A stretch of 64,000 nucleotides of DNA from sequence record NC_028950.1; one strand, given 5' to 3'. Positions 1 to 64,000 of the stretch are shown here, in pieces; positions within the stretch are counted from its first letter, which is position 1, and the number at the start of each line of letters is the position of its first letter. The notes under the pieces were generated by a model. The model was given only the letters and a program-made list of their open reading frames with translations, was not told where the DNA came from and did no database searches. Made by a program: the position numbers and the translations under genes.

Positions 1-105
1 ACGGTTCCCAACGGTTACACGCGAGTGGTTCGTGGCACGAAGATGTATCTCGCTAAGAGCTACGACGACGTGCAGTTCCTCGTGCAAGCACAGGCGGCTC
101 CGTAA
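1..105 (+). CDS. 3' end of a gene running in from the left edge (probable virion protein), partial
   Basis: Frame 1 is open (TVPNGYTRVVRGTKMYLAKSYDDVQFLVQAQAAP*); its TAA overlaps the ATG of the next gene at 105. Confidence 0.6.
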   Translation, partial: TVPNGYTRVVRGTKMYLAKSYDDVQFLVQAQAAP

Positions 106-737
106 TGGCAAGCGAACTCCTCCCAGGAATTGGGGCTTCAGGGGATTGGACCCTCAAGCCTCCTTTCGATTCCAAGTACACTGCCGGTCTTGCTTATAGC
201 TGTCGAGCGATCAACAAGATCAGCGCCATGGTGGCGACGGGTATCGATGTCCTGAACACCCTCTTCATCCCTGCTGGTCTGACGGCCGCTGATTACGATG
301 CGGCAGTTGCAGCTGACCTCTCGATGGTCACGTTGCAGTCCACGGCCGGTCAGCTGATCATTCTGCCTTCGACGTATCTGGCAGGATGGCCGAGCGGTGA
401 CTCCGTACCTTACGTTGTAATGGGCATGGTGATCAATCTCGGTCCGATTCCGAACACGATTGACCCGACCTTCCTCACGGCAAAGGTTGAACCGGTCATC
501 AAGAACGCTTTGGGGCTGGATCCGGAGATCCACTACGTTACGTTGTCGGAAACGACCAACAAGACGTGGAGTGATCACACGGCTCAGGAGAATATCCGAA
601 CTGCCGCAATCAACGACGACAATTCGGATTACATCAAACGTTTGAATGCTGAAGCTGCATTGACGGCTGCACAAGCCCAGATCGCAGCACTCCAGCAAGT
701 CATCATCGATGCTGGTCTGACCATACCGAGCGCATAA
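105..737 (+). CDS. phiKZ-like putative virion structural protein
   Basis: 210-aa ORF with normal codon usage, translationally coupled to the upstream gene; resembles phiKZ-family structural proteins from recall only. Confidence 0.55.
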   Translation: MASELLPGIGASGDWTLKPPFDSKYTAGLAYSCRAINKISAMVATGIDVLNTLFIPAGLTAADYDAAVAADLSMVTLQSTAGQLIILPSTYLAGWPSGDSVPYVVMGMVINLGPIPNTIDPTFLTAKVEPVIKNALGLDPEIHYVTLSETTNKTWSDHTAQENIRTAAINDDNSDYIKRLNAEAALTAAQAQIAALQQVIIDAGLTIPSA

Positions 738-743
738 ACGAAA

Positions 744-779
744 CATAATCCACTCTCCCTCACGGGAGAGTGGATTATG
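744..779. terminator. Perfect 16-bp hairpin between convergent genes (probable bidirectional terminator)
   Basis: CATAATCCACTCTCCC-tcac-GGGAGAGTGGATTATG; the loop reads GTGA (GNRA) on the minus strand. Confidence 0.75.
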
Positions 780-785
780 ACCCAT

Positions 786-1472
786 TTAGCTCGGATACGC
801 ACCGCGAGCGGGCGTGAAGGTGTTCCAGTACTGCCAGCCTTGCCACATGCGCAAACGGTCCATATATCCGTTCATGGTAGTGTTCGCCATATTGCTTGAG
901 TTACCGATCAGCATCGAGCCTGTATTATTCCCCCAAGTCCCTGACCAAGTAACTTCAGTATCTGGCACTCCGTTGCGCAAATAACGCAACGTGTTACCTT
1001 TCCTTGTAAAGCAATGGTGGATCCAATTGACAGGCGTAGTGATGAGGTTAGTGGACTTAAGCACAACTGATCCAGTATCATCCATAAAGCACGGATATCC
1101 TGCATTCGATCCAATATTTCCGACACCAGTCCCGGACGGACCTGATTTACTTAAAGCAGTTTGCCAGCCAGTAGTACCCTGACCACCAGCCAACCAATAT
1201 TCGATGGTAAAATCTCCGGTAAATTGGAGGTTTCCAGCGGTCTGTGCGTAAACGTAAGCAGTGCCGTTTGCGCCTAGATAAAAAGACTGTGATCCGTTAA
1301 TGAAAGTTGTAGATGAAAGAGTGCCTCCGTAATTTCCTGTTGTTCTCGACGTAGTCTGGAGGTCTTTTGGCGGATAGGTTTCGAAGTCCATGGCCAGCAC
1401 GAGTACGCCAGTAGGCGTATCGCTGGTCTGGGAAAACCCCGTCTTCTTTTTCATGAGCATCGCAGATAACAT
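786..1472 (-). CDS. LamG/concanavalin A-like lectin-domain protein (putative tail/receptor-binding accessory)
   Basis: FTGDFTIEYW, WIHHCFTRKGNTLRYLRNG and GYMDRLRMW motifs typical of the Laminin_G_3 fold. Confidence 0.75.
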   Translation of the reverse strand: MLSAMLMKKKTGFSQTSDTPTGVLVLAMDFETYPPKDLQTTSRTTGNYGGTLSSTTFINGSQSFYLGANGTAYVYAQTAGNLQFTGDFTIEYWLAGGQGTTGWQTALSKSGPSGTGVGNIGSNAGYPCFMDDTGSVVLKSTNLITTPVNWIHHCFTRKGNTLRYLRNGVPDTEVTWSGTWGNNTGSMLIGNSSNMANTTMNGYMDRLRMWQGWQYWNTFTPARGAYPS

Positions 1473-1554
1473 TTATTTTCTCGGAAGGTTAAATGCATAG
1501 GATCCGAAATGATCTTGTGATTTTAGGATAGAGACGATTAAGTAAGGATAGATT

Positions 1555-2106
1555 ATGCAAGCATTGGCGAAAATATCCGGCGCCTGGAAAAACGTCAAGC
1601 AAATTTTCATTAACCAGGCTGGTTCCTGGAAACAAGTCAAGCAAGGTTGGATAAAAGTAGACGGAGTCTGGAAGCAGTTCTACTCCGCTTTCACTCCAGT
1701 CCAAGCTACTGGTAGTATTGCAACTTACCAGAAAAGCCAATACAACAACAGCGTGGAAAATGGTCTGACTCTTCTTCAGCCAGCAGGCACTTTGTTTAGT
1801 GGATTTGCTTTATCGTATCTGGTCATGGGTATCACTTACGATTCCACGAGCAAAACGAAGATCATCAACTATGCATTCGGTTTGTATTTTGATACTTCTG
1901 GTCCACAGCCTACTGGAATCGGAAATATCAAGGTAACAAATTTGACCACAGGGATTGCTATGACTCTTTCACCAGAGCCTACTGCTTCTCCCTGGTTGTG
2001 GAGTTATTACTGGCCCAACAATACGGGTCAGAATTACCCAGATAACCCGTATGACAGTTGGATTGAAAACAATTCGACGGATGTATTTCAGTTTGACCCG
2101 GCATAA
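1555..2106 (+). CDS. Putative tail-fibre accessory protein with N-terminal GxWK repeats
   Basis: N-terminus GAWKNV..GSWKQV..GVWKQF followed by a Y/N/G/T-rich domain. Confidence 0.6.
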   Translation: MQALAKISGAWKNVKQIFINQAGSWKQVKQGWIKVDGVWKQFYSAFTPVQATGSIATYQKSQYNNSVENGLTLLQPAGTLFSGFALSYLVMGITYDSTSKTKIINYAFGLYFDTSGPQPTGIGNIKVTNLTTGIAMTLSPEPTASPWLWSYYWPNNTGQNYPDNPYDSWIENNSTDVFQFDPA

Positions 2107-2113
2107 AGACATA

Positions 2114-2143
2114 GACTACTGCTGGCTTGCGCCAGCAGTAGTC
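2114..2143. terminator. Hairpin between convergent genes
   Basis: GACTACTGCTGGC-ttgc-GCCAGCAGTAGTC (GCAA loop on the minus strand). Confidence 0.7.
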
Positions 2144-2149
2144 GTATGT

Positions 2150-4660
2150 TCAGCTGATTACCACATGCTCGTTGTAAACGATATTCGTCGGCAACAACAC
2201 GTTGTCCTTACTCAGTACACAGGTCTGAGCGAGGTTCGACAAAGCACCGTGGTTAGACTCATAGTGAGACACCATGTAAATCTGACCAAAGGCTTGTTCG
2301 TCCAACAGCTTCTTAACGAAATAGATAGCTGCCTGACGATGAGTGTCGTCGAACGCTGCTTCGAACTCGTCCAAGAAGAGGGGCAAGTGTCCAAGCCCAA
2401 GTTGCCTCAACGCACACATCCGGAAAGCGAAATTGAAAATCGCTAGCATCGAAGCAGAGCCCTCCGCTACATCCTTGTTGGGCTTCCCAGTGCGTTCCTT
2501 CCAGAAAGGGAACTTGTAGTCCATCTCCGCCGTACCATCTTCCATTGTGAAAGGCAGGAGTTCGAGGGGATAGGACCATACGGAACCGACGACCTTGTTC
2601 ATCCTCGTCACGAAGACGTTGATAAACCGATGCAGCCCTTCGGCTATGGCTCCATTCGTTGGGGACAGAGCGATGTGGGCCGCTTTCGCGATCCGCTCGT
2701 TCATATGTGCTTCCTCCAGCTGACGGATGATTTCGTCGACCACTAACTGCTGCTGTGTAGCAGCGTTCAATGCGTCTTCTTTCCGCGCTAGTTGGGTGTT
2801 CAACGACATAATGAGATACCACAGTAACTCCTGATATCTGGAATAGATGTAATCCTTGGCGTACTTGGACTGCATCTGTGTGTTGTTGAGCAGCTGCTCA
2901 TTCAGTTTGGCGTTCCGATCGTAAGCCGCGATCAGATTCTCGAACGTCGTCACTTCGTCTTGAAGAGTGCGGAGCTTCTGGGTCTGGATTCCCATCGTCT
3001 CCTCAATGTGACGCAGATCTTTCTCAATGACTTCGAGTGAGTCAGCATCCATGTTCTTCTTCAGAGCGATTTGCTCCAACGCATGAGTAATGACTTTAGC
3101 TGCACGCTGCATGTCGATCTGGTGGTCCAGATCACTACCGACAGAATGCAAGTCATGAACGATCGTCTGCGGATACAGCTTGAGACGATTATTCTGCGTG
3201 ATCTCGTTGAAGTACGCAGACAGGATCGGAGCCGAACGCATAAGCAGAACTACAGCACGGAAGTTCGTGAAGTATTCATTCGCTTCAGCCAGATGCTTAG
3301 CGCGATTCTCACGAATGCGCCAGATCGTATCGAGTCGTTCCTGCAAGCTCTTGACGATCCCTTCAGCCTTAACAAGATCTTCTTCGGATGCCTGATTGAG
3401 CCATTTGTGGTGACACGACGGACATTCGATCGAATCTTGCTGAACGTGGGAGCGACGATGCGCTATATCCTCCGTTAAACGGGCTATACGGGCTCTCAGA
3501 GGGCCTGCTTCAGCATCGATCTCACGGATGGACTCTTCGTACTTCTGAACGCGCTCAGGCGTGAATACGCCGTCGTTAGCGACCAGACGGTTTAATGCTT
3601 CAACCAGATCCGATTGCAGTTCGAGGAAGACTTCCTTGGCTTGCTGAGCATCTGAAGGAGGGGTGATCTTGTTGAATACCAGATAGTTGGCCTTGAATGC
3701 GATTTCATCCTGAGCATCCTTGACCTTCTTTTCCAGTTCGCCGATCGATTCCGTTCCGGCTTTCACCAGCAGATCGTACTTCTTCTTGATGCGGGTATGA
3801 TCCGCAAACAAGTGCTGGGACAGCTGCTGGGTCGAATGGATCTGAAGCTTGGCGGCATCTCGTGCTTCCACGAGTTCTTCACGCGACTCGTAGCCACAGT
3901 TCTCCAACATCGTGTTGTTCAGGCGATCGACCTCGTTACATGCCGTCTGAAGCATCTGATCGAGACCTGCCATCTGTGTCATGATTACATCGGGCTTTTC
4001 AGCCTGAGCATTACGCATGCCATAGATTTCCTGGATCAGCTTCTTGATCTCGGAAGTCTCTTCCTTCATCTGCAAGACGACATCTTTGTCAACGAGCTTG
4101 TTGGTCTCATCGACTTGGCGCTTTTGCAAACGCTTGATCATGCCTTGAGCATCGCGGTGCTGGTCCTGAAGCTTCTTGTACGCACTCATGGCATACGTGA
4201 AGTCCGTATCAGCCAAACGGATCATCCAGTAGCGACGACGGCTAGGACTCATCTCCGTCAGCTTTTCATAACCGAGAGCGAGACTACGGATCTCTTCAGT
4301 TACACCGAAATGCTCCAGACACAGAGCGCGGCACATCTCGATCTTGAATCCATCGTTCAGTTCAATACCGTCGACGATAAATTCGTGTTTCGGTTTATTG
4401 TTCTCGAACGTGGAGATGATCTGGTATTGATGGCCGTTGTACGTGCATTGGAAATCTTTCTTGCCCCCAACACCGAAATCGTCTTTGTTGGCAGGCAGGG
4501 GCCAGAGTTCATGCATGAAAGAACTCTTGCCAGCACCATTGGTGCCGAGAATTGTTTGGAGAGCATAAGCGGAATCAGGAGTAAACAGAATCCGACTTCC
4601 GGTTAGGCTCATGCGAATATAGTTCACGAGTTCTACGCTCGTGATAATCATCTTGCTCAT
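2150..4660 (-). CDS. sbcC: SbcC/Rad50-like SMC ATPase
   Basis: Walker A GTNGAGKS, long coiled coils, central CPSC zinc hook, signature-like GSAS, Walker B LFLDEFE, terminal SH. Confidence 0.9.
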   Translation of the reverse strand: MSKMIITSVELVNYIRMSLTGSRILFTPDSAYALQTILGTNGAGKSSFMHELWPLPANKDDFGVGGKKDFQCTYNGHQYQIISTFENNKPKHEFIVDGIELNDGFKIEMCRALCLEHFGVTEEIRSLALGYEKLTEMSPSRRRYWMIRLADTDFTYAMSAYKKLQDQHRDAQGMIKRLQKRQVDETNKLVDKDVVLQMKEETSEIKKLIQEIYGMRNAQAEKPDVIMTQMAGLDQMLQTACNEVDRLNNTMLENCGYESREELVEARDAAKLQIHSTQQLSQHLFADHTRIKKKYDLLVKAGTESIGELEKKVKDAQDEIAFKANYLVFNKITPPSDAQQAKEVFLELQSDLVEALNRLVANDGVFTPERVQKYEESIREIDAEAGPLRARIARLTEDIAHRRSHVQQDSIECPSCHHKWLNQASEEDLVKAEGIVKSLQERLDTIWRIRENRAKHLAEANEYFTNFRAVVLLMRSAPILSAYFNEITQNNRLKLYPQTIVHDLHSVGSDLDHQIDMQRAAKVITHALEQIALKKNMDADSLEVIEKDLRHIEETMGIQTQKLRTLQDEVTTFENLIAAYDRNAKLNEQLLNNTQMQSKYAKDYIYSRYQELLWYLIMSLNTQLARKEDALNAATQQQLVVDEIIRQLEEAHMNERIAKAAHIALSPTNGAIAEGLHRFINVFVTRMNKVVGSVWSYPLELLPFTMEDGTAEMDYKFPFWKERTGKPNKDVAEGSASMLAIFNFAFRMCALRQLGLGHLPLFLDEFEAAFDDTHRQAAIYFVKKLLDEQAFGQIYMVSHYESNHGALSNLAQTCVLSKDNVLLPTNIVYNEHVVIS

Positions 4661-4726
4661 TCACGTCCTCTTGTTGGACAGCGGGTACAGATAATACGAT
4701 CAACTGATAAATTTTTAGGAACCGAT

Positions 4727-5728
4727 ATGGCTGCAGATACTCCGGTGAATTCCACGCCCGGAACACCTGACCCCAGTGGGTCCAAATTTCATTTCTATTC
4801 CTTCGGGACCGTCGGCGCAAATAAGCCTCGTCACGAAGGCAATGGTCCTTGCATGATGATCGAAGTCTTCCCGCAAGAGAAGTTTACTATGTCGGCTGGT
4901 GAAATTACCGACAACGTGGAGAAGATCGACGTCAAGGGCCAAGACGCTAGCGGTAATTCGTATCAAGGCAAGGTTGAATCCAAGCCGACTATCACCGCCA
5001 TGTGGCTGCCGATTGGAGAACCGAATCGAGTTACGCCTCCGGACGTGCGACGAGATGAGTTGGTCATCATCTATCGTTACGCCGATACCCAGTACTACTT
5101 CTGGTCGACTGCGTTCAACAATACGCTGCGGAAACTGGAAACGGTAACCCACTGGTATTCGGGTACGCCTGATGATGGTCCGAACGCAGATACGGAACGC
5201 ACGGGAGACAACGGTTACATCGTCGAAGTATCCACGCACGACGGTCACATCCTGATCTCGACGTCCAAGAAGAACGGCGAGAAGTGCCGTTATACCTGCG
5301 CTTTCGATACCAAGAACGGCCAGTTCAATCTGCAAGACGATCTGGGTAATGACATCCAGCTTGATTCCGTTGGCGGCGTTCTGACTGCTACGACGGAAAA
5401 CCAGATCATTCACAACACGAAGAAATTCACCTCGAACTGCGAAACGTTTGAAGTGAATGCCTCCCAGGCAGTGAACATCAACACACCCAAGACAACGATG
5501 TCGAAAGACATGGAAGTCGGTGGCAATTCACTGCAGAAAGGTTTCGCCAACTTTACCACTGGCATCGGTGGTGGAGGATCAGGCGACACCGCAGCTGACC
5601 TGGAGTTCAAGGGCAACGTCACTCAGACGGGCAACTGGACGACCAATGGCGAACAGACCATCAACGGCGAACTCACCGTTCATGGCACGGGTACTTTCGA
5701 CGGCAACGTCAACGCACCGAACGTATAA
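4727..5728 (+). CDS. Baseplate central spike / gp5-like puncturing protein
   Basis: OB-like N-terminal region (AMWLPIGEPNRVTPPDVRRDE) and C-terminal beta-helix repeats (GNVTQTGNWTTNGEQTINGELTVHG). Confidence 0.7.
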   Translation: MAADTPVNSTPGTPDPSGSKFHFYSFGTVGANKPRHEGNGPCMMIEVFPQEKFTMSAGEITDNVEKIDVKGQDASGNSYQGKVESKPTITAMWLPIGEPNRVTPPDVRRDELVIIYRYADTQYYFWSTAFNNTLRKLETVTHWYSGTPDDGPNADTERTGDNGYIVEVSTHDGHILISTSKKNGEKCRYTCAFDTKNGQFNLQDDLGNDIQLDSVGGVLTATTENQIIHNTKKFTSNCETFEVNASQAVNINTPKTTMSKDMEVGGNSLQKGFANFTTGIGGGGSGDTAADLEFKGNVTQTGNWTTNGEQTINGELTVHGTGTFDGNVNAPNV

Positions 5729-5737
5729 CACACAGAC

Positions 5738-5765
5738 TACAGAGAGGGCTTGCGCCCTCTCTGTA
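5738..5765. terminator. Hairpin between convergent genes
   Basis: TACAGAGAGGGC-ttgc-GCCCTCTCTGTA. Confidence 0.7.
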
Positions 5766-5772
5766 TGTCCGT

Positions 5773-7050
5773 TTATGCTACCTGGATTTGAATCTCTTCT
5801 TCGATGAGTTTCACGAACATGGCGTCACCCAATGTTCCTGCTTTACCCATCCACATCTGGTTATCCACCGCTACCCGATCATCCGAGCCCACAGTGTTAA
5901 ACAGATAGTTTCGTTTGAAGGTGTCGTGGCAACGCAGCAGCCAACCACCAGCCTCGTATTGCGACCAGTAGACTTCATGCTTGCCTTCACCCGTGACCAG
6001 AGGCCACTTGGGTTCTTCCCACGACATGAAGGTGTGGGGAACGGTTTGCTTCTCCGGATAAGTACGCTCAACAACCAGCGTCGCCGTATCCAGCAACACC
6101 ATGAATGACTGACTCATGGTGAAGTAATTCTGGAGATAAGCTTGTGACTTGAACTGCTGAGCGATCACCCAGTTCGGATTGTCGACCTGATGCTGGATGT
6201 TGAACGCCGAGAAGTCCAGATACGGTTCGCTCTCGAAGTAACGCTCCAGGAACGGGTACTTGAACGTCTTGAATGTCAGTACGTTCGTGTTGGTCAAGAG
6301 CACCTGATCGTTATCCGGCAAGAGCATGTAGCCGCCGAGAATCAGAATCGGAGTCTTCACACACAGATCGCAATCGCTGAACTTGATGTGGACTTTGTCG
6401 ACCAGACCCGTATCCGGATTCAGATCGAACGACAACATATCCGGCGTGATTGCGTGGATGTCGAACGTACCGAAAGTAGCGAACGACAGGAGACCCAGTT
6501 GATTCGCGCCTGACTTCATCCGCGACTTGTTACCGTCGATGATGTAATAGCCTTTCGAATCCGCCGCCGAGTTATGGTAGAAACCATTCACATTGGGCAG
6601 GATCTTCGAGCGCATGGTGATGTAGTCGAAACCCTGTTGATCGCCGAGTTCGTCAGGCTTCACCACGACGTGAGGTTTCTGTTCCTGAGTCAGTTCGACA
6701 CCCGCTCCGACCATATAGTCGATGGAGTCTGCCCAGAAGTCAGCTTCCCACAAATCGCTGAAGATTGCGTTGTTTCGAACGATGACCGGGCTACCTACGA
6801 CAGTAGGTAAAGTTTTATTGCCATTCGCGGTCAGATAGTCTGAAATCGTCCCCACATTGGCTTGGATGCCAGCAGCAACGTTTTCCAGATCCAGCGTCAA
6901 TTCCGTGTCGGTGATTCCGTCCGTCAGGACGACGTAGATCTGGCGGTATTTGGTCAGGAGAGTGCTCGTCTGGATAGCCGAAATGTCGACTTCCGACCAG
7001 CGTTTATTTGTGCCGGGTTCCACGGCGAGAGCACGAACGAAGGTGTACAT
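5773..7050 (-). CDS. phiKZ-like virion structural protein
   Basis: 425-aa ORF with phage codon bias, adjacent to spike and fibre genes; family resemblance from recall. Confidence 0.55.
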   Translation of the reverse strand: MYTFVRALAVEPGTNKRWSEVDISAIQTSTLLTKYRQIYVVLTDGITDTELTLDLENVAAGIQANVGTISDYLTANGNKTLPTVVGSPVIVRNNAIFSDLWEADFWADSIDYMVGAGVELTQEQKPHVVVKPDELGDQQGFDYITMRSKILPNVNGFYHNSAADSKGYYIIDGNKSRMKSGANQLGLLSFATFGTFDIHAITPDMLSFDLNPDTGLVDKVHIKFSDCDLCVKTPILILGGYMLLPDNDQVLLTNTNVLTFKTFKYPFLERYFESEPYLDFSAFNIQHQVDNPNWVIAQQFKSQAYLQNYFTMSQSFMVLLDTATLVVERTYPEKQTVPHTFMSWEEPKWPLVTGEGKHEVYWSQYEAGGWLLRCHDTFKRNYLFNTVGSDDRVAVDNQMWMGKAGTLGDAMFVKLIEEEIQIQVA

Positions 7051-7136
7051 AAATTCCTCTCTCTTGACCCTGAGGGGTCAAGAATAATATGACCTCAAAA
7101 TTAATGTTTTATCTTATTTAACCGGAGAATGCAGTT

Positions 7137-9209
7137 ATGTCCGATCCCGTGACCAGCTATCCGTTTGACCCTACGGGGCAAGCGGCTGGCAATCGAATCG
7201 TGGATGAACAGATCGTCGTCCTCCCTCCGGGTGACCGACTGTTCCAGTTCGCCATGCCAGTCTTCGGTCCTTTCTTCGAGGAAGGACACTCGCTGAAGCT
7301 GCGTGATATCAATAACAACGTCACACCATTAGTCTTGGGTGTCGACTATTACCTCAGCCACAAGTTCATGGATGCCTCTCTGGCTACCATGCACCCGATC
7401 TGGGGTTCGTTCAGCTTCCTGAAGCCGATCTCCGGTGTTCTGCTCGCAACGTATCAGACGCTGGGCGGTATCTGGACGATCGATCAAGCGACGATCACTG
7501 AAATCCTGATGAACACGAGTCAGAACCCGCGTATTACTACGTGGGAACAGGTCGTGTCGCGTCCGGTGGATTTCCCGGTGATCGATCACCCGTGGAATCT
7601 GGCCGATATGGTCGGCATGTCGGAAATCTACGGCGTGCTGGAGAACTTCTACACCGCCTATCTCGCGTCTCTGGACCCGAATGGTGGTGGTGGCGGCTCC
7701 TCGATCATCATCGATCACATCAACAACAAGAACAACCCTCACCAGGTGACTGCGGCGCAAACTGGGGCCTATAGCACGCTCCAGATCGACACGATGCTGG
7801 GCGGCTATGTCACGACGACGGGTACTGCTGCGAACTCGACCCTGTTCAATGGGAAGACGTACGCGCAAATGCTGACGGATGTGGTTAACGTGAAGGTGAC
7901 TAGCGCTACCTCTGCAGACAACGCAACGCATGCAACCAACGCCGATACCGCGACAAACGCCAATGCACTTGGTAACAAGAGCCTGGCGCAGTTGATGACC
8001 GACGTGGCAAACACGAAGGTGGCAAATGCCGCTCATGCAGACAACGCTGACCACGCGACCAATGCCGATTTGGCCACCAACTCCAACCAGTTGGGCGGTT
8101 CGACCCTGACTCAGGTATTGTCTGCGGCAGCTGCTCAGACGTCCGCCAATACGACGGAATTCAATGGCAAGACGTATGACCAGGCCAAGGCAGACATTCT
8201 GTCTGGTCAGGCCGCGGACTCCGCCATGCTGGCAGGTCAGACGCTCGCACAGATCATGGCAACGCTCCAGCAGGCAACGGGCGATGCTACGACTCTCGAC
8301 GGCAAGTCGTATACCGACATCATGAACGCTGTGGTGACCACCAAGGTCAACAACGCGACCAATGCGGATACGGCAGCCAACGCAACGGCTCTCGGCGGTC
8401 AGACCCTCTCGCAGATTCTGACATCAGTGGCAGGTGTGGTTCCTGACCTGGCACACAACTCGGAAGCCGTCTACGGCTACACGTTCGATCAGCTGGTGAC
8501 GGCGATCGTTCAAAGTGGTACGTATTCGAACGCACTGGCTTATCTGGCAGTGGATCTGGACATCGCCCATGGCACGGTTCAGCAGCTGAACAACGGTGGT
8601 ACGGTTGATGCCAACTTCAACTACCTGTTCCTGGGTTCGTTCCCGATCCCGACGACTGGTTCGTCCAACCAGTATTACGACCCGACGGTAACTCGCGTCT
8701 CGTCGTCGTTTGATCTGTTCTTCTACTTCCAGGGCTCCACGATTCGTGTGCGTGCGGATGTAGTGATCAACGCCGATCAGACGATGAGCATGTCGCTGTA
8801 CAGCGATGAAGGCGACGTGTCGACGATTCTGTCCATTGGTTACCGTTCTGTCCCGAGCACTCTGCTGTCGAGCGACGGTACGAAGACGGGCATGACCAAC
8901 GAAGTTTACGTCAAGTTCGCGAAGACTTCGAACCTGCGTAAGCTGGGTGTATTCCAGTGGATCAAGAATGACTTCCTGTTGGACGAATCGGAGACTCTCA
9001 GTCTCTACGACAACACGAACGTCAAACTGAACACGGTGAACTGGGGTGGTATGGCGTTCACGGCTTTCGAAGCCAAGCTGAACACCAACCTCTCGAACGA
9101 AACCACCAACCGTACTAACGCCGATACGGCGATCCGTACGGACACTCAGGCAGCACTCGATGCGCTGGCTGATCAGATCAACACTCTCACCAGCACTCCG
9201 GCTGCTTAA
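7137..9209 (+). CDS. Tail fibre protein (phiKZ gp131-like N-terminus)
   Basis: N-terminal YPFDPTG..N.I..E motif of phiKZ-family fibres, HxxNxxNPHxVT motif, internal ADNATHATNAD..LG repeats. Confidence 0.75.
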   Translation: MSDPVTSYPFDPTGQAAGNRIVDEQIVVLPPGDRLFQFAMPVFGPFFEEGHSLKLRDINNNVTPLVLGVDYYLSHKFMDASLATMHPIWGSFSFLKPISGVLLATYQTLGGIWTIDQATITEILMNTSQNPRITTWEQVVSRPVDFPVIDHPWNLADMVGMSEIYGVLENFYTAYLASLDPNGGGGGSSIIIDHINNKNNPHQVTAAQTGAYSTLQIDTMLGGYVTTTGTAANSTLFNGKTYAQMLTDVVNVKVTSATSADNATHATNADTATNANALGNKSLAQLMTDVANTKVANAAHADNADHATNADLATNSNQLGGSTLTQVLSAAAAQTSANTTEFNGKTYDQAKADILSGQAADSAMLAGQTLAQIMATLQQATGDATTLDGKSYTDIMNAVVTTKVNNATNADTAANATALGGQTLSQILTSVAGVVPDLAHNSEAVYGYTFDQLVTAIVQSGTYSNALAYLAVDLDIAHGTVQQLNNGGTVDANFNYLFLGSFPIPTTGSSNQYYDPTVTRVSSSFDLFFYFQGSTIRVRADVVINADQTMSMSLYSDEGDVSTILSIGYRSVPSTLLSSDGTKTGMTNEVYVKFAKTSNLRKLGVFQWIKNDFLLDESETLSLYDNTNVKLNTVNWGGMAFTAFEAKLNTNLSNETTNRTNADTAIRTDTQAALDALADQINTLTSTPAA

Positions 9210-9220
9210 TCTGAGGAATC

Positions 9221-10342
9221 ATGAGCGACGTTACTATCACTCCCGTCTCACATGTTTTCGACGAGACCGGCACCCTTGCCGAGAACTACATCGAAAACGA
9301 ACAACGAGATCTGGCACAGCGCAACGTACGCGCTGCTTGCACGCGATACGGTGCTTTCTACATCGAATCGTTCAAGATCCGGGACGCCAACGGCAATCCG
9401 CTTTTGGCGAACCAATACCAGTTTGGTCTGTTCGCAGAAGAACTGTCCGAAAAGACTGGTAAGGAAATCGCAGGTGCGGTGATCATCACCGACCCGGCGG
9501 TGATTTCGCCTGTCTTCATGGACTACCAGTGTGTCGGTGGTCCGTGGGGCGCAACCAATGAGCAGATCATCGATCTGTTCACGGCGTTGATGACTGACGA
9601 CCGTCCTGTGACGTGGCCGAACATTCTGGGTAAACCGGATGGCTTCAAGCCCGCTCACCACTTCCAGGACATCGGTGACCTCTTCGGTGCCGAGTACTTC
9701 GTCAATGCGCTGGAGCGTCTGACGAACGCGTACCTCATGGGCGACAATGCGTCGCACGACGAGATTCTGCGTAACATCGATCAGCTGCGTCAGGACATGA
9801 ATCAGGGCTTGACTGACCTGAGTAATGCCCTGAAGGCATACGCGGATGCAGGCGATGCCCGTGTTCAGGCAAACCTGGATAACGAAGCTCAGATCCGCGC
9901 TCAGGCTGACACGACGCTCCAAGGCAACATCAACGCAGAAGCGACCACGCGTTCAAACGCTGATACGACGTTGCAGAACAACATCAATGCCGCGATCACG
10001 CATGCGGATAACGGCGATGCGACTCTGCAACAGAACATCAATTCGGAAGCAACTGCTCGTCAGAATGCCGATACTGCATTGAACACCAGCATCACTTCGG
10101 TGAACAATGCACTCGCTGCCCACGTGGCTGCGAAGGGTAACGTGCACAGTCTGACTCCGGCTCAGTTGGGCGTCTACACGACCGCACAGGTCGATGCTCT
10201 GATTGCCCAGATCAACAACCAGCTTACCGGCTATGTCAAGAAGAATGCCGGTGAAGACACTTCGCTTACCGTCAGCGGAGGCGTGTTGTATGGCTGGGTG
10301 GGTGGTGCATGGCGTGCAGTGTGGCCGCCCCAGTGGCAGTGA
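9221..10342 (+). CDS. Tail fibre-like virion protein with coiled-coil repeats
   Basis: phiKZ fibre-type N-terminus (WPNILGKPDGFKPAHHFQDIGDLFG), ~18-aa E..R..AD..LQ..I repeats, GNVHSLTPAQLG, C-terminal GGAWRAVW. Confidence 0.7.
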   Translation: MSDVTITPVSHVFDETGTLAENYIENEQRDLAQRNVRAACTRYGAFYIESFKIRDANGNPLLANQYQFGLFAEELSEKTGKEIAGAVIITDPAVISPVFMDYQCVGGPWGATNEQIIDLFTALMTDDRPVTWPNILGKPDGFKPAHHFQDIGDLFGAEYFVNALERLTNAYLMGDNASHDEILRNIDQLRQDMNQGLTDLSNALKAYADAGDARVQANLDNEAQIRAQADTTLQGNINAEATTRSNADTTLQNNINAAITHADNGDATLQQNINSEATARQNADTALNTSITSVNNALAAHVAAKGNVHSLTPAQLGVYTTAQVDALIAQINNQLTGYVKKNAGEDTSLTVSGGVLYGWVGGAWRAVWPPQWQ

Positions 10343-10408
10343 TAATTACGTCACAAATATAAAAAGTAAACAGACGTCGGGATATAGTGACTCTATAAGG
10401 ATACGATC

Positions 10409-10897
10409 ATGACCATGGTCTTGAAAGACATCACATTGGACGATCTACATCTCGACGAACTGTTGTTTCATCCGTACCCGTATGAACAACAGATGGTGAA
10501 GTACATCACCATGGATGGTCGTCAGATGACTCCCTCCAATGCCGAAGAAGTTCTGAAAGTGAAGATGTTCGGCACGATTAAAATTGAAGGCATGGAAAAG
10601 ATCTCGAAGAAGGTCTTTGATGCCCTGAAACAGTTTTCGCATGATGGTCCCGTGACCTGTCATGTGTTTATCGCTGCTGAGAATGCACCTAGCTTTCCGG
10701 ATCACACAGATCCGGATGGCGTACTGATCTATGTCGTCGATGGCGTGAAAAACATGTTCGTCGATGGTAAGTTCATTACGCTCAATGCCGGGCAGTCTGT
10801 TTTCATTCCGCCTGGTACACCTCACCGTGCCGTCAATTACTCTGCTTCCGTGATGATGAGCGTCGGCTTTGAAAAATTCATTGTGGAGAAGCTTTAA
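10409..10897 (+). CDS. Cupin/JmjC-like oxygenase
   Basis: SFPDHTDPDGVLIYVVDGVK ... LNAGQSVFIPPGTPHRA gives an HxD...H facial triad in a cupin fold. Confidence 0.8.
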   Translation: MTMVLKDITLDDLHLDELLFHPYPYEQQMVKYITMDGRQMTPSNAEEVLKVKMFGTIKIEGMEKISKKVFDALKQFSHDGPVTCHVFIAAENAPSFPDHTDPDGVLIYVVDGVKNMFVDGKFITLNAGQSVFIPPGTPHRAVNYSASVMMSVGFEKFIVEKL

Positions 10898-10898
10898 A

Positions 10899-11963
10899 AT
10901 GCATCGCACGGTATATATCAAAACAACGGAGTCGTGCAACCTGAACTGCAAACACTGCTTTACGGGGGGCAACAAACCGAAGCGTGATTTCCTGGACGTC
11001 GAGCGGACCATCGATTGGGTTCGTCGACTCTTTGAACATCTGAACTTCGAAGACCATACACACTTCGAACTCCACGGTGGTGAACCGTTCCTCCTGCCGG
11101 TTAAGCAGTTGAAGGAACTCACTGCAGGTATCCGTACGTGGGGTCCGGTCAAGCACTCGATTGGTGCGACCACGAATCTGGTTTACAAGTTGACGGATGA
11201 ACTGCTCTGGTTCATGCGCAACGATCTGGAAAGCATCGGTACGTCCTGGGATCCGGATATCCGCTTCGCTAATAGCAAGCAGGAAAATCTCTGGCTCGAC
11301 AACCTGAAAAAGGTCAACGAATTCGCAGACGTCACTCTGAACGTCAGCGTCTCTCGTAAGCTGGTTGAGATGAATCCCCAGCAACTGCTCATGTTCCTGC
11401 GGGATCTCGGCGTCTCCAAGGTGCAATTCGAACGTATCACGCAAAACGGAAATGCGAAGAAGAACCTCGCTCTCTTTCCGTCCAATGCAGAAATCAACGA
11501 CTGGTATCTGCGGCTGCACAACGCGTCCGAGAAGCTGAATGCTCGCGACTGGTTCTACAATGCAGCACTGGAAGACGTGTATGCAAAATTCGAAAATGGC
11601 AATGCTTGCTCTGGCACGTTCTGTCGGAATTGCGAAGAAACCATCTTTACGCTCAACGCGGACGGCAGCATTGGCGGTTGCGCCAATTCGGCGCCGGAAG
11701 AATCCTTTGGACACATCGATCAGGACATCGGAGAACTGTTCGACGCCACTGGACGAATCGATAACATTGTTAAGGAGCGCATGCGCAACGAGCAGTGTTA
11801 CGTTTGCCCTGTGGCCGCTCATTGCGGTGGTGATTGCCACCGACTGGCTTGGGAAGGCGATGTGTGTGCAGCACCCCGGCAGCTGATGAAGAAGCTTGCT
11901 GGCTTGCCGATCGACACTCCCGAAGTCCAACCGAAACGTATCATTCCCATCATGGCGGTTTAA
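10899..11963 (+). CDS. Radical SAM/SPASM protein 1
   Basis: CNLNCKHC, HGGEPF, C-terminal C..CRNC..C..CYVCPVAAHCGGDC; start taken at ATG 10899 rather than the ORF-track start 10869. Confidence 0.9.
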   Translation: MHRTVYIKTTESCNLNCKHCFTGGNKPKRDFLDVERTIDWVRRLFEHLNFEDHTHFELHGGEPFLLPVKQLKELTAGIRTWGPVKHSIGATTNLVYKLTDELLWFMRNDLESIGTSWDPDIRFANSKQENLWLDNLKKVNEFADVTLNVSVSRKLVEMNPQQLLMFLRDLGVSKVQFERITQNGNAKKNLALFPSNAEINDWYLRLHNASEKLNARDWFYNAALEDVYAKFENGNACSGTFCRNCEETIFTLNADGSIGGCANSAPEESFGHIDQDIGELFDATGRIDNIVKERMRNEQCYVCPVAAHCGGDCHRLAWEGDVCAAPRQLMKKLAGLPIDTPEVQPKRIIPIMAV

Positions 11964-11969
11964 GGAAAT

Positions 11970-12530
11970 ATGAGTACATATCGCACAGACGTCGACGCCG
12001 TTGCCCAGGCGTACGTACGTAACCAGGTGAACGGGAGCATCAACCCGTACCGCTCGGACTGGGCCCCGGGCTACACGAACACTGGTCTGCTCGGATGGAT
12101 CTCTCAAGATCCGAACCAGTCGCATCCGTCGTGGAATGGCGAACTCAGTACCGCCGGCAATACGATGGTGACCAACCAGGTTCGCAACGCGATGATCGAC
12201 CTGGGCAACTACTACGGTTGGATCGCCAAGGGCCATTACGGTCTGCAGTCGACCAACCAGAGCGGTGCTTCGTATCTGCAATACGAGGGCTACGGCTACT
12301 TCGTGTTCAACGGTGCAGCACCTGGCGCTCAGGATCATGCGAACCGTGTGGCTGCAGATCTGAACACCGCTGGTACGATGAACGGCACGATCCGTTATCA
12401 GTCGCTCATCGACTTCTACAACTTCGCGTGGAGCATCATCTGGAATCGTAAGGACGACCTGCAAGTCGAACTCACGGTTTGCCATTCGTCGTGCCACACC
12501 TCGTGCCACGGCTCCCGCGGTCGTCGTTAA
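11970..12530 (+). CDS. 186-aa protein with C-terminal (C-H-x-S)3 motif; candidate substrate of the radical SAM cluster
   Basis: Ends VCHSSCHTSCHGSRGRR; these are its only Cys residues; AAGGA RBS upstream; G/N/Y-rich body. Confidence 0.8.
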   Translation: MSTYRTDVDAVAQAYVRNQVNGSINPYRSDWAPGYTNTGLLGWISQDPNQSHPSWNGELSTAGNTMVTNQVRNAMIDLGNYYGWIAKGHYGLQSTNQSGASYLQYEGYGYFVFNGAAPGAQDHANRVAADLNTAGTMNGTIRYQSLIDFYNFAWSIIWNRKDDLQVELTVCHSSCHTSCHGSRGRR

Positions 12531-12539
12531 GGAGATATC

Positions 12540-13607
12540 ATGATCAATCTGTTCGATCGTGTCTATCTGCGACACGACAACGTTCTCGCTCGTGGTGAAG
12601 GTCAGCGTAAACTGATCATCAGCCCGAAGGTCAAAGAGATCGCCTACGTCACCGATAAGCTCCAGCAGCAGCAAGCTGGTATTCTCGGTACGTACGAAAC
12701 GCTCGACGACGCAATCCATTACGCTGGCGACATCAATGCGTTCTGGGGTCAGCTGCTCACCAAGGCGAAGATCATCATCATCGCTGACCGTGTGACGGTC
12801 GCTACGTTACTCGTGCAATACTGGAAGGCGATCTTCAAGGATCCGTCGTTCTCCGCTTTGTACCTGCTGTATGAGGTCACGGTGAACAACGAGAACATGC
12901 ATACGCACCGTCCGACGGAAAAGCGCACGCATCTGTTCTCGCCGAACTCGACCGATGGTGAAATCGAAAAGGTTTCCCAGGAAGAGTTCCAGGAAATCTT
13001 CGACAAGAACGAAGCAGCGATGATCGACTTCTCGTCGGATGCTCAGCTGCCCAGCATTCCGTTCGAATATCTGCTGATGTCGTATATCGCAGATCCGAAG
13101 GACGAGCTCGTCAAACGCGTGCTCTTCCAGAAGCTCGACAAGATCATGCGCAGCAACATCGTCGCCAAGCTGATCGGTGGGCGTGAAGAACTCATGTTCG
13201 AATCGCACAACTACTATCTGCTCAACGGCGATGGTCCTGAAGAACTGATCGTCGATCCGATCGCGTACATGAAGAAGTCCGGCCATCTGGATTGGGTCAT
13301 GGACGAATCGTTCGTCTACGGCAACGAAGACGAGATCCTGAAGAAGTATTCGCTGGATCAGATCAAGTTCTTCTTCGAACAGATCAAGCGCCTGGTTCTG
13401 GAAGACGAATCGATCTTCGTAGCAATCGACTGCGTGAAGAATAAGCAGTTCGCTCGTTTGATCGAATTCGACATCGCCGATCATCAGGGTAACTTCTTCG
13501 GCACGGGTGCATTCGTGAACAAGATCAACGGTCTGTTGGTTTCGTTCGCGTATCAACTCAAACGCATGGGGAACGTCAATCTCCTGAAGCAGTACGAACT
13601 GAAGTAA
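12540..13607 (+). CDS. Hypothetical protein within the radical SAM cluster
   Basis: 355-aa ORF, AAGGAG RBS, strong phage codon bias; no motif recognised. Confidence 0.8.
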   Translation: MINLFDRVYLRHDNVLARGEGQRKLIISPKVKEIAYVTDKLQQQQAGILGTYETLDDAIHYAGDINAFWGQLLTKAKIIIIADRVTVATLLVQYWKAIFKDPSFSALYLLYEVTVNNENMHTHRPTEKRTHLFSPNSTDGEIEKVSQEEFQEIFDKNEAAMIDFSSDAQLPSIPFEYLLMSYIADPKDELVKRVLFQKLDKIMRSNIVAKLIGGREELMFESHNYYLLNGDGPEELIVDPIAYMKKSGHLDWVMDESFVYGNEDEILKKYSLDQIKFFFEQIKRLVLEDESIFVAIDCVKNKQFARLIEFDIADHQGNFFGTGAFVNKINGLLVSFAYQLKRMGNVNLLKQYELK

Positions 13608-13613
13608 TTCGAA

Positions 13614-13654
13614 TGCTGCCTGGCTCCTTCGGGAGCTGGGTAGTATCTTTTTTT
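13614..13654 (+). terminator. Rho-independent terminator with cUUCGg loop
   Basis: CTGCCTGGCTCC-ttcg-GGAGCTGGGTAG followed by a T7 run. Confidence 0.75.
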
Positions 13655-13701
13655 CTATTGGTAGGTATTCTTTTTTGACCTATCCCACTGAGGAATACGA
13701 A

Positions 13702-14793
13702 ATGAGCGAAGAGAAGAAAGAATCGACGATTTACCTTCCGTCGACCGGAGAACTGGTGAAAGCAGAAGTCAAAGACATCCCGCCCTGGGAAGAAATTCCG
13801 GAAGTCCTCCACTCGGATTCGGCTTCGACGGATAACCTGAAAGTCGTCAACGACGAACTGGTGTGGCCGAAAGCAGTTGAAGGCACGGAAATCAGCGAAG
13901 GCGACAAAGTCGAAATGAAAGTCGAATTCGCCGGCGGCTGGGGTGCAGAACTCCCGCCCGAGCAACAGACCCCGACGGAACAGCCGGGCATTCCGACCGA
14001 CAAGCTGCGCGAAGTCACCGTGCCTTTCGCAGCAGACAAGATCCGCGAGTACTTCCAGGACAAGTCGCTCTTCTTCATCGCGAACTACAGCGAATCGAAG
14101 CTGAAGGGCGGTGCGTTCCTGACGTACCTGTCGAACATCAACATCCCGTCGGATGTGAAGTTCAATACGCCGATCAGCTACGACGAGTACGCCGAGATCA
14201 TGAAGGCGTACATGGAACAGCCGGGCGTGATCAATTGTGCGGGTCTGCATGTCATGGCAGCTGAAATGCTGCTCGTGGCTAAGGGCCTGCCGTACGAGCG
14301 TTCGCCTTACGCTCTGCCGATCTCCGAAGAGATCCTGAAGAAGTTCATCGAAGAACACAAGGATCTGGTCGAGAAGTGGCTGCATTTCATCGACTCGACG
14401 CAAGTGTTCGCTCTGCGTTCGATCAAGGCACTGAACGACTTCTACAATCCGGATACGCGTTTTCCGACTGTGGAAGATCGCAGCTATGTGGGCTGGAACA
14501 TCGCCCAGCTGTTTCGTATTCCGGAATTCATCGCCGTGTACTTCTCGATCCCGAACGTCGAGTACAAGCTGTCGTACTTCAAGGACCAGTACGAAGAGTA
14601 CATGTTCAAGAACGAGACGCTTGCCAAGTACTTCCAGTCGCAGAACAACTTCGCCGCGTTGTACTTCATGCACTACGCGTCGGGTCTCTTCAAGCCGGAA
14701 GACATCAACCACGGTCTGTTCCGTATCGGCGTGTTCGATCCGGAAAGCGAATTCTTCGAGAAGACGCCGTATGACTTCCGCCTTCAAGAGTGA
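13702..14793 (+). CDS. Hypothetical protein within the radical SAM cluster (acidic, Pro-rich N-terminal extension)
   Basis: GAGGA RBS before ATG 13702; ~364 aa with strong codon bias. Confidence 0.8.
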   Translation: MSEEKKESTIYLPSTGELVKAEVKDIPPWEEIPEVLHSDSASTDNLKVVNDELVWPKAVEGTEISEGDKVEMKVEFAGGWGAELPPEQQTPTEQPGIPTDKLREVTVPFAADKIREYFQDKSLFFIANYSESKLKGGAFLTYLSNINIPSDVKFNTPISYDEYAEIMKAYMEQPGVINCAGLHVMAAEMLLVAKGLPYERSPYALPISEEILKKFIEEHKDLVEKWLHFIDSTQVFALRSIKALNDFYNPDTRFPTVEDRSYVGWNIAQLFRIPEFIAVYFSIPNVEYKLSYFKDQYEEYMFKNETLAKYFQSQNNFAALYFMHYASGLFKPEDINHGLFRIGVFDPESEFFEKTPYDFRLQE

Positions 14794-15871
14794 TTCCAAC
14801 TCTTCGATGACGTTGAAGGACGCATCCCAATACCACTTGAGCCTGAGTCTTGAGTGGTTAAAGGGATGCCAGTTCAACTGTAAGGGATGCCACGTCAACA
14901 AAGACAACGGTATGCCTTTCGACGGTCAGCAGTTGGGTCAGTTGCTAAAGTGGATTGAACAGATGCGAGATCGCGGCAATTACTTGCCGACTATCGTGTT
15001 TCTCCAACCCACTGACTTCCTGACAGCCGACAATACCGCCGACATCCTGAAGAGTCCATACGCCTATGAAGTCCTCTCCGGATTCAAACGTCTGTCTTTG
15101 CAGTCGACGTTCTTGAACATGACGCGTGCGAGAGAGCTTGCCTCGATTCTGAAGGCGCGCTACTACCACATGGAGCTTGAGCTCAACTTCATCATTGAGC
15201 CGGAGAAGGTCAACAACGAAAAGTATCTCGAAACGATTCGTGCAAATCGCGATGAGTTCATCGAGTTGCTGGACTGGAAGAAGCATGTAGCGTCCTTCGC
15301 CATCATGAACGTCTATGAATACGATCGGGTGAAGAAGAACGACGTGAAGGCTATCCTGGCTGATTACCAGGCTCTCCACGACAAAGTCAAGGAGAAGTTC
15401 GATTCCACCATTGACTTCAATTTCTCCATGACACGTAACCCGTGGTGGAGTAATGAAGACGTAGCAGATGCTGTACGCAGCGTTAGCCGAATCTTCGACG
15501 GTGGAGTCGATAACGTTTTCAACCAGACCATCCGGTTCTCCTTCGGTAAGCTGGAAGACTCGTCAATCGAAAAGCATTACAACTGGCATCAGGGACATTT
15601 TTACGTGTCGCCGATGATCTATGAACGGATCGCTTCGTTCCATCCGAAGTTAAAGATTCCACACACGCTGTATTCTGTGCTGGAAACCGAAGACTTCGAG
15701 CGCCGGTTGCTGATCGATCAGTATCACAACTCCGAAACCAAGACCGAGTGCAATTCGTGTCGATATCAAGCCTCTTGCATTGAGCGCAATGTCCTGACGT
15801 TTATGGACATGCACGAGATCAAGGACTGCATCATCGCCCGCAAAGCTCTCGATGCCATTAACGTCATCTGA
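14771..15871 (+). CDS. Divergent radical SAM-like protein 2
   Basis: CQFNCKGC and C-terminal CNSCRYQASC; start at ATG 14771 or 14807; the ORF-track extension to 14486 is the shadow of the upstream gene. Confidence 0.75.
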   Translation: MTSAFKSDSNSSMTLKDASQYHLSLSLEWLKGCQFNCKGCHVNKDNGMPFDGQQLGQLLKWIEQMRDRGNYLPTIVFLQPTDFLTADNTADILKSPYAYEVLSGFKRLSLQSTFLNMTRARELASILKARYYHMELELNFIIEPEKVNNEKYLETIRANRDEFIELLDWKKHVASFAIMNVYEYDRVKKNDVKAILADYQALHDKVKEKFDSTIDFNFSMTRNPWWSNEDVADAVRSVSRIFDGGVDNVFNQTIRFSFGKLEDSSIEKHYNWHQGHFYVSPMIYERIASFHPKLKIPHTLYSVLETEDFERRLLIDQYHNSETKTECNSCRYQASCIERNVLTFMDMHEIKDCIIARKALDAINVI

Positions 15872-15875
15872 GACG

Positions 15876-15905
15876 CATATGGACTGCCCGCGGGCAGTCC
15901 ATATG
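15876..15905. terminator. Perfect palindrome inside the radical SAM cluster
   Basis: CATATGGACTGCCC-GC-GGGCAGTCCATATG between two co-oriented genes; terminator or RNA processing/stability hairpin. Confidence 0.55.
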
Positions 15906-15920
15906 TCCTGTGAGGAATGT

Positions 15921-16943
15921 ATGAATAACGAAATCCTGAATGAAATGCTGTCGTCCAAAGTGCAAGACAGCACCGAGATCGAACACCACCTGTTCGAGTA
16001 CTGCAACCTGAACTGCTCGTTCTGTGGTCAAGACCATGACTCGAAGGTCGGTATGGAATCGATCATCGATAAAGCACACAAGACGGTCGACTTCATCTTC
16101 CATTCGAAGAAGAAGAAACACACCATCAACGTGATGGGTGGGGAGATCTTCAATGACAAGATCGAACCACGCGCCTTCTCGGATTATTTCCAGTTCTACG
16201 AAATCATCCGTAAGACGTGTCAGGATCTGGGCGTGGAATTCCAGATCAACTGGGTCACGAACCTGATCTTCACGGAAAACCGTGAGAATGTTCTGTGGCT
16301 CATGAACAAGACCGGCGAGCATTCCAAGATCTCCACGTCGTATGACTTCGCTGGTCGCGGCCTGGACATCAATCGTTCTCTGGTGTTCAAGCACAACCTG
16401 AATCTGTTCAAGAAGGATATCGGCGTTGTTGGTTTCGTTCTCACGAAGCCGGCTATCCGTAAACTGATTAACAGTACGGACATGTTCTTTCAGACTGTCC
16501 TGTATCCGAACTTCCCGTTGTATTTCGATTGGTACGTCCCGGAGAAATCCTCGAACAAGATGATGCCTAGCGAGCAGGAAATGCTCGATGCGCTTCTCTT
16601 TGTCGCCGACAAGTATCCGAACATCGAACCGGTTAAGTCCATGCTGGAGAACGAGCACAACAAGATGACGTGCTTCAGCCTGAACAAGACCACCATCCTG
16701 CCTGACGGTAAGGAAGTCACTTGTCGCTACCTCGAATACGACAAAGAAAAATTTAACAACGTCATTGATTATTCGAGCAATGCCAACATCATCCAGGCTC
16801 ACCTTGATAGAAACGAATGCTATTCGTGTAATTTTTACAACCGCTGTCAGTTTCGGTGTTTCGTTCAAGCAGATTGGACTGAACTCGAACGACTCCCCAG
16901 CTGTTTCATCAAAACCTTTTTCGAGCGAACTGTCGGATCATGA
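15921..16943 (+). CDS. Radical SAM protein 3
   Basis: CNLNCSFC, MGGEIF, C-terminal CYSCNFYNRCQFRC; GAGGA RBS before ATG 15921. Confidence 0.88.
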   Translation: MNNEILNEMLSSKVQDSTEIEHHLFEYCNLNCSFCGQDHDSKVGMESIIDKAHKTVDFIFHSKKKKHTINVMGGEIFNDKIEPRAFSDYFQFYEIIRKTCQDLGVEFQINWVTNLIFTENRENVLWLMNKTGEHSKISTSYDFAGRGLDINRSLVFKHNLNLFKKDIGVVGFVLTKPAIRKLINSTDMFFQTVLYPNFPLYFDWYVPEKSSNKMMPSEQEMLDALLFVADKYPNIEPVKSMLENEHNKMTCFSLNKTTILPDGKEVTCRYLEYDKEKFNNVIDYSSNANIIQAHLDRNECYSCNFYNRCQFRCFVQADWTELERLPSCFIKTFFERTVGS

Positions 16944-17476
16944 AAATCTTTCTCATCGCAGCTGAAGCCGCAAACAAGGTCATCGGTAATAACGGCAAAA
17001 TGCCGTGGCACCTTCCTGAAGATCTTGAACATTTCAAGGACGTGACTGTCGGCTCGGCGGTCATCATGGGTCGCAAGACGTGGGAATCGATCGGCTCACG
17101 ACCGTTGCCTGCGCGTAAGAACATCATTGTCTCCCGGCAGATGGACGCTGGATGGGTTGCTCCGGAAGGCGCATTCCGTGTCCAGAGCCTCAAGTCGGCA
17201 ATCAAGAGCCTGATGGTCGCCGGTTACGAGCATTGCTTCGTGATCGGTGGCGAACAACTGTATCGTGCAGCTATGCCGTGGGCTTCGATGATCATGCTCA
17301 CGAAGCTCTACAAGTCGTACGAAGGCGACGCTCGCTTCCCGGATATCAGCCCATTGGAATGGCGTCTGACCGCTTCGACGCAATACTTCGAAGCATCACA
17401 GCCTTTCTCGGTTCAAACCTACTATCCCATCAACGAGCCTGACGTGGCTAAGTGGGTCGACCTTATCAAGGATTAA
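16940..17476 (+). CDS. folA: Dihydrofolate reductase
   Basis: VIGNNGKMPWHLPEDLEHFK, VIMGRKTWESIG, PLPARKNIIVSR, VIGGEQLY, EGDARFP. Confidence 0.95.
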   Translation: MKIFLIAAEAANKVIGNNGKMPWHLPEDLEHFKDVTVGSAVIMGRKTWESIGSRPLPARKNIIVSRQMDAGWVAPEGAFRVQSLKSAIKSLMVAGYEHCFVIGGEQLYRAAMPWASMIMLTKLYKSYEGDARFPDISPLEWRLTASTQYFEASQPFSVQTYYPINEPDVAKWVDLIKD

Positions 17477-17477
17477 C

Positions 17478-18089
17478 ATGGACATCACGCTGACTGCCCT
17501 GATTTACAACAATCTCGTTATCGGCGGCAAGAACGAACGCCCCGACTTTGTCGGCCAGCACGCCAGTTACATCGGTGATCTTCGTCATCGTGTTGTTGTG
17601 ATCGGCCGTAAGACGTACGAGGCCATGAACGAAGCAAAGCTTGGCAAACGTACGTTGGTCCTCAGTCGTAATCACGAGTATTACTCGGAAGGCGCGACCA
17701 CCGTCCTCGATCCGGCTGCGGCGATCATGATCGCAAGCGACATGGGCGAGAGCGAACTCGTTGTCTTCGGCGGCGCACAGACCTTTCATGCGTACATGCC
17801 GTGGGCATCGAAGATTTGTGTTACGCAGTTCAAGCGTGATCGCGAAGGCGAGATGAAGTTCCCGAAGTTCCCGTGTCATTGGCACGCACCTGTCTGGGAT
17901 TCTCAGACGCTAGATGAAGATGGTGTCGTGCTTCAGTCATTGACGTATCGTCGTTGGCCCGACGGCGTATATCCGGACGAAACTCCGGAGGAGAAGGCGA
18001 TGACGGCTGTCTTGAACGCGTCGCACAGGCGACTCGGCTGGCGTCCGCTTCTCACACAGGAATTGCGAGATCAGCAACGTTCCGAATAG
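17478..18089 (+). CDS. Divergent second DHFR-fold protein
   Basis: Retains VIG, VVVIGRKTYEAM, RTLVLSR, VFGGAQTF and EGEMKFP, but lacks the MPW loop and the conserved folate-binding acidic residue. Confidence 0.75.
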   Translation: MDITLTALIYNNLVIGGKNERPDFVGQHASYIGDLRHRVVVIGRKTYEAMNEAKLGKRTLVLSRNHEYYSEGATTVLDPAAAIMIASDMGESELVVFGGAQTFHAYMPWASKICVTQFKRDREGEMKFPKFPCHWHAPVWDSQTLDEDGVVLQSLTYRRWPDGVYPDETPEEKAMTAVLNASHRRLGWRPLLTQELRDQQRSE

Positions 18090-18103
18090 ATGAAGAGTAA
18101 GTA

Positions 18104-19180
18104 ATGAACCATCCCTCGTTGATCATCAAACCTACGGAAGCGTGTAACTTCAAGTGCACGTTCTGTTCGTCTACCGATATTCAAGGCGATTCTCCTAACC
18201 TGGATATCGAGTATATCAAGCTTTACCTGGAGCGTTTCCCTCAGACTCCAACCATCATCGTGAATGGTGGTGACCCTCTGATGATGAAGCCTGAGTACTA
18301 CTGGGCGATCTTGAAGATCATCGAGGACATGGGTCTGAAAACGACACTCTCGTTTACAAGCAATCTGTGGGCTTTCTACAAGAAGCCTAGCATGTGGGTG
18401 GATCTGTTTCGCCATCCGCTTGTAGGGGTCTCTACGAGCTTCCAATACGGTAATTCACGGCTTAAGGGCGACCTCACTCCGTTTACCGAGGAAGAGTTCT
18501 GGGAAATCTCCGACATGATGCTCGAAATGGTCGGATATCGTCCTTCCTTTATCGCAGTCATCACGAAAGAAAATGAAGATAGCGCGATCAAGACTGTCGA
18601 GCTTGCTAAACAGATGGGTGTTGTCTGCAAGCTTAACTATGCAATGGCGTCGGGACCTAAGACGCAATTCAAAGGCATCACCATCGGTAATGCAGACTCC
18701 ACCTACGTCCTTGCGGATATCTACGAAAAGTATATCGAGATCGCTGAAGCGGGTCTCGCGCCGTGGGAACATAACACGACGGTCATGATTAACAGGCTGA
18801 AGGGCCTGCAGAACCAGATGTGCCCTCAGGCTCGTCAGTGCGATGAAGGTATTCGCGCCTTGCAGCCTGGTGGCAAGTATTACAGCTGTGGTGCGTTCGG
18901 AGACGACGGATTATATCCTATCGACTTCGCCAATGAAATGGCGGGAGGTTTCGAAACACCTCTTCGTTATCAGCCTGAGCTTCAATCGCTCAAGGACAGC
19001 TGCTTCGAGTGCCCGATGTTTGAAATCTGCAACGGGTGTCGTAAGACCACGCACGATCTAAAACGTCTTGACCTAGTGGAAACACACTGCTCCAAGATGA
19101 AGACGCTTGCTCCGAAAATCATTGAACTGAATGGGTTGACTGGAAAGCTTATTCCGACGCCCTATGTCAAGGAGACATGA
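18104..19180 (+). CDS. Radical SAM/SPASM protein 4
   Basis: IIKPTEACNFKCTFC, NGGDPL, C..C..YYSCG..CFECPMFEICNGC..C. Confidence 0.9.
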   Translation: MNHPSLIIKPTEACNFKCTFCSSTDIQGDSPNLDIEYIKLYLERFPQTPTIIVNGGDPLMMKPEYYWAILKIIEDMGLKTTLSFTSNLWAFYKKPSMWVDLFRHPLVGVSTSFQYGNSRLKGDLTPFTEEEFWEISDMMLEMVGYRPSFIAVITKENEDSAIKTVELAKQMGVVCKLNYAMASGPKTQFKGITIGNADSTYVLADIYEKYIEIAEAGLAPWEHNTTVMINRLKGLQNQMCPQARQCDEGIRALQPGGKYYSCGAFGDDGLYPIDFANEMAGGFETPLRYQPELQSLKDSCFECPMFEICNGCRKTTHDLKRLDLVETHCSKMKTLAPKIIELNGLTGKLIPTPYVKET

Positions 19181-19725
19181 TGGAACTGCTTCAGCCTTGG
19201 AAAACCAGCATCGGCAAAATGTCTGTCCTCGATTTCGTGGATATCGATGCGATGCTAAACGAAGTCATGCAACACCCGATGGTGATGGAGAATCCGCGCA
19301 ACGGAGCACTTCGGGTGAAGTATGAAGAGTTTCCGATCTGTTCGGATGTGCTGGAACACAAGCTCAAGCCGGAAGTCGAGAAGTACATCGAAATGTTGGG
19401 TGGTCGTCCGCCCAGAGGTCTCGCATGGAGTAGCTGGTTTCACATCTGCATGCATGGTAACGGATTGATTCCGCACTACCATGACGAGGCACTGAATTCC
19501 GTTCTGTATTTTACAACGTCGAAGGCTAATCTGGTGCTACGCGATCCCCTGTCCTCACAAGCCAGGCAGTGGCCGCAGGACATGCGCAAGAAGATGCACG
19601 CCGACCAACAGTTTCACCCAGTCAAGGGAGACTTCCTGATGTTCCCGGGATACGTCGACCATTATGTCATGGCCGATGAACCGGACTTCCGGATCTCCAT
19701 GGCTACTGACTGGATTTTCAGGTAA
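19177..19725 (+). CDS. 2OG-Fe(II) oxygenase (HxH type)
   Basis: LIPHYH..SVLYF..LRDP..GDFLMFPGYVDHYV..RIS. Confidence 0.8.
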   Translation: MMELLQPWKTSIGKMSVLDFVDIDAMLNEVMQHPMVMENPRNGALRVKYEEFPICSDVLEHKLKPEVEKYIEMLGGRPPRGLAWSSWFHICMHGNGLIPHYHDEALNSVLYFTTSKANLVLRDPLSSQARQWPQDMRKKMHADQQFHPVKGDFLMFPGYVDHYVMADEPDFRISMATDWIFR

Positions 19726-19730
19726 ACAAC

Positions 19731-20672
19731 ATGCTAGCTAACGAATCCGGGATCCTTAACGTCTCGTTGAATCCCACGTACTACTGCAACTTCCGTTGCG
19801 ACTTCTGCTACCTCACGAAGAAGCAGTTGAATACGCAGAACTACCTGCCGATCGACGGGATCCGTAAGCGTTTCCTGGATATCGTTAACTCCGGCCATGA
19901 AATCGGTCACGTGGATCTGTACGGTGGGGAAGTGCTGCTTCTCCCCAACGAGTATTTGCTCCAGATCGCTGACCTGATGCAGGAATTCGCAGTCGAGGAT
20001 TGCGAGATCATCACCAACCTGTCTGCCTACAAGAAGCAGGTAGTCGAAGATCTGCGTTTCGGTATTTCCGTGAGCTACGATTTTGAACATCGTGCTCAGC
20101 ACGAGCATGTCTGGCAGAACATGCTCAAGATCCCCCGTGAGTTCACGATCCTCACGCTTGGCATTCCTGAAATCGTCAAGCGAGATCCGGCTGAACTCAT
20201 CGAACAGATCAACCTGCTGGAGAATTGCAAAGCCTGGGAGATCAAGCCTTACAGCAAGAACCAGGCTAACCAGCTTGATGTGACCGATGCTGAGTTCGAA
20301 GAATTCGTCAAGAAGATCATCGAGTACCCGAACAAGAAGTTCGAGTTCCTCAATGAGACGAAGCTTCGGACCATCAAGTTCCGTGACTACAACGCGTTCT
20401 CCGACAACCACGTCTACATCACGCCTAAGGGTAACTTCGGTGTGCTGGAGTTTGACGAGAACGATCGTGAGTTCTTCCTTGAACTGAAGACCATGGACCA
20501 ATATGTCATGTGGACTCAGGGTGAGAAGGCTCGGGTCATGAGTAACGAAACCTGTGGTAGCTGCCAGTACATGGGCAAGTGCGCTTCCGAGCATCTGCGG
20601 GAAGTCAAGTCCATGCAAGACGGCTGCAACGGCTTTTACAATTTGATTTCTTGGTTCGAGGCCCGGTCATGA
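19731..20672 (+). CDS. Radical SAM protein 5
   Basis: NPTYYCNFRCDFCYL, LYGGEV, C-terminal CGSCQYMGKC..C. Confidence 0.88.
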   Translation: MLANESGILNVSLNPTYYCNFRCDFCYLTKKQLNTQNYLPIDGIRKRFLDIVNSGHEIGHVDLYGGEVLLLPNEYLLQIADLMQEFAVEDCEIITNLSAYKKQVVEDLRFGISVSYDFEHRAQHEHVWQNMLKIPREFTILTLGIPEIVKRDPAELIEQINLLENCKAWEIKPYSKNQANQLDVTDAEFEEFVKKIIEYPNKKFEFLNETKLRTIKFRDYNAFSDNHVYITPKGNFGVLEFDENDREFFLELKTMDQYVMWTQGEKARVMSNETCGSCQYMGKCASEHLREVKSMQDGCNGFYNLISWFEARS

Positions 20673-21229
20673 GCGTGAGTAACCTTTGGAGTACCCCCAT
20701 CGGCGAACGTAATCTGGAACCAAAGGTTACGTTCTACAAATTGCTGGATGAAGTAATGAGTCACCCGGCAATCATGCGTGACGTGAAAGTCGGTTCGCTT
20801 CGTATTTCGGACCGCAAGGACGAATTCCCTCAATGCACTCAGTTCATCGAGAATCATCTTCAGGATGAACTGAAAGGCTACGTGTACCAGGAGTTCGGTC
20901 ACCGCGTTAAGGGTGTGAGGTGGTCGGCCTGGATTCATACATGCTTTCGTGGTACGGGTTTGGTTCCGCATTACCACATGGGCGATGAGCACTTCGCTAG
21001 TGTTCTGTATCTGTCGGAGTCGAAGGCATCTCTGATTATCCGGGATCCTCGGGCCAACATGGTTCGCAACTTTCCTCAGGAAATCCTGAAGACGAATTTT
21101 GCGGATTACAAGCTCGATCCTCGCCCTGGCGATTTCGTGATGTTCCCCACTTACCTCGATCATTACGTGATGTCGGATGAACCTGACTTCCGCGTTTCGA
21201 TCGCTATCGATTGGTGTCTCGATGATTAA
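20669..21229 (+). CDS. 2OG-Fe(II) oxygenase (HxH type), paralogue of 19177-19725
   Basis: LVPHYH..SVLYL..IRDP..GDFVMFPTYLDHYV..RVS; start ATG 20669 overlaps the previous stop. Confidence 0.8.
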   Translation: MSVSNLWSTPIGERNLEPKVTFYKLLDEVMSHPAIMRDVKVGSLRISDRKDEFPQCTQFIENHLQDELKGYVYQEFGHRVKGVRWSAWIHTCFRGTGLVPHYHMGDEHFASVLYLSESKASLIIRDPRANMVRNFPQEILKTNFADYKLDPRPGDFVMFPTYLDHYVMSDEPDFRVSIAIDWCLDD

Positions 21230-21890
21230 CCCTCTGAAGCAAGAAGACGTCGACCGTCTGAAAGAAACGACGAAAGTCGCCCCCATCACACTCGAACGCA
21301 AGCCGTTCAATTCGACCGACTTCCTCGGCGACTACCTGACGAAGGGGTTCTACTCCTTCTCAGCCAAGCATCTCATGGCGCCCATCGAAATCCAGCGTTT
21401 CGAAGTCGTCACGGTGAAACACGAAGACAACTGCTTCCATGCAGAAGGTCATGAGTTCCACAACGACTACATGCGTCTGTCGATCGAACAACTCGGTCGC
21501 GATCTGCGTCGCTGGCTCCATGAAGTGCCGGTCGAACTCACATTCGACTTCTTCGCGGAATCGGTCAACGATCACGTGCAGCACTGGCATAGCGATGCGC
21601 AATACGCGATGCCGGAACAGAACGCAACCATCAACTGCTTTTTCGACAATACGTCGGAAACGCTCGGTGGTCGTTTCGACATGGCTCCGTACAGCGCGGA
21701 CATCATCGGCACGAAGAAGCTCCCGGGCTACTTCACGTCGATCTATCCGCAAGCTTACGACGTGATCATCTTCAACCAGAACCGGAACTTCCTGCATAAG
21801 GCGGTGCCGTCGGTTGCTAAGCGTCGTATGGTTTCGTTCGCGGCAACGTTTGCCGACATCAACCCTCTTCTCCCGAATTGGCAGCCATGA
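21222..21890 (+). CDS. 2OG-Fe(II) oxygenase (HxD type, prolyl-hydroxylase-like)
   Basis: WHSD..INCFFD..LGG..IIFNQNRNFLHKA..RR. Confidence 0.7.
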   Translation: MINPLKQEDVDRLKETTKVAPITLERKPFNSTDFLGDYLTKGFYSFSAKHLMAPIEIQRFEVVTVKHEDNCFHAEGHEFHNDYMRLSIEQLGRDLRRWLHEVPVELTFDFFAESVNDHVQHWHSDAQYAMPEQNATINCFFDNTSETLGGRFDMAPYSADIIGTKKLPGYFTSIYPQAYDVIIFNQNRNFLHKAVPSVAKRRMVSFAATFADINPLLPNWQP

Positions 21891-22468
21891 TCGACACAGG
21901 CGAATTCATCAGCGAGTATTTGACCAAAGGCTTCTATCGTTTCGATGCTTCGGAGGTTCTCTCCAGATTCGATATCAAGGCTTTTGGGACGATCAAGAAA
22001 ACGGACGCAACGTTCGACACGGAAGATCCGAAAGAGCGCTACAAGGCTTATACGCCAGCGCAAACGGTACTCCTGCGTCAATTGTTGAAGGATATCTCTG
22101 AAGTCTACTTCAGCGACCTCAACCACGAGCTCCGTTTCAACGATATGTGGGCGTCGGCGAACCCGTACACCTACTCCTGGCACAACGACACGCTGCGTTG
22201 CTGGCCTGGCTTCAACAGCAATGTGAACTGCTATTTCGATAGCATGGATGAATCGATCGGCGGTGCGTTGCAGATGCACCCGATGGTGGAAGATTACGAT
22301 TCGATCGCCGACGACAGTCCGTTGATTGCGGAAGTCTTCCCCCAGAAGTTCGACATCATCGTCATCAATCAGAACAGCACGTTCCTGCACCGTGTCCGTC
22401 ATACGGAAGAGAAGCGCACGATGCTCTCGTTCGCAGCAGGCTTCTTCGACTTCAACCCGGTCTTCTAA
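21878..22468 (+). CDS. 2OG-Fe(II) oxygenase (HxD type), paralogue of 21222-21890
   Basis: WHND..VNCYFD..IGG..IVINQNSTFLHRV..KR. Confidence 0.7.
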   Translation: MAAMIDTGEFISEYLTKGFYRFDASEVLSRFDIKAFGTIKKTDATFDTEDPKERYKAYTPAQTVLLRQLLKDISEVYFSDLNHELRFNDMWASANPYTYSWHNDTLRCWPGFNSNVNCYFDSMDESIGGALQMHPMVEDYDSIADDSPLIAEVFPQKFDIIVINQNSTFLHRVRHTEEKRTMLSFAAGFFDFNPVF

Positions 22469-22470
22469 TC

Positions 22471-22890
22471 ATGCAAGAATGGAAGATGTGGCAGGAGATG
22501 TACAACAACCTGGTAACCGATCACTCGGATGCCGGACATAAACACCTGCGAGAGATCCGTGATCTGACTGTCGAGAATGCGCTCTTCTACATTCTTGAAC
22601 AGGCGGGTTATGGAATCTATCCTGCCAAGTCCTACATGGTGGCGATCATCTATGCCACCAAACTTCAGGAAGTTTATGGAGAGGATTTCTACGAGGTTCT
22701 GGATGATCCGGAGCTTCTGTACGGGCAGGATGATTTCTTTGTTCCGTACTCGCAAAACAAGGCGTTCTACGATGAACTCATCGAAGCTCTGAAAACGATT
22801 CCGAACTGGATCGAGAAAGGATGGGCTCCGAAGACAGTCGAGTACTTCCACTTGGAGTGTACTGAAGCGGGCGTAGCATCGATCAGCTGA
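22471..22890 (+). CDS. Hypothetical protein closing the radical SAM cluster
   Basis: 139-aa ORF in the same operon; YPAKSYMVAIIYA motif of unknown function. Confidence 0.7.
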   Translation: MQEWKMWQEMYNNLVTDHSDAGHKHLREIRDLTVENALFYILEQAGYGIYPAKSYMVAIIYATKLQEVYGEDFYEVLDDPELLYGQDDFFVPYSQNKAFYDELIEALKTIPNWIEKGWAPKTVEYFHLECTEAGVASIS

Positions 22891-22921
22891 TCCTATAGTG
22901 TCCGACTAACAGGGGATTATA

Positions 22922-23230
22922 GTGGGCTTCGATCTCACCAAGCTGAACACTGCCTTTCAGACACTGACCACGTGGGTAACTGCTGGTCTGTCGAAGAAAG
23001 CAGACGCAACTGCGACATCCAATGCACTGGCCACTAAAGCCAATGCTACGGATCTCGCAACCACCAACACAAATCTGTCGAACCTCACGACCACCGTGGG
23101 AACGAAGGCAGATGCGACGGCAACGTCGAACGCACTGGCTACGAAGCAGAGTACGGTCCTCACGGGAACGGCTGCTCCTGCTGCTGGTACAGGCAATAAC
23201 GGGGACGTGTTCTTCGTCACCGATACCTGA
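22922..23230 (+). CDS. Small fibre-like protein (KADATATSNALATK repeats)
   Basis: Direct repeat of KADATATSNALATK; ends GTAAPAAGTGNNGDVFF, a motif typical of fibre proteins. Confidence 0.65.
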   Translation: MGFDLTKLNTAFQTLTTWVTAGLSKKADATATSNALATKANATDLATTNTNLSNLTTTVGTKADATATSNALATKQSTVLTGTAAPAAGTGNNGDVFFVTDT

Positions 23231-23238
23231 TGCACAGA

Positions 23239-23272
23239 CATATACTCCTGGGCGCAAGCCCAGGAGTATATG
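23239..23272. terminator. Hairpin between convergent genes
   Basis: CATATACTCCTGGGC-gcaa-GCCCAGGAGTATATG. Confidence 0.75.
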
Positions 23273-23283
23273 CTCTATGTCTG

Positions 23284-23973
23284 TCATGCCGAACCGTTGT
23301 ACCAGTTGTTTTCCCAGATGAAACAGGGAATGGCGATTGCTGCATTCGGGTCACCTGTACCCGTTCCAGCTGCACCGGACGGATAGGTAACACCAACGTT
23401 CTGTTCCGTAAGAGGAGCAGAGCCTACTTTACCGATCAGCAGATATGCCGAACGATATGCGAAGTTGGCATTGCCGTAGATTCCGGAAGTACCGCCAACG
23501 CGATACACAGCTGCAGGCAGGCTGTTTCTCAGACGACCGCTATACGGCTCATCGTAACTCACCAATGCAAACAACTGACCATTCGGCATTGCGTTCAGAT
23601 CGTTAGTGAGTCCGTCGATCTGACCAGTCACTACCGGGTTGGTGTTGTTTTGCAAATACTGATCTTCGCCAAACACGTCGTATTGCTTGGAGAAAATCAT
23701 GTTCCCGTACTTGTCGAACTGGATCAGGTTATAGCTCCGACCTGCCGATTCGATTTGCACACCATCCATCCAAATGCCTTTGTTAGCAGCAGGATAGATG
23801 GTCTGAGAAAGTCCGAGAGCGAAGATCGAGTAGTTATGTCGCCCGAACGTTTGCTTCCAGACTCCGCCTTGTTTGACATATGCTGCATTTACGCGCTTCC
23901 AGGCCCCGGATGCTTTATAGAAGATTTTGGCAACATGATGCCAGGCACCTGCTGCTTTAGAATAAATGGTCAT
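23284..23973 (-). CDS. Putative tail accessory protein: GxWK repeats plus ILEI/PANDER-like lectin domain
   Basis: N-terminus GAWHHV..GAWKRV..GVWKQTF; GRSYNL..YDVF..LNAMPNGQLFALVSYDEP..YRSAYLLIG resembles the ILEI domain. Confidence 0.65.
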   Translation of the reverse strand: MTIYSKAAGAWHHVAKIFYKASGAWKRVNAAYVKQGGVWKQTFGRHNYSIFALGLSQTIYPAANKGIWMDGVQIESAGRSYNLIQFDKYGNMIFSKQYDVFGEDQYLQNNTNPVVTGQIDGLTNDLNAMPNGQLFALVSYDEPYSGRLRNSLPAAVYRVGGTSGIYGNANFAYRSAYLLIGKVGSAPLTEQNVGVTYPSGAAGTGTGDPNAAIAIPCFIWENNWYNGSA

Positions 23974-24034
23974 AATGCTGTCTCAGGTAAATGATCATAA
24001 AATCTTGTGACAATGCTGCTTTTTAGGAAACGAT

Positions 24035-24751
24035 ATGTTAACGCCAATGATGATGTCGAAGAAGAAAGGTATAAATACGGTACTGCTTCTTCGATTCAAT
24101 GGCAATGTCGTCGTAGACGCGAGCGGACGCCATTCACCATCGGTAGTGGGCGGGCCCGGTTTCAGTACGACAAATGCCAAATTCAATACCGCACTAAGCC
24201 TCAATGGTGCAAACCAACGTATCACCATCGCCGATGCGCTTTCGGATTTCCTGTTCAATCCGACTCAAGCATTCACGTTCGAAATGTGGGCCAAGTTCAA
24301 TTCCTGGACACCCTCAGGTGGCGGTAGTCAGAACACGATGTTCGGCATGTTCAAGACATCTAGTCCTGGAACAGTTGGCGGTAACCGGTACAGCATGAAC
24401 TATAGCAGTTCCGGTAATGCTACGATTTATAACCAGTCGAGCGCATCGAATCTGATCTACGCTTCATCGCCAGATACCACAGGCGTGTATCACCACTACG
24501 CTCTATGTCGTGATACGAGCGGTAATATCGCTTACTATATCGATGGGATTGTTCGAGGAGCTACGCCTCCCTATACCGACAACAATACCTGGATTGCCGA
24601 TGTTCTCGATGTAGGCGGTAGCTCTGCATTCAATTCGACCCCCAATGCTTATTTCGAAGAAGTCCGCGTTAGCCGAGTTCGTCGATATACGGGAGGTAAT
24701 CTGGGCGCTGCCAACTTTACGTTACCTTCTGGTCCTTTTACGCTAGATTAA
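24035..24751 (+). CDS. LamG/concanavalin A-like lectin-domain protein
   Basis: VLLLRFNG, AFTFEMW, YHHYALCRD..YYIDG, YFEEVRVSRVRRY. Confidence 0.75.
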   Translation: MLTPMMMSKKKGINTVLLLRFNGNVVVDASGRHSPSVVGGPGFSTTNAKFNTALSLNGANQRITIADALSDFLFNPTQAFTFEMWAKFNSWTPSGGGSQNTMFGMFKTSSPGTVGGNRYSMNYSSSGNATIYNQSSASNLIYASSPDTTGVYHHYALCRDTSGNIAYYIDGIVRGATPPYTDNNTWIADVLDVGGSSAFNSTPNAYFEEVRVSRVRRYTGGNLGAANFTLPSGPFTLD

Positions 24752-24793
24752 GTCTATCGTGTGGCAATTCCAAACTTTCAAAAAGAGGTGACT

Positions 24794-25588
24794 ATGAGTT
24801 TCGATCCGGTTTACACGGCTGGAATCCAGAAAGCGATCAACGAGAAGGCTGGCCAAAATCTCAAGCCCGACGGTGCCTTTGGTCCGATGTCTGTTGCCGC
24901 ACTGCGTACGTGTCAGGCAAAGCTGGGCTGTCCCGTCACTGGTGTCTACGACACGGCTACGCAAGCCATCCTCGATCCATTCATCCGTCAGAAGTATCTG
25001 ACGATGGCATCGTTTCAGGCAGCCGCACAAGCGCTTGGCGTCACTCCTGCACACGTTCGTGCCGTGTGTGCTGTGGAATCGAATGGTGTAGGCTTCCTGC
25101 CCGATGGTCGCGTGAAGATCCTCTTCGAGCGTCACTGGTTCCGTGCAGCACTGATTGCCAACAAGATCCCGAACTTCCAGCAACTCTCCGTTGCTAACGC
25201 CGACATCATCGGTGACCAAGGCGGTTATGTGGGTGGTACGGGCGAGTATCCGCGTCTTGCACGTGCTATCAAGATCGATCCGAAGTCGGCTTACTATGCG
25301 ACGAGCTATGGTCTCTTTCAGATCATGGGCTTCAACGCATCGTACGCAGGTTACAGTTCGGCTGAAGCGCTTTACAATGCCTGCCAGCAATCGGAAACGA
25401 ATCAGCTGCTCGCATTCGTAAGCTTCATCAAGACCTACCAGGGCGGCATTCTCTGGAAGGCTCTGAAGGCGCAAGACTGGGTGACGTTTGCCCTGCATTA
25501 CAACGGTGCTGCCTACAAGCAGAACCAGTACGATACGAAACTGTCTTCGTACTTCGCGACGTACACCAACAACATCAATGCAGCATAA
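24794..25588 (+). CDS. Modular endolysin: peptidoglycan-binding domain plus N-acetylmuramidase (DUF3380-type)
   Basis: DGAFGPMS..Q..TGVYD (PG-binding); AVCAVES.G.GF...KILFERHWF, SYGLFQIMGFN, W..FA..YNG..Y..NQYD; GAGGTG RBS before ATG 24794. Confidence 0.9.
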   Translation: MSFDPVYTAGIQKAINEKAGQNLKPDGAFGPMSVAALRTCQAKLGCPVTGVYDTATQAILDPFIRQKYLTMASFQAAAQALGVTPAHVRAVCAVESNGVGFLPDGRVKILFERHWFRAALIANKIPNFQQLSVANADIIGDQGGYVGGTGEYPRLARAIKIDPKSAYYATSYGLFQIMGFNASYAGYSSAEALYNACQQSETNQLLAFVSFIKTYQGGILWKALKAQDWVTFALHYNGAAYKQNQYDTKLSSYFATYTNNINAA

Positions 25589-25596
25589 AGCGACTA

Positions 25597-25626
25597 TCCT
25601 ACTCCTGCCGCAAGGCAGGAGTAGGA
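25597..25626. terminator. Hairpin between convergent genes
   Basis: TCCTACTCCTGCC-gcaa-GGCAGGAGTAGGA. Confidence 0.75.
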
Positions 25627-25648
25627 GTGTCTTTCGTTTATTACGACA

Positions 25649-27193
25649 TCATGCGTCGAAGTTGTACTCGGTGATGTCGAAGCCGTTACGATCGTCCTTC
25701 GTCTGGTAAGCGAGCTTGCGCAGCTGACCGACGTCGAATTCCACCGTCTCGCCCTGGAAAGGACAGCTGACGGTACGACCGTTGAACTTGAACTTCGAAA
25801 CATCGTCGCCCGTCAAACGAATGACGCGCTTGCCGGCCAGGCTCATCGAGAACCACTTCAGTTGGCCCGGATTGTTTTCGGTGAAGATACGCGTTTCACC
25901 ATTACGATCCGTCTTGATGTTGATGACACCGAAGCGACCATCCTTCTGAGGCCACAGAGTCATATCGATACGCTCGATATTCTTCTTGTTGTGTTCGACT
26001 TCGCGCGCCGCGCTTTCCATCATGCCGATGTAGTCCTTCGCATCGGTCATGTCGGTGAGCGAATAGCTCCCGGTATCGGTATTGCGCGTCGTCTTGTGGC
26101 CCGATTTGTCGATGTGCGAGACCGACTTCTTGGTGTGCTGGGAAGTCATGTCCATGCCGCGATGGCCATAGATTGCCGTCACCAGCGGCCCGAGGATCGG
26201 AATCATCGGAACCAGAACCTGACCCATCGACGAGAAAGCTTCGTTCGACTTCTGACCTGCCTTGAAGTTTTCAGTCGTAGCGTTGGTCAGATCGTCGGTG
26301 TCGCTCTTGACCTGTTTTTGCAGATCGTCGCCACCTTGATCGTCATCACCACCACCCTGATCGTCCGAACCACCGGAACCATCGCCGTTCTGATCATCGC
26401 CACCACCAGTGTCACCAGAGCCGTCGTCTGCCGGGGGCGCACCGTTGCCTTGATCGTTCTGCTTGTTCTCGCCGTCTTCGTCGGTAGCACCAGCATTCGG
26501 ATCGGAATTGCCGTAGTCAGCCAGCGGCTGGTTCGTGTTCGGCGTGAGGAACATCGTCTCGTACATCTGCTTGATCTTCTCTTCCGCTTCAGGCGAAGCC
26601 AGACCTTCAGAGCCGTCGAGCATTTCCATGAATTCCATCGGCAGTGCCGGGAGTTCCTTACCACGCGGCCAGCGTTCCAGGTCGATCTTGACCCAGTCGT
26701 GGTATTGCGCACCGGGTTTCGGGAAACAGTCGACTTCCCAGTTCAGATCGCTGCCTTCGATGTTGAAGGTGTAACGATCCTTGATCATGCCGGCGTCGCC
26801 GAAGTACTTGAAGATGTTGAACTGGTCGAGCGAGGACTGTTCCGGCGTTTCCGCACAGCTGCCACGCGAACCGATGTCCAGCTTCGACGTGAGAACGTAG
26901 GACACAGCAGCGCCTGGTTCACGCAGGTTGATCGACTTGCGAACACGGATCGAGCCGGACCCAGCATTCTTGTCGGTCTTCGCGATCTTGACGGACCATT
27001 GCTCCTGGCGTTCAGCGCCAGTTGCCCGTTCGAGCCATGCGAAATCCTTGACGCGAACATAGATCACTCGCTCGATCTCAGCCGAGGTACGGCCGGAAAC
27101 ATCTTCCGCCTCGTTGGAAGCCATGCCCAGAAGGGTCTTGGCCTCGACACCCTGAAACGCTTCTGCCATCAGGGTTCTGGGTCCGAAACTCAT
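25649..27193 (-). CDS. CYTH-like domain protein with acidic linker; putative head protein
   Basis: EIERVIY, IRVRK, KDRYTF, WEVDCF and KIDLE pattern of the CYTH tunnel fold; S-N-E-A motifs like jumbo-phage prohead protease sites. Confidence 0.55.
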   Translation of the reverse strand: MSFGPRTLMAEAFQGVEAKTLLGMASNEAEDVSGRTSAEIERVIYVRVKDFAWLERATGAERQEQWSVKIAKTDKNAGSGSIRVRKSINLREPGAAVSYVLTSKLDIGSRGSCAETPEQSSLDQFNIFKYFGDAGMIKDRYTFNIEGSDLNWEVDCFPKPGAQYHDWVKIDLERWPRGKELPALPMEFMEMLDGSEGLASPEAEEKIKQMYETMFLTPNTNQPLADYGNSDPNAGATDEDGENKQNDQGNGAPPADDGSGDTGGGDDQNGDGSGGSDDQGGGDDDQGGDDLQKQVKSDTDDLTNATTENFKAGQKSNEAFSSMGQVLVPMIPILGPLVTAIYGHRGMDMTSQHTKKSVSHIDKSGHKTTRNTDTGSYSLTDMTDAKDYIGMMESAAREVEHNKKNIERIDMTLWPQKDGRFGVINIKTDRNGETRIFTENNPGQLKWFSMSLAGKRVIRLTGDDVSKFKFNGRTVSCPFQGETVEFDVGQLRKLAYQTKDDRNGFDITEYNFDA

Positions 27194-27208
27194 AAGTTTG
27201 CTCCTTGC

Positions 27209-27529
27209 TTAGCCAGGCAAGAAGATCTTCATCAACTCAATAATGCTGTCGATAAATTTCTCCACCAGCTTGGCTTCAGGTAAAGGTTTTTCGAGAATGA
27301 AAGAAAGGAAATAGGTGAGGAAGATGAGAAAGAGCAGAACGATCAGAGCCGTGACGATTTTCCGTACAAACGGATTCTTCAAACGTTCCTTCATTTCCTC
27401 ATCCTCTCGGTCAATGTCGAGAGCATTCTCGACGCGATCCAGAAGATCATCGGTGGAGTTATGCTCCTTTTCCTTGGGTTCTTCCGGTTTGGCAGTCATA
27501 ACTGCCGGTTCAGTTGCTGGCGTTGCCAT
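27209..27529 (-). CDS. Small membrane protein, possible holin
   Basis: One strong TM segment (IVTALIVLLFLIFLTYFLSFIL) plus an amphipathic C-terminal helix; directly downstream of the spanins. Confidence 0.4.
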   Translation of the reverse strand: MATPATEPAVMTAKPEEPKEKEHNSTDDLLDRVENALDIDREDEEMKERLKNPFVRKIVTALIVLLFLIFLTYFLSFILEKPLPEAKLVEKFIDSIIELMKIFLPG

Positions 27530-27848
27530 CGCTCTGCGCCTTCTTGTTCAGCTCGTCGACCTTTTTGGCGACTTGAGCCTTCCATTCGCGCAGACCTGCT
27601 TTGTCGGCGTGTTCCTTACCGATCACGTTCAGGAGATCCGTGGAGTACTGAGTCCACATCGCTTCCTTGGCGTCGCAGGACAGCTTGCTGTACTCGATCG
27701 ACGTGTACGGCGGAGCCGGTGTCGAGTTGTCCTGAAGCAGGTTATCGTTGGGGGTCATGATCGCATATTTGTCGCGGTACTGCACCGTCGTGCAACCGCT
27801 CAGGCCGACTGCCGCGATCATCGCAGCCAGCAAGATCTTCTTCTTCAT
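27510..27848 (-). CDS. o-spanin (Rz1-like lipoprotein)
   Basis: Lipoprotein signal MKKKILLAAMIAAVGLSG-C; overlaps the i-spanin stop by 4 nt. Confidence 0.7.
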   Translation of the reverse strand: MKKKILLAAMIAAVGLSGCTTVQYRDKYAIMTPNDNLLQDNSTPAPPYTSIEYSKLSCDAKEAMWTQYSTDLLNVIGKEHADKAGLREWKAQVAKKVDELNKKAQSDGNASN

Positions 27849-28342
27849 TTTTGAGGTCCCTCGCCTTGTACTTCGCTAGCAGCCGATGTCGGGAGAGCGG
27901 CAGCTGCTCGTGCTTTGCACTGGTCATTGGAAGGCTCCACGTTACAGAACGTATCCCACACGCTATCCATGCGGGCGACCGAGATTTGCTCCGTTTGTTG
28001 AACGGGATCTTTCACAGTCTGTTTGATCGTGGCTTCCTTCTTTTGCAGCGTGTTGCGGACGACCACAGCCGAAGCTGCGAGGTCTTCCTTTTGTTGTGTG
28101 GTGACAGTCTGTGCCGCATCGTTGGCATGAGCGCCAGTATCAGCGACCACGAGGTTTTGCTTCTCCTCGTGCACCTGTTCTTGCGAGACGGCGATTTTCT
28201 GCACGTCTTTGATGTGTTGCTTGTAGAGGAAGTACGCCCCGATGCACATGGCGAGGAGAACCCCACCAATTGCACAGTACAACCCCATCTTGATACCCTT
28301 GACTGCTGGGACGGCGTCTTCTACGACTTCTTCAATTCCCAT
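27845..28342 (-). CDS. i-spanin (Rz-like)
   Basis: N-terminal TM helix followed by a predicted coiled-coil periplasmic domain, upstream of the lipoprotein gene. Confidence 0.65.
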   Translation of the reverse strand: MGIEEVVEDAVPAVKGIKMGLYCAIGGVLLAMCIGAYFLYKQHIKDVQKIAVSQEQVHEEKQNLVVADTGAHANDAAQTVTTQQKEDLAASAVVVRNTLQKKEATIKQTVKDPVQQTEQISVARMDSVWDTFCNVEPSNDQCKARAAAALPTSAASEVQGEGPQK

Positions 28343-28913
28343 GATTCAACTCTCTTTTTAAGGAACAATAGGCGACAGCAAGTGAGTCGACCGCATTGTT
28401 ATCCATGGCGTCTATATCACCTACCAGAACATCCATGATCTCAGGTATTTTTTTAATTGCTTCAGTCATGGCGTGTTTCTCACCACTATTACCCTTAACA
28501 CCCACGGCATTCTTGATGCTCGATGGATCAATGCGCTCCAGGCACATGTAAGGGTTATAGGCGTGAACTTCCTGCTCCGTCATGTACAAACACTCAGCCA
28601 GAGGAATGACTGCACCAGGCATTCTCGGGTTGATATACGGATGCTCAGAAGCGATGGCCATTGGGCGTTCTTTCTTGAACAAAGCCCTCTGGTACATCCG
28701 AAACGCCTGAAGCTTCAGATAGCGCAGGTTCTGGTATTGGAAGTGAGGGCTGCGTTTAGCCATCTTCTCCAGATTCAGAGCGACGGCCGTAGCACGAACA
28801 ATTACTCTCGCTTCGACGTCATAGTGGAGTAAGCCAACCCCGGGAAACGATGTCCCGGGGTCGAAGCCTACGAACTTGACAATACCATCCCCATCGTGCG
28901 GGATGTGAAGCAT
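28332..28913 (-). CDS. ruvC: RuvC-like Holliday junction resolvase
   Basis: VGFDPG, ASEHPY, PSSIKNAVG, NNAVDSLAVAY (RNase H-like D/E/D arrangement). Confidence 0.8.
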   Translation of the reverse strand: MLHIPHDGDGIVKFVGFDPGTSFPGVGLLHYDVEARVIVRATAVALNLEKMAKRSPHFQYQNLRYLKLQAFRMYQRALFKKERPMAIASEHPYINPRMPGAVIPLAECLYMTEQEVHAYNPYMCLERIDPSSIKNAVGVKGNSGEKHAMTEAIKKIPEIMDVLVGDIDAMDNNAVDSLAVAYCSLKRELNHGN

Positions 28914-28916
28914 GGG

Positions 28917-29771
28917 TTAGGCGTTCACGCCTTCCAGTTGGAAGAGCGGTTCGCTGATGCCCAGTTCCAGGTTGTCCGTGAGCGACTCGTTGATGTAGTC
29001 GAGCGGGTACATTGCCTGGACGAACGTGGCGACTTGCACGCCGACAGCTTCGGTGAACGGGAAAGTGCCCGTACCCGACTGAGCCTGGATGACTTGGTCG
29101 TAGCCGGTACAGAGCGCCAGTTCCGACACGATCGCGCGACCCGACTGCTGGGTGATGATCTGCGAAGCTGCGCGGATTTCGTTGATGTCGAACGAATCCA
29201 GCGGAAGACCGATGATCGTCGAAGCCAGCACCGAGTAACCAGCCAGCAGGTTGGTGCCCGATTCCGTCAGATCCGTCGGCACCGGGTTCAGCGTCGATTC
29301 GTCCGGCACCACGTCTTGCACGTTGGTCGTACCGTCGTCGAGCGTTTGCTTCAGGAACAGGTCGGTGTCGGCCTGCGAGAAGTCCACGCGCTTGATCCAG
29401 TACGCCCAGTACGGTGTGCCGTTGTACTCGACTTGCTGACGAATCGCGTAGCGGGCGCGATACTGAGCCGGCAGGTCGTTGTCGAGCAGACGCAGGCTGA
29501 ACGGCATGTGGTTGAAGAGCGCACCGTCGTTCGACTTGTGCTGGAGGATCTTCGGGTACGTCTGACCGTCAGCACCGGTTTGCATGCCGAGACCACCACG
29601 ACCCAAGGCGATGTAGCCGAGCTTCGGATAGACGCCAGCACCCGGGTACTGCTGAGCCAGGGTGTTGAACTTCTCGTTCAGCGTGGTGTATTTCAACCAC
29701 TTGTAAGCTGAGCCTCGGACCATTGCGGATTGCAGTGCCGAGAACCACAGCGTGCGGGTTACGTGTTCCAT
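28917..29771 (-). CDS. phiKZ-like virion structural protein
   Basis: TTLNEKF..YPKLGYIALGRGG..QH..ND.ALFNHMPF.LR...NDL motifs; same position next to baseplate and portal genes as in phiKZ-like phages. Confidence 0.7.
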   Translation of the reverse strand: MEHVTRTLWFSALQSAMVRGSAYKWLKYTTLNEKFNTLAQQYPGAGVYPKLGYIALGRGGLGMQTGADGQTYPKILQHKSNDGALFNHMPFSLRLLDNDLPAQYRARYAIRQQVEYNGTPYWAYWIKRVDFSQADTDLFLKQTLDDGTTNVQDVVPDESTLNPVPTDLTESGTNLLAGYSVLASTIIGLPLDSFDINEIRAASQIITQQSGRAIVSELALCTGYDQVIQAQSGTGTFPFTEAVGVQVATFVQAMYPLDYINESLTDNLELGISEPLFQLEGVNA

Positions 29772-29794
29772 GAGTGACCTGTCAAAGGGTGAGG

Positions 29795-31996
29795 TTACGA
29801 TTCAAACAATGAGGTTTTTTGATCAGCAGTCAGGGCCATATATTGGTCCATGCCGAGGATCGGTTGAAGCGGAGTGCCGGACGTATCAGGCAGATTGACC
29901 AGAGCAAATTCAACACGGCTCAGATTGAACTTGTGCTGATGGATCTGACCACGATCAGGTTCATGCGGACCATTACGCAAGTCCACGTAGATCGTGCCTC
30001 GGCCATACACCTTGTGTGACAGAATCGTCGAGAAGATGTTCAGTCCAAAGCTTTCGTTATTGACGATGTCGGTTTTCTGACTGATCACGTCGACTGCGCC
30101 AAGACGCATGTATTCGTGACCTTCGCCATCGATTTTCTGATCGCCAACTCGGACGCTAGGCAGATCAGTCATGATGGTTTCATCGTCTGCCATTTGCGTG
30201 ACCACCTGGATGGTGTAGCTCGACAGATCGATGAGGGCATTTGCCATCGCCTTCTGGATGTTACGCAGACTCGGAGCAGTCACAAGTGACTTACCCAAAG
30301 CAGCGCCTACCAAAGACGCATAAAGCAAACCGAATTCGTCTTGAGACAGCGTATCGAAGTTCAGGTTCAGGCCCAAGAGCCATTCACTGTACGTCGTGCC
30401 TTCCGGTTCCAGTCGTACGTAAGCATCTCCGTAGAAACGCTCGACATACTTGAAGACTTCTGCCCGGTCTTGCATGCCTTCCTGATACGCCACGAGATTG
30501 CGCTGGAAGTTAGCAGACTTGAAGATTCCGTCCGTGTAAGCGTAGAACGCATCGATCGAAATCATCGGAGTCGCTTCGACCACATACTTCTTGGCTGTGT
30601 TCCATGCGAAGTCATCGACGTACGTCATATCGACACCCTTCTTGAGATCAGCATCCGAGGGAATCGGATAACGCTGAACCCGTTGAGCGCCGAGCAACGG
30701 AATCACAGGCTGATCGAATCCGTACTGTTTGTACATGCAATAGGTCGCCAGAATGTAAGCGTCCTTCACAGTCAGAACAATACGTTCGCTCGTCTTCGGA
30801 TTCTGTACGTTGACGATTGCCGAATACAGTCCCTTGGAAGCGTAGTACAGCCAATGTGCCACCTGGACATCTTCGAGCTTGTACGTCTGAGCGCCAGAGT
30901 AATCGACCATCGCCGATTCCAGCAGCTTCGTCTGAACCACGTTGGACGGACTGTCCTTTAAGAACTGAGTGATGCCGTCTTGTCCGTACGTGATCTCGTC
31001 GAGGTTATCGGGTGCCAGATTGTCTTCCTTGGCGAGGAAGGTCGGCACGTTGATATATTCAGGCGCACCAGAGGACGGAATGACCGTCATGTCAGTACGC
31101 TTGAACGTGACGTCGGCATAAATGTTTTCCGTCACATTGGTCGTGTCGTGTCGCATCGTGTAATCGGCCAGCGGAAGATTCCGCTTGGTCATCAGAGCGT
31201 CGACGAGTTTGTCCAGTGTGTCGTTGGCACCCGGATGGCGCTGGTAATACAGGATGTTCCTGTAGAAGTGCATCGCCTGTTCCAGATTCATGAACTGATA
31301 ATACTGACCCAGATTCGAATTGGATGCCAGATAGTTACTGACGTAGAAGCTGTGAGCTTCGATCGTCTTGTGTCGCTTCAAGCGCTCGGTCAGGATCAAC
31401 GGCACGAGCATCATGTAGTAAATCGACATGACGACGCCGTAATACAGACTGTCCGAAATGTTATACTGCTCGTTGTAATAGCGCTTGAAATAAATGGTCG
31501 TCCAGTCCTGCAACGAGTTAACGAGCGTGTACTCATTGGACTCGATTGCGTTAACCGGGTAGCCCAGTATTGTATGGTCAGGGGCGGCTATAGCAGTCGC
31601 CTTATCAACCGGATATAGTACCCCCAGAATGACATCTTCCTGAGTAGGATACTTGGCGAGAAGCTCGCCATATTGCCGCGTACCGAACTGGTAATCGCGC
31701 GCAGTGTTCTTGTGAATGCGAAGATTCGCCGTGGTGAAGTCGATCACTTCCAGATTGTCGGAAGAAACGACTTGCATCATGGTGTCCGTCGGATGGTACT
31801 CGCCTGCCAGATTCATGTAGTACTTCCATGTTTCCGGCTTATCCGCGTCTGTTTCGTATTCTTGGAATTGGAGAAGTCTGTCATTCACGCGCTGTGCCAC
31901 GTACTCGGACTTGATAATCAAAGTCTGAGCCAATGTCAGCACGCTATTGAGATAGACCTGAAATGAATTATCGCTCACGGTAGGTATCCATGTCAT
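29795..31996 (-). CDS. phiKZ-like virion structural protein (baseplate-type, gp128-like)
   Basis: WKYYMNLAGEYHPTD.MM.V.S.D motif; divergent from the portal gene as in phiKZ-like synteny. Confidence 0.7.
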   Translation of the reverse strand: MTWIPTVSDNSFQVYLNSVLTLAQTLIIKSEYVAQRVNDRLLQFQEYETDADKPETWKYYMNLAGEYHPTDTMMQVVSSDNLEVIDFTTANLRIHKNTARDYQFGTRQYGELLAKYPTQEDVILGVLYPVDKATAIAAPDHTILGYPVNAIESNEYTLVNSLQDWTTIYFKRYYNEQYNISDSLYYGVVMSIYYMMLVPLILTERLKRHKTIEAHSFYVSNYLASNSNLGQYYQFMNLEQAMHFYRNILYYQRHPGANDTLDKLVDALMTKRNLPLADYTMRHDTTNVTENIYADVTFKRTDMTVIPSSGAPEYINVPTFLAKEDNLAPDNLDEITYGQDGITQFLKDSPSNVVQTKLLESAMVDYSGAQTYKLEDVQVAHWLYYASKGLYSAIVNVQNPKTSERIVLTVKDAYILATYCMYKQYGFDQPVIPLLGAQRVQRYPIPSDADLKKGVDMTYVDDFAWNTAKKYVVEATPMISIDAFYAYTDGIFKSANFQRNLVAYQEGMQDRAEVFKYVERFYGDAYVRLEPEGTTYSEWLLGLNLNFDTLSQDEFGLLYASLVGAALGKSLVTAPSLRNIQKAMANALIDLSSYTIQVVTQMADDETIMTDLPSVRVGDQKIDGEGHEYMRLGAVDVISQKTDIVNNESFGLNIFSTILSHKVYGRGTIYVDLRNGPHEPDRGQIHQHKFNLSRVEFALVNLPDTSGTPLQPILGMDQYMALTADQKTSLFES

Positions 31997-34900
31997 CCAG
32001 CGTTAAAATCGTCGAAAACGTCACGAACGTTTCCAATGGCAAAAAGCTGCCTGTCCTGGAATTCGTTCGAACTCATAAGCCACTCGCGGCTGCGATCAGT
32101 AAGGCTACGCCTGGTACGGATCGGGTAACGCGAGACGGTCAGGGCAACCGCAAGGTAAGCTCACCTGACTATGCTTCGATGATCAGCGTTCACCGCACGA
32201 TCAGTCGTCGTAACAAAGATGCGAAAATGACTTTCCAGATGTTGCCGGATTTGAAGCTGGCAATGGAAATGGTCATCTCGCTTATCATGTCGCCCAAAGA
32301 CATGTTCAGTGATGAGGTTCTCATCCTGTCGGATTCGTCTGAACTCCTGCCTGCATCGCTGATGTCTTCGATGCTGCAAGTGACAACGGATTACTTCAAG
32401 AAGAACCACAACCTGACAGAGTTCATTCAGCACATGCTCGAAGAGACTCTCGGCCTGCAAGGCGCTTTGCCTGTGGCCGTGATTCCCGAGAATGCGCTGG
32501 ACGATCTCATCAACAACTACAATACGAACCTGTCGCTGGAGAAGTTCAGTACCGAGTTCGATGTTGAGAGAAATATCCCCCATCCCCTGGGCATGCTTGG
32601 TGTACCAGACTATCTGACACCACGAGTAAATAATACACGTCCGGTTTCGGGCCGTATGAAGTTTGGCTCGAAGGTGTCGTTTGACCTGCAGTCGTACGAG
32701 ACGTATCGGTCGATGAATTCGAGCAAGCCCACCTCGGCTACCTCGGGTATCGCCTTCTCGAAACTCTTCAACGACAAGGTCGACGAAAAAGAGAAAGACA
32801 AGCCCTGGACGTTCAAAATCCCTGAAGGCATGTCGGCTACTCCCGGCTCGGAAGGGAACGGAAACGAAATCGACGCAGACAATCTGTGTTTCGTGACGGA
32901 TAACATTTCCATCCTGAAACTGCCTGCGATGAAGGAACAGGCACGTGGTCAGCGCGTTCATGAAGTCCTGAAAAAGCGCGGCTACAACAAGTTCCAGGCA
33001 TCGCTCGAATCGATGACGCTCGCGTTGTCGAAAAAGCAAAAAGAAATCATCAAGACCGATGCAGAAAAGCAAGGCCGCACTCTCGCCGATAGCGAAGTGG
33101 AAAGCCTGCTCTTCAAGAACCGTCGGTTTGCACATACGCCGGTTGCTGCATTGCGTACGAACGGTAACCTGAAACGGAACTCGATCGGCGAAGCCATGAT
33201 CAAAGAGTTCGACACGGCCTGCTTCATGCCTGTGTCCGTTGAAGGCGACCCCACTCGTAAGCTTGGTGGTTTCATCATGCTCGATGAGGATGGTTATCCT
33301 CTCACCACGCATAACGCAGATCCGGAAGAGATCGTTGACCTCTCCACCTACGCTGGTGGTTCGGGCAATTTCGTCTCCAGCATGAATGATCGTTCGAATT
33401 CGATCATGAATGGCAAGACGACTGAGGGCGTGTCACAGTTCATGCTCAAAAAGTTCTTCAACCGTGCATTTGCGGAAATGGTCGAGAAAGATCTGATCGA
33501 CCGCGTGAAGAACGGTCAGTACGACAACGGCGTTCAGCTGGCTTCGAACGAAGACTTTTACTGGCTGATGTTCACCCGCTGCATGAAGGGTCAGCGTACC
33601 CATCTGCTGTGGCTGCCGAACGAGTTCCTGGTGTACTTTGCACTGGACTACGACGAGATGGGCTTCGGTAAGAGCCTGCTGGACGACATCCGCAACATCA
33701 CCAGCATGCGTATCATGCTGATGGTCTCGGGTATCGCAGCTTCGCTTCGTAACTCGATTGGCCGAACCAAGGTGACCGTCAAGCTGGATGAGGACGATCC
33801 CGATGCTGAAAAGTCCATCGAAGACATCCAGGATGAAATCCTGAAGAGTCGAATGAACCCCATCCCGTTCGGTATCAACAACGTGGCGGATATTTCCAAG
33901 TATCTGCAACGTTCGTGCTATGAATTCGAGATCTCGGGTTCGAGCGCTATTCCGGACATGCAGGTTCAGTTCGAGCAATACAACTCGCAGTATCCGAAGC
34001 CCGATGAAGATCTGGTCAACCAGTTGAAGGAACTGTCGATCCATCACTTCGGTCTGACCAAAGACATGATCGATGCGGCTGAAGGTGTGGACTTCGCGAT
34101 TCAAGCGGCGACCAACAACCTGATGACCATGAAGCGCGTGCAGCGCTGGCAGCGTAAGGTTGAACCTCTCGCATCGGAATACGTTCGCAAAGTTGCATTG
34201 GCGAGCGAAAAGCAAATCGATGACCTGCGTGCGCTGGTCAGCAACAACTTCAAACAACTGCAAGTTGAAAAGGTCAAGCGTTACTTCGATCTGAAGGACG
34301 ATTCCCTGCTCAACGATGAAGACTTCAAGAAGCTCGTCACCGAGCAATGCCTGAACGTCTTCCTGAACAATCTGAAAGTCGAATTGCCTTCGCCGGCAGC
34401 TACGACCCTGGAAGCTCAGAAACAGCAGTTCACCGATGCAGCCGAGTTCTACAAGGATGCAATCGATTACATCATCAACGAGTCCTTCTTCGATACGTCT
34501 GTCATGGGCGAAGAGATGAATGGTCACGTGGATATGATCAAAAACATTATCCTGTCGCATTACATGCGCGAATACATGGCGAAGAACGCTATTCTTCCCG
34601 AACTCGCAGATCTCACCACGATCGGCGAAGATGGCAAGATCGCAATCAACGTCATGGATAGCCTGGAGCAGCACATCAAGGCTCTCGGCATGTCGACGGG
34701 TAACTTCTTCAAGCGCTTCAAGCAATTCGCCCAACTCCAGACTTCCCTCATGCAGGGCGTGGGTGAATCCAGCACATCTGGTGAGATGGATACCGGCGGC
34801 AGCGGTGGTGGCGATAGCGGCGGAGGAGATGACTTTGGTGGCGGTGGTGACGACGATTTCGGTCTGGGCGGGGATGATGATTCCGGCTTGGGTGGAGGCG

Positions 34901-35013
34901 ACGACACCGGCGGCACTGATGATTCGGGTAACTCCGATGAAGACAGTGGTTCTACGGACGATTCTGGTTCTGGCGATGGAAATGCCAACCCGGATGAAAA
35001 CGAAGAATCCTAA
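31990..35013 (+). CDS. Portal protein (phiKZ gp129-like)
   Basis: QMLPDL.LA...VISLIMSPKDM, G.GKSLLDD, SIG.T...V.LDE.DPD motifs; Gly/Asp-rich C-terminal tail. Confidence 0.75.
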   Translation: MSSSVKIVENVTNVSNGKKLPVLEFVRTHKPLAAAISKATPGTDRVTRDGQGNRKVSSPDYASMISVHRTISRRNKDAKMTFQMLPDLKLAMEMVISLIMSPKDMFSDEVLILSDSSELLPASLMSSMLQVTTDYFKKNHNLTEFIQHMLEETLGLQGALPVAVIPENALDDLINNYNTNLSLEKFSTEFDVERNIPHPLGMLGVPDYLTPRVNNTRPVSGRMKFGSKVSFDLQSYETYRSMNSSKPTSATSGIAFSKLFNDKVDEKEKDKPWTFKIPEGMSATPGSEGNGNEIDADNLCFVTDNISILKLPAMKEQARGQRVHEVLKKRGYNKFQASLESMTLALSKKQKEIIKTDAEKQGRTLADSEVESLLFKNRRFAHTPVAALRTNGNLKRNSIGEAMIKEFDTACFMPVSVEGDPTRKLGGFIMLDEDGYPLTTHNADPEEIVDLSTYAGGSGNFVSSMNDRSNSIMNGKTTEGVSQFMLKKFFNRAFAEMVEKDLIDRVKNGQYDNGVQLASNEDFYWLMFTRCMKGQRTHLLWLPNEFLVYFALDYDEMGFGKSLLDDIRNITSMRIMLMVSGIAASLRNSIGRTKVTVKLDEDDPDAEKSIEDIQDEILKSRMNPIPFGINNVADISKYLQRSCYEFEISGSSAIPDMQVQFEQYNSQYPKPDEDLVNQLKELSIHHFGLTKDMIDAAEGVDFAIQAATNNLMTMKRVQRWQRKVEPLASEYVRKVALASEKQIDDLRALVSNNFKQLQVEKVKRYFDLKDDSLLNDEDFKKLVTEQCLNVFLNNLKVELPSPAATTLEAQKQQFTDAAEFYKDAIDYIINESFFDTSVMGEEMNGHVDMIKNIILSHYMREYMAKNAILPELADLTTIGEDGKIAINVMDSLEQHIKALGMSTGNFFKRFKQFAQLQTSLMQGVGESSTSGEMDTGGSGGGDSGGGDDFGGGGDDDFGLGGDDDSGLGGGDDTGGTDDSGNSDEDSGSTDDSGSGDGNANPDENEES

Positions 35014-35031
35014 AAAACGAAAGCATAGTTT

Positions 35032-35059
35032 CCATGGAGAGGCCGAAGCCTCTCCATGG
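35032..35059. terminator. Hairpin between convergent genes
   Basis: CCATGGAGAGGC-cgaa-GCCTCTCCATGG (UUCG loop on the minus strand). Confidence 0.75.
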
Positions 35060-35069
35060 TTTTATGCCG

Positions 35070-35780
35070 TCAGCTTGGCGTGAAGTTGCTTGTGTACTTT
35101 GCAGTACCGATCGTGAGGATCGTTTTGTCGAAATGACCGTTGATAGGACCATAGCAAGCCGTGAGGTTGCCTTGGTACATACAGCCAATCGCTTGAACGC
35201 CACCTGGGAAGATGAGGTTCGTTTTTGTGGTTTCTGTCCCACTGGCTTTTTGGATTCCGTTGAGGAAGATCCGATAAGTATTACCAGCACGACTCAAAGC
35301 CATGTGGAACCATGCAGCTGCCGGAACCGTACCATCTGTCTGAGTGAGGTTAAGGATGTTAGGTCCAATCTGACTGGTGCCTATTCCGAACCACAGATTC
35401 GCTCCACCATAGACGTGGAAGTTTGCATAGAGGCTGCTTCCCGTACTCGTGCCCATATTCAGGAAGCGTCCATTGTCGCTTCCAATAACTGGCAGATAGC
35501 ACCACGACTCAAGCGTATAGTCTTGAAGCCCAGGCTGGAGTTCAGGATAAGATGAATAAGCGTAGTAAAGTCCAGCAGCGCCTTGTGATCCGTAAAAGAG
35601 GCCGGAACTCGAACCGTACTTAGGCGGAAGAGTTGTATCGATCGTCGTCTTACTAAAGATCGTGGTCGGAGTCCGACCTCCGGCAGAATCCAAGAAAGTC
35701 TGACTGCCGTTTGCTCCTTCATAATCCAGCTGAAGGATCTTTGAATTCAGTTTCTTTTTTAAAAGCATCACGGCAAGCAT
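35070..35780 (-). CDS. LamG/concanavalin A-like lectin-domain protein
   Basis: LQLDYEGANGSQTFLD, DYTLESWCY, WFHMALSR.GNTYRIFLNG, GHFDK..LT.G.AKYTSNFTP. Confidence 0.78.
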   Translation of the reverse strand: MLAVMLLKKKLNSKILQLDYEGANGSQTFLDSAGGRTPTTIFSKTTIDTTLPPKYGSSSGLFYGSQGAAGLYYAYSSYPELQPGLQDYTLESWCYLPVIGSDNGRFLNMGTSTGSSLYANFHVYGGANLWFGIGTSQIGPNILNLTQTDGTVPAAAWFHMALSRAGNTYRIFLNGIQKASGTETTKTNLIFPGGVQAIGCMYQGNLTACYGPINGHFDKTILTIGTAKYTSNFTPS

Positions 35781-35848
35781 ATGGCGCCCTGTTAATCGAA
35801 TGTCACAGGATTTACTCTCTTAGTCAGAAGCAAAAAAAAATAGTAGAG

Positions 35849-35880
35849 ATTACAGGATGGGCGAATGCCCATCCTGTAAT
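35849..35880 (-). terminator. Rho-independent terminator (minus strand)
   Basis: ATTACAGGATGGGC-gaat-GCCCATCCTGTAAT with an A9 run to its left (U-tract on minus). Confidence 0.75.
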
Positions 35881-36278
35881 TATGCCAGACTCAAGACATG
35901 TTTGATCATCTCGATATCAGAGATATCTTTCTGACGATTCAACTTCAACTTCAATTGAAGAATACTTTCCAATGATTGAATATTGAACCCTTCGAATACC
36001 CAATCGCATTCATGTGCCGTATCCCTCATGTCCATCGTTTCACCGACGACCCACATTACTTTAGGATCTTCTTTCACGACATACTTTTCAAAGTCTCCCG
36101 TATTCAGAAGTCTTTTACAAGTTTCCGTATTGACATACAGATCGATATCCTGAGCATTCGGTCTCAAACCTCTCAAGACCAATGATGCTCCTCCCAAGAC
36201 CTGAATTTCCGACTTATTGATTTCGTATTGATCGACGAAATTGTTCAGTTCTTGAATGATTTGTTTCTTATTCAGCAT
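35880..36278 (-). CDS. Minimal nucleotidyltransferase-like protein
   Basis: VLGGASLVLRGLRPNAQDIDL (GG..DxD) and KL.LNR.KD..D; AT-rich. Confidence 0.6.
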   Translation of the reverse strand: MLNKKQIIQELNNFVDQYEINKSEIQVLGGASLVLRGLRPNAQDIDLYVNTETCKRLLNTGDFEKYVVKEDPKVMWVVGETMDMRDTAHECDWVFEGFNIQSLESILQLKLKLNRQKDISDIEMIKHVLSLA

Positions 36279-36346
36279 TTTCAAAGTCCTTCGTTGGGGA
36301 AATTCACCAGAGTTATATATCGGTGATTAAATCTAAAAGCAAAAAA

Positions 36347-36374
36347 ATATGGATGGGCGAAAGCCCATCCATAT
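36347..36374 (-). terminator. Rho-independent terminator after ligA (minus strand)
   Basis: ATATGGATGGGC-gaaa-GCCCATCCATAT with an A-run to its left. Confidence 0.75.
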
Positions 36375-36376
36375 CG

Positions 36377-39057
<2,681 letters not shown>

Positions 39058-39067
39058 GAAGTTCCCC

Positions 39068-39709
39068 TTAGGACAGAATGATGCCGGCCGCCGCCGCCGA
39101 ATCGCGAGCAGCTTGCGAAGAACGATGCGCTTCACGTTCTGCGCTGACGCGTTCGAATTCTTCCTTCGACACCTGCTTGCCGTCGACGACGTAGTTCGCT
39201 TCTTGCTCCGTTTCGCTGCCGTCGATTTTGCGCTGAGCACGCAGGAACGAAGCTTGCTCGAACACGTTGGTGTCCGGGTACATTTGGCGAAGCGATTCCG
39301 CGAAGTCACGCAGGAGCGAGACTGCGAATACTTCTTCGATCGTCGACTTTTGCAGATCCTTGTTGAGATCGATGATCGTCTCGTGCGCCAGCTTGATCTG
39401 GTCCTTGACGTTCTTCACGCCATCGAACAGATGCGGGATTTCGTTGTAGGCCATCAGAACCGAGGCCGCCTGGATCAGGTCGGTCAGGCGCTTGATTTCC
39501 AGATCGCACTTCTGGACCTTCTGGACCTGTTCTTGCAGTTCCATCTGGTTCGGACGAGCGATCACGCTCGCTTGCATCTTGCCGAACTTCAGAAGTTCTT
39601 CTGCGCGACGGTTGATCCAGTCACGCGCACGATGCGTGTACAGCTGGCGAGCTTCTTCGAGCTTCGTGATTTCGGCGTTCGTGAAGTGCGGCTTGTTATT
39701 TTCGGACAT
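39068..39709 (-). CDS. Hypothetical coiled-coil protein
   Basis: 213 aa, strong codon bias, heptad-rich. Confidence 0.7.
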   Translation of the reverse strand: MSENNKPHFTNAEITKLEEARQLYTHRARDWINRRAEELLKFGKMQASVIARPNQMELQEQVQKVQKCDLEIKRLTDLIQAASVLMAYNEIPHLFDGVKNVKDQIKLAHETIIDLNKDLQKSTIEEVFAVSLLRDFAESLRQMYPDTNVFEQASFLRAQRKIDGSETEQEANYVVDGKQVSKEEFERVSAEREAHRSSQAARDSAAAAGIILS

Positions 39710-39968
39710 TTGCTTGAGATTCCAGTTGTTTGTAACGTTTTACAAGTTTACGAGAGAAACGTCCCATCACAGCAGCCCAGTGCTCTTCAGGAACGATTTC
39801 GAACATGTACTGCACGGCGTAACGATACTGCGTCAGCGCCGCAGGCCGAGTCATTGCTTCATGAAACGGAAAGCGGCGCAGGACTGCATCTTCGTGGGTG
39901 CCGTTGTGAAGCTGCGTCATCGTGACGTCATGGTCGGCGATCCCGCCGATGAGCCCGCGCCCCATCAT
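39696..39968 (-). CDS. Hypothetical protein
   Basis: 90-aa ORF with AAGGAGG RBS, packed into the operon. Confidence 0.55.
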   Translation of the reverse strand: MMGRGLIGGIADHDVTMTQLHNGTHEDAVLRRFPFHEAMTRPAALTQYRYAVQYMFEIVPEEHWAAVMGRFSRKLVKRYKQLESQANVRK

Positions 39969-39974
39969 GCCTCC

Positions 39975-40703
39975 TTAATGCAGAACAGGCTTGGCTTCGC
40001 CTTCTTCCGCCGGCTTCTGGATCAGATCGTCGCTCTTCTTCAGACGGTCGTTGCTGAACGGCAGGCCGTTCAACATGAAATCGATCATGTTGTCGCGAAT
40101 GCGCTGAACGAGAACCGAATGCGTGAAGTTGCGCTTCGTGACTTCGTCAGCGAAACCAGCTGCTTGTTCGTCGATGAACTTTTCCAGATCACCCGGCGAA
40201 CGTGCCTGGAGCTTCTTCTTCGGGATCACGAAATCGATCTGATCATAGATCTCGTTGATGTACTTCGTCGTGTACGGATACAGGTTGAAGTAGATCATGT
40301 CCTTCGTCCATGCCGACAGATCTTCCGGCATCATGGAGTCGAACTGTTCCATGTACTGCGAAACGTTCAGGATGATCAGAGCACGGATACGGCGCAGTTC
40401 CGTGTTGATCATCTTGTCGGTCGGATACTTCGGGTCGGTCGTTTCGCCTTCCAAAGTCAGGTAAGCCTGCTTCAGGAAGCTGTTCATCGCCATTTCGGCA
40501 TGATGCGCCAGCTGTTCTGCCGAACGCTTGCCATAGGCCAGCAGCGTTGCCGTGTGACGTGCCCCACCTGCGCGGTTCTGGAGATAGTTCTTCTTCTCCC
40601 ACCAGAAGCGGGTACGCATCTGTTCCAGACTGAATACAGCTTTTTCTTCCAGTGTACCGTTTTGCGGGTACACGTCTTCGTTGTCAAAGTCGTGAAAGAA
40701 CAT
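39975..40703 (-). CDS. Hypothetical protein
   Basis: 242 aa, AAGGA RBS, strong codon bias. Confidence 0.7.
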   Translation of the reverse strand: MFFHDFDNEDVYPQNGTLEEKAVFSLEQMRTRFWWEKKNYLQNRAGGARHTATLLAYGKRSAEQLAHHAEMAMNSFLKQAYLTLEGETTDPKYPTDKMINTELRRIRALIILNVSQYMEQFDSMMPEDLSAWTKDMIYFNLYPYTTKYINEIYDQIDFVIPKKKLQARSPGDLEKFIDEQAAGFADEVTKRNFTHSVLVQRIRDNMIDFMLNGLPFSNDRLKKSDDLIQKPAEEGEAKPVLH

Positions 40704-40730
40704 ACGTTTCCTTAAAAATTGTTCTGATTT

Positions 40731-41072
40731 TTAATGAATGCTGGTGTTGTCCGGAATGGTCCCGGCGACATGAACTTTCGCTTCGGCAGATGTCGTAAGT
40801 TCCGACAATGCGCCCATCAGCATTTCATGCCGAATGGAATCTTTAGCGCCTGCGAATGCTTTGCGTTTTTCTTCCGGCCAGGGACTTCCCGAACAGCACG
40901 AGAAGTCCGGACAACATTCATCCGCATAGTCATTGTGAACCGGTTTACCAGCGACCCACGATTCGAGTTGGGCTTTTACCGATTCACGATACGGAATAGC
41001 GTATTTTTCTTTCAATACGTAGTTTCCATCCGCATCACGCTCGTGCGTTTCACTCAAAGGCAGACCTTTCAT
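40731..41072 (-). CDS. Hypothetical protein with a CCPDFSCC motif
   Basis: Likely start ATG 41072 (MKGLPL); contains HN...ECCPDFSCC. Confidence 0.55.
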   Translation of the reverse strand: MKGLPLSETHERDADGNYVLKEKYAIPYRESVKAQLESWVAGKPVHNDYADECCPDFSCCSGSPWPEEKRKAFAGAKDSIRHEMLMGALSELTTSAEAKVHVAGTIPDNTSIH

Positions 41073-41079
41073 AGTCTTC

Positions 41080-41544
41080 CTAGATGTAGTTTTCAAAAGG
41101 AAACTCATGGATTTCATGAGATTCCACCAGTGTGGCCTTGTCCTTAACAATAGCGACTTGACCATCAGGATACACGATGTGTTCCTCTGAGTCGTAGATG
41201 GCGATATGAAAGCCCAGTTCGCGCAGCAAGACCAGGCTATTCACCGCACTCCACAACTTTAAAGCATCTTCAAAAGCGAAGATGTGCTGACCGTACGTCG
41301 TTGCAGGAGCATCAAAGTCTCCCGGCTCAGCCAAACACACCATCGCATCCGAGGCGAACCGTCCACGACCACTATCGTGAGTGAACGGCCCTTTCTTGCT
41401 CTCCGGATGTTCTATCCGGAATACGCGCCGCGTTGCATATTCAACTTCAATTCGGGCGGGCTTGGCGGAAGCTCGGGCGGCGGTTCGGGAGTACGTGCCG
41501 CGAATTCTTCCAGCTGCTCGACGCGCAGCGCGGTTCTGATCCAT
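41080..41544 (-). CDS. Hypothetical protein (VFRIE..GPF family; start uncertain)
   Basis: Protein-like sequence begins at RRVFRIEH; the only upstream in-frame ATG lies 133 nt inside the previous gene. Confidence 0.5.
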   Translation of the reverse strand: MDQNRAARRAAGRIRGTYSRTAARASAKPARIEVEYATRRVFRIEHPESKKGPFTHDSGRGRFASDAMVCLAEPGDFDAPATTYGQHIFAFEDALKLWSAVNSLVLLRELGFHIAIYDSEEHIVYPDGQVAIVKDKATLVESHEIHEFPFENYI

Positions 41545-41942
41545 GTATGATTATCCTCGCCCACAATGAAAACCAGACCGGGCTGTTTGTATCGCTTCAC
41601 ACCGTCGTCCACATCGACAGTGATGTCCGATTGCAGAAGTTGGAATCTCATCCCGCTTTCGCCTTCGATCAAAGGCGTCAGCTGATTCAGCACATGCACT
41701 TCCTCGGGTTTGCGCATGAGTTGAACGGTGAGGGCGTACGCGTTCTGAACCATCGTTTCGTAACGCTGCTGAAGAACAAAGAGAACTTCATCCTTGTCTT
41801 CAGCACGATGGTATCGATGCACGTAGTTGAGCAGCTTTCGCAAAAACTCGTTTTCTTCGGAATACAACCCGAAAGGCAGACCCGTCAACTCGCGTTGGGT
41901 CGGGTGCAGATCACGGATATTAACGTACCGTGTTTGATTCAT
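41412..41942 (-). CDS. Hypothetical protein
   Basis: 176 aa, AGGAG RBS, Pro-rich C-terminus. Confidence 0.65.
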   Translation of the reverse strand: MNQTRYVNIRDLHPTQRELTGLPFGLYSEENEFLRKLLNYVHRYHRAEDKDEVLFVLQQRYETMVQNAYALTVQLMRKPEEVHVLNQLTPLIEGESGMRFQLLQSDITVDVDDGVKRYKQPGLVFIVGEDNHTWIRTALRVEQLEEFAARTPEPPPELPPSPPELKLNMQRGAYSG

Positions 41943-41969
41943 GACTAGCTCCTGAGTGAGACCACACCA

Positions 41970-42176
41970 TCAGGCATGAATCGCGGTATCCAGCAGAATC
42001 AGGTCCGACAGATGGTTGAGCTCGACGAGCGTGATCGGCGTGCTACGATCGCGACCCTTAATGGCGTCGAGACAAAGGTTACTGCCCCCGGCTTTAACTC
42101 TGGCTGCATCTACGGCGTCTTGAATCGTGTACTTCTTAACTACTTGCTCGAAGATCGTCCAGATTTGCTGTGCCAT
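41970..42176 (-). CDS. Hypothetical protein
   Basis: 68 aa, AGGAG RBS. Confidence 0.55.
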   Translation of the reverse strand: MAQQIWTIFEQVVKKYTIQDAVDAARVKAGGSNLCLDAIKGRDRSTPITLVELNHLSDLILLDTAIHA

Positions 42177-42261
42177 TGTCTAACTCCTGTTTTGAAAGAA
42201 GATAGTGAGGCGACGGCCAGCCTCCTCACTATCGATGCGACTGTTTTAAAATTACAGCTTC

Positions 42262-43491
42262 TTACTTCTTGGGTGCGTGCTGCAATGCACCTTGAATCAA
42301 CCCTTCGACGAGCGGAGGGATTTTCTGCTTTTCGGGCTTGACGTCTTCCTTGGCAGCTTGCGCTTGCATTGCTTGCTTGCCAATTTCGTCCATCACGCGA
42401 TATGACACGTAGCCCAGATGGAACCAGATTGCCATGGCGTCCCAAGCCGCGTTGTGTTGAACTGCGCCCTTCAACTGCGTCGGGTAAGCGTCGACGTAGT
42501 CGATCTTGAAAGTGAAGTTGCGCATTTGACCGATACGCTTTCCTTCACCCAGATGAAGAAGCTCGGCGACGTAGGCGACGTCGGTCGGGAAATCGACATG
42601 GATCACGACGTCCTGGGTCATAAGACCCGCCTCGTTACCCTGTTCGATGCTCAGAACCTGAGTGAGCCAATCGCTGAACGTGATCTTGTTGCGAACCAGA
42701 TCGGTGGCAAGCGTGCCTTGTGGTACGTCGAGCAGAACCGGAATCACGTGTTCCTTCAGCCATTCGCTTTCGACTTTATCAGCCGCTGCCGAATCGAATG
42801 CGTAGTACGTACGGCCGAACTTGTTGGTGATGCCGACCGACAACAACGTCTTGGTCGAGTCGTCGAATTCACAATCGACGAACAGTTCCACCGGCTGCAA
42901 CCAACGATCCGGAATGCGGAACATCTGACCATCGTCGGTCAGATAGGCCCAGGCATACACATTCTTGAAATCGACCGGGACGAACTTCTTGTCTTCGATC
43001 GCACCATCGATTCCGAACTTCACCGGCGCATTCGCCGAGAATTCGAAATTGCCTTCACGAAGGAGTTCCATGAAGACGTACTCGTTGGTGATGACGCCGT
43101 CGTTCACCATTTCGTGGCGAACCATCATGCCTTCGGTGTACGTACGACGACCAGCGATCTGAACGACGATCGGTGTTTCCATCGGCGGCCATTCGTCGAG
43201 GATGTTCTCCGACATGTTCGCGGTCGTCTTGATCACAGCCCATTCGCGTTGCAGCTGATCGATCTCGAACTTGTTGGCCGGAATCTTGCCCGGAAAGTAC
43301 AGGCCGTGCGTAATGCCCGTCGGAGCATTCTTCGGAAAGACTGCCGGTTGCTTGAATTCCAGCTTCGGCACAGGCTGGTCCTGATGTTCCGTGCCATCGA
43401 CAGGATCCTTGCGAGCAACAAATCGCAGCACTGCTTCACAGCGTTGCTGGTTGTTGATCTGTTTCTGTGCGAACTTTGCGTCTTTAATCAT
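42262..43491 (-). CDS. Multidomain protein with C-terminal DEDD-type 3'-5' exonuclease domain
   Basis: LFVDCEF..LLSVGI, DFPTD, HNAAWDA (ExoI/II/III-like motifs). Confidence 0.65.
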   Translation of the reverse strand: MIKDAKFAQKQINNQQRCEAVLRFVARKDPVDGTEHQDQPVPKLEFKQPAVFPKNAPTGITHGLYFPGKIPANKFEIDQLQREWAVIKTTANMSENILDEWPPMETPIVVQIAGRRTYTEGMMVRHEMVNDGVITNEYVFMELLREGNFEFSANAPVKFGIDGAIEDKKFVPVDFKNVYAWAYLTDDGQMFRIPDRWLQPVELFVDCEFDDSTKTLLSVGITNKFGRTYYAFDSAAADKVESEWLKEHVIPVLLDVPQGTLATDLVRNKITFSDWLTQVLSIEQGNEAGLMTQDVVIHVDFPTDVAYVAELLHLGEGKRIGQMRNFTFKIDYVDAYPTQLKGAVQHNAAWDAMAIWFHLGYVSYRVMDEIGKQAMQAQAAKEDVKPEKQKIPPLVEGLIQGALQHAPKK

Positions 43492-43518
43492 TGTAAAAAA
43501 AGATCCAGGTTAAGAGAC

Positions 43519-43540
43519 GTAGGTGGGTTGCCCCACCTAC
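43519..43540. terminator. Hairpin between minus-strand genes
   Basis: GTAGGTGGG-ttgc-CCCACCTAC. Confidence 0.55.
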
Positions 43541-43552
43541 GCTCGGTTGCAA

Positions 43553-45016
43553 TTACAGGGACTGTGCCTTTTCGGTCAGGGCGTTCTGGATGTGCTCGAC
43601 ATCCTCGTCGGTGAGATAACCTTCACCGCGAAGCTGATCGACCAGCGGAGTCCAGAACAGCGTTGCCGGACCCTTGCCGGAAATCTTGACCATTTCAGCG
43701 CCGAAGAACTTGTGGTCGATGAAGTAGTCGATCGGCATGCCTTCGGGCGAATCGAGCCATTCTTCGATTTCCGACGAAACACCTGCACACGTTTCCGCTT
43801 CTTCCCGCGTGAGGACGTCGTCCGGCATCAGGCACTTGACCGTACCCGTCGGAACGAAATCCGCGTTCTTCAGGAAGTCGAGCATCGCGTAACGATCGTC
43901 GCCGGTGCGACCGCTGAAGATGAAGATGTGGTGACCGTTCTTCTTCAGTGCCTTCAGCGTTTCGATCGCGAAAGGCGATTCCGGCCCGATGGTCGACGGA
44001 CGCTGGTCTTCGACGATGGTGCCATCGAACGACACGACGAAAACTGCCGGCTCGTCTTCGATGCCCTGATCGTCTTCGACTTCCGGATCGATTGCCATCA
44101 TGTCGATTTCCGCTTGAGCATCCTTGCGGCCGACATGCTGGAATTCTTCACCGAAGTTCTGCAGACACCAGTCGAACAGATGCAGGTCCGTTTCCTTCTT
44201 CTGGACTGCGACGTTGTGGTAGCCGGTGACTTCCGCCTGCTTGAACTTCACCATCGCATCGACGTACTCGTCGTCGGGCAGGTTGTCGATGCCTTCCATC
44301 TGCTGGAGGGCGACGATGTTCACGTGCTGGTTCTGCACCATCCATTCGTCGAACGACAACGACGAGCCGCTGCGAACGTGAGCCTGTTCGAGCGTTTCAC
44401 GATGCTGTTCGATTGCCTGGCGAACCATGCGCCGGCTGGCGCGCGTATTCAGCGGAATGTCCTTCAGGTGGATCTTCGGCTTCGTCGGTTCCGGTTCAGC
44501 TTCGATCGGATCGGTGTTCGGAATCCAGACGTTCTGGTCCGCCGTCCACTTGAACATCGGGACAGTCTGCTTGTATTCGTCGGCTTCGATCTTGACGATG
44601 CGTTCTTCGACCGCAGTTTCAGCGAGTTCGAATTCGTTGGCCAGCACGATGAAGCGCAGCCACGGCATGTTGTCTTCGTTGACCCAGACTTCGTCGTGGC
44701 CACCGAAGATTGCCGACAACACCGTGCCGTTCAGCGCGATTGCCGTGCAGAAACGATCTTCGCCTTCCAGACCGGTTTCGGTGTTCAGGGCGATGTAGGT
44801 CAGGAACCCGTTCGCCGAGATGTAGAACTCGCGCGGATGATCCGGGCCGAACAGTCGGGTGAGGTCACGCTTGGCGATGACGACGCTCACCTTCTTGTTC
44901 TTGTAGTCGGGCTCTTGAACCAGCACGTCGATATGCTGCTGGATTTTCGAATGCTCAGCAAGTCCGAAGCCCGGACGGAAAACTTGAGCCTTTGCGTAAG
45001 TAATCGGAGTTTTCAT
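43553..45016 (-). CDS. Multidomain protein with C-terminal HAD-fold domain
   Basis: VVSFDGTIVE...AIETLKALKKNGHHIFIFSGR..YFID. Confidence 0.6.
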   Translation of the reverse strand: MKTPITYAKAQVFRPGFGLAEHSKIQQHIDVLVQEPDYKNKKVSVVIAKRDLTRLFGPDHPREFYISANGFLTYIALNTETGLEGEDRFCTAIALNGTVLSAIFGGHDEVWVNEDNMPWLRFIVLANEFELAETAVEERIVKIEADEYKQTVPMFKWTADQNVWIPNTDPIEAEPEPTKPKIHLKDIPLNTRASRRMVRQAIEQHRETLEQAHVRSGSSLSFDEWMVQNQHVNIVALQQMEGIDNLPDDEYVDAMVKFKQAEVTGYHNVAVQKKETDLHLFDWCLQNFGEEFQHVGRKDAQAEIDMMAIDPEVEDDQGIEDEPAVFVVSFDGTIVEDQRPSTIGPESPFAIETLKALKKNGHHIFIFSGRTGDDRYAMLDFLKNADFVPTGTVKCLMPDDVLTREEAETCAGVSSEIEEWLDSPEGMPIDYFIDHKFFGAEMVKISGKGPATLFWTPLVDQLRGEGYLTDEDVEHIQNALTEKAQSL

Positions 45017-45019
45017 AAA

Positions 45020-45685
45020 TTACTCGTCGTTGTTGTATTGAGCGAAATTGATGCGGATCGGATTGGAGTGGTTTCTGGAATGGTGGTAATGCTCGATCAC
45101 CGTACCCGCGAAATCCAGGCGTTCGATGGCTTGCTTATCAAAGCGCATGAACGTCAACTGGTAGAACTGCTTTTCGGGAAGATCCTCGAACCCATAACTC
45201 CGCTTCTGGATGTCGTCGACATCGGTTTTCGAAAAGAGCAGCAATCCCATCGTGTTTTGAAACATCACGATATAGCAGGATTGTTCCTCACTGATTTCCA
45301 GCAGAGGATGTCCCGACATCTCTGCCGAAACAACGTCTTTAACCTCCGCAAAACATGGGAAGTAGAAATAAGGATAAACCTGTTTTTCATCCTCCGACAA
45401 TTCGTGGTTCAAATACCGCATGAAGAATGCGACATCTTCCACCACGATGTGTTTCAGAATCTGGAAGTCGACGAACAAGTCGTCCTGATGATTCCAGAGA
45501 ATCGGATCTCCATAACCCTCCCCCAGAAACGTTTCAGGCTGGGGAATATCCGCCAGCTTGTGATACAGATTGCACGCCAGTTGATCCGACGTGCGCTCTT
45601 CCTGCAAGAACTTGATGCGTGCTTCGGCATCTGCTGCTGGCGTACCGCGCATACGGTCCAGCAATCTTTTCAGTCCAGCGATCAT
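45020..45685 (-). CDS. Hypothetical protein
   Basis: 221-aa ORF packed in the operon. Confidence 0.6.
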   Translation of the reverse strand: MIAGLKRLLDRMRGTPAADAEARIKFLQEERTSDQLACNLYHKLADIPQPETFLGEGYGDPILWNHQDDLFVDFQILKHIVVEDVAFFMRYLNHELSEDEKQVYPYFYFPCFAEVKDVVSAEMSGHPLLEISEEQSCYIVMFQNTMGLLLFSKTDVDDIQKRSYGFEDLPEKQFYQLTFMRFDKQAIERLDFAGTVIEHYHHSRNHSNPIRINFAQYNNDE

Positions 45686-45688
45686 TTT

Positions 45689-46087
45689 TTAGCCCTTGTA
45701 TTGTTCCAGCTGCTGTGGCAGCCGATATTGAAAGAAACCGTTGTGTGTGCCATAGATCTCGATCTTCGAGTCAGCCATGGCACAATAAAACAGCGAGAAG
45801 TTGTGATTCAGCCATTCGTAAAACACTTCTTCAGCAATGCGTTGTGCGACAATCATTGCACCCATGCCACGACCCTCGAATGCGAAAGTGTCGAGCTTAT
45901 GGCGCAACGTTTTATTCAGCTCCTGTACTGCCTTGACGCGCTTCTTGTCCTGGTTATCAGCCAGCACGACAAACTTCGCCGTGTTGTACCGGACTTGTTT
46001 ATTATTCTGTTTATGCCGGTAAAACATGATGCCAGACACAACTGCCGCAAGTGCTCCGCTCATACCGACATACATCAACGCGTTCAT
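45689..46087 (-). CDS. Hypothetical membrane-anchored protein
   Basis: N-terminal TM (YVGMSGALAAVVSGIMFY) followed by basic residues. Confidence 0.6.
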   Translation of the reverse strand: MNALMYVGMSGALAAVVSGIMFYRHKQNNKQVRYNTAKFVVLADNQDKKRVKAVQELNKTLRHKLDTFAFEGRGMGAMIVAQRIAEEVFYEWLNHNFSLFYCAMADSKIEIYGTHNGFFQYRLPQQLEQYKG

Positions 46088-46141
46088 CTTTTCCTCATTT
46101 TAAAAGTTAGTTATAGACCATTGGGGATGGTGGTCAAACTG

Positions 46142-46149
46142 ATAATATA
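46142..46149 (-). promoter_or_regulatory. Putative early promoter variant TATATTAT
   Basis: Minus strand reads ATTTTTTTACATTGATATATTAT, similar in layout to the ligA upstream element, at the head of a long minus-strand operon. Confidence 0.4.
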
Positions 46150-46220
46150 TCAATGTAAAAAAATATAAAGCTTGCGGCTGATTTTATGCTAATACCATCT
46201 TTTAGTACACAGGTTAAAAA

Positions 46221-46976
46221 ATGAACTTTGATCTTACTAAGCTCGGTACTGCCTTGTCGGGTTTGACCGACTGGGTCAAAGCGGGCTTCACGACGCATGC
46301 GAGCAGACTCGCCGCACTCGAAGGTAACAAGATTACCGTCGCAACGTTTGCTACTCTACCAACAACGAACGTGGGCCCCGTGCTGGTTGCCGATCTCAAT
46401 GAGATCTGGACCTGGTCGACAAGTGCCTTCTACACCGGCTATCGTGCGTTCGATTGCGGTGAGCCCATTCTGTCGGCTAAGTCTGTTCATTCACCACGAC
46501 ATCTGGATCTCATTGGTCAGGGTGGGATCTCCAAGACGACTTATGCAAGCCTCTGGGGCTTTGCTAAGGAGCAGGGTCTGGTGGTGGCTGCTGGTAGCTG
46601 GGCAGTGGGACTCTACGCGTTCGTAGATCTGGGTGGGGATAACTTCCAGTTGCCTGATCTGCGCAATACGTTCTTCCGAGCAACTGGCACGAACAAGGAT
46701 ACGTCTACGGCTCGGGCTATCGGTAGTTCTCAGGCCGATGCGTTCGCTGCACACAACCACAATTACTTGACCGAAGCTGGAACGCCGACGTCGAATGACA
46801 TCCTGGTGTTTAAGGATGGTGGTGTGCCTGGCGACACTTCGCCATGGACTCCGACGAGCGTGAATCAGAACAACACGATTCCTTCGTCAAGCTATCCGCC
46901 TCCGGCAACGACGAATACGGGTGGTACGGAAACTCGTCCGTACAACACGGCATTCGCACCGCGAATCCATATTTAA
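46221..46976 (+). CDS. Tail fibre / tail-collar domain protein
   Basis: TYASLWGF..LV...W..G.Y..G..NFQLPDLRNTFFRA..R.IGS.QADAF..HNH and GGTETRPYNTAF are tail-collar motifs. Confidence 0.8.
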   Translation: MNFDLTKLGTALSGLTDWVKAGFTTHASRLAALEGNKITVATFATLPTTNVGPVLVADLNEIWTWSTSAFYTGYRAFDCGEPILSAKSVHSPRHLDLIGQGGISKTTYASLWGFAKEQGLVVAAGSWAVGLYAFVDLGGDNFQLPDLRNTFFRATGTNKDTSTARAIGSSQADAFAAHNHNYLTEAGTPTSNDILVFKDGGVPGDTSPWTPTSVNQNNTIPSSSYPPPATTNTGGTETRPYNTAFAPRIHI

Positions 46977-46987
46977 CGGTATAAAGT

Positions 46988-47023
46988 CATAATCCACTCT
47001 CCCGCAAGGGAGAGTGGATTATG
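46988..47023. terminator. Perfect 16-bp hairpin between convergent genes
   Basis: CATAATCCACTCTCCC-gcaa-GGGAGAGTGGATTATG; arms identical to those at 744-779. Confidence 0.8.
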
Positions 47024-47028
47024 TTCGC

Positions 47029-48168
47029 TTAGTCGTCGAGATCGAATTCGAAGACCTTGCCGGTATCGTCACGAGTCACGGCATTCACCATGTACGCGAC
47101 GGGAGGTGCTTCTTGCGGCGATGCTTGCGTCTTGCGCAGGTTCACGCGGCTGTTCATGTACGGCAGCGGGTTGTCCATCACCATCGGGAAGCTCACATCC
47201 TTCTCGATGCCGAGGAAGTACGCCACGTCCGTACCGCCGAAGTAGTTGAAGCGTTTGAGCGACGAAGGCGACATGCCGGTATGCTCATGACCGTCTTCAT
47301 GCATCACGTCCACCCAGCGGTCTTCACCAGCGATTGCTTCATTGAGCATCGCGACGATGACATGCCGGTTGTTCTTGAATGCTTCACGACCACGGTCGGT
47401 TGCCAGGAGCGACTCGATGTTCGCCTTGCCAAACGGCACGTGGATTTCCACTTCGTCCTGAGCGATACGCTGCACCGCATCGCCGATCGGCTGGAACAGG
47501 TTCATTGCGCAGATACCGAACGTAACAGCAAACGACGGCATGAACTGGCAACGTTCCATGATGAGCAGTGCGACGATGTACAGGAAGATCGCATCGAAGA
47601 TCTCGTAGCGCTCACGATCGGTCAGCGGATACGTCTTCGGATCGAACTGGTACAGGGCCCAGCGGTGCGACGCACAGTACGCATTGCCGAACACCTTCGC
47701 CACGACATGCAGACGCAGATGAGCATCTGCATCGTTCTTGAACTGCGCCATGGCAGCCACCGGATCGTCGAACGACTGACGAACGATTTCCGCATAGGTG
47801 CGAGCATGGATCGACTCGTTATCCGAGATGCGCTGATAGCCGGTCCAGACTTCGGACGACGAGCAGACACCCGACATGATGCCTGAGATCGTCGAGGAAG
47901 CCACAGAATCCGTTTCCCACTGCCAGGCGAGGGTACGGATCATGTCCTTCGCGATGAGCGGGTCTACGGTCTTGAATTCCACGCGACAGAGCTCGAATAC
48001 GAACTCTTTTTCAGTCCAGTCCTGCCCGCGCAGCTTTTCGTAAAGCTCGTTCTGCTTGGGGTACTGGCGGTTGATAGTGTCCAGCAGACCACGCGGCTGG
48101 CCAAGAATGATCGGAGTCTTTTCATAATCCGTCTTAGCGGCATTGAAAATGGCTTGGTTAATGGTCAT
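47029..48168 (-). CDS. nrdB: Ribonucleotide reductase class I beta subunit
   Basis: W...E.....D..EF, ETDSVAS, NESIHARTY (radical Tyr), MER.QFMPSF, IAQDEVEIH; start ATG 48168. Confidence 0.9.
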   Translation of the reverse strand: MTINQAIFNAAKTDYEKTPIILGQPRGLLDTINRQYPKQNELYEKLRGQDWTEKEFVFELCRVEFKTVDPLIAKDMIRTLAWQWETDSVASSTISGIMSGVCSSSEVWTGYQRISDNESIHARTYAEIVRQSFDDPVAAMAQFKNDADAHLRLHVVAKVFGNAYCASHRWALYQFDPKTYPLTDRERYEIFDAIFLYIVALLIMERCQFMPSFAVTFGICAMNLFQPIGDAVQRIAQDEVEIHVPFGKANIESLLATDRGREAFKNNRHVIVAMLNEAIAGEDRWVDVMHEDGHEHTGMSPSSLKRFNYFGGTDVAYFLGIEKDVSFPMVMDNPLPYMNSRVNLRKTQASPQEAPPVAYMVNAVTRDDTGKVFEFDLDD

Positions 48169-48200
48169 TTTGAAATTTGAGCCTATAAGGGATGTTGAAA

Positions 48201-48223
48201 CTGGGACTACAGAATAGTCCCAG
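48201..48223. terminator. Small hairpin between nrdA and nrdB
   Basis: CTGGGACTA-cagaa-TAGTCCCAG. Confidence 0.35.
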
Positions 48224-48235
48224 TCTCTTACTTTT

Positions 48236-51200
48236 TTACAGCGAACAACCTTCGCATTCCATGTGGCCGTCGCCACCCGTCTGTTCAGTTTGGAACGTGA
48301 TGCCTTCCAGACCAGCCAGTGCTGCATCGCCAACGACGTGCGATTCGCCCGTCGACAAGTCGAGGACAACGTCGCCAGGCTGCGGAACCGGTTGTGCGTG
48401 GACAGACTTCGAGATCTTCATCGAGTCTTCCGAGCCGGGCATGAGTGTGTTGATGTAGTAGCGCGTCTTCACGCCCTTCTCGACACGGTCCATTTCCGCT
48501 TCCACGATTTCCGTCGAACTGACTTCCAGGCGATTCGTGAAGTCCAGATACCAGTCGGCCGAAATCGACTGATCGCAGAACTTCTGCGGAATTGCGTAGA
48601 TGCTGTTCTGTTCCGGCAGGGTGAGTTCCCACATGCGTTGATACAGATACGCGGGATCGTCGCCATACGGTGCTGCCCAGCGCAGCATGTTGTTCGCATC
48701 GCCCTTGAGTAACACGAGTTCGCGAATGCCGTAGATGCTGTTCGTAGCACCCAGAGCCTTCGAGGAGCTTTCGCCCGGCATGAAGTTGATCAGACACGAG
48801 TGTGCCAGACCACCATTTGCCTTGATCTGCTCGGAGACTTCGTCCCAGTCGTACTGGTATTCGAAGTTGGCCAACGAATCGACCTTTTTGCGATACGTCT
48901 TGAGCGGAGTCCAACCATCCGGCCATTTCGTACGTGCAATCCAGGGAGCCAAACCGCGTTCCTTGGAGATGGCGATCGAAGCCTGAATCGCGAAATACAG
49001 ATGACGCTCGTACACGCGATGCAGTTCCTGCAGACCTTCCGTGCTGTTGAACTTCAGACGGCGACGTGCCATGTGAGTGGCCACACCCATCATACCGACG
49101 CCGGCGTTCATGCGAGCCTTCGCAGTCACGCCCATGTGCGGCAGGATGTATTCGTTTTCGAGAATGCAGTAGTCGATCATCTTGTACGCGTAGTACATGA
49201 CATCGGCGTACTCGGCGTCCGTCATCTCTTCCGTGATGTTGGTCGCAGCCAACGAACACAGAGCGACTTCCGGTTCCTTCTTGACGGAGACGACGTGGGT
49301 CACAGTCAGCTTACCGTAAGACTCGGTATAGTGCTCGTAACCAACCTTGACCGACTGCGCCACCCAGCGACCGTTCGGACCAGACACGACGTGAGATGCT
49401 TTCGTGATGACTTCGTGCTGCATGCCATCGATCGATTCAGCGATCCATTTCGCATGGCCGACTTCGACGTCCGAGAAGAGATCCTTCATCGCATCTTTGC
49501 CGTCGTACGGTTGAGTCGGCTCCGAGACTTCCAGACACTGACCCGTAACGACGCCATTGAACATGGCCTTGTGACGCTTCGGTTCGTTGAAGCAGTAAAC
49601 CGAGTTTTCGACGCCGAGGTTTTCGATGTCGAGAATCGTCACATCCGAGATGTCGCCCTTGTTGCGCGGATCTTTGAACGAGGCCAACACATCACCACGC
49701 TTCAGATCTGCCGTACGGACTTCGGTTTCCACACCGTCGCGCATCACATACCACTTGTGATACAGCGTGCAGTCCAGATAACCCTTGCCGCCCTTCGTAT
49801 AGACGCGTACGAGCTTCTCCAGCGGGCTGGTTTGACGCACGGTCACACGACTCCATTCGAAGCCGTTCCAGACCTCTACAGAGCGATCCCGATACTCGGA
49901 GATGGCTCGCTCACCATATTCCTTGGTCAGGATGATCGTGCCCGGTGCCACGCACAGGTTCGACGAATGGATCGGATCCAGGAACGGCGTATTGCGGTTC
50001 ATCTCGTCGATGGAGGCCGCATAGATCGTGCCGGTCTGAATACCTTGCTGAACTGCATGCACGACGATGTCGCGAGCAGGCGCGTAGTTCTTCTTGAAGT
50101 TCGGATCTGCCTCGTACTTCGCATAGAGCTTCGCGAATGCCTGGATATCCGGGCCGTAGAAGGCTTCGTGAAGATCCGGCGCATTCTTGATGTTCCACGT
50201 GAAGATGTCCTCGCCCTTGGCCATTTTCATGGTCAGGAAACGATTCGTCATGTACGCGTAATGCGCATCACGGTTACGAGCCGTGTCGGACGCACGCGTA
50301 TCACGCAAGCCAGCGATGACTTGAGCTTCCGGATCGAACAGGTTGAAGTACAGCGTACCCGCACCACCACGACCACCCTGCAGATTCGCGCGGATGTTCT
50401 TGCCGAAGGTGGCGATATACGGCAGCTTGCCGCGATGAAGGAAACGACCCTTTTGAACCGGGTCACCGATGGAACGCGTCATCAGGTTCGTGCCGATACC
50501 TGCGGACTGCGTCGTCATCATGTATGTGATGTGGTCTCCGGCTGCCAAGCTCCAGCGGCTGTCGCCAACGGCGATCAGGCAGCAGCTTGCATACCCCTTG
50601 TGGTACGTGCCCAGATTGTTGTAGTTGGGCGTCGGTGCCGACAAACGTTTGTTCGAGAAGTGACGATAGATGCGAATCACATGTTCCAGACGCGAGCGCT
50701 TGGCGTATTCCGCATTTTCGAGCGGGTAACCGGGCATCGTTTCGGGATGCGATTCGAACAGTGCCATCGCCATGCGCATGTAGATGAACTGCGGCGTCTC
50801 GTATTCCGTACGGGTCGAGAAGTCCTGCAGCGCATACTTGAAGCGCAGTTGTTCGATTGCGAAGTGCGGGTACGTCAGATCCTGGTCATGGTTGACCGTG
50901 GCTTCGATGACGCTCCACTCGTATTCCGAGTATTCCAGCTTGCGAGCCAGACCTGCATTATGCAGTCGGTCCTGCACTGCACGAACCAGCGGCAGTTCTT
51001 TCGTACCGAAGATTTCGATACGATCGAGCACAGCACGTAGACGCCCTGCCATCAGGTAGTGCGACCACGTATCACGCGAAAGCAGCGTGTCGATGAGCTT
51101 CTGCATCAGACGCTGAACGGTTACCTTCTTGGGAAGGTCGCGGACCGTTTCGAGAGCGATGCTGCTCCACTCGTCTTCAGCGACGCCGACGGCGTCCTGT

Positions 51201-51271
51201 ACCCAGTGGTTCAGCTTCTTGGCGTCGAATTTTTCTTCTTCGCCCTTGAGGTTGATGACTGTTTCAATCAT
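48236..51271 (-). CDS. nrdA: Ribonucleotide reductase class I alpha subunit (intein-containing)
   Basis: SAPTPNY.NLG, ASCC, SSNL/CLE, ALCSLAA, GVGMMG, MPGESSS, GVKTRYY, C-terminal CEGCSL. Confidence 0.95.
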   Translation of the reverse strand: MIETVINLKGEEEKFDAKKLNHWVQDAVGVAEDEWSSIALETVRDLPKKVTVQRLMQKLIDTLLSRDTWSHYLMAGRLRAVLDRIEIFGTKELPLVRAVQDRLHNAGLARKLEYSEYEWSVIEATVNHDQDLTYPHFAIEQLRFKYALQDFSTRTEYETPQFIYMRMAMALFESHPETMPGYPLENAEYAKRSRLEHVIRIYRHFSNKRLSAPTPNYNNLGTYHKGYASCCLIAVGDSRWSLAAGDHITYMMTTQSAGIGTNLMTRSIGDPVQKGRFLHRGKLPYIATFGKNIRANLQGGRGGAGTLYFNLFDPEAQVIAGLRDTRASDTARNRDAHYAYMTNRFLTMKMAKGEDIFTWNIKNAPDLHEAFYGPDIQAFAKLYAKYEADPNFKKNYAPARDIVVHAVQQGIQTGTIYAASIDEMNRNTPFLDPIHSSNLCVAPGTIILTKEYGERAISEYRDRSVEVWNGFEWSRVTVRQTSPLEKLVRVYTKGGKGYLDCTLYHKWYVMRDGVETEVRTADLKRGDVLASFKDPRNKGDISDVTILDIENLGVENSVYCFNEPKRHKAMFNGVVTGQCLEVSEPTQPYDGKDAMKDLFSDVEVGHAKWIAESIDGMQHEVITKASHVVSGPNGRWVAQSVKVGYEHYTESYGKLTVTHVVSVKKEPEVALCSLAATNITEEMTDAEYADVMYYAYKMIDYCILENEYILPHMGVTAKARMNAGVGMMGVATHMARRRLKFNSTEGLQELHRVYERHLYFAIQASIAISKERGLAPWIARTKWPDGWTPLKTYRKKVDSLANFEYQYDWDEVSEQIKANGGLAHSCLINFMPGESSSKALGATNSIYGIRELVLLKGDANNMLRWAAPYGDDPAYLYQRMWELTLPEQNSIYAIPQKFCDQSISADWYLDFTNRLEVSSTEIVEAEMDRVEKGVKTRYYINTLMPGSEDSMKISKSVHAQPVPQPGDVVLDLSTGESHVVGDAALAGLEGITFQTEQTGGDGHMECEGCSL
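49538..49954 (-). mobile_element. 139-aa mini-intein in NrdA (no homing endonuclease)
   Basis: HSSNL|CVAPGT..VWNG..W..V..T..LV.V...LDCT.YHKW..L..GD..VYCFNEPKRHKAMFNGVVTGQ|CLE; blocks A, B, F and G present. Confidence 0.92.
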
Positions 51272-51286
51272 GTCAGGTCCGATTGG

Positions 51287-51538
51287 TTAAGCGGTTACTG
51301 AGTGTGCCCGGACAATCTTCGTGAAGTTCTGCGGCGTGAAGCCCGACATCCATTCACCGTTGTCCTCGATCACCGGCAGCTGACGAAAACCCTTCTCGCG
51401 CAACATCTGAGCTTGATCCGGCTGCTCGGCGACGTTGATCTCCTGATATTCGATGGCTTTGATGGTCAAAGCCTTCTTCAGGTTCTCGCAATTGGGGCAC
51501 GAATTGCTGCTGTAGACGATAACAGGGCTCATTTTCAA
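51287..51538 (-). CDS. nrdH: NrdH-like glutaredoxin
   Basis: VYSSNSCPNC..LK..L...I.Y.EIN..G.RQLPVI..W.SGF.P; directly upstream of nrdA. Confidence 0.85.
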   Translation of the reverse strand: MKMSPVIVYSSNSCPNCENLKKALTIKAIEYQEINVAEQPDQAQMLREKGFRQLPVIEDNGEWMSGFTPQNFTKIVRAHSVTA

Positions 51539-51712
51539 ATACTCCAGGGTACTACTTCAGTTAATCGAAGGTGGTGCTAATTTTTAACGCATTTCAAAAA
51601 TTGCGAACATAGGTCCTTGCCCTCCAGACGACTCAAAGTCCGTCTGGAGTACGCATTTTTGGAAATGTGTTTTCTCTCTGTCCAGAGTATAAAAGACCAA
51701 AAAAAATAAAAT

Positions 51713-51740
51713 TATCAGAGTGGGGAAACCCACTCTGATA
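51713..51740 (-). terminator. Rho-independent terminator (minus strand)
   Basis: TATCAGAGTGGG-gaaa-CCCACTCTGATA with A-runs to its left. Confidence 0.7.
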
Positions 51741-51755
51741 CTATATTTCAGGTCC

Positions 51756-52343
51756 TTACAGATACCTGAAATAGTCGTAATTTCTCGGCGTCATGGGTGT
51801 CACGACGGATAAAGTGATGCGGATTTTGCAACCACCACCTTGTTCTTTCTTGTCGTATTGGGAGACATCTTCTACCGAAGTAAGTAAGTCACCCGATGTC
51901 GTGAACATCTCCATGTTGATGTTGTTGCGTAGTCGACTTTTCTTGATGTTAACGAAGGTGCCGTGCATGTAGTAGAACTTCTGCTTGATGATGTCTAGTG
52001 CATCGTACAAGCGTAAGTCATCCGGATCATTGCTGAGCCAAACAGTTGTCTGATAAAGCACAGCAAAGTGTTGAGTGGCATGGCGAATCATCCATTTGCG
52101 TTGATACTTCAATCCCTGACTCATCTGGATGATGATTTGTTCAACGATGTCCACTGAACGTTCGTCGTAGTCGATTTTATCTCGTGGAGAAATCTTCTCA
52201 TTGACTACGATCGCTCGTTGGAATTCTTGCTCGATGATTCGACGTGCTACCCAATACCTGATAGTAACTGAGGTTAAACGAATAGATATCAGAGTTGTAT
52301 AAAGACCCAAACAAAACAACAGAAATTGCCCAAGAACTTGCAT
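51756..52343 (-). CDS. AT-rich hypothetical membrane-anchored protein
   Basis: 195 aa, N-terminal hydrophobic helix, AGGTAGG RBS, bracketed by hairpins. Confidence 0.6.
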   Translation of the reverse strand: MQVLGQFLLFCLGLYTTLISIRLTSVTIRYWVARRIIEQEFQRAIVVNEKISPRDKIDYDERSVDIVEQIIIQMSQGLKYQRKWMIRHATQHFAVLYQTTVWLSNDPDDLRLYDALDIIKQKFYYMHGTFVNIKKSRLRNNINMEMFTTSGDLLTSVEDVSQYDKKEQGGGCKIRITLSVVTPMTPRNYDYFRYL

Positions 52344-52373
52344 TATTCCTACCTCATTGCAAAAAAAGATGAC

Positions 52374-52407
52374 CTAATCACCATGGGGTTTCCCCCATGG
52401 TGATTAG
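52374..52407 (-). terminator. Rho-independent terminator (minus strand)
   Basis: CTAATCACCATGGGG-tttc-CCCCATGGTGATTAG with an A7 run to its left. Confidence 0.75.
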
Positions 52408-52417
52408 AGTCGATCTG

Positions 52418-54508
52418 TTACTGGACCATACGCAGCATGATCGCCTTGTCGTTCATGTACGAACGGCTAGCTTCGATCACGCGCATATCCGCGGTCTGGA
52501 TGTAGAAGCGACCATACGCGTCGCCGTCCTTCGTGAGCAGATCCTGAGCGAGATCGTGGAAGAACGGATTCGTTTCGGCGAGAATCTGCGATGCGACTTC
52601 CGGCACCATGTCGATGTCGAGGTTGTAACCCACCTCATTGAGGTAGATGAACTTCGTGGGCATCGACGTGACGAACGGTTTCACACCGCCGGTTCCTTCC
52701 GGCAGCTGGGACAGCACATAGATTTCCGCATCCGAATTGTAATGGAACAGGTTGCGGATTTCGCGCTCTTGATGCGTTTGGATTGCATCGCGATAGCCAT
52801 CGCCGAACTTCTCGGTGATGTATGCGAACAGTTCCAGCCAGTCGCTCGTGAACGACGTGATCTTCAGCGAGTTGATCGACAGATGTTGACGCAGGATGCG
52901 GTTCACAGCCTTCGTCAGATACCGATCGAGTTGCAGCCAGAGTTCCGGCGACAGCTTCTTCGACAGGTTCTTCATCTTTTCAGCCAGCTTCGTGAACGAC
53001 GACACTTGACGCAGTTCTTCCAGCAGGCCCGCCTCGTCTTCAGTTGCGATGAACGAGTCGATGATCAACGCACGACCCACAGCGATTTCTACCGGATGGT
53101 ATTCTTCGCCATTGGGTTGCTTGCGTTCCTGCGTGAAGCGACGATAGTTCAGACGAACCAACACGTCCTTCAAGCCATACGACATGAAGGTGTGATCGGT
53201 GAAGTCCAGCCGGTTGTGATACGTGACCGTATCTTCCGAACCTTCCACACTGAACTCTTCCGTCGGATTGAGGAGAGCTTCATGCAGCTTGTTCAGTCGA
53301 GCGTTCACGCCCTGGCTGCTGTCGTCGAAACGCGCGAAGTCCTTCGGCGAGGTGCCAAACGACATCGACGCATGTGCGTAGTAGTCCACGATCTGATCCT
53401 TGTCCATGACTCGCGGGATCACCACACCACGATTGATGTCCATTTCGTACATCAAATCTTGATTGTGGTTGAACACCAGCGGATGCGGATACTTCTGGCT
53501 CGGCACCCACGCATCCAGATTCTGATAAGCCGAGAGCAACGGGTTGTCGCCTTGGACGCCCGTCACTTCTTCACCGCGACCGATGTCGTTCTGCATGTTC
53601 TTCCCTTCTTGTTGCGCTTCACGAGACAATGCGTCCTCGATGTCGCTGTCGTCTTGCATACGACCAGGCAAACGCTGGACGCGGCTACCGCCCGACGATT
53701 CACGACGCAGCGGGGCTGCATCCTGATAGCGATCATCTTCACGACGGCTAACGCGACGGTCATCACGGTCGTCATCCCGACGATCGTCACGGCGATCACG
53801 CGAGGAAGTGCTCGCATTGTCTTCGAAGCGATCGTCCTGGTCCGTATTACCGAACCGGTTTTCACGCGTTTCCAGACGACGACGCGGCGAACCACTCACG
53901 CCACCACGAACTGCACCACGATCCCAACGATCACGGCGATTGCTGCGACGATCACGGTCGCGACCACCGCGGTCATCACGATCATAATCGCGGTCCCGTC
54001 CGCGGCCACGATCACGTCCACCCGGAATGCGGTTGCCGTTGCGACGATATGCTTCGATCGCGTCCAGATACTTCTTGAACGTCGCGATACCACGATCGAT
54101 GTCACGCTCGCTGCGACGTTCGACGTATTCCATCAGTTCCGGATATTCGTCGCACGTGTAAGCGATGTGCAGCATGATGACGTCTTCGACACACGCCGGC
54201 ACCGCTTCGCGCGTATCGCGGAACTTGCCTTCCTGCATTGCGATGTCGATCACGTCACCGATCGTGCCCACGAGGTCTTCGAAGTCACGATTGCGATAGT
54301 CGTTGTCCGACATCAGGTTGAAGTAATGAATGCGCAACTCGTTGTCACGAGCACGCTCCTGGATCACGTCGATGGCGTTATAGATGATGTCATCCATAAT
54401 TTCATCGATGTCACGTACCGGGTGGCTGAGTCGGACGGGGACGTCACCACGACGAAGGTTGATTTCGTGACCCTCGATACGCGTCGGAGAGAATTTGAGT
54501 CTAGCCAT
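52418..54508 (-). CDS. Large hypothetical protein with an Arg/Asp-rich low-complexity region, downstream of the nvRNAP subunit
   Basis: 696 aa, strong codon bias; RDRGRGRDRDYDRDDRGGRDRDRR tract. Confidence 0.75.
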   Translation of the reverse strand: MARLKFSPTRIEGHEINLRRGDVPVRLSHPVRDIDEIMDDIIYNAIDVIQERARDNELRIHYFNLMSDNDYRNRDFEDLVGTIGDVIDIAMQEGKFRDTREAVPACVEDVIMLHIAYTCDEYPELMEYVERRSERDIDRGIATFKKYLDAIEAYRRNGNRIPGGRDRGRGRDRDYDRDDRGGRDRDRRSNRRDRWDRGAVRGGVSGSPRRRLETRENRFGNTDQDDRFEDNASTSSRDRRDDRRDDDRDDRRVSRREDDRYQDAAPLRRESSGGSRVQRLPGRMQDDSDIEDALSREAQQEGKNMQNDIGRGEEVTGVQGDNPLLSAYQNLDAWVPSQKYPHPLVFNHNQDLMYEMDINRGVVIPRVMDKDQIVDYYAHASMSFGTSPKDFARFDDSSQGVNARLNKLHEALLNPTEEFSVEGSEDTVTYHNRLDFTDHTFMSYGLKDVLVRLNYRRFTQERKQPNGEEYHPVEIAVGRALIIDSFIATEDEAGLLEELRQVSSFTKLAEKMKNLSKKLSPELWLQLDRYLTKAVNRILRQHLSINSLKITSFTSDWLELFAYITEKFGDGYRDAIQTHQEREIRNLFHYNSDAEIYVLSQLPEGTGGVKPFVTSMPTKFIYLNEVGYNLDIDMVPEVASQILAETNPFFHDLAQDLLTKDGDAYGRFYIQTADMRVIEASRSYMNDKAIMLRMVQ

Positions 54509-54515
54509 TTTCTAA

Positions 54516-56195
54516 TTACCGCCCTTTGATTTTGTCTTGAGTACGTTTTCGGATTGCAGCAAACACGGGGTTCGGATTCTCCACGGTGATGAAACCCGGA
54601 GAGAGCGTCGCCCACATGCCGATACGAGTCCGGCCGGTTGGTGTCTTCTTCTGAATATTCAGATAGCCACCAATTTCCGCGATAGATTCATCCAGGATCT
54701 TGGAAGACCCTTGCGAGGAACTATCTCTTCTTGCGCCTTTCTTACTGCTGCTAGTCTGCGGAACCAACAGCGAAGTCAGCTTCGTGGCCATGTTATCGCC
54801 GGGGATTGCAATCGACGATACGCCAGGCCGCCCGTTAGTGATCTTGAAAATCGGTCCGGGCTTCAACTTCTTTTTGAAAATCTCCTCGATGGTCTTTTGC
54901 GTCAGAGGGCGCTTCGGATCAGTTAAGGAGCGTCGATAAGCCGTATGAATTGCAAAGTTCGTTTCGACGATCGCATGCGTGATGTCGTAGAGAACATAAT
55001 TCAGAACGCTGAGTTCCTTGCCAAACATACTGCTGATCTTGTTCGAGTCCTGCAAGATCCACGCATTGCAATTTTTCATCACATGCATGAAGAAGTCATA
55101 GGTACTCGATACTTCGATCCCAATGGACTTGAGCTTTTGCTGCGTGATCAAGTCCATGTACTGGTCAATCGACTTGAAGTGGTCTCGCACCTTGTCGTGG
55201 AGCAGACCTTCATTCATGTCACCAGTCCAGAGAATGTGGCCCATCAGAACACGCCACAACCAGAGGTTGTCGATGTCCTTCAGGATCATTCGCTTGGGGA
55301 AATGGTCGATCAGGTAGAACAGAGCACCGACGAGGTTCTCTGCATCCATCGTGAAATCTTCGCGACGAATCGCCACGCGGATCTTGCTACGCACGAAGTC
55401 CATCCGGGGATTGCCTTCGGGTTGCTTACCGCGTGTTTCACAGATGACCCAATCTTCCGTCGGGAAACGTTCGGGATCGATATCGTCCGCCGTGCCAAAG
55501 AACGGTTCGATACCGAGGTAATTCTTGAACGTATCCGTCACGCCGTACTTACAAAACAGATAGTGCGCAAGGCACGTTTCCATCTTGATGGTCGGCTGGA
55601 GTTTTAGCATGTCCTTGGTCTTGTTATAGATATTGGACCACACGACCTGGACACTTCTCGTTCTGCCATCGACTAGATACGCATAGTCGAGCCGCCGGAA
55701 GATCAACTTGATACACAACAACTGTGCGAACACGTTGTCGTCATCCGGCGAGATCACGATGTCTTGCAAGACAGGACTGATCGCGAACCGCGAACCAGCA
55801 ATCGTGATCAACCCACCCTTCGTGACAAAGGGCAGATAGAGGAAACGCGGCGGAAGATCCACTCCCTGGAATCGGAAGAAGAACTTCACAAGAAAGACAT
55901 CAGACCGTGCTACGTCAAACGCGGTCTTCGGTGCTTTCTTCAACTTGGTCTCGACACGCTTGGAGGTTTTTGTCGGTGAACGCTTCTTCGCACCTTCCCG
56001 ATATTCATCAGGCGGCAGACAGCGTTCATAACCAGCATAAACCAGACCTTCCGGAAACTCCCGGCTGATCGATTGCCAAACCTGGTCGATGAACTTCAAC
56101 GCACGCGGGATGTGCGTAGTGGCAATCCCGCTGGCGATCGCATGATTGAATTTTGGAATGATGCGATCTCGGAGTTCAACGAATGTTGGGTCCAT
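54516..56195 (-). CDS. Non-virion RNA polymerase beta subunit, N-terminal fragment (phiKZ gp123-like)
   Basis: PKFN..IA.G.A..H, FPEGL.Y.GYERC.P..EY, FDVARSD.FL..F.F.F.G..LPPR.LYLPFV..GG...I.GSRF.ISPVL.D. Confidence 0.8.
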   Translation of the reverse strand: MDPTFVELRDRIIPKFNHAIASGIATTHIPRALKFIDQVWQSISREFPEGLVYAGYERCLPPDEYREGAKKRSPTKTSKRVETKLKKAPKTAFDVARSDVFLVKFFFRFQGVDLPPRFLYLPFVTKGGLITIAGSRFAISPVLQDIVISPDDDNVFAQLLCIKLIFRRLDYAYLVDGRTRSVQVVWSNIYNKTKDMLKLQPTIKMETCLAHYLFCKYGVTDTFKNYLGIEPFFGTADDIDPERFPTEDWVICETRGKQPEGNPRMDFVRSKIRVAIRREDFTMDAENLVGALFYLIDHFPKRMILKDIDNLWLWRVLMGHILWTGDMNEGLLHDKVRDHFKSIDQYMDLITQQKLKSIGIEVSSTYDFFMHVMKNCNAWILQDSNKISSMFGKELSVLNYVLYDITHAIVETNFAIHTAYRRSLTDPKRPLTQKTIEEIFKKKLKPGPIFKITNGRPGVSSIAIPGDNMATKLTSLLVPQTSSSKKGARRDSSSQGSSKILDESIAEIGGYLNIQKKTPTGRTRIGMWATLSPGFITVENPNPVFAAIRKRTQDKIKGR

Positions 56196-56214
56196 GCATT
56201 CTCCGAAAAATTAT

Positions 56215-57363
56215 TCAATTTGAAAACAGACTCTTTAACGCAACGATGGCTGCCCCCGCACCCATTACGACGGTTGGAATGAACTTCCACATCTCAGACG
56301 AATCCTTTCGTTCAATACTTCTTTCTTCGAAATAGTCCTTCGTTCTTAATTGCTCGATCTTCGTCGCATGATCCTCGCGGGCATAACGGCGATTGAGCTC
56401 ATTTTCAAAGTGCCTGGTTCTTCGCTCTTCTTCTTCCAGTTGCGCTTGGAGTTGAGCGTTGCGATGTTCCAGTTCCAGTTTTTCCTTGTCTTGCTCAGCT
56501 TTCAGATTGCTGGTTTCAGCAGCCGTCTTCTTACCTTGCAGATCCAGGTGTTTTAGTTCAAAACCGAGCTCGACTTCATGCTCAGGAGCAGTACGGGCCT
56601 CGGCGAAAGACCTATACAACCACTTTGCTTCTGGCATTGCCTCGGGCGGGATATAGTCAACGATGTCTTCAACAGGACCCTGACTCGTTGTCATTAACCC
56701 TCGATACTTCAGATATACGCCATCCCTCTTGAGCGCATTCTTGACAGCATCGATCCGCATGACCTTCCCAAGTAGTCGCATATACCTGGGTCCAATCCTT
56801 TCTTGATTATCGATGATCTCGACAGACAGACCATTTTCGCCCAGGGTCCTCGTTCCCTTAGGTGCTCTGGTCATCGCCTCGAAACTGAACGGATGCAACG
56901 GTATATCATTGTGTTTGGTCGATAGAATAATATCTTGCTCGACCAAATAAATGCATCCACCATTGTCGTTTATTGTTCTTGGCGTTACTTCATAGTCATA
57001 CCGCATAGTGACACTATGCGTCTGGTCACGATAAGCCCTCAGAAACAGATCCTCGAAATTCTTCAGATCCTCACTTTTGGGTCCTTCATGACTTATTAGT
57101 CTATCCCGCACAGAGTGTTTGATGTTGTCGGAGAAATACAACTCTTGACGAACGATGAACGCTTGACTGTTGCGGGACTGTCGACTAGGCACGTCGACTA
57201 CCATTCCCCTTCTGAACCCCAACGAAATCGGTCGCCCGGAATAATTGAGGAACTTCGTGTGAATGGACAGATCGCAGCTTTCGATTACCGAATGCTGATG
57301 GGACGTTGATTCTTTTAGTGGAACCGACCAATACGCCGGCTCCATTCCCCGGTCAGAATCCAT
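56215..57363 (-). CDS. Conserved jumbo-phage hypothetical protein (phiKZ gp122-like position)
   Basis: 382 aa lying between MCP and the nvRNAP subunit; C-terminal coiled coil ending in a hydrophobic helix. Confidence 0.6.
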   Translation of the reverse strand: MDSDRGMEPAYWSVPLKESTSHQHSVIESCDLSIHTKFLNYSGRPISLGFRRGMVVDVPSRQSRNSQAFIVRQELYFSDNIKHSVRDRLISHEGPKSEDLKNFEDLFLRAYRDQTHSVTMRYDYEVTPRTINDNGGCIYLVEQDIILSTKHNDIPLHPFSFEAMTRAPKGTRTLGENGLSVEIIDNQERIGPRYMRLLGKVMRIDAVKNALKRDGVYLKYRGLMTTSQGPVEDIVDYIPPEAMPEAKWLYRSFAEARTAPEHEVELGFELKHLDLQGKKTAAETSNLKAEQDKEKLELEHRNAQLQAQLEEEERRTRHFENELNRRYAREDHATKIEQLRTKDYFEERSIERKDSSEMWKFIPTVVMGAGAAIVALKSLFSN

Positions 57364-57490
57364 CTTTTAACGATCCTACGTTAATTGGCACATCATCTTC
57401 AAAACGTATAAGCAATTATCTAAAACGGTTGCTTATTCTTCTCAACTTCGATTTAATGATATATTTCTGATTTTTAATAGACAGCATAAA

Positions 57491-57526
57491 CTCCTACTCC
57501 TACCCCTTGCGGGGTAGGAGTAGGAG
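57491..57526. terminator. Perfect 16-bp hairpin downstream of the major capsid gene
   Basis: CTCCTACTCCTACCCC-ttgc-GGGGTAGGAGTAGGAG. Confidence 0.8.
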
Positions 57527-57578
57527 ATGTGCTTCTGGTTGGTAATGGGCAGCTTAACTAGCCTGCCCAATCGCGACC

Positions 57579-59855
57579 TTAAGCAGCGGTCGTCGTGCTC
57601 GTCGAGCCGTTCGCGTTGGTGGTCGTCACGGTCGTCGAGTCCACGAACTGAGTTGCGTTCGTGACCTTGATACCGAGGACAGCCTGCTGCGACAGCGCTT
57701 CTTGCAGGTTCGTCACGGTCAGCACGCCGAGGATCGGGCAGAGCGGGATGTGACGGAACGACGGGTGAACGATCAGTTCACGCGAGTGGCTGGTACGCGA
57801 GAGGTTCAGCGCAGCGACGACTTCCGGCTTGTTCAACATCATGCCGTGGTCGAGCGGGTGCGGAACGCCCGGGTTCTGGCTCGGGTAAGCCAGCGCGATG
57901 AAGATCTTGCCACGCACGCGGCTGTCCGGCGTCCATGCCTTCTCGTACGTGAAGTCGGGACCCATCGTACGCGTGTCGCCTTCGACCATCAGGTATTGCG
58001 TCAGGACCATGTCGGTACCGAGCAGGACCTTCGGCAGTTGCGCTTCGGTGCCTTCCAGCAGGTTGGCAGCGGCTTGCCAGTTCGACAGCTGCCACAGCTT
58101 GTAGGCCATGATCTTGCAGGTGTCGGTCAGGATTGCCGTGATGTCCGCGTAGCGCTCGTGCTGAGCGGTCGTCGTGACGGCCGTCAACAGGTCGACTTCG
58201 ACTTCTTGCAGGACCGGCTCGATCAGGTACGACGAGATGCCCATGATCTCCGGCTGGCGGCCGATGATGTCCGAGCGCTTCGCGTACTGACGCAGCGAGT
58301 CGACTTCCGACAGCAGTTGCGTCACAGCCAGGTTCGACTGACGGACCTTGCACAGGTACGACAGAGCAGCTGCGTGCAGTGCGTCTTGCGCATCGCCGTT
58401 GGTGATCGGACGTTGCACCGACAGCGGGCTGCCGAGCGAAACGCCGTAGATCTGGCGATACGTGTTGAAGTCAGCCAGCTGGCCGAGTTCACGCAAGTTG
58501 CTGTTCACGCGACGAACGTCGATGTCCACGCCGATGATCTTGCCGCCTTGCAGCAGGTTGACCATTGCAGCTTGACCAGCGTCGGTCACGTCGAGCGACG
58601 TACCGTTGATGTTCTTGATCGTGTTGACGACGATCGAACCCGTGATGATTTCGTAGGACGAATCTTGCAGGTTGATGTCACCGCGGACCGAGAACGACAG
58701 CCATGCCGTGTTTGCCGAGTCGCCTTCGAAGGCGGTCAGCAGCGTCGAAGCAGCGTTGTTGAACAGCTTCGTGTTCGGACCCACCACGGCCGAGTCGGTC
58801 GTGAATTGCAGGTCCATGCGGCGCGTCTGGCCTTGCAGCGCTTCCGTGAACTGGTTCAGCGGGCTGTTGGCCGTGTCGAAACGGACCACTTCCTTGGTCG
58901 AGCCGTCAGCGTTCGAGAACATGACGTACACGCCCTTCAGGACGGCACCCGGATCCAGCGCGTCGGTCTGGTCCAGCACGCCCTTCGCGAGTTGCGTGTC
59001 GGTCAGAGCCAGGCGGAACAGCGACGTACGGTAGTTCGTCTTCAGCGGAGCCGTCTGGATGCTTTCGCCTTCGTCGGTCACTGCCGGGTACGGTGCGACC
59101 AGCGCCGGATCGACGAAGGCGTCGGCCGTCTGAGCGCGCACGACCGGGATGATCTTCAGCGTGTCGTTCTTCAGGATCGTCGCGTCGATTTCAGCGTTGA
59201 CGATGTTGCGACGGTTGTAGTCCGTCAGGCGCTTTTCGAGCTCGTAGCGCACTTGATCGTACACGGAGATCAGCGGGATCTCCATTTCGATCGCGTACTG
59301 GTCCGGCGACAGGTTCACCGTCTTGTAGAACATTTCGCCGAAGCGGTTCTGCGTTGCGGTCGCGAGCGCGAAAGCTGCCGTGAAGTTCAGCGTTTCGTCG
59401 TTCGGCTTCGTGTCGTACGCTTCCATCGAGCGCTGACCGAGCTTGGCCGGATCCAGACCGCTGTTGTCGGGGATGAACACTTCGAAAGCGTTCGAGCCCT
59501 TGGCGCCCTTCATCGCCACGCGGCGTGCGAGCGAGTCCTTCGGTGCCATGGCCGACGCGAGTGCGAACGTCACGGCTTCTTGTTGCTGCGGGGTCACCTT
59601 GACGCCGAGCTTGGCGCCGTCCATCTTGAAGAACGATTCGACCGACGCCATGACGTTGGTCAGCATGCCGGAGGCAGCTTGTTCGATGTCGGGCGAGAAC
59701 GACTCGTTCGAGACGAGCGCTTTGCCGATTGCCGGGTCGTTGCGGAGATGGCCATCACGGCTCAGGTGTTCGACCATCTTGAACGCTGCGCCGGCAACAT
59801 TGATATGTTCCTGGTCAGCCTTCTTGGCGAACTTCGAAGTGGTCACGAAAGACAT
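57579..59855 (-). CDS. Major capsid protein (phiKZ gp120-like)
   Basis: 758 aa with the most extreme codon bias in the window; SMEAYD..N..LNF, Q..FGE.FY.TV..SPDQ, VRRVNSNLRE.GQL motifs; S-x-E protease sites. Confidence 0.88.
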   Translation of the reverse strand: MSFVTTSKFAKKADQEHINVAGAAFKMVEHLSRDGHLRNDPAIGKALVSNESFSPDIEQAASGMLTNVMASVESFFKMDGAKLGVKVTPQQQEAVTFALASAMAPKDSLARRVAMKGAKGSNAFEVFIPDNSGLDPAKLGQRSMEAYDTKPNDETLNFTAAFALATATQNRFGEMFYKTVNLSPDQYAIEMEIPLISVYDQVRYELEKRLTDYNRRNIVNAEIDATILKNDTLKIIPVVRAQTADAFVDPALVAPYPAVTDEGESIQTAPLKTNYRTSLFRLALTDTQLAKGVLDQTDALDPGAVLKGVYVMFSNADGSTKEVVRFDTANSPLNQFTEALQGQTRRMDLQFTTDSAVVGPNTKLFNNAASTLLTAFEGDSANTAWLSFSVRGDINLQDSSYEIITGSIVVNTIKNINGTSLDVTDAGQAAMVNLLQGGKIIGVDIDVRRVNSNLRELGQLADFNTYRQIYGVSLGSPLSVQRPITNGDAQDALHAAALSYLCKVRQSNLAVTQLLSEVDSLRQYAKRSDIIGRQPEIMGISSYLIEPVLQEVEVDLLTAVTTTAQHERYADITAILTDTCKIMAYKLWQLSNWQAAANLLEGTEAQLPKVLLGTDMVLTQYLMVEGDTRTMGPDFTYEKAWTPDSRVRGKIFIALAYPSQNPGVPHPLDHGMMLNKPEVVAALNLSRTSHSRELIVHPSFRHIPLCPILGVLTVTNLQEALSQQAVLGIKVTNATQFVDSTTVTTTNANGSTSTTTAA

Positions 59856-59964
59856 GTTGTATTACCTCTTATTCCTAGGAAAAAGGTTTTCTGGGAAAAC
59901 GAAAACTACGATTCTGTACAAAACCGGTTTTGGCAGTGTCCACCACCAAACTATTGAGACTGTT

Positions 59965-60606
59965 TTATTTCAAGAGATCCAGTTCGGTGAGATACCACTC
60001 GAACCAGTTCGTCTTGTGTACCACGTTCAAGTCGTAGTACTGCTGCAACTTCTCGACCACGGACCGCAGGATCGACAAGCGCAGTTCTTCTTTGCGGTTG
60101 AAAATCACCGGCGACAGAATTCCCTGATTGAGGGCCACAACAATCAGTTTGCTCGATGCCGAATAAACGCTATAAGATTGATGAAGATCAACCTTGTTAG
60201 CCGCGTCTTGCTTGAGGTGATCCAGAACATACTGGTTCACCAGCTTGGCGCTGTATTCTTTTTTGTCTGCGAGTTCGGAGATCTGATTCCTCGCATACTT
60301 ATCTGCTTCAGTTCCGTTGACGGACTGCCCGGCTTCTTCCGGGAAGAACCACAGGTAACCGAGACTCTTCGTGTACTTCTGGCGACGATCCGACACATGG
60401 GGGATCGTACCATTAGTCCAGAAAATGGAAAGACCATCACTGGAGAATGCATCCAGTGCAACCAGTTGTTCCTGAGTGAACCATTGGCGCATCAGGGAGA
60501 AGTTGAGGACATCCTCGATCTTGCCTTTCTTGGCAAGCTGCCGGTAAGCCCAGTCCGGAATCACCACGACCTGGTCACCAGGATTCACGTTCATGAACAA
60601 ACTCAT
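59965..60606 (-). CDS. Conserved hypothetical protein between MCP and helicase
   Basis: 213-aa ORF in the phiKZ-like syntenic position. Confidence 0.6.
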   Translation of the reverse strand: MSLFMNVNPGDQVVVIPDWAYRQLAKKGKIEDVLNFSLMRQWFTQEQLVALDAFSSDGLSIFWTNGTIPHVSDRRQKYTKSLGYLWFFPEEAGQSVNGTEADKYARNQISELADKKEYSAKLVNQYVLDHLKQDAANKVDLHQSYSVYSASSKLIVVALNQGILSPVIFNRKEELRLSILRSVVEKLQQYYDLNVVHKTNWFEWYLTELDLLK

Positions 60607-60705
60607 GCTCTTCGCCTTTATCCGGTATGAAAATAAAATAAAAAAGTTGCCTGTTCTTATTTGAACGCTGCAACAGAAATCCTACCAATCCAGCAGGTCT
60701 AGACA

Positions 60706-62229
60706 ATGACCCCAAGACTTCTTCTTCTTAAGATCATCACGCTGCTGCACCTCGAATCACAGATTGAAGGTGAGAATGCGCGATCGTCTGACTTGGCCAC
60801 CAGCCTGCTCGCCACCGTCAAAATTCCTGAGGCCGACGTGGGCCTCATAGACAGTGAACGAGAGATTATTGGCTCGCTCTACAACATATGTCGCAAACTC
60901 GCCAATGCTCCGGTAGGCGATGAAATGGACAAATCGGACCTCTTGCAAGAAGTCCGGTTGCATTGCGGCACAGAGATCGACTTGTTCGAATCCTTCAAGG
61001 AAGGAATCGTTCTTGAACTATCACAAGATGGTCTCAAAAAGCGCGTCAATCATATTCGAAAAGAGCTCAAATCGTATCTTCATTATGAGGGTACGAAAAA
61101 GCGTATTTTCGATGTGGCTCACACGCTGCGCTTTAAGGAGAATTCGATTGAAGATATGGACACGTATCTTCGCGAGTTCTCCACAGACATTGAATCGTCG
61201 CTGAGTAAATCCAGTAAACAGGATGAAGCTATTCTTGGCACGATCGACATGGGCGATAAAGAGACAGTCGTTAAAGCAGCTTGCGCCGTGTCAGATGAGC
61301 AATCGGGGGCCGGTAAGCTCAAGACGCACTTGCAAGATCTGAACGACATGTTTAACGGCGGTGTTCGTCGTGGTGAATTCGTCTGTAGTTCGGCTCTGCC
61401 GCACAATAACAAGACGGGTTTCTCGCTGGACATCTTCGCAGGCATTGCTCGTAACAACGATCCGTATCTGTTTGATCCGAAGAAGAAGCCTTTGCTTCTG
61501 CGCATCTCGTTCGAAGATGACGTCGAAATGAACTTTAACCATCTCTACAAGCACTTCTGGGAACAGGAGTACGGTGAGGTGGCAGTCATGGTCGGCAAGT
61601 CGGAAGACGAAATCGCTCAGTACGTCATGGACAAGATGACGGAGAAGGGCTGGCACGTACGTATGTACAAGGTCGATCCGTCTCTCTGGACGATCTTCGA
61701 CTTGTTTGCATTTGTTCGCGATCTGGAATCGCAGGGCTACGAAATTGCTCTGTGTATGCTGGACTACATGCGTAAGATGCCGACTACGGGCTGCGTACAG
61801 GGCATTGCAGGCGCTGACGTGCGTGATATGGCTCGTCGTTGCCGTAACTTCTTCAATGCCCGTAAAACGGCTTTCTGGACGCCGCATCAGATCTCGACGC
61901 AGGCTAAGGAAATCCAACGCTCGGTACCGAAAGACTTCGTCAAGATGTTGCCTGGTGGTGGTTACTACGACGGTTGTAAGAGTCTGGATGCCGAGATCGA
62001 CATTGAGTTGTTCCAGCACATCGAGAAGCACAATGGTCATTCGTATCTGACGCTGCATCGCGGCAAGCATCGCGGCGCACCTGTGCTGGCAGAAGAACTG
62101 AAGTATCTCGTCTATCAATTCTACGACATCGGTGGCATTCCTCCTGACTTTGGTGGAGAGCGTTCTGGTCTTCGTAAGGTTGGTGGCAAGCGTGCTTCGG
62201 AAGCTGAAACCGATTTCGATTGGCTTTAA
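60706..62229 (+). CDS. dnaB: DnaB-like replicative helicase (phiKZ gp118-like)
   Basis: GGVRRGE, ALPHNNKTG (Walker A variant), ISFEDD, MLDYM, TPHQIS, RGKHRG. Confidence 0.85.
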   Translation: MTPRLLLLKIITLLHLESQIEGENARSSDLATSLLATVKIPEADVGLIDSEREIIGSLYNICRKLANAPVGDEMDKSDLLQEVRLHCGTEIDLFESFKEGIVLELSQDGLKKRVNHIRKELKSYLHYEGTKKRIFDVAHTLRFKENSIEDMDTYLREFSTDIESSLSKSSKQDEAILGTIDMGDKETVVKAACAVSDEQSGAGKLKTHLQDLNDMFNGGVRRGEFVCSSALPHNNKTGFSLDIFAGIARNNDPYLFDPKKKPLLLRISFEDDVEMNFNHLYKHFWEQEYGEVAVMVGKSEDEIAQYVMDKMTEKGWHVRMYKVDPSLWTIFDLFAFVRDLESQGYEIALCMLDYMRKMPTTGCVQGIAGADVRDMARRCRNFFNARKTAFWTPHQISTQAKEIQRSVPKDFVKMLPGGGYYDGCKSLDAEIDIELFQHIEKHNGHSYLTLHRGKHRGAPVLAEELKYLVYQFYDIGGIPPDFGGERSGLRKVGGKRASEAETDFDWL

Positions 62230-62247
62230 AGCAAAAAAAATAAGAGT

Positions 62248-62271
62248 CCCTACTCCCTTGCGGGAGTAGGG
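62248..62271. terminator. Hairpin between convergent genes
   Basis: CCCTACTCCC-ttgc-GGGAGTAGGG preceded by an A-run. Confidence 0.7.
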
Positions 62272-62291
62272 TGCTCTGACTTTATGCCGTC

Positions 62292-62636
62292 TTAGACATT
62301 CGGCAATTTGACTGCTTTCACCGAGCCATGATCGAACAGAAAGTAATGCTTTTCACGAACGAGCTTGTAGAAGTCGTCAGTCAGCGTATAAGTCTTGTCG
62401 GCTTTCAACTCAATGATGTCGTTCGCGATCAGCCAGTCCAACCAGATATCAACCACGATCGGATCGAGATCACGTTCCCGGTATTCAGCCACCAAGCTTT
62501 CCATCGTTGCTGGTTTCGTGAAAATGATGTACCGGATCAGACGGAGCTTGTGATCTTCGGGTTTCAACTCACGGCCGTAACGAATACAGTCTTCGGCCAA
62601 CTCGACGATTGTCGGGTGCTCTTTATTCAGAGACAT
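62292..62636 (-). CDS. Small winged-helix-like protein
   Basis: PATMESLV...DIWLDWLIANDIIELKADKTYTLT pattern. Confidence 0.55.
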   Translation of the reverse strand: MSLNKEHPTIVELAEDCIRYGRELKPEDHKLRLIRYIIFTKPATMESLVAEYRERDLDPIVVDIWLDWLIANDIIELKADKTYTLTDDFYKLVREKHYFLFDHGSVKAVKLPNV

Positions 62637-63024
62637 TGTTCACCTGTGCGGAAGCAGAGGTTGCGGGCTCGACAGGTTGGAGATACTCGCCGATGAGTTC
62701 CATCATGCTGTCTGTCAGCACGTATCCCTTCTTGGTCGGATGGGCTACGCCGTCCACGTGCAGATCCACCAACAGATTGCTGATGTTCATCTGCGGCATG
62801 AAGACGTTCGCTTCACGCAGCTTCTTGAGCAGCAGGTTTTCGTTGATGGGTTTGTTTTCGCCGAGATACAGCGTACGGACGATGAAGCCGGAAGCCGTGA
62901 TGTTCGCGTGACCACCATAACCTTCGATGGTCTTCGTCTCGACGGATTCCTTGCTACGAAAGCATGATGCCGCCATGGACTGGATCCGACGGAAGCCCTT
63001 GGCGTTTCGATCGATTTTTAGCAT
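62623..63024 (-). CDS. Small winged-helix-like protein
   Basis: PINENLL...NISNLLVDLHVDGVAHPTKKGYVLT pattern; start probably ATG 63024. Confidence 0.5.
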   Translation of the reverse strand: MLKIDRNAKGFRRIQSMAASCFRSKESVETKTIEGYGGHANITASGFIVRTLYLGENKPINENLLLKKLREANVFMPQMNISNLLVDLHVDGVAHPTKKGYVLTDSMMELIGEYLQPVEPATSASAQVNNVSE

Positions 63025-63352
63025 TTTTAATTGCCACCTCAAAAATAAGTTCTTTCATGTCAGATGTAAGTCTGAGCATGTTTCTCGGAAGAGACTGCAC
63101 CACACCATGTTCTGCTAGAAACCGAGCTACTTTCTTTACATTGTAGTCGGTTGCACTGAAATACTTTTCATGCCTCAGATCGGCAGCAATCTGAATGTAA
63201 CTATGCGGTACGTCGGACGAGAGAACCAGTTTCCTTATTACCAGGACACAGAGTCGGTCCTGAAAGCCTTCTACCATTGTTGCTTGTTGAGCCAAGTCGC
63301 GCATCTGCGCGTCTGCCTTATTCAGCTTAGGTTGTTCTTTCAGGGCCGACAT
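62954..63352 (-). CDS. Small winged-helix-like protein
   Basis: PHSYIQIAADL...VKKVARFLAEHGVVQSLPRNMLRLT; start probably ATG 63352 (AGGAG RBS). Confidence 0.55.
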   Translation of the reverse strand: MSALKEQPKLNKADAQMRDLAQQATMVEGFQDRLCVLVIRKLVLSSDVPHSYIQIAADLRHEKYFSATDYNVKKVARFLAEHGVVQSLPRNMLRLTSDMKELIFEVAIKNAKNRSKRQGLPSDPVHGGIMLS

Positions 63353-63360
63353 GGCCTCTC

Positions 63361-63690
63361 CTAATGTTTGGTCATCGTCTGGCTCAAAATCAGATCGATG
63401 ATGGACGTCATCTCCGGATGGAGCCGATACGACACGTTCGGAAACGACGTCTTGGTTGCGAGGATTCCCTTCTGCAACAGATCCGTACATGCGTCACGCA
63501 ACATGTCGGTCGTATGAATGCTGTCACATCCATAGATGCCGAACGCCATGTCTTGCAACGACTTGGGTTCGCCATTCTTGTCCTTCAGGTAAAACACTAC
63601 CTTGTGCTGAGTATCCCAGCTGTCTTGCGGCTTTGCTGCGATGATGACGACTTCTGCCATCTGGCGACGCCACATTTGTTGTGCTGTCAT
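63361..63690 (-). CDS. Small winged-helix-like protein
   Basis: PKSLQDMA...LRDACTDLLQKGILAT...SYRLHP. Confidence 0.55.
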   Translation of the reverse strand: MTAQQMWRRQMAEVVIIAAKPQDSWDTQHKVVFYLKDKNGEPKSLQDMAFGIYGCDSIHTTDMLRDACTDLLQKGILATKTSFPNVSYRLHPEMTSIIDLILSQTMTKH

Positions 63691-63699
63691 TTTGTCCTC

Positions 63700-64000
63700 T
63701 TATTCAAAAGCTTTCTGTTGTTTGAGGGTTTCGTAGAGATCGAGCGCTTCCTTCTTGGAGAGCTTGATCACGCCGACGTAGATATATTCGAGATGCTTCT
63801 GCGTCTCGAACAACCACAAAACATTCTTGTAAAAACCATGCAACTCGGCGAGAGTCACATCCATGCCCTTGATCTGGATACTGACTTTGATCAGATCGTG
63901 TTTCTTGTCTGCCAGAGCCTGACGAGCGGTCTTGCCTTGTTTCTCCGATACCAGGCTCACGAAGTCCAGAGACGGCTGATAGTAGATCCTCGTCTTGAAC
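63700..64000 (-). CDS. Hypothetical protein, 5' end beyond the window edge (partial)
   Basis: The frame stays open past the GTG at 63960 to the edge (FKTRIYYQPSLDFVSLVSEKQG...). Confidence 0.55.
   Translation of the reverse strand, partial: FKTRIYYQPSLDFVSLVSEKQGKTARQALADKKHDLIKVSIQIKGMDVTLAELHGFYKNVLWLFETQKHLEYIYVGVIKLSKKEALDLYETLKQQKAFE

Follow-up and report, generated by a model that had tools for sequence, protein, structure and literature searches.

A conserved gene cassette in Ralstonia phage RSL2 and its probable role in maturing a virion protein with a Cys-His-x-Ser tail

Results

The window analysed here is a stretch of 64,000 nucleotides (NC_028950.1) from the jumbo phage Ralstonia phage RSL2, in which positions 10409-22890 correspond to record positions 72409-84890 and to ORF066-081. 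These are 16 packed genes, all on the + strand and with intergenic gaps of -8 to +94 nt, in line with the original prediction, which had assigned their domains from the letters alone; the third gene, g3, ends in exactly the residues it had quoted. The two genes preceding the block, taken then for tail-fibre genes, indeed match PHROG tail and virion structural families. The features are as follows.

7137..9209, + strand: f1, fibre-like structural gene (RSL2 ORF064); N-terminus matches phrog_2163 (virion structural) and phrog_13857 (tail protein)
9221..10342, + strand: f2, fibre-like virion structural protein (ORF065); phrog_2163, 5.8e-88; phrog_8147, tail fiber
10409..10897, + strand: g1, small cupin with metal triad (ORF066); Cupin_2, 4.8e-12
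10899..11963, + strand: g2, radical SAM/SPASM (ORF067); C13/C17/C20 and 8 conserved C-terminal Cys
11970..12530, + strand: g3, the tail protein (ORF068); 186 aa, variable alpha/beta body and C-terminal tail modelled as disordered
12480..12527, + strand: the 16 tail codons; three C-H-x-S units, then R-G-R-R and stop
12540..13607, + strand: g4, unknown protein (ORF069); phrog_36207, function unknown
13613..13646, + strand: terminator-like hairpin between g4 and g5; 15-bp stem with 7 G-C pairs, then a T run; function only putative
13702..14793, + strand: g5, conserved unknown partner (ORF070); disordered N-terminus and folded domain of ~260 aa
14807..15871, + strand: g6, radical SAM with one auxiliary cluster motif (ORF071); C21/C25/C28 in 84/84, four C-terminal Cys in 81/84
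about 15921..16943, + strand: g7, radical SAM/SPASM (ORF072); CxxxCxxC in 59/59, seven C-terminal Cys
16940..17476, + strand: g8, dihydrofolate reductase (ORF073); DHFR_1, 2.1e-48
17478..18089, + strand: g9, divergent DHFR-fold protein (ORF074); DHFR_1, 1.2e-17
18104..19180, + strand: g10, radical SAM/SPASM (ORF075); Radical_SAM, 3e-12; eight C-terminal Cys
19177..19725, + strand: g11, 2OG-Fe(II) oxygenase (ORF076); PF13759, 34.2 bits (cut-off 27)
19731..20672, + strand: g12, radical SAM with one auxiliary cluster motif (ORF077); Radical_SAM, 2.1e-8; C19/C23/C26 and four C-terminal Cys in 37-38/38
20669..21229, + strand: g13, 2OG-Fe(II) oxygenase (ORF078); PF13759, 37 bits; conserved His and Asp in 17/17
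21222..21890, + strand: g14, probable 2OG-Fe(II) oxygenase, weak match (ORF079); PF13640, 15.5 bits, below cut-off
21887..22468, + strand: g15, probable 2OG-Fe(II) oxygenase (ORF080); PF13640, 17.6 bits, weak
22471..22890, + strand: g16, conserved unknown 139-aa protein (ORF081); phrog_20737, function unknown

The RefSeq name of ORF065 is 'virion structural protein', and it is this gene, not ORF068, that the RSL2 record labels as a virion protein, a point against reading g3 as a virion component. In loci L003, L006, L028 and L063 the cupin is preceded by a homologue of f1, a context gene that accompanies the cassette in some phages; in L118 such a homologue stands ahead of f2. A fibre-like gene had also been proposed after the block, which we could not demonstrate: the next gene encodes 229 aa on the - strand with a weak ILEI-like match, and further downstream lie a Laminin_G_3/ConA-like lectin gene (24047-24751) and then an endolysin.

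All five proteins called radical SAM enzymes (g2, g6, g7, g10 and g12) carry CxxxCxxC together with a C-terminal CxxCxxxxxC, and these cysteines are kept in orthologues (g2, 78-80/80; g6, 81-84/84; g7, 57-59/59; g10, 47-48/48; g12, 37-38/38). The label 'SPASM/twitch-like' applies unevenly, since g2, g7 and g10 have the 7-8 C-terminal Cys of the full SPASM pattern and g6 and g12 only 4, representing one auxiliary cluster motif. For g6 and g7 the Pfam Radical_SAM score falls below cut-off, so these two calls rest on the conserved motifs. The RefSeq start of g6 at 14912 seems too late, and the start of g7 is uncertain, its ORF opening at 15852. Among the matches listed, the g7 family is present in 61 tail loci; the g6 family reaches 4-6 copies beside tandem small tail genes, and g10 is the best conserved enzyme of the set (55-57% identity in DT01, Atu_ph07 and Phosso; viral contig matches up to E 1e-153). 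With 30.2 bits against the SPASM model TIGR04085 (cut-off 27), PDB profile matches that include anSME, 5wgg and 8vpo, and a position adjoining the tail gene on its upstream side in most type A loci, g2 is the candidate primary maturase. The closest NCBIfam and PDB neighbours of the enzymes are peptide- or protein-modifying SPASM enzymes (PapB, DynA, YhhB, anSME and the CteB-type 5wgg), but none reaches the cut-off of any curated NCBIfam maturase family, and their chemistry is therefore not readable from homology.

The first gene had been read as a JmjC-like cupin, of which the cupin part stands: the triad H99, D101 and H139 is unchanged in 60/60 orthologues, making g1 a likely Fe(II) oxygenase, while its JmjC_2 match spans only the last 34 residues and in PDB it comes closest to generic Cupin_2 proteins (MINA53 only 2.6e-3). 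In 67 loci among the matches listed, g1 precedes g2. As for the four proposed 2OG-Fe(II) oxygenases, g11 and g13 pass PF13759, and g14 and g15 give only the weak PF13640 matches. The latter two cluster into one family that recurs in 35 loci among the matches listed, and H99-x-D101...H168 is kept in 14/14 orthologues of the g15 family.

Three genes, g4, g5 and g16, remain without any match in Pfam, NCBIfam or PDB, as expected. By hhalign, g4 is unrelated to the radical SAM enzymes; a g4-like family (F4) comes after g5 in other cassettes. Among the matches listed, the g5 family is found in 85 tail loci; its AF2 model has pLDDT >90 over residues 100-350, and a PDB fold search gave nothing significant (best E 0.06). 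The g16 family, usually 3' of a g12-type enzyme, occurs in 20 viral loci among the matches listed and in several Bdellovibrionota bin loci.

Both predicted DHFR folds were recovered, g8 clearly (2e-48) and g9 in divergent form (1e-17). Their presence inside the RSL2 block, and their classification under nucleotide metabolism in two papers on related phages, could suggest nucleotides, DNA, tRNA or folate-linked metabolites as the targets of the enzymes, with the Cys/His protein being incidental. We consider this highly improbable: homologues of g8 or g9 occur in 0 of about 150 other tail loci among the matches listed, searches of the cassette turned up no nucleotide-modifying family, and the radical SAM genes follow the tail gene rather than nucleotide genes. 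By sequence comparison, the two DHFR genes are an RSL2-clade-specific insertion outside the cassette.

For g3 itself we found no informative fold or family match. In its AF2 model (pLDDT 86) the tail scores <57 (45-57) and is disordered; a tail modelled in this way would be accessible to enzymes, which we count in favour of its being a substrate. The tail motif matches once in the window against 0 expected from shuffles. A profile search placed the g3 family in 586 protein clusters at 50% identity, and the tail DNA pattern matched at least 120 viral contigs as well as 27 genome contigs, of which 16 come from Bdellovibrionota bins. Across the family the bodies diverge past recognition and only the tail still aligns, its C-terminus reading three C-H-x-S units, then R-x-R-R and stop. 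In the alignment of the matches listed, Ser is found in 150/150 at -13 and -9 and in 143/150 at -5, and Gly in 134/150 at -3, all columns not fixed by the search pattern. The last 16 residues are nearly constant despite synonymous codon changes: among the matches listed there are 143 distinct 48-nt tail sequences, in which the invariant Cys, His, Ser and Arg positions are preserved although Ser and Arg each draw on both of their codon families and Cys is encoded near-equally by TGT and TGC. Such codon variety around fixed residues indicates, as far as sequences can tell, selection on the tail peptide.

Independent experimental support for the guess that this is a virion protein comes from Agrobacterium phage Atu_ph07, in whose virion proteome the tail protein orthologue gp170 was detected with 8 unique peptides and 35% coverage (PMC6102473, Table S5). 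The same list does not contain the radical SAM enzymes of that phage, its cupin or the g5 homologue gp169 (PMC6102473, Table S5). Further, gp170 was most abundant in the top gel band (band 1), where 30-kDa proteins are normally in bands 7-8 (PMC6102473, Table S5), a position that disulfides could account for, as no reducing agent is named in the published loading buffer. Since its orthologue is present in virions of a distant phage and its gene sits beside radical SAM enzymes and oxygenases, the tail protein is probably an enzyme-modified part of the virion.

Nevertheless, no mass shift or cross-link has so far been observed on any member, and a Cys3His3 tail could bind metal without modification. 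Its three Cys and three His at regular spacing might form an unmodified metal or iron-sulfur site of three Cys-His pairs, the protein being a metal carrier or scaffold for the iron enzymes next to it and these acting on a different substrate, all the more as every neighbouring enzyme needs iron. This we regard as unlikely, though the least so of the alternatives. Metal ligation alone gives no explanation for the fourth-position Ser and the R-G-R-R end, which are as invariant as Cys and His; virions of Atu_ph07 that hold the protein and not the enzymes would be odd for an enzyme helper; and SPASM domains typify peptide-acting enzymes.

Co-occurrence, which the original prediction had set as its check, was assessed in loci chosen by the tail motif alone, of which those with enough flank were testable (n=49), and it bears the prediction out. 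Among the matches listed, a radical SAM gene lies within 2.5 kb of the tail in 49/49 testable loci and is directly adjacent to the tail gene in 41/49. Viral contigs as well as Atu_ph07, Phosso and DT01 show the usual order: cupin, g2, tail, g5, g4-like, g7, g10, g12 and g16, with oxygenases in between. The original prediction had asked whether the enzymes and the families of g4, g5 and g16 always accompany the tail protein; the cupin, the g2, g7, g10 and g12 radical SAM families, g5 and g16 do recur in stable order, the g4-like family more loosely, and the DHFR genes form no part. The cassette usually stands behind fibre-like or large structural genes, flanked by f1/f2 homologues, DUF4815 giant proteins, phrog_473 virion proteins and weak tail-fibre families and, in a Bdellovibrio bin, by a Peptidase_S74 fibre-type gene. 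Among 50,697 phage records it was confined to the RSL2 clade plus three unrelated jumbo phages, consistent with its placement outside the phiKZ-like core. We found no published description of it; it is widespread yet undescribed.

Peptide-derived cofactors made by SPASM enzymes have an invariant core next to many redox enzymes. By resemblance to these, and with the tail at the extreme C-terminus, the cassette might make a small product (cofactor, chelator or antibiotic) cut from that end and released, the body serving as a large leader. To us this is unlikely, slightly more so than an unmodified metal site, given that the cassette loci examined share no recurrent protease or exporter family, the body is not conserved as leader peptides are, and it is a folded domain in the AF2 model and is built into virions, as judged from the Atu_ph07 orthologue.

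Discussion

In this study, we followed up the reading of a phage protein with a Cys/His tail as the substrate of a radical SAM/oxygenase pathway, probably a virion or receptor-binding protein. That reading is supported, albeit without an observed modification. On balance, and with moderate confidence in the explanation as a whole, we take the C-H-x-S protein to be a virion component modified by the enzymes encoded beside it, and ORF066-081 minus the two DHFR genes to be one copy of a conserved, horizontally mobile maturation cassette, centred on a protein whose alpha/beta body is lineage-specific and whose C-terminal tail is flexible. The genes, their motifs, conservation and synteny are observed, as are the modelled disorder of the tail and the occurrence of the Atu_ph07 orthologue in virions. 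By contrast, the status of the tail as substrate is inferred, as are its chemistry and its role in the virion once matured.

Late in infection, the adjacent SPASM enzyme g2 and the cupin g1 would recognise the tail directly, after which g6, g7, g10, g12 and the 2OG-Fe(II) oxygenases would rework it. The likely chemistry would be cross-linking of side chains at the His-x-Ser triplets and/or thioether formation or oxidation at Cys, plus hydroxylations, with g4, g5 and g16 as presumed non-catalytic helpers. The matured protein would then be incorporated close to the fibre or baseplate apparatus of the virion, the enzymes remaining in the cell, and its tail could bind metal, provide a covalent anchor or make contact with the host envelope. 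Because 5-9 enzymes per 16-residue tail exceed what known systems need, some may have other substrates. The term 'RiPP-like' fits only loosely, as the substrate is a folded protein of 112-309 aa.

Comparison with known systems

The bacterial anti-phage system HXS (HxsA/B/C/D) has a His-x-Ser repeat protein with +8 Da at S-H-R-S-S, attributed to its radical SAM partners and needed for function (Nat Commun 2026;17:3910, PMC13128918), and we take it as a precedent for the reading proposed here. Both systems encode a repeated His-x-Ser protein next to radical SAM enzymes dedicated to it, along with a small helper protein. However, in the RSL2-type cassette Cys precedes each triplet, the array is at the extreme C-terminus and followed by R-x-R-R, and 3-9 radical SAM genes are joined by the cupin and 2OG oxygenases, without a detected peptidoglycan-binding domain or HxsD; it occurs in phages and Bdellovibrionota bins, whereas HXS is mainly found in Gammaproteobacteria. 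A phage-borne counterpart of HXS defence, blocking DNA entry of competing phages or countering host HXS, has in its favour that His-x-Ser units come together with radical SAM enzymes of their own, as they do in HxsA/B/C (PMC13128918), and that NCBIfam shows weak similarity of g7 to HxsB and g10 to HxsC. We nevertheless hold it to be improbable, more so than a released product. The scores are far under the family cut-offs (19 vs 370 bits and 31.5 vs 268 bits), NCBIfam gave no HxsA or HxsD match and PADLOC no hits beyond the radical SAM core, the inspected sequences show no signal-like N-terminus, no peptidoglycan-binding domain was detected, and the cassette sits within structural modules, its protein being packaged in virions (Atu_ph07 orthologue). 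The link to HxsA is thus one of analogy, not of family membership.

The SPASM peptide maturases (ranthipeptide PapB, dynobactin DynA and the cyclophane-forming YhhB/FxsB/GrrM/XyeB types) have in common with the cassette the CX3CX2C motif and a SPASM domain of 7-8 Cys. Among full-length NCBIfam matches they come nearest to g2 and g10, albeit with scores of 10-50 bits where the cut-offs are 300-650. Such enzymes are known to cross-link three-residue aromatic-x-x motifs, a format that the His-x-Ser of the tail fits. Their substrates are short leader-core peptides, in contrast to the folded, variable body found here, and the cassette has no detected RRE-type domain, protease or exporter. The anaerobic sulfatase-maturating enzyme anSME, one of those that modify proteins and not peptides, is a SPASM enzyme that acts on a short motif of a full-size protein and creates a functional group. 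Its structures (4k36-4k39) are among the best PDB matches to the g2 profile (8e-9), although only the N-terminal 100 residues align and the anSME model TIGR03942 gives 45 bits against a cut-off of 349. In the last tail unit Cys stands at i and Arg at i+4, yet the middle position is Gly/Ser/Thr, not Pro/Ala.

Finally, the Ralstonia phages RP12 and RP31 carry an alternative radical SAM cassette in the same slot, whose enzymes differ from those of RSL2, include DUF3050 and were missed by searches with g2 and g10. Directly 3' of the f2 orthologue (ORF073 in RP12, E 3e-54), a small protein with a His/Tyr-rich C-terminus is followed by three radical SAM genes; this protein has no detectable homology to g3, and the C-H-x-S tail is absent.

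Results

The genes at 10409-22890 of the window, which is 100% identical to Ralstonia phage RSL2, a 223,932-bp phage of the genus Chiangmaivirus, are best read as a protein-maturation cassette, the modification itself being inferred. The block holds sixteen + strand genes (ORF066-081, here g1-g16 in order) with intergenic gaps of -8 to +94 nt. Domain searches bore out the composition of the original prediction: a small cupin (g1), five radical SAM enzymes (g2, g6, g7, g10 and g12), four oxygenases (g11, g13, g14 and g15; two clearly 2OG-Fe(II), two weakly so), two DHFR-fold proteins (one clear, one divergent), three unknown proteins (g4, g5 and g16) and a protein with C-H-x-S units. This last protein, g3 (ORF068), is 186 aa long and its C-terminus, hereafter the tail, consists of three C-H-x-S units and R-G-R-R. 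Between g4 and g5, where the block has its sole gap of any size, lies a strong terminator-like hairpin (13613-13646; 15-bp stem and T run), which may set a cupin/g2/tail/g4 unit apart from the other genes of the cassette. Matches in a sigma-70 promoter scan were rarer than in shuffled sequences, making the scan uninformative for RSL2.

Fibre genes had been noted on both sides of the block. Two fibre-like structural genes (f1 and f2) were indeed found upstream; downstream, the next gene is not a demonstrable fibre gene, and the genes there are the following.

Genes 3' of the block
23284-23973, - strand, carbohydrate-binding-type gene with a weak ILEI/PANDER-like match
24047-24751, + strand, carbohydrate-binding-type gene, Laminin_G_3/ConA-like lectin, ahead of the endolysin
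24794-25588, endolysin, after both carbohydrate-binding-type genes

Orthologues of the radical SAM enzyme g2 (35-44% identical) are found in the unrelated jumbo phages Atu_ph07 (Agrobacterium), Phosso (Sinorhizobium) and pPa_SNUABM_DT01 (Pseudomonas; DT01), and in all three the following gene encodes a protein of 178-306 aa with a similar tail end, otherwise dissimilar. A tblastn search of phage records with the 23-residue tail gave no match, probably owing to the low-complexity filter. Among the relatives found by protein search, similarity of the bodies fades until undetectable; the last 16 residues are nearly identical. A degenerate DNA pattern constrained only on Cys, His, Arg and stop matched at least 120 stretches in IMG/VR, where by our own arithmetic about 0.001 would be expected by chance, and 27 stretches in species-representative genomes. 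In the tails so found, columns that the pattern leaves free are nearly fixed: Ser occupies the first two H-x-S triplets in 150/150 and the third in 143/150, and Gly is present in 134/150. The 143 distinct tail DNA sequences draw on both Ser and both Arg codon families and use Cys and His codons about equally, so that selection acts on the peptide rather than on DNA or RNA. A plain metal-binding tail, for which Cys and His could be called upon, is less consistent with these data, since it fits the invariant Ser and Arg more poorly than does a maturation cassette.

When 1.84 billion representative proteins were searched with a profile, 586 tail-protein clusters emerged. Among the best 150 of these, 140 carry exactly three units and then R-x-R-R, and in eight the middle unit is replaced. 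In a sub-group (P0054-P0060 and P0084) a short Pro-containing segment stands in its place, with the first unit (C-H-x-S) and the ending H-S-S/A-R-G-R-R kept; at one such locus (L155) the tail gene still lies 3' of genes for a cupin and a radical SAM enzyme. Longer tails also occur: four units at loci L141 and L145, and, in a single ORF on a Dysosmobacter segnis contig (L140), about 15 C-H-x-S units in modules, then R-G-R-R.

Loci were chosen by the tail alone and their ORFs searched with the proteins of the RSL2 stretch (see the table below).

Homologues of RSL2 proteins in loci selected by the tail
g2, radical SAM: 87 tail loci
g5, unknown protein: 85 tail loci
g1, cupin: 67 tail loci
g10, radical SAM: 65 tail loci
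g7, radical SAM: 61 tail loci
g12, radical SAM: 40 tail loci
g16, unknown protein: 20 tail loci
g8 and g9, DHFR: 0 tail loci

Oxygenase homologues were present in fewer tail loci. Where at least 2.5 kb of flank was available on each side, a radical SAM gene lay within 2.5 kb of the tail gene in 49/49 loci and directly adjacent in 41 of them, and the predicted association between tail protein and radical SAM enzymes thus holds. Two layouts recur, and an independent look-up of precomputed Pfam calls agrees with them. In type A the order is cupin, g2, tail, g5, g4-like, g7, g10, g12 and g16, with oxygenases interspersed; in type B a tandem pair of tail genes (~126 aa) comes first, then g6-type radical SAM genes in four to six copies, and a cupin/g2/g10/g12/g16/g7 block lies nearby. 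Some loci, including L055 (4475-6022) and L152 (13889-15445), have between the g7- and g10-type genes an added B12-binding radical SAM gene of ~520-570 aa that RSL2 lacks; this enzyme class includes C-methyltransferases.

The DHFR genes (16940-18089) were rejected as pathway members. Found in the RSL2 clade only and without a homologue in ~150 other tail loci, the pair is a clade-specific insertion. Nucleotide chemistry, a role to which the two DHFR genes might have pointed, is for the same distribution less consistent with the data than protein maturation. The second copy (g9) is far more divergent than the first (g8).

All five radical SAM genes encode CX3CX2C, conserved across 38-84 orthologues each, and a CxxCxxxxxC towards the C-terminus; g2, g10 and g12 exceed the PF04055 cut-off and g6 and g7 fall below it. 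Conserved C-terminal cysteines number eight in g2, seven in g7 and eight in g10 (SPASM: CX2CX5CX3C and flanking Cys), and g6 and g12 are twitch-like with four each. The SPASM model TIGR04085 scored g2 at 30.2 bits (cut-off 27) and g10 at 20.3 bits. With the RefSeq start of g6 (ORF071) at 14912, the CxxxCxxC shared by 84/84 orthologues is lost, which explains the label "hypothetical" that this radical SAM enzyme has in the record; the ATG at 14807 fits better. Single-sequence phmmer searches of g2 and g10 against PDB gave no matches, and only the family profile did. The cupin g1 has an invariant H99, D101, H139 triad (H-x-D...H) among its orthologues; it matches JmjC_2 at 24.9 bits over profile positions 89-122 only, and in a PDB profile search generic Cupin_2 proteins rank first (MINA53, 2.6e-3). 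The oxygenases fit the 2OG-Fe(II) class: g11 and g13 exceed the PF13759 cut-off; g14 and g15 score under the Pfam cut-off, and the iron triad HxD...H is kept in 14/14 members of the g15 family.

Judged by sequence scores, membership of HXS, the curated maturase families, the viperins and anSME is not met at family cut-offs. Identity of g7 with HxsB (TIGR03978, 19.2 bits, cut-off 370) and of g10 with HxsC (TIGR03977, 31.5 bits against 267.9, N-terminal core only) was rejected, and for g3, g4, g5 and g16, examined as candidates for HxsA or HxsD, neither an NCBIfam match at E ≤ 0.01 nor a PADLOC match was found; defence-system membership was rejected as well. For anSME, TIGR03942 gave 45 bits against a cut-off of 349, and the sulfatase motif (Cys/Ser-x-Pro/Ala-x-Arg) was dismissed, the middle position of the last unit being Gly in 72, Ser in 37, Thr in 26 and Ala in 4 of 143 tails. 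Prokaryotic viperins (pVip) were likewise set aside, with a best score of 48 bits and an NCBIfam model score of 45.6 against a cut-off of 180; the best-aligned stretches with pVip and viperin lie within the first ~100 residues, except for g12 with PDLC02904 (residues 16-236, 29.7 bits). Maturases forming cyclophanes (triceptide type) scored 46 (YhhB), 33 (FxsB), 23 (GrrM) and 16 bits (XyeB), all far under the cut-offs of 310-450. The His-x-Ser format is compatible with the aromatic-x-x substrate motif of three-residue cyclophane maturases.

The AF2 model of g3 has a confident alpha/beta body (pLDDT 86) and a disordered tail. Foldseek found nothing significant for it in PDB (best E 0.23); in BFVD it matches tail proteins of other phages, including Atu_ph07 gp170, the orthologue of g3. 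The folded domain of g5 is also confidently predicted, again with no significant Foldseek match in PDB (best E 0.06), and the top Foldseek match, to an HpcH aldolase (probability 0.63), was too weak to be accepted. Family profiles of g4, g5 and g16 had no matches in PDB. Degenerate radical SAM ancestry of g4 and g5 was discarded at an hhalign probability <1%.

Among 50,697 deposited phage genomes, only nine RSL2-clade phages, Atu_ph07, Phosso and DT01 carry the cassette. RSL2 has been termed phiKZ-related in the literature; the block lies outside the phiKZ-like core, as originally predicted. Upstream genes are usually large structural or fibre-like ones: f1/f2 homologues occur in RSL2, DT01 and several contigs, and many viral contigs of type A have a DUF4815 giant protein, next a phrog_473 virion protein and then a weakly fibre-like gene ahead of the cassette. 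Tail-fibre-like and fibre-assembly-like genes lie downstream of cassettes. Of the 27 genome matches (L125-L151), 16 fall in bins of Bdellovibrionota, in part on contigs 0.3-1.3 Mb long, with the same partner genes in shuffled order and, in one bin, a Peptidase_S74 fibre-type gene directly upstream; in these predatory bacteria it may reside in the chromosome or in a prophage. In the related phage RP12 (AP017924; L157, 19418-29998), a different cassette directly follows the f2 orthologue. It encodes a 125-aa protein whose C-terminus is rich in His and Tyr, along with three radical SAM enzymes and a DUF3050 protein. Its presence at the same slot suggests a hotspot, after the f2-type gene, for radical SAM cassettes of alternative kinds.

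Published proteomics place the tail protein of Atu_ph07 in the particle. The Atu_ph07 virion proteome includes gp170 (31.89 kDa, 8 unique peptides, 35% coverage), and its radical SAM enzymes, cupin and g5 homologue are absent from the virion list (PMC6102473, Table S5). Our computed masses equal those of the table (tail protein 31.89, gp176 66.07, gp177 21.66), and the gene numbering therefore agrees. gp170 was spread over gel bands 1-9, with its maximum in band 1 at the top of the gel; in the same table the maximum lies in bands 7-8 for other 30-kDa proteins and in band 2 for those of 117-137 kDa (PMC6102473). As the published loading buffer contained no reducing agent (PMC6102473), this high apparent mass may be due to disulfides, to some other covalent link or to a stable assembly. 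A phage-borne HXS analogue, to which the His-x-Ser format might speak, is less consistent with a virion location than a cassette that matures a particle protein.

Discussion

In this study, we relate a nearly invariant C-terminal motif to a set of radical SAM enzymes that accompanies it. Under the maturation reading, SPASM radical SAM enzymes, together with iron oxygenases, would recognise the tail directly and rework it, and the matured product would then be packaged into the virion. As a wider proposal, which we regard as unlikely, jumbo phages and predatory Bdellovibrionota might share a new protein prosthetic group: a radical SAM-built, cross-linked Cys/His tail, metal-binding or covalent-linking, on a fibre-associated particle or surface protein, for attachment to or breaching of the Gram-negative envelope, with the variable body suiting the protein to the partner or target of each lineage.

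That radical SAM enzymes can mature peptides and proteins is established for bacterial natural products and cofactors and, more recently, for an anti-phage system. We found no published case of a virus tailoring its own particle protein with a battery of such enzymes. Our literature search returned nothing combining radical SAM, jumbo phage and RiPP, and no published description of the cassette; papers on RSL2 relatives merely enter its genes as accessory, and a broad jumbo-phage survey leaves radical SAM unmentioned. Cyanophage S-SCSM2R has a radical SAM gene that is part of a different gene set.

The cassette has a wide distribution (at least 120 viral contigs, 586 protein clusters and, among cultured jumbo phages, four unrelated groups), is enriched in predatory bacteria, and offers an unusually sharp substrate motif together with three conserved families without known relatives. 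If the inferred modification is true, it would represent new enzyme chemistry on His/Cys/Ser motifs and a new principle by which virions are assembled or hosts recognised, and would provide a marker for annotating many "hypothetical" jumbo phage genes. RSL2-clade phages are under study for the biocontrol of plant diseases caused by Ralstonia and Burkholderia, so that the composition of their adsorption apparatus is also of practical interest.

Compared with known systems, the cassette does not meet the description of a classical RiPP pathway, with its short precursor, conserved leader, RRE and leader protease or exporter: the candidate substrates have 112-309 aa, their bodies being folded and variable and their C-termini conserved, and no PqqD/RRE, protease or transporter families were seen in the cassette genes scanned. 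A released small product, the outcome that a RiPP-like gene set might suggest, is for this absence of protease and exporter genes less consistent with the data than protein maturation. The nearest precedent is bacterial HXS defence, in which a His-x-Ser repeat protein has radical SAM partners; its tandem His-Xaa-Ser triplets are also present, three in number, in the RSL2 tail. In that system the repeat protein undergoes a +8 Da change that is attributed to the radical SAM partners and is required for function (PMC13128918).

Follow-up and report, generated by a model that had tools for sequence, protein, structure and literature searches.

An invariant C-terminal Cys-His tail on a phage protein family that is co-inherited with a multi-radical-SAM gene cassette

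The window analysed here, a stretch of 64,000 nucleotides, covers positions 62001-126000 of NC_028950.1, the genome of the Ralstonia jumbo phage RSL2. Among its plus-strand genes (Table 1) is ORF068, which begins with an ATG that has AAGGAAAT just 5' of it, ends with TAA and starts 6 nt past the stop of the radical-SAM (rSAM) gene ORF067. The first-pass annotation of this DNA had drawn attention to this adjacency and to the placement of the cysteines, and both observations were confirmed: the only three Cys of the protein, residues 171, 175 and 179 (bases 12480-12506), all fall within the last 16 residues, which read CHSS-CHTS-CHGS-RGRR.

Table 1. Features of the ORF068 locus (positions in the window)
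Feature	Position	Strand	Remarks
ORF064 + ORF065, fibre-like virion proteins	7137..10342	+	directly upstream, possible partners; ORF065 annotated as virion structural protein
ORF066, cupin / JmjC-like oxygenase	10409..10897	+	Pfam Cupin_2 E 4.8e-12, JmjC_2 E 1.6e-5
ORF067, radical-SAM/SPASM	10899..11963	+	directly upstream of tail gene; CNLNCKHC at residue 13
ORF068, tail-bearing protein	11970..12530	+	YP_009212917.1; 186 aa; predicted alpha/beta body and C-terminal (C-H-x-x)3-R-x-R-R tail
16-codon tail of ORF068	12480..12527	+	CHSS-CHTS-CHGS-RGRR; proposed modification site
ORF069, accessory protein	12540..13607	+	lineage-restricted; no Pfam/NCBIfam match
Terminator-like hairpin after ORF069	13613..13646	+	15-bp stem and T run; from consensus scan only
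ORF070 family	13702..14793	+	conserved partner 3' of M/L-class tail genes; alignments A3, A4
ORF071, fifth radical-SAM enzyme	14807..15871	+	start moved from RefSeq 14912; CQFNCKGC precedes the annotated start
ORF072, radical-SAM	15921..16943	+	conserved core; CNLNCSFC at residue 28
ORF075, radical-SAM/SPASM	18104..19180	+	most conserved cassette gene; Pfam Radical_SAM 47.5 bits
ORF076, 2OG-Fe(II) oxygenase	19177..19725	+	Pfam 2OG-FeII_Oxy_5, 34.2 bits
ORF077, radical-SAM	19731..20672	+	conserved core; CNFRCDFC at residue 19; Pfam Radical_SAM 34.9 bits
ORF078, 2OG-Fe(II) oxygenase	20669..21229	+	Pfam 2OG-FeII_Oxy_5, 37 bits
ORF079 + ORF080, paralogues	21222..22468	+	weakly 2OG-oxygenase-like; paralogy E 3e-33
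ORF081 family	22471..22890	+	small, conserved last cassette gene; PHROG 20737, no assigned function

The first 170 residues of ORF068 are rich in asparagine and glycine (10% each), tyrosine (7.6%) and tryptophan (3.5%), as the first-pass annotation had pointed out, but the beta-rich fibre tip that it had read from this composition did not materialize. AlphaFold2 instead predicts, with confidence, an alpha/beta domain of four long helices and a beta-hairpin (pLDDT 89.4, pTM 0.83; a repeat prediction gave the identical result), the N-terminus of which is an amphipathic helix, and neither Foldseek nor the BFVD comparison returned a fibre relative. In the lone-chain model the tail is unstructured (pLDDT 46-57), so that it would be exposed and disordered on a folded body and hence predicted to be accessible to enzymes. 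Searches of Pfam, NCBIfam (E ≤ 0.01), PADLOC and, by sequence, the PDB gave no match to ORF068, which belongs to PHROG 35144, a family without assigned function. Its predicted fold likewise has no relative in the PDB (best Foldseek match E 0.5), while the matches in BFVD at E ≤ 0.001 were all uncharacterised phage proteins, followed by gp170 of phage Atu_ph07 (E 1.3e-3), a fold match with a probability of 0.99.

An N-terminal CxxxCxxC motif is found in ORF067, ORF072, ORF075 and ORF077, and also in ORF071 after correction of its start; the motif is at residue 28 of the ORF071 homologue encoded at another locus (L007, 13575-14672; E 1.4e-69). The Pfam Radical_SAM match of ORF071 is weak, and genes of this type follow the small tandem tail proteins described below. 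With respect to the SPASM model TIGR04085 (cut-off 27 bits), ORF067 passes with 30.1 bits and ORF075 stays below with 20.3 bits, and ORF072 weakly matches the SPASM part of TIGR04084. ORF072 homologues are present in all well-covered loci. ORF075 is 55-57% identical in the isolate phages Atu_ph07, Phosso and DT01 and matches the metagenomic loci with phmmer E values of 1e-113 to 1e-149. The best named matches of ORF067 are PapB, DynA, YhhB and anSME, all far below the family cut-offs, and the best named matches, which also include DarE, are peptide or protein maturases. Since none of the rSAM proteins of the cassette reaches the cut-off of any characterised family in NCBIfam, their chemistry is not readable from homology.

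Further genes accompany the rSAM genes. A cupin gene of the ORF066 type is the first gene of the cassette, upstream of the ORF067-type gene, in most loci. The two 2OG-Fe(II) oxygenases ORF076 and ORF078 are paralogous (E 8e-54), ORF080 has a weak match to 2OG-FeII_Oxy_3 in Pfam, and homologues of ORF079 and ORF080 recur in several loci. The conserved domain of the ORF070 family was modelled with a pLDDT of 87.5 (AlphaFold2) and has no PDB relative by sequence or fold (best fold match E 0.13). ORF081 homologues close the cassette in many loci, and at locus L004 an ORF081-type domain is fused to an ORF077-type rSAM, whereas homologues of ORF069 were found in some loci only (L007, L009, L020 and L154). 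Upstream, homologues of the fibre-like ORF064 and ORF065 precede the cassette in DT01 and at L048, L050, L121, L148 and L154. Profile searches with Pfam and NCBIfam recognised no protease or exporter gene in the cassette, which fits a protein as its end-product.

Proteins that end in this tail constitute a large family. Defined by the tail, it comprises 746 clusters at 50% identity and is phage-restricted, being confined to phage contigs among the matches found; the motif ends proteins on at least 120 IMG/VR contigs and occurs far beyond chance. Among isolates, which were located via their rSAM homologues, only the RSL2 group, Atu_ph07, Phosso and pPa_SNUABM_DT01 carry it. A tblastn search of the phage collection with the distant tail proteins P0019 and P0020 returned no match and missed RSL2 itself, probably as a result of masking of the tail by the low-complexity filter. 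The literature searched contained no account of the tail family, its cassette, phage rSAM RiPPs or rSAM-modified virion proteins, and on that basis the family is so far undescribed.

What is fixed at the C-terminus of these proteins is (C-H-x-x)3-R-x-R-R. Alignments A1 and A2 show no change at the C, H and R positions, nor do 151 of the 170 family proteins retrieved, and the terminal R-x-R-R together with the small residues is as invariant as Cys and His. The CHxS unit named in the first-pass annotation therefore describes RSL2 but not the family, in which the fourth position of the repeat is Ser in 75-94% of sequences and otherwise N, A or D. Similarly, a variable body joined to an invariant tail, which had been proposed as a diagnostic, is seen family-wide, where 84 mid-size members have a mean pairwise identity of 28% in the body as against 82% in the tail, but not within the RSL2 group, the isolates of which share 83-97% identity over ORF068. 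The tail is unchanged in relatives with bodies down to 19-35% identity, and within the family the body is conserved over its whole length. Among 43 tails we counted 33 DNA versions, with many synonymous codons; as the codons vary freely, it is the peptide that is under selection.

The tail is also found on two unrelated body families, one of 170-320 aa and one of ~127 aa that occurs as tandem pairs, and some genomes have up to three tail-protein copies with differing bodies. The two body classes have only the tail in common and lie alongside the same core rSAM set, which suggests that the tail is what the enzymes have in common. Gene order points in the same direction: cupin, ORF067-type rSAM, tail protein, ORF070 family, the rSAM genes of the ORF072, ORF075 and ORF077 types and ORF081 family follow one another in this order on more than 100 viral contigs that are unrelated to one another, as well as in four lineages of isolates. 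The prediction that homologues would have rSAM neighbours was borne out, given that a member of the rSAM families is present in 131 of 142 tail-protein loci; most of the remaining loci are incomplete, and three loci without an rSAM match have an adjoining ORF with CxxxCxxC. Among testable M/L-class copies, an ORF067 homologue lies immediately 5' of the tail gene in 74 of 86 and a member of the ORF070 family immediately 3' of it in 73 of 87.

On balance, we lean towards the view that ORF068 is a virion-associated protein the tail of which serves as the dedicated substrate of a co-inherited multi-rSAM maturation cassette and is probably cross-linked. Alternatively, the tail might be an unmodified metal site (Zn, Fe, Cu or Fe-S) that clamps an oligomer of the virion protein, with the rSAM enzymes acting on fibres or on a small molecule. 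The invariant residues, Cys and His, are indeed classic ligands, and a period of four would align them on one face of a helix. We nonetheless regard this possibility as rather unlikely, because the tail alone is common to both body classes that accompany the same rSAM core, the cassette holds no other conserved candidate substrate, SPASM-type rSAM enzymes typically act on peptides or proteins, and R-x-R-R and the small residues are no less invariant than the ligands, as would be expected of an enzyme recognition site more than of a metal site.

A variant tail with a single Cys (CHNS-YVAPP-HSSRGRR, locus L154) bears on this question, since all five rSAM genes are kept at this locus. The retention of all enzymes is in line with a metal site; it also means that the cassette enzymes may have other targets, and a model in which one rSAM serves each repeat was rejected on the same grounds. 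DNA patterns designed on the one-Cys tail had no match in IMG/VR or the JGI metagenomes, and three further contigs with variant tails were too short to be informative.

Evidence from virions is available for Atu_ph07, in which gp170 carries the tail and shows the same synteny as in RSL2. The published virion proteome of this phage includes gp170 with 8 unique peptides and 35% coverage (PMC6102473 Table S5). Although gp170 is a protein of 31.89 kDa, it was most abundant in gel fragment 1, the top slice, whereas the maxima of the 117-kDa sheath protein and the 43-kDa capsid protein were in fragments 2 and 6, respectively; the rSAM proteins and gp169 are missing from the virion proteome list (PMC6102473 Table S5). 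The presence of gp170 in virions and its anomalously high gel position fit one option raised in the first-pass annotation, that of a virion protein with a modified or cross-linked anchor (PMC6102473 Table S5). The loading buffer as described for the gel lists no reductant, and ordinary disulfides via the three tail Cys could thus explain the high position of gp170; disulfide or metal bridging in the absence of a listed reductant would suit the metal-site reading as well, as does the mere presence of a homologue in virions. In RSL2, the RefSeq virion tag is attached to ORF057 and ORF065 and not to ORF068, and it is by analogy with the one homologue seen in virions that we infer ORF068 itself to be a virion protein.

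The virion data also bear on two further alternatives. One is a classical RiPP precursor, in which the body of ~170 aa would be an oversized leader and the modified 16-residue core would be released as a bioactive peptide or cofactor. As in RiPP systems, a gene-encoded putative substrate with a conserved core adjoins modifying enzymes: the C-terminal core is invariant and the N-terminal part variable, rSAM/SPASM maturases are adjacent, and tandem multi-copy small precursors occur. However, the cassette has no recognisable protease or transporter, the body is a confidently predicted folded domain conserved over its full length, and the gp170 peptides (35% coverage) were recovered from virions at a size equal to or greater than that of the full-length protein, not at that of a leftover leader, which makes release of a core peptide improbable. 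The other alternative assigns the protein a role as enzyme helper instead of substrate, either as a sacrificial sulfur donor or as an Fe-S or electron carrier for the rSAM cluster. While a Cys-rich tail next to many Fe-S enzymes would be compatible with such a role, the tail has just three Cys, and one in some variants, the protein is found in virions without the enzymes, and up to three copies with differing bodies are encoded per genome; we therefore give little credence to this idea.

There are precedents, HxsA (PMC13128918) and CrpA (PMC13692751), for whole proteins that rSAM enzymes mature at short motifs, and a link to the bacterial His-Xaa-Ser system had been drawn in the first-pass annotation. 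The HXS antiphage system (HxsA, HxsB/HxsC and HxsD; PMC13128918) resembles the RSL2 locus in that a full-size protein with short His repeats is encoded alongside more than one rSAM, and the RSL2 tail itself has three H-x-S units and is basic. Membership in HXS was rejected, since the rSAM scores lie far under the HxsB and HxsC cut-offs and neither HxsD nor HxsA was matched: ORF072 scored 19.7 bits against HxsB (TIGR03978, cut-off 370), ORF075 31.5 bits against HxsC (TIGR03977, cut-off 267.9) and ORF067 23 bits against HxsC4 (cut-off 500), and an NCBIfam scan of 18 neighbouring proteins gave no match to HxsD. In the phage family, moreover, Cys and His but not Ser are invariant, the tail is strictly C-terminal, four to five rSAM enzymes plus oxygenases are encoded, and the genes belong to phages, with one homologue found in virions, whereas HxsA acts in the periplasm as a proteobacterial defence effector. 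With sub-cut-off scores, no HxsD match and a Ser that is not invariant, the connection is reduced to an analogy.

We also considered that ORF068 might be a phage-borne, HxsA-like defence effector, the basic His-x-Ser repeats of which, once matured, would bind incoming DNA and keep out rival phages. This scenario is consistent with the basic end that follows the three H-x-S units in RSL2, with the precedent of HxsA as a whole protein matured by two rSAM enzymes at an S-H-x-S-S motif (PMC13128918) and with the weak rSAM matches to the HxsC, HxsB and HxsC4 models. It appears highly improbable all the same: scores amount to 20-32 bits against cut-offs of 268-500, HxsD was not matched and ORF068 has no HxsA match, Ser varies whereas the invariant Cys does not belong to the HxS repeat by which HxsA is defined, Pfam detects no peptidoglycan-binding domain on ORF068, a homologue resides in the virion and the family is confined to phage contigs. 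Taken as a whole, the interpretation offered in the first-pass annotation is thus partly supported.

A second precedent is CrpA/CrpC of Methanococcus voltae, in which an rSAM/SPASM enzyme installs ranthionine cross-links on a Cys-rich protein (PMC13692751). As in the phages, an rSAM/SPASM enzyme is encoded beside a sizeable protein, Cys is the target of CrpC and a candidate target here, and the best named match of ORF067 is the ranthipeptide maturase PapB. CrpA/CrpC differs in having a single enzyme, an archaeal host and a different substrate architecture, and there is no above-cut-off sequence relationship. The enzyme architecture is also that of DynA, DarE and the cyclophane formers YhhB/GrrM/XyeB, which cross-link aromatic or His side chains, and the maturase model TIGR04115 ('CXXX-repeat target') likewise implies a short periodic target repeat, here C-x-x-x three times. 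Matches to these RiPP maturase models reach 16-49 bits against cut-offs of 300-650, that of ORF067 to TIGR04115 being 28.1 bits over residues 13-75 only (cut-off 350), and literature searches on CXXX-repeat systems gave nothing relevant. The substrates of these maturases are short leader-core peptides, unlike the situation in the phage cassette, which is without a recognisable leader protease.

Under the favoured reading, that of a dedicated maturation substrate, an ORF068-type protein would consist of a folded alpha/beta body and a flexible, invariant tail of 16 residues. The maturation cassette would be made up of the core rSAM/SPASM-type enzymes ORF067, ORF072, ORF075 and ORF077, with ORF071 as a fifth in some lineages, the JmjC-like cupin, the 2OG oxygenases and the two accessory families ORF070 and ORF081. 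These enzymes would act in the infected cell, and the matured protein would then be built into the virion, probably close to the products of the flanking fibre or baseplate genes. From the invariance of the tail and the company it keeps, we infer that it is modified, most likely through covalent bonds that the rSAM enzymes form on the side chains of the invariant Cys and His; candidate bonds are thioether or carbon-carbon/carbon-nitrogen cross-links, and the oxygenases might hydroxylate His or Arg. A floppy tail may in this way be converted into a rigid clamp, possibly cross-linked between chains or holding a metal. A more far-reaching proposal, which we put forward tentatively and with some doubt, is that the tail is a portable Cys-His tag on which a dedicated machine of four to five enzymes makes a cross-link within or between chains, or a metal-holding, cofactor-like knot, on virion components.

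Capsid cross-linking in HK97 is autocatalytic. If this wider proposal is correct, the tail would represent a mode of virion maturation distinct both from proteolysis and from the HK97 type, widespread in jumbo and marine T4-like phages. Should the tail be modified, it would be the first case of a phage particle protein matured by a radical-SAM system; this would bring new chemistry to virion assembly and would explain why clusters of rSAM, cupin and 2OG-oxygenase genes, otherwise puzzling, lie next to the fibre genes of many large phages. The system is not rare, given hundreds of protein clusters in phages of soil, plant-pathogen and marine hosts, and it would offer enzymology four to five uncharacterised rSAM/SPASM enzymes that work together on one very small, invariant substrate that is easy to track. 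Descriptive data would be enough to test this, as trypsin should release the target peptide as one predictable fragment.

Periodic metal-ligand residues have a counterpart in the long and short tail fibres of T4, which contain metal-binding His motifs on the trimer axis. The likeness extends to the setting, namely a virion protein (in our case on the basis of the homologue) encoded next to fibre genes. The T4 motifs lie inside beta-structured shafts and need no enzymes, whereas the RSL2 motif sits on a free C-terminal tail of an alpha/beta body, with rSAM genes as nearly universal companions.

Ralstonia phage RSL2, of which the window covers NC_028950.1 positions 62001-126000, is a phiKZ-related jumbo myovirus of the genus Chiangmaivirus, in which ORF068 is annotated as a 'hypothetical protein'. 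The ORF singled out in the first-pass annotation was confirmed, lying directly after the radical-SAM (rSAM) gene ORF067 at a distance of 6 nt, and its cysteines (residues 171, 175 and 179) are indeed restricted to the C-terminal 16 residues, CHSS-CHTS-CHGS-RGRR, hereafter the tail. The computed composition likewise bore out the enrichment of N, G, Y and W in residues 1-170, the body. The proposed likeness of this body to fibre tips did not hold: the confident AlphaFold2 model, built from a 24-sequence alignment (pLDDT 89.4, pTM 0.83), mixes helices (5-24, 68-82, 120-131 and 143-160) with a long beta-hairpin (85-113) and a short final strand, leaves the tail (171-186) without structure and has no PDB relative by Foldseek (best E 0.5). 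BFVD matches to the fold at E <= 1e-3 were, without exception, uncharacterised phage proteins, and gp170, the ORF068 homologue of phage Atu_ph07, fell just above this threshold with a probability of 0.99. No family evidence was found for an antisense ORF covering the locus, which is probably a by-product of coding-strand codon bias.

A word-indexed search returned 12 full-length relatives (35-87% identity), together with several proteins having only the tail in common with ORF068. With a cut-off of E <= 1e-3 the ORF068 profile matched 746 clusters among 1.84 billion representatives, and at E <= 1e-10 it matched 397; most matches were full-length, at 170-220 aa. The C-terminus reads C-H-x-x-C-H-x-x-C-H-x-x-R-x-R-R in 151 of 170 retrieved family proteins, with Ser usual at position 4 of each unit and N, A or D also occurring; rare variants retain just the first Cys-His and a terminal H-S-S-R-G-R-R, and the one-Cys form CH[NS]S-YVAPP-HS[SA]RGRR was found in locus L154 and in P0030, P0031, P0037, P0045, P0046 and P0116. 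A back-translated strict-tail pattern was matched by 30 contigs in IMG/VR and by 6 catalogued as MAGs, several with lengths of 220-380 kb; the general pattern hit at least 120 IMG/VR contigs. Among 43 tails there were 33 DNA versions in which synonymous codons vary freely, and selection therefore acts on the peptide. Mean pairwise identity across 84 mid-size members was 28% for the body and 82% for the tail, a figure in which the fixed tail positions are identical by construction because members were picked by pattern. Inside the RSL2 group ORF068 identity is 83-97%, and the body thus keeps its sequence among close relatives and diverges between distant ones; the anticipated combination of variable body and invariant tail applies to distant members and not within this group.

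The tail also occurs on a second, smaller carrier. ORFs of 61-145 aa account for 45 of the 150 distinct tail-bearing ORFs, and most are tandem A/B paralogue pairs of ~127 aa (L047, L071, L077, L095, L107, L116 and others). Since their bodies did not match the ORF068 body profile, save in six shorter or truncated members, the tail is a portable module. Both carriers are present on the 151-kb contig IMGVR_UViG_3300025138_000014, as a mid-size copy (L019) and a small pair (L116). Downstream of the small pairs lie two to five ORF071-type rSAMs, followed in longer loci by the same 067, 072, 075, 077 and 081 core.

Comparison of the cassette proteins (ORF066 to ORF081) with all ORFs of 147 loci gave a recurrent order: cupin (ORF066), rSAM067, tail protein, ORF070 family, rSAM072, rSAM075, rSAM077 and ORF081 family. 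For testable mid-size or large copies, an rSAM067 homologue was immediately 5' of the tail gene in 74/86 and an ORF070 homologue immediately 3' in 73/87. The predicted tie to rSAM genes was upheld, with a family member in 131 of 142 loci; in three loci lacking a match, an ORF with an N-terminal CxxxCxxC adjoins the tail genes. We consider it unlikely that the Cys-His tail is an unmodified metal clamp. Among 50,697 deposited phage genomes, the isolates with the cassette were the RSL2 group, Atu_ph07, Phosso and pPa_SNUABM_DT01 only, and the tail protein occupies the same place in each.

Coordinates of features in the window and in comparison loci
Feature	Location	Strand	Description
ORF064/ORF065	window 7137-10342		paralogous, fibre-like, Ala/Asn/Thr-rich repeats
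Antisense ORF	window 10878-12719	-	613 aa, covers ORF067-069
ORF068	window 11970-12530	+	186 aa, tail protein
Hairpin	window 13613-13646		strong, terminator-like; 15-bp stem and T run
ORF071	RefSeq start 14912; ATG at 14807		RefSeq start is 3' of CxxxCxxC; the ATG recovers the motif
ORF073/ORF074	window 16940-18089		tandem dihydrofolate-reductase genes, ORF074 diverged
ORF076/078, ORF079/080	window 19177-22468		two tandem paralogue pairs at cassette end; ORF076/078 are 2OG-FeII_Oxy_5
ORF064/ORF065 homologue	L154 2031-6271		upstream of cassette
One-Cys tail protein	L154 8030-8896		variant tail
ORF071 homologue	L007 13575-14672		rSAM
ORF077-ORF081 fusion	L004 14089-15417		single 442-aa gene

ORF067, ORF072, ORF075 and ORF077 carry an N-terminal CxxxCxxC, and ORF067 passes the SPASM domain cut-off; with the earlier start, ORF071 would be a fifth radical-SAM enzyme, like its L007 homologue. 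Among named families, their top matches are maturases of peptides or proteins (PapB, DynA, YhhB, anSME and DarE), none near any family cut-off. Membership of the His-Xaa-Ser system, raised by the HxS-like repeats, was ruled out, as scores to the HxsB, HxsC and HxsC4 models were 20-32 bits, where the cut-offs are 268-500 bits, and HxsD models matched none of the cassette neighbours; an HXS-like effector is accordingly very improbable, and we give equally little credence to a sulfur or electron helper. The cassette further encodes a cupin with JmjC-like matches (ORF066), the 2OG-Fe(II) oxygenases ORF076 and ORF078, and the ORF070 family, whose domain is confidently modelled and for which a PDB relative was not found. 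The L004 fusion suggests that ORF077-type rSAMs and ORF081-type proteins function jointly. Copy number of ORF076/078- and ORF079/080-type genes differs among lineages. No protease or exporter was recognisable within the cassette, and that the tail protein is a cleaved RiPP seems quite unlikely.

Published ESI-MS/MS of gel slices from purified Atu_ph07 particles (PMC6102473) bears on the proposed virion location. Table S5 of that study lists gp170 at 31.89 kDa, exactly the mass computed for the tail-bearing ORF; its 8 unique peptides gave a coverage of 35%. The virion list includes the upstream gp176 and gp177 and omits the rSAMs gp171, 168 and 165 as well as gp169. The virion claim is thus supported through the homologue; RSL2 ORF068 itself has no virion tag in RefSeq. 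Although seen in fragments 1-9, gp170 was most abundant in fragment 1, which is anomalous for a 32-kDa protein (peak fragments were 2 for the 117-kDa sheath and 6 for the 43-kDa capsid protein). Because the loading buffer as described contained no reductant, disulfides via the tail Cys could account for this shift.

Taken together, the best-supported reading is that the tail protein is virion-associated and supplies, in its tail, the substrate for a multi-rSAM maturation machine, because tail and rSAM core are co-inherited, the tail is the sole element common to both body classes, it is exposed on a folded carrier in the model, and the carrier, not the enzymes, is found in the particle. The earlier interpretation is to this extent partly supported, and the observation behind it stands. 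For radical-SAM chemistry giving thioether or C-C/C-N cross-links, perhaps resembling those of ranthipeptides, dynobactin and cyclophane-forming systems, the invariant Cys and His would be the natural targets, and hydroxylation of His or Arg may be the role of the oxygenases. One enzyme per repeat was ruled out by L154, which has a one-Cys tail yet keeps all five rSAMs.

The nearest known systems are HxsA/HxsBCD (PMC13128918) and CrpA/CrpC (PMC13692751), in which rSAM enzymes mature whole proteins at short motifs, as we propose here. Unlike these, the RSL2-type motif is Cys-His, strictly C-terminal and ends in R-x-R-R, the enzyme set comprises four to five rSAMs plus oxygenases, and the system is phage-restricted and, judging from gp170, virion-associated. 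We found no description of it in the literature searched; jumbo-phage papers mentioning cassette genes give names only ('radical SAM', 'cupin' or '2OG oxygenase'). It would belong to a known kind, the 'rSAM-matured protein', and is widespread and testable via one predictable peptide.

Large fibre-like or structural genes immediately precede the cassette in several independent lineages. Homologues of ORF064/ORF065 recur upstream in distant phages, and ORF065 and its L154 homologue both end in ...WPPQWQ. Judging from the hairpin directly after ORF069, a putative single transcription unit would run from the fibre genes through the cupin, rSAM067 and ORF068 genes to ORF069, apart from ORF070 onward. 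In marine T4-like contigs (L005, L006) thyX directly precedes the cassette, and the tandem dihydrofolate-reductase genes within it occur in the RSL2 lineage only; this folate/thymidylate neighbourhood may be coincidence.
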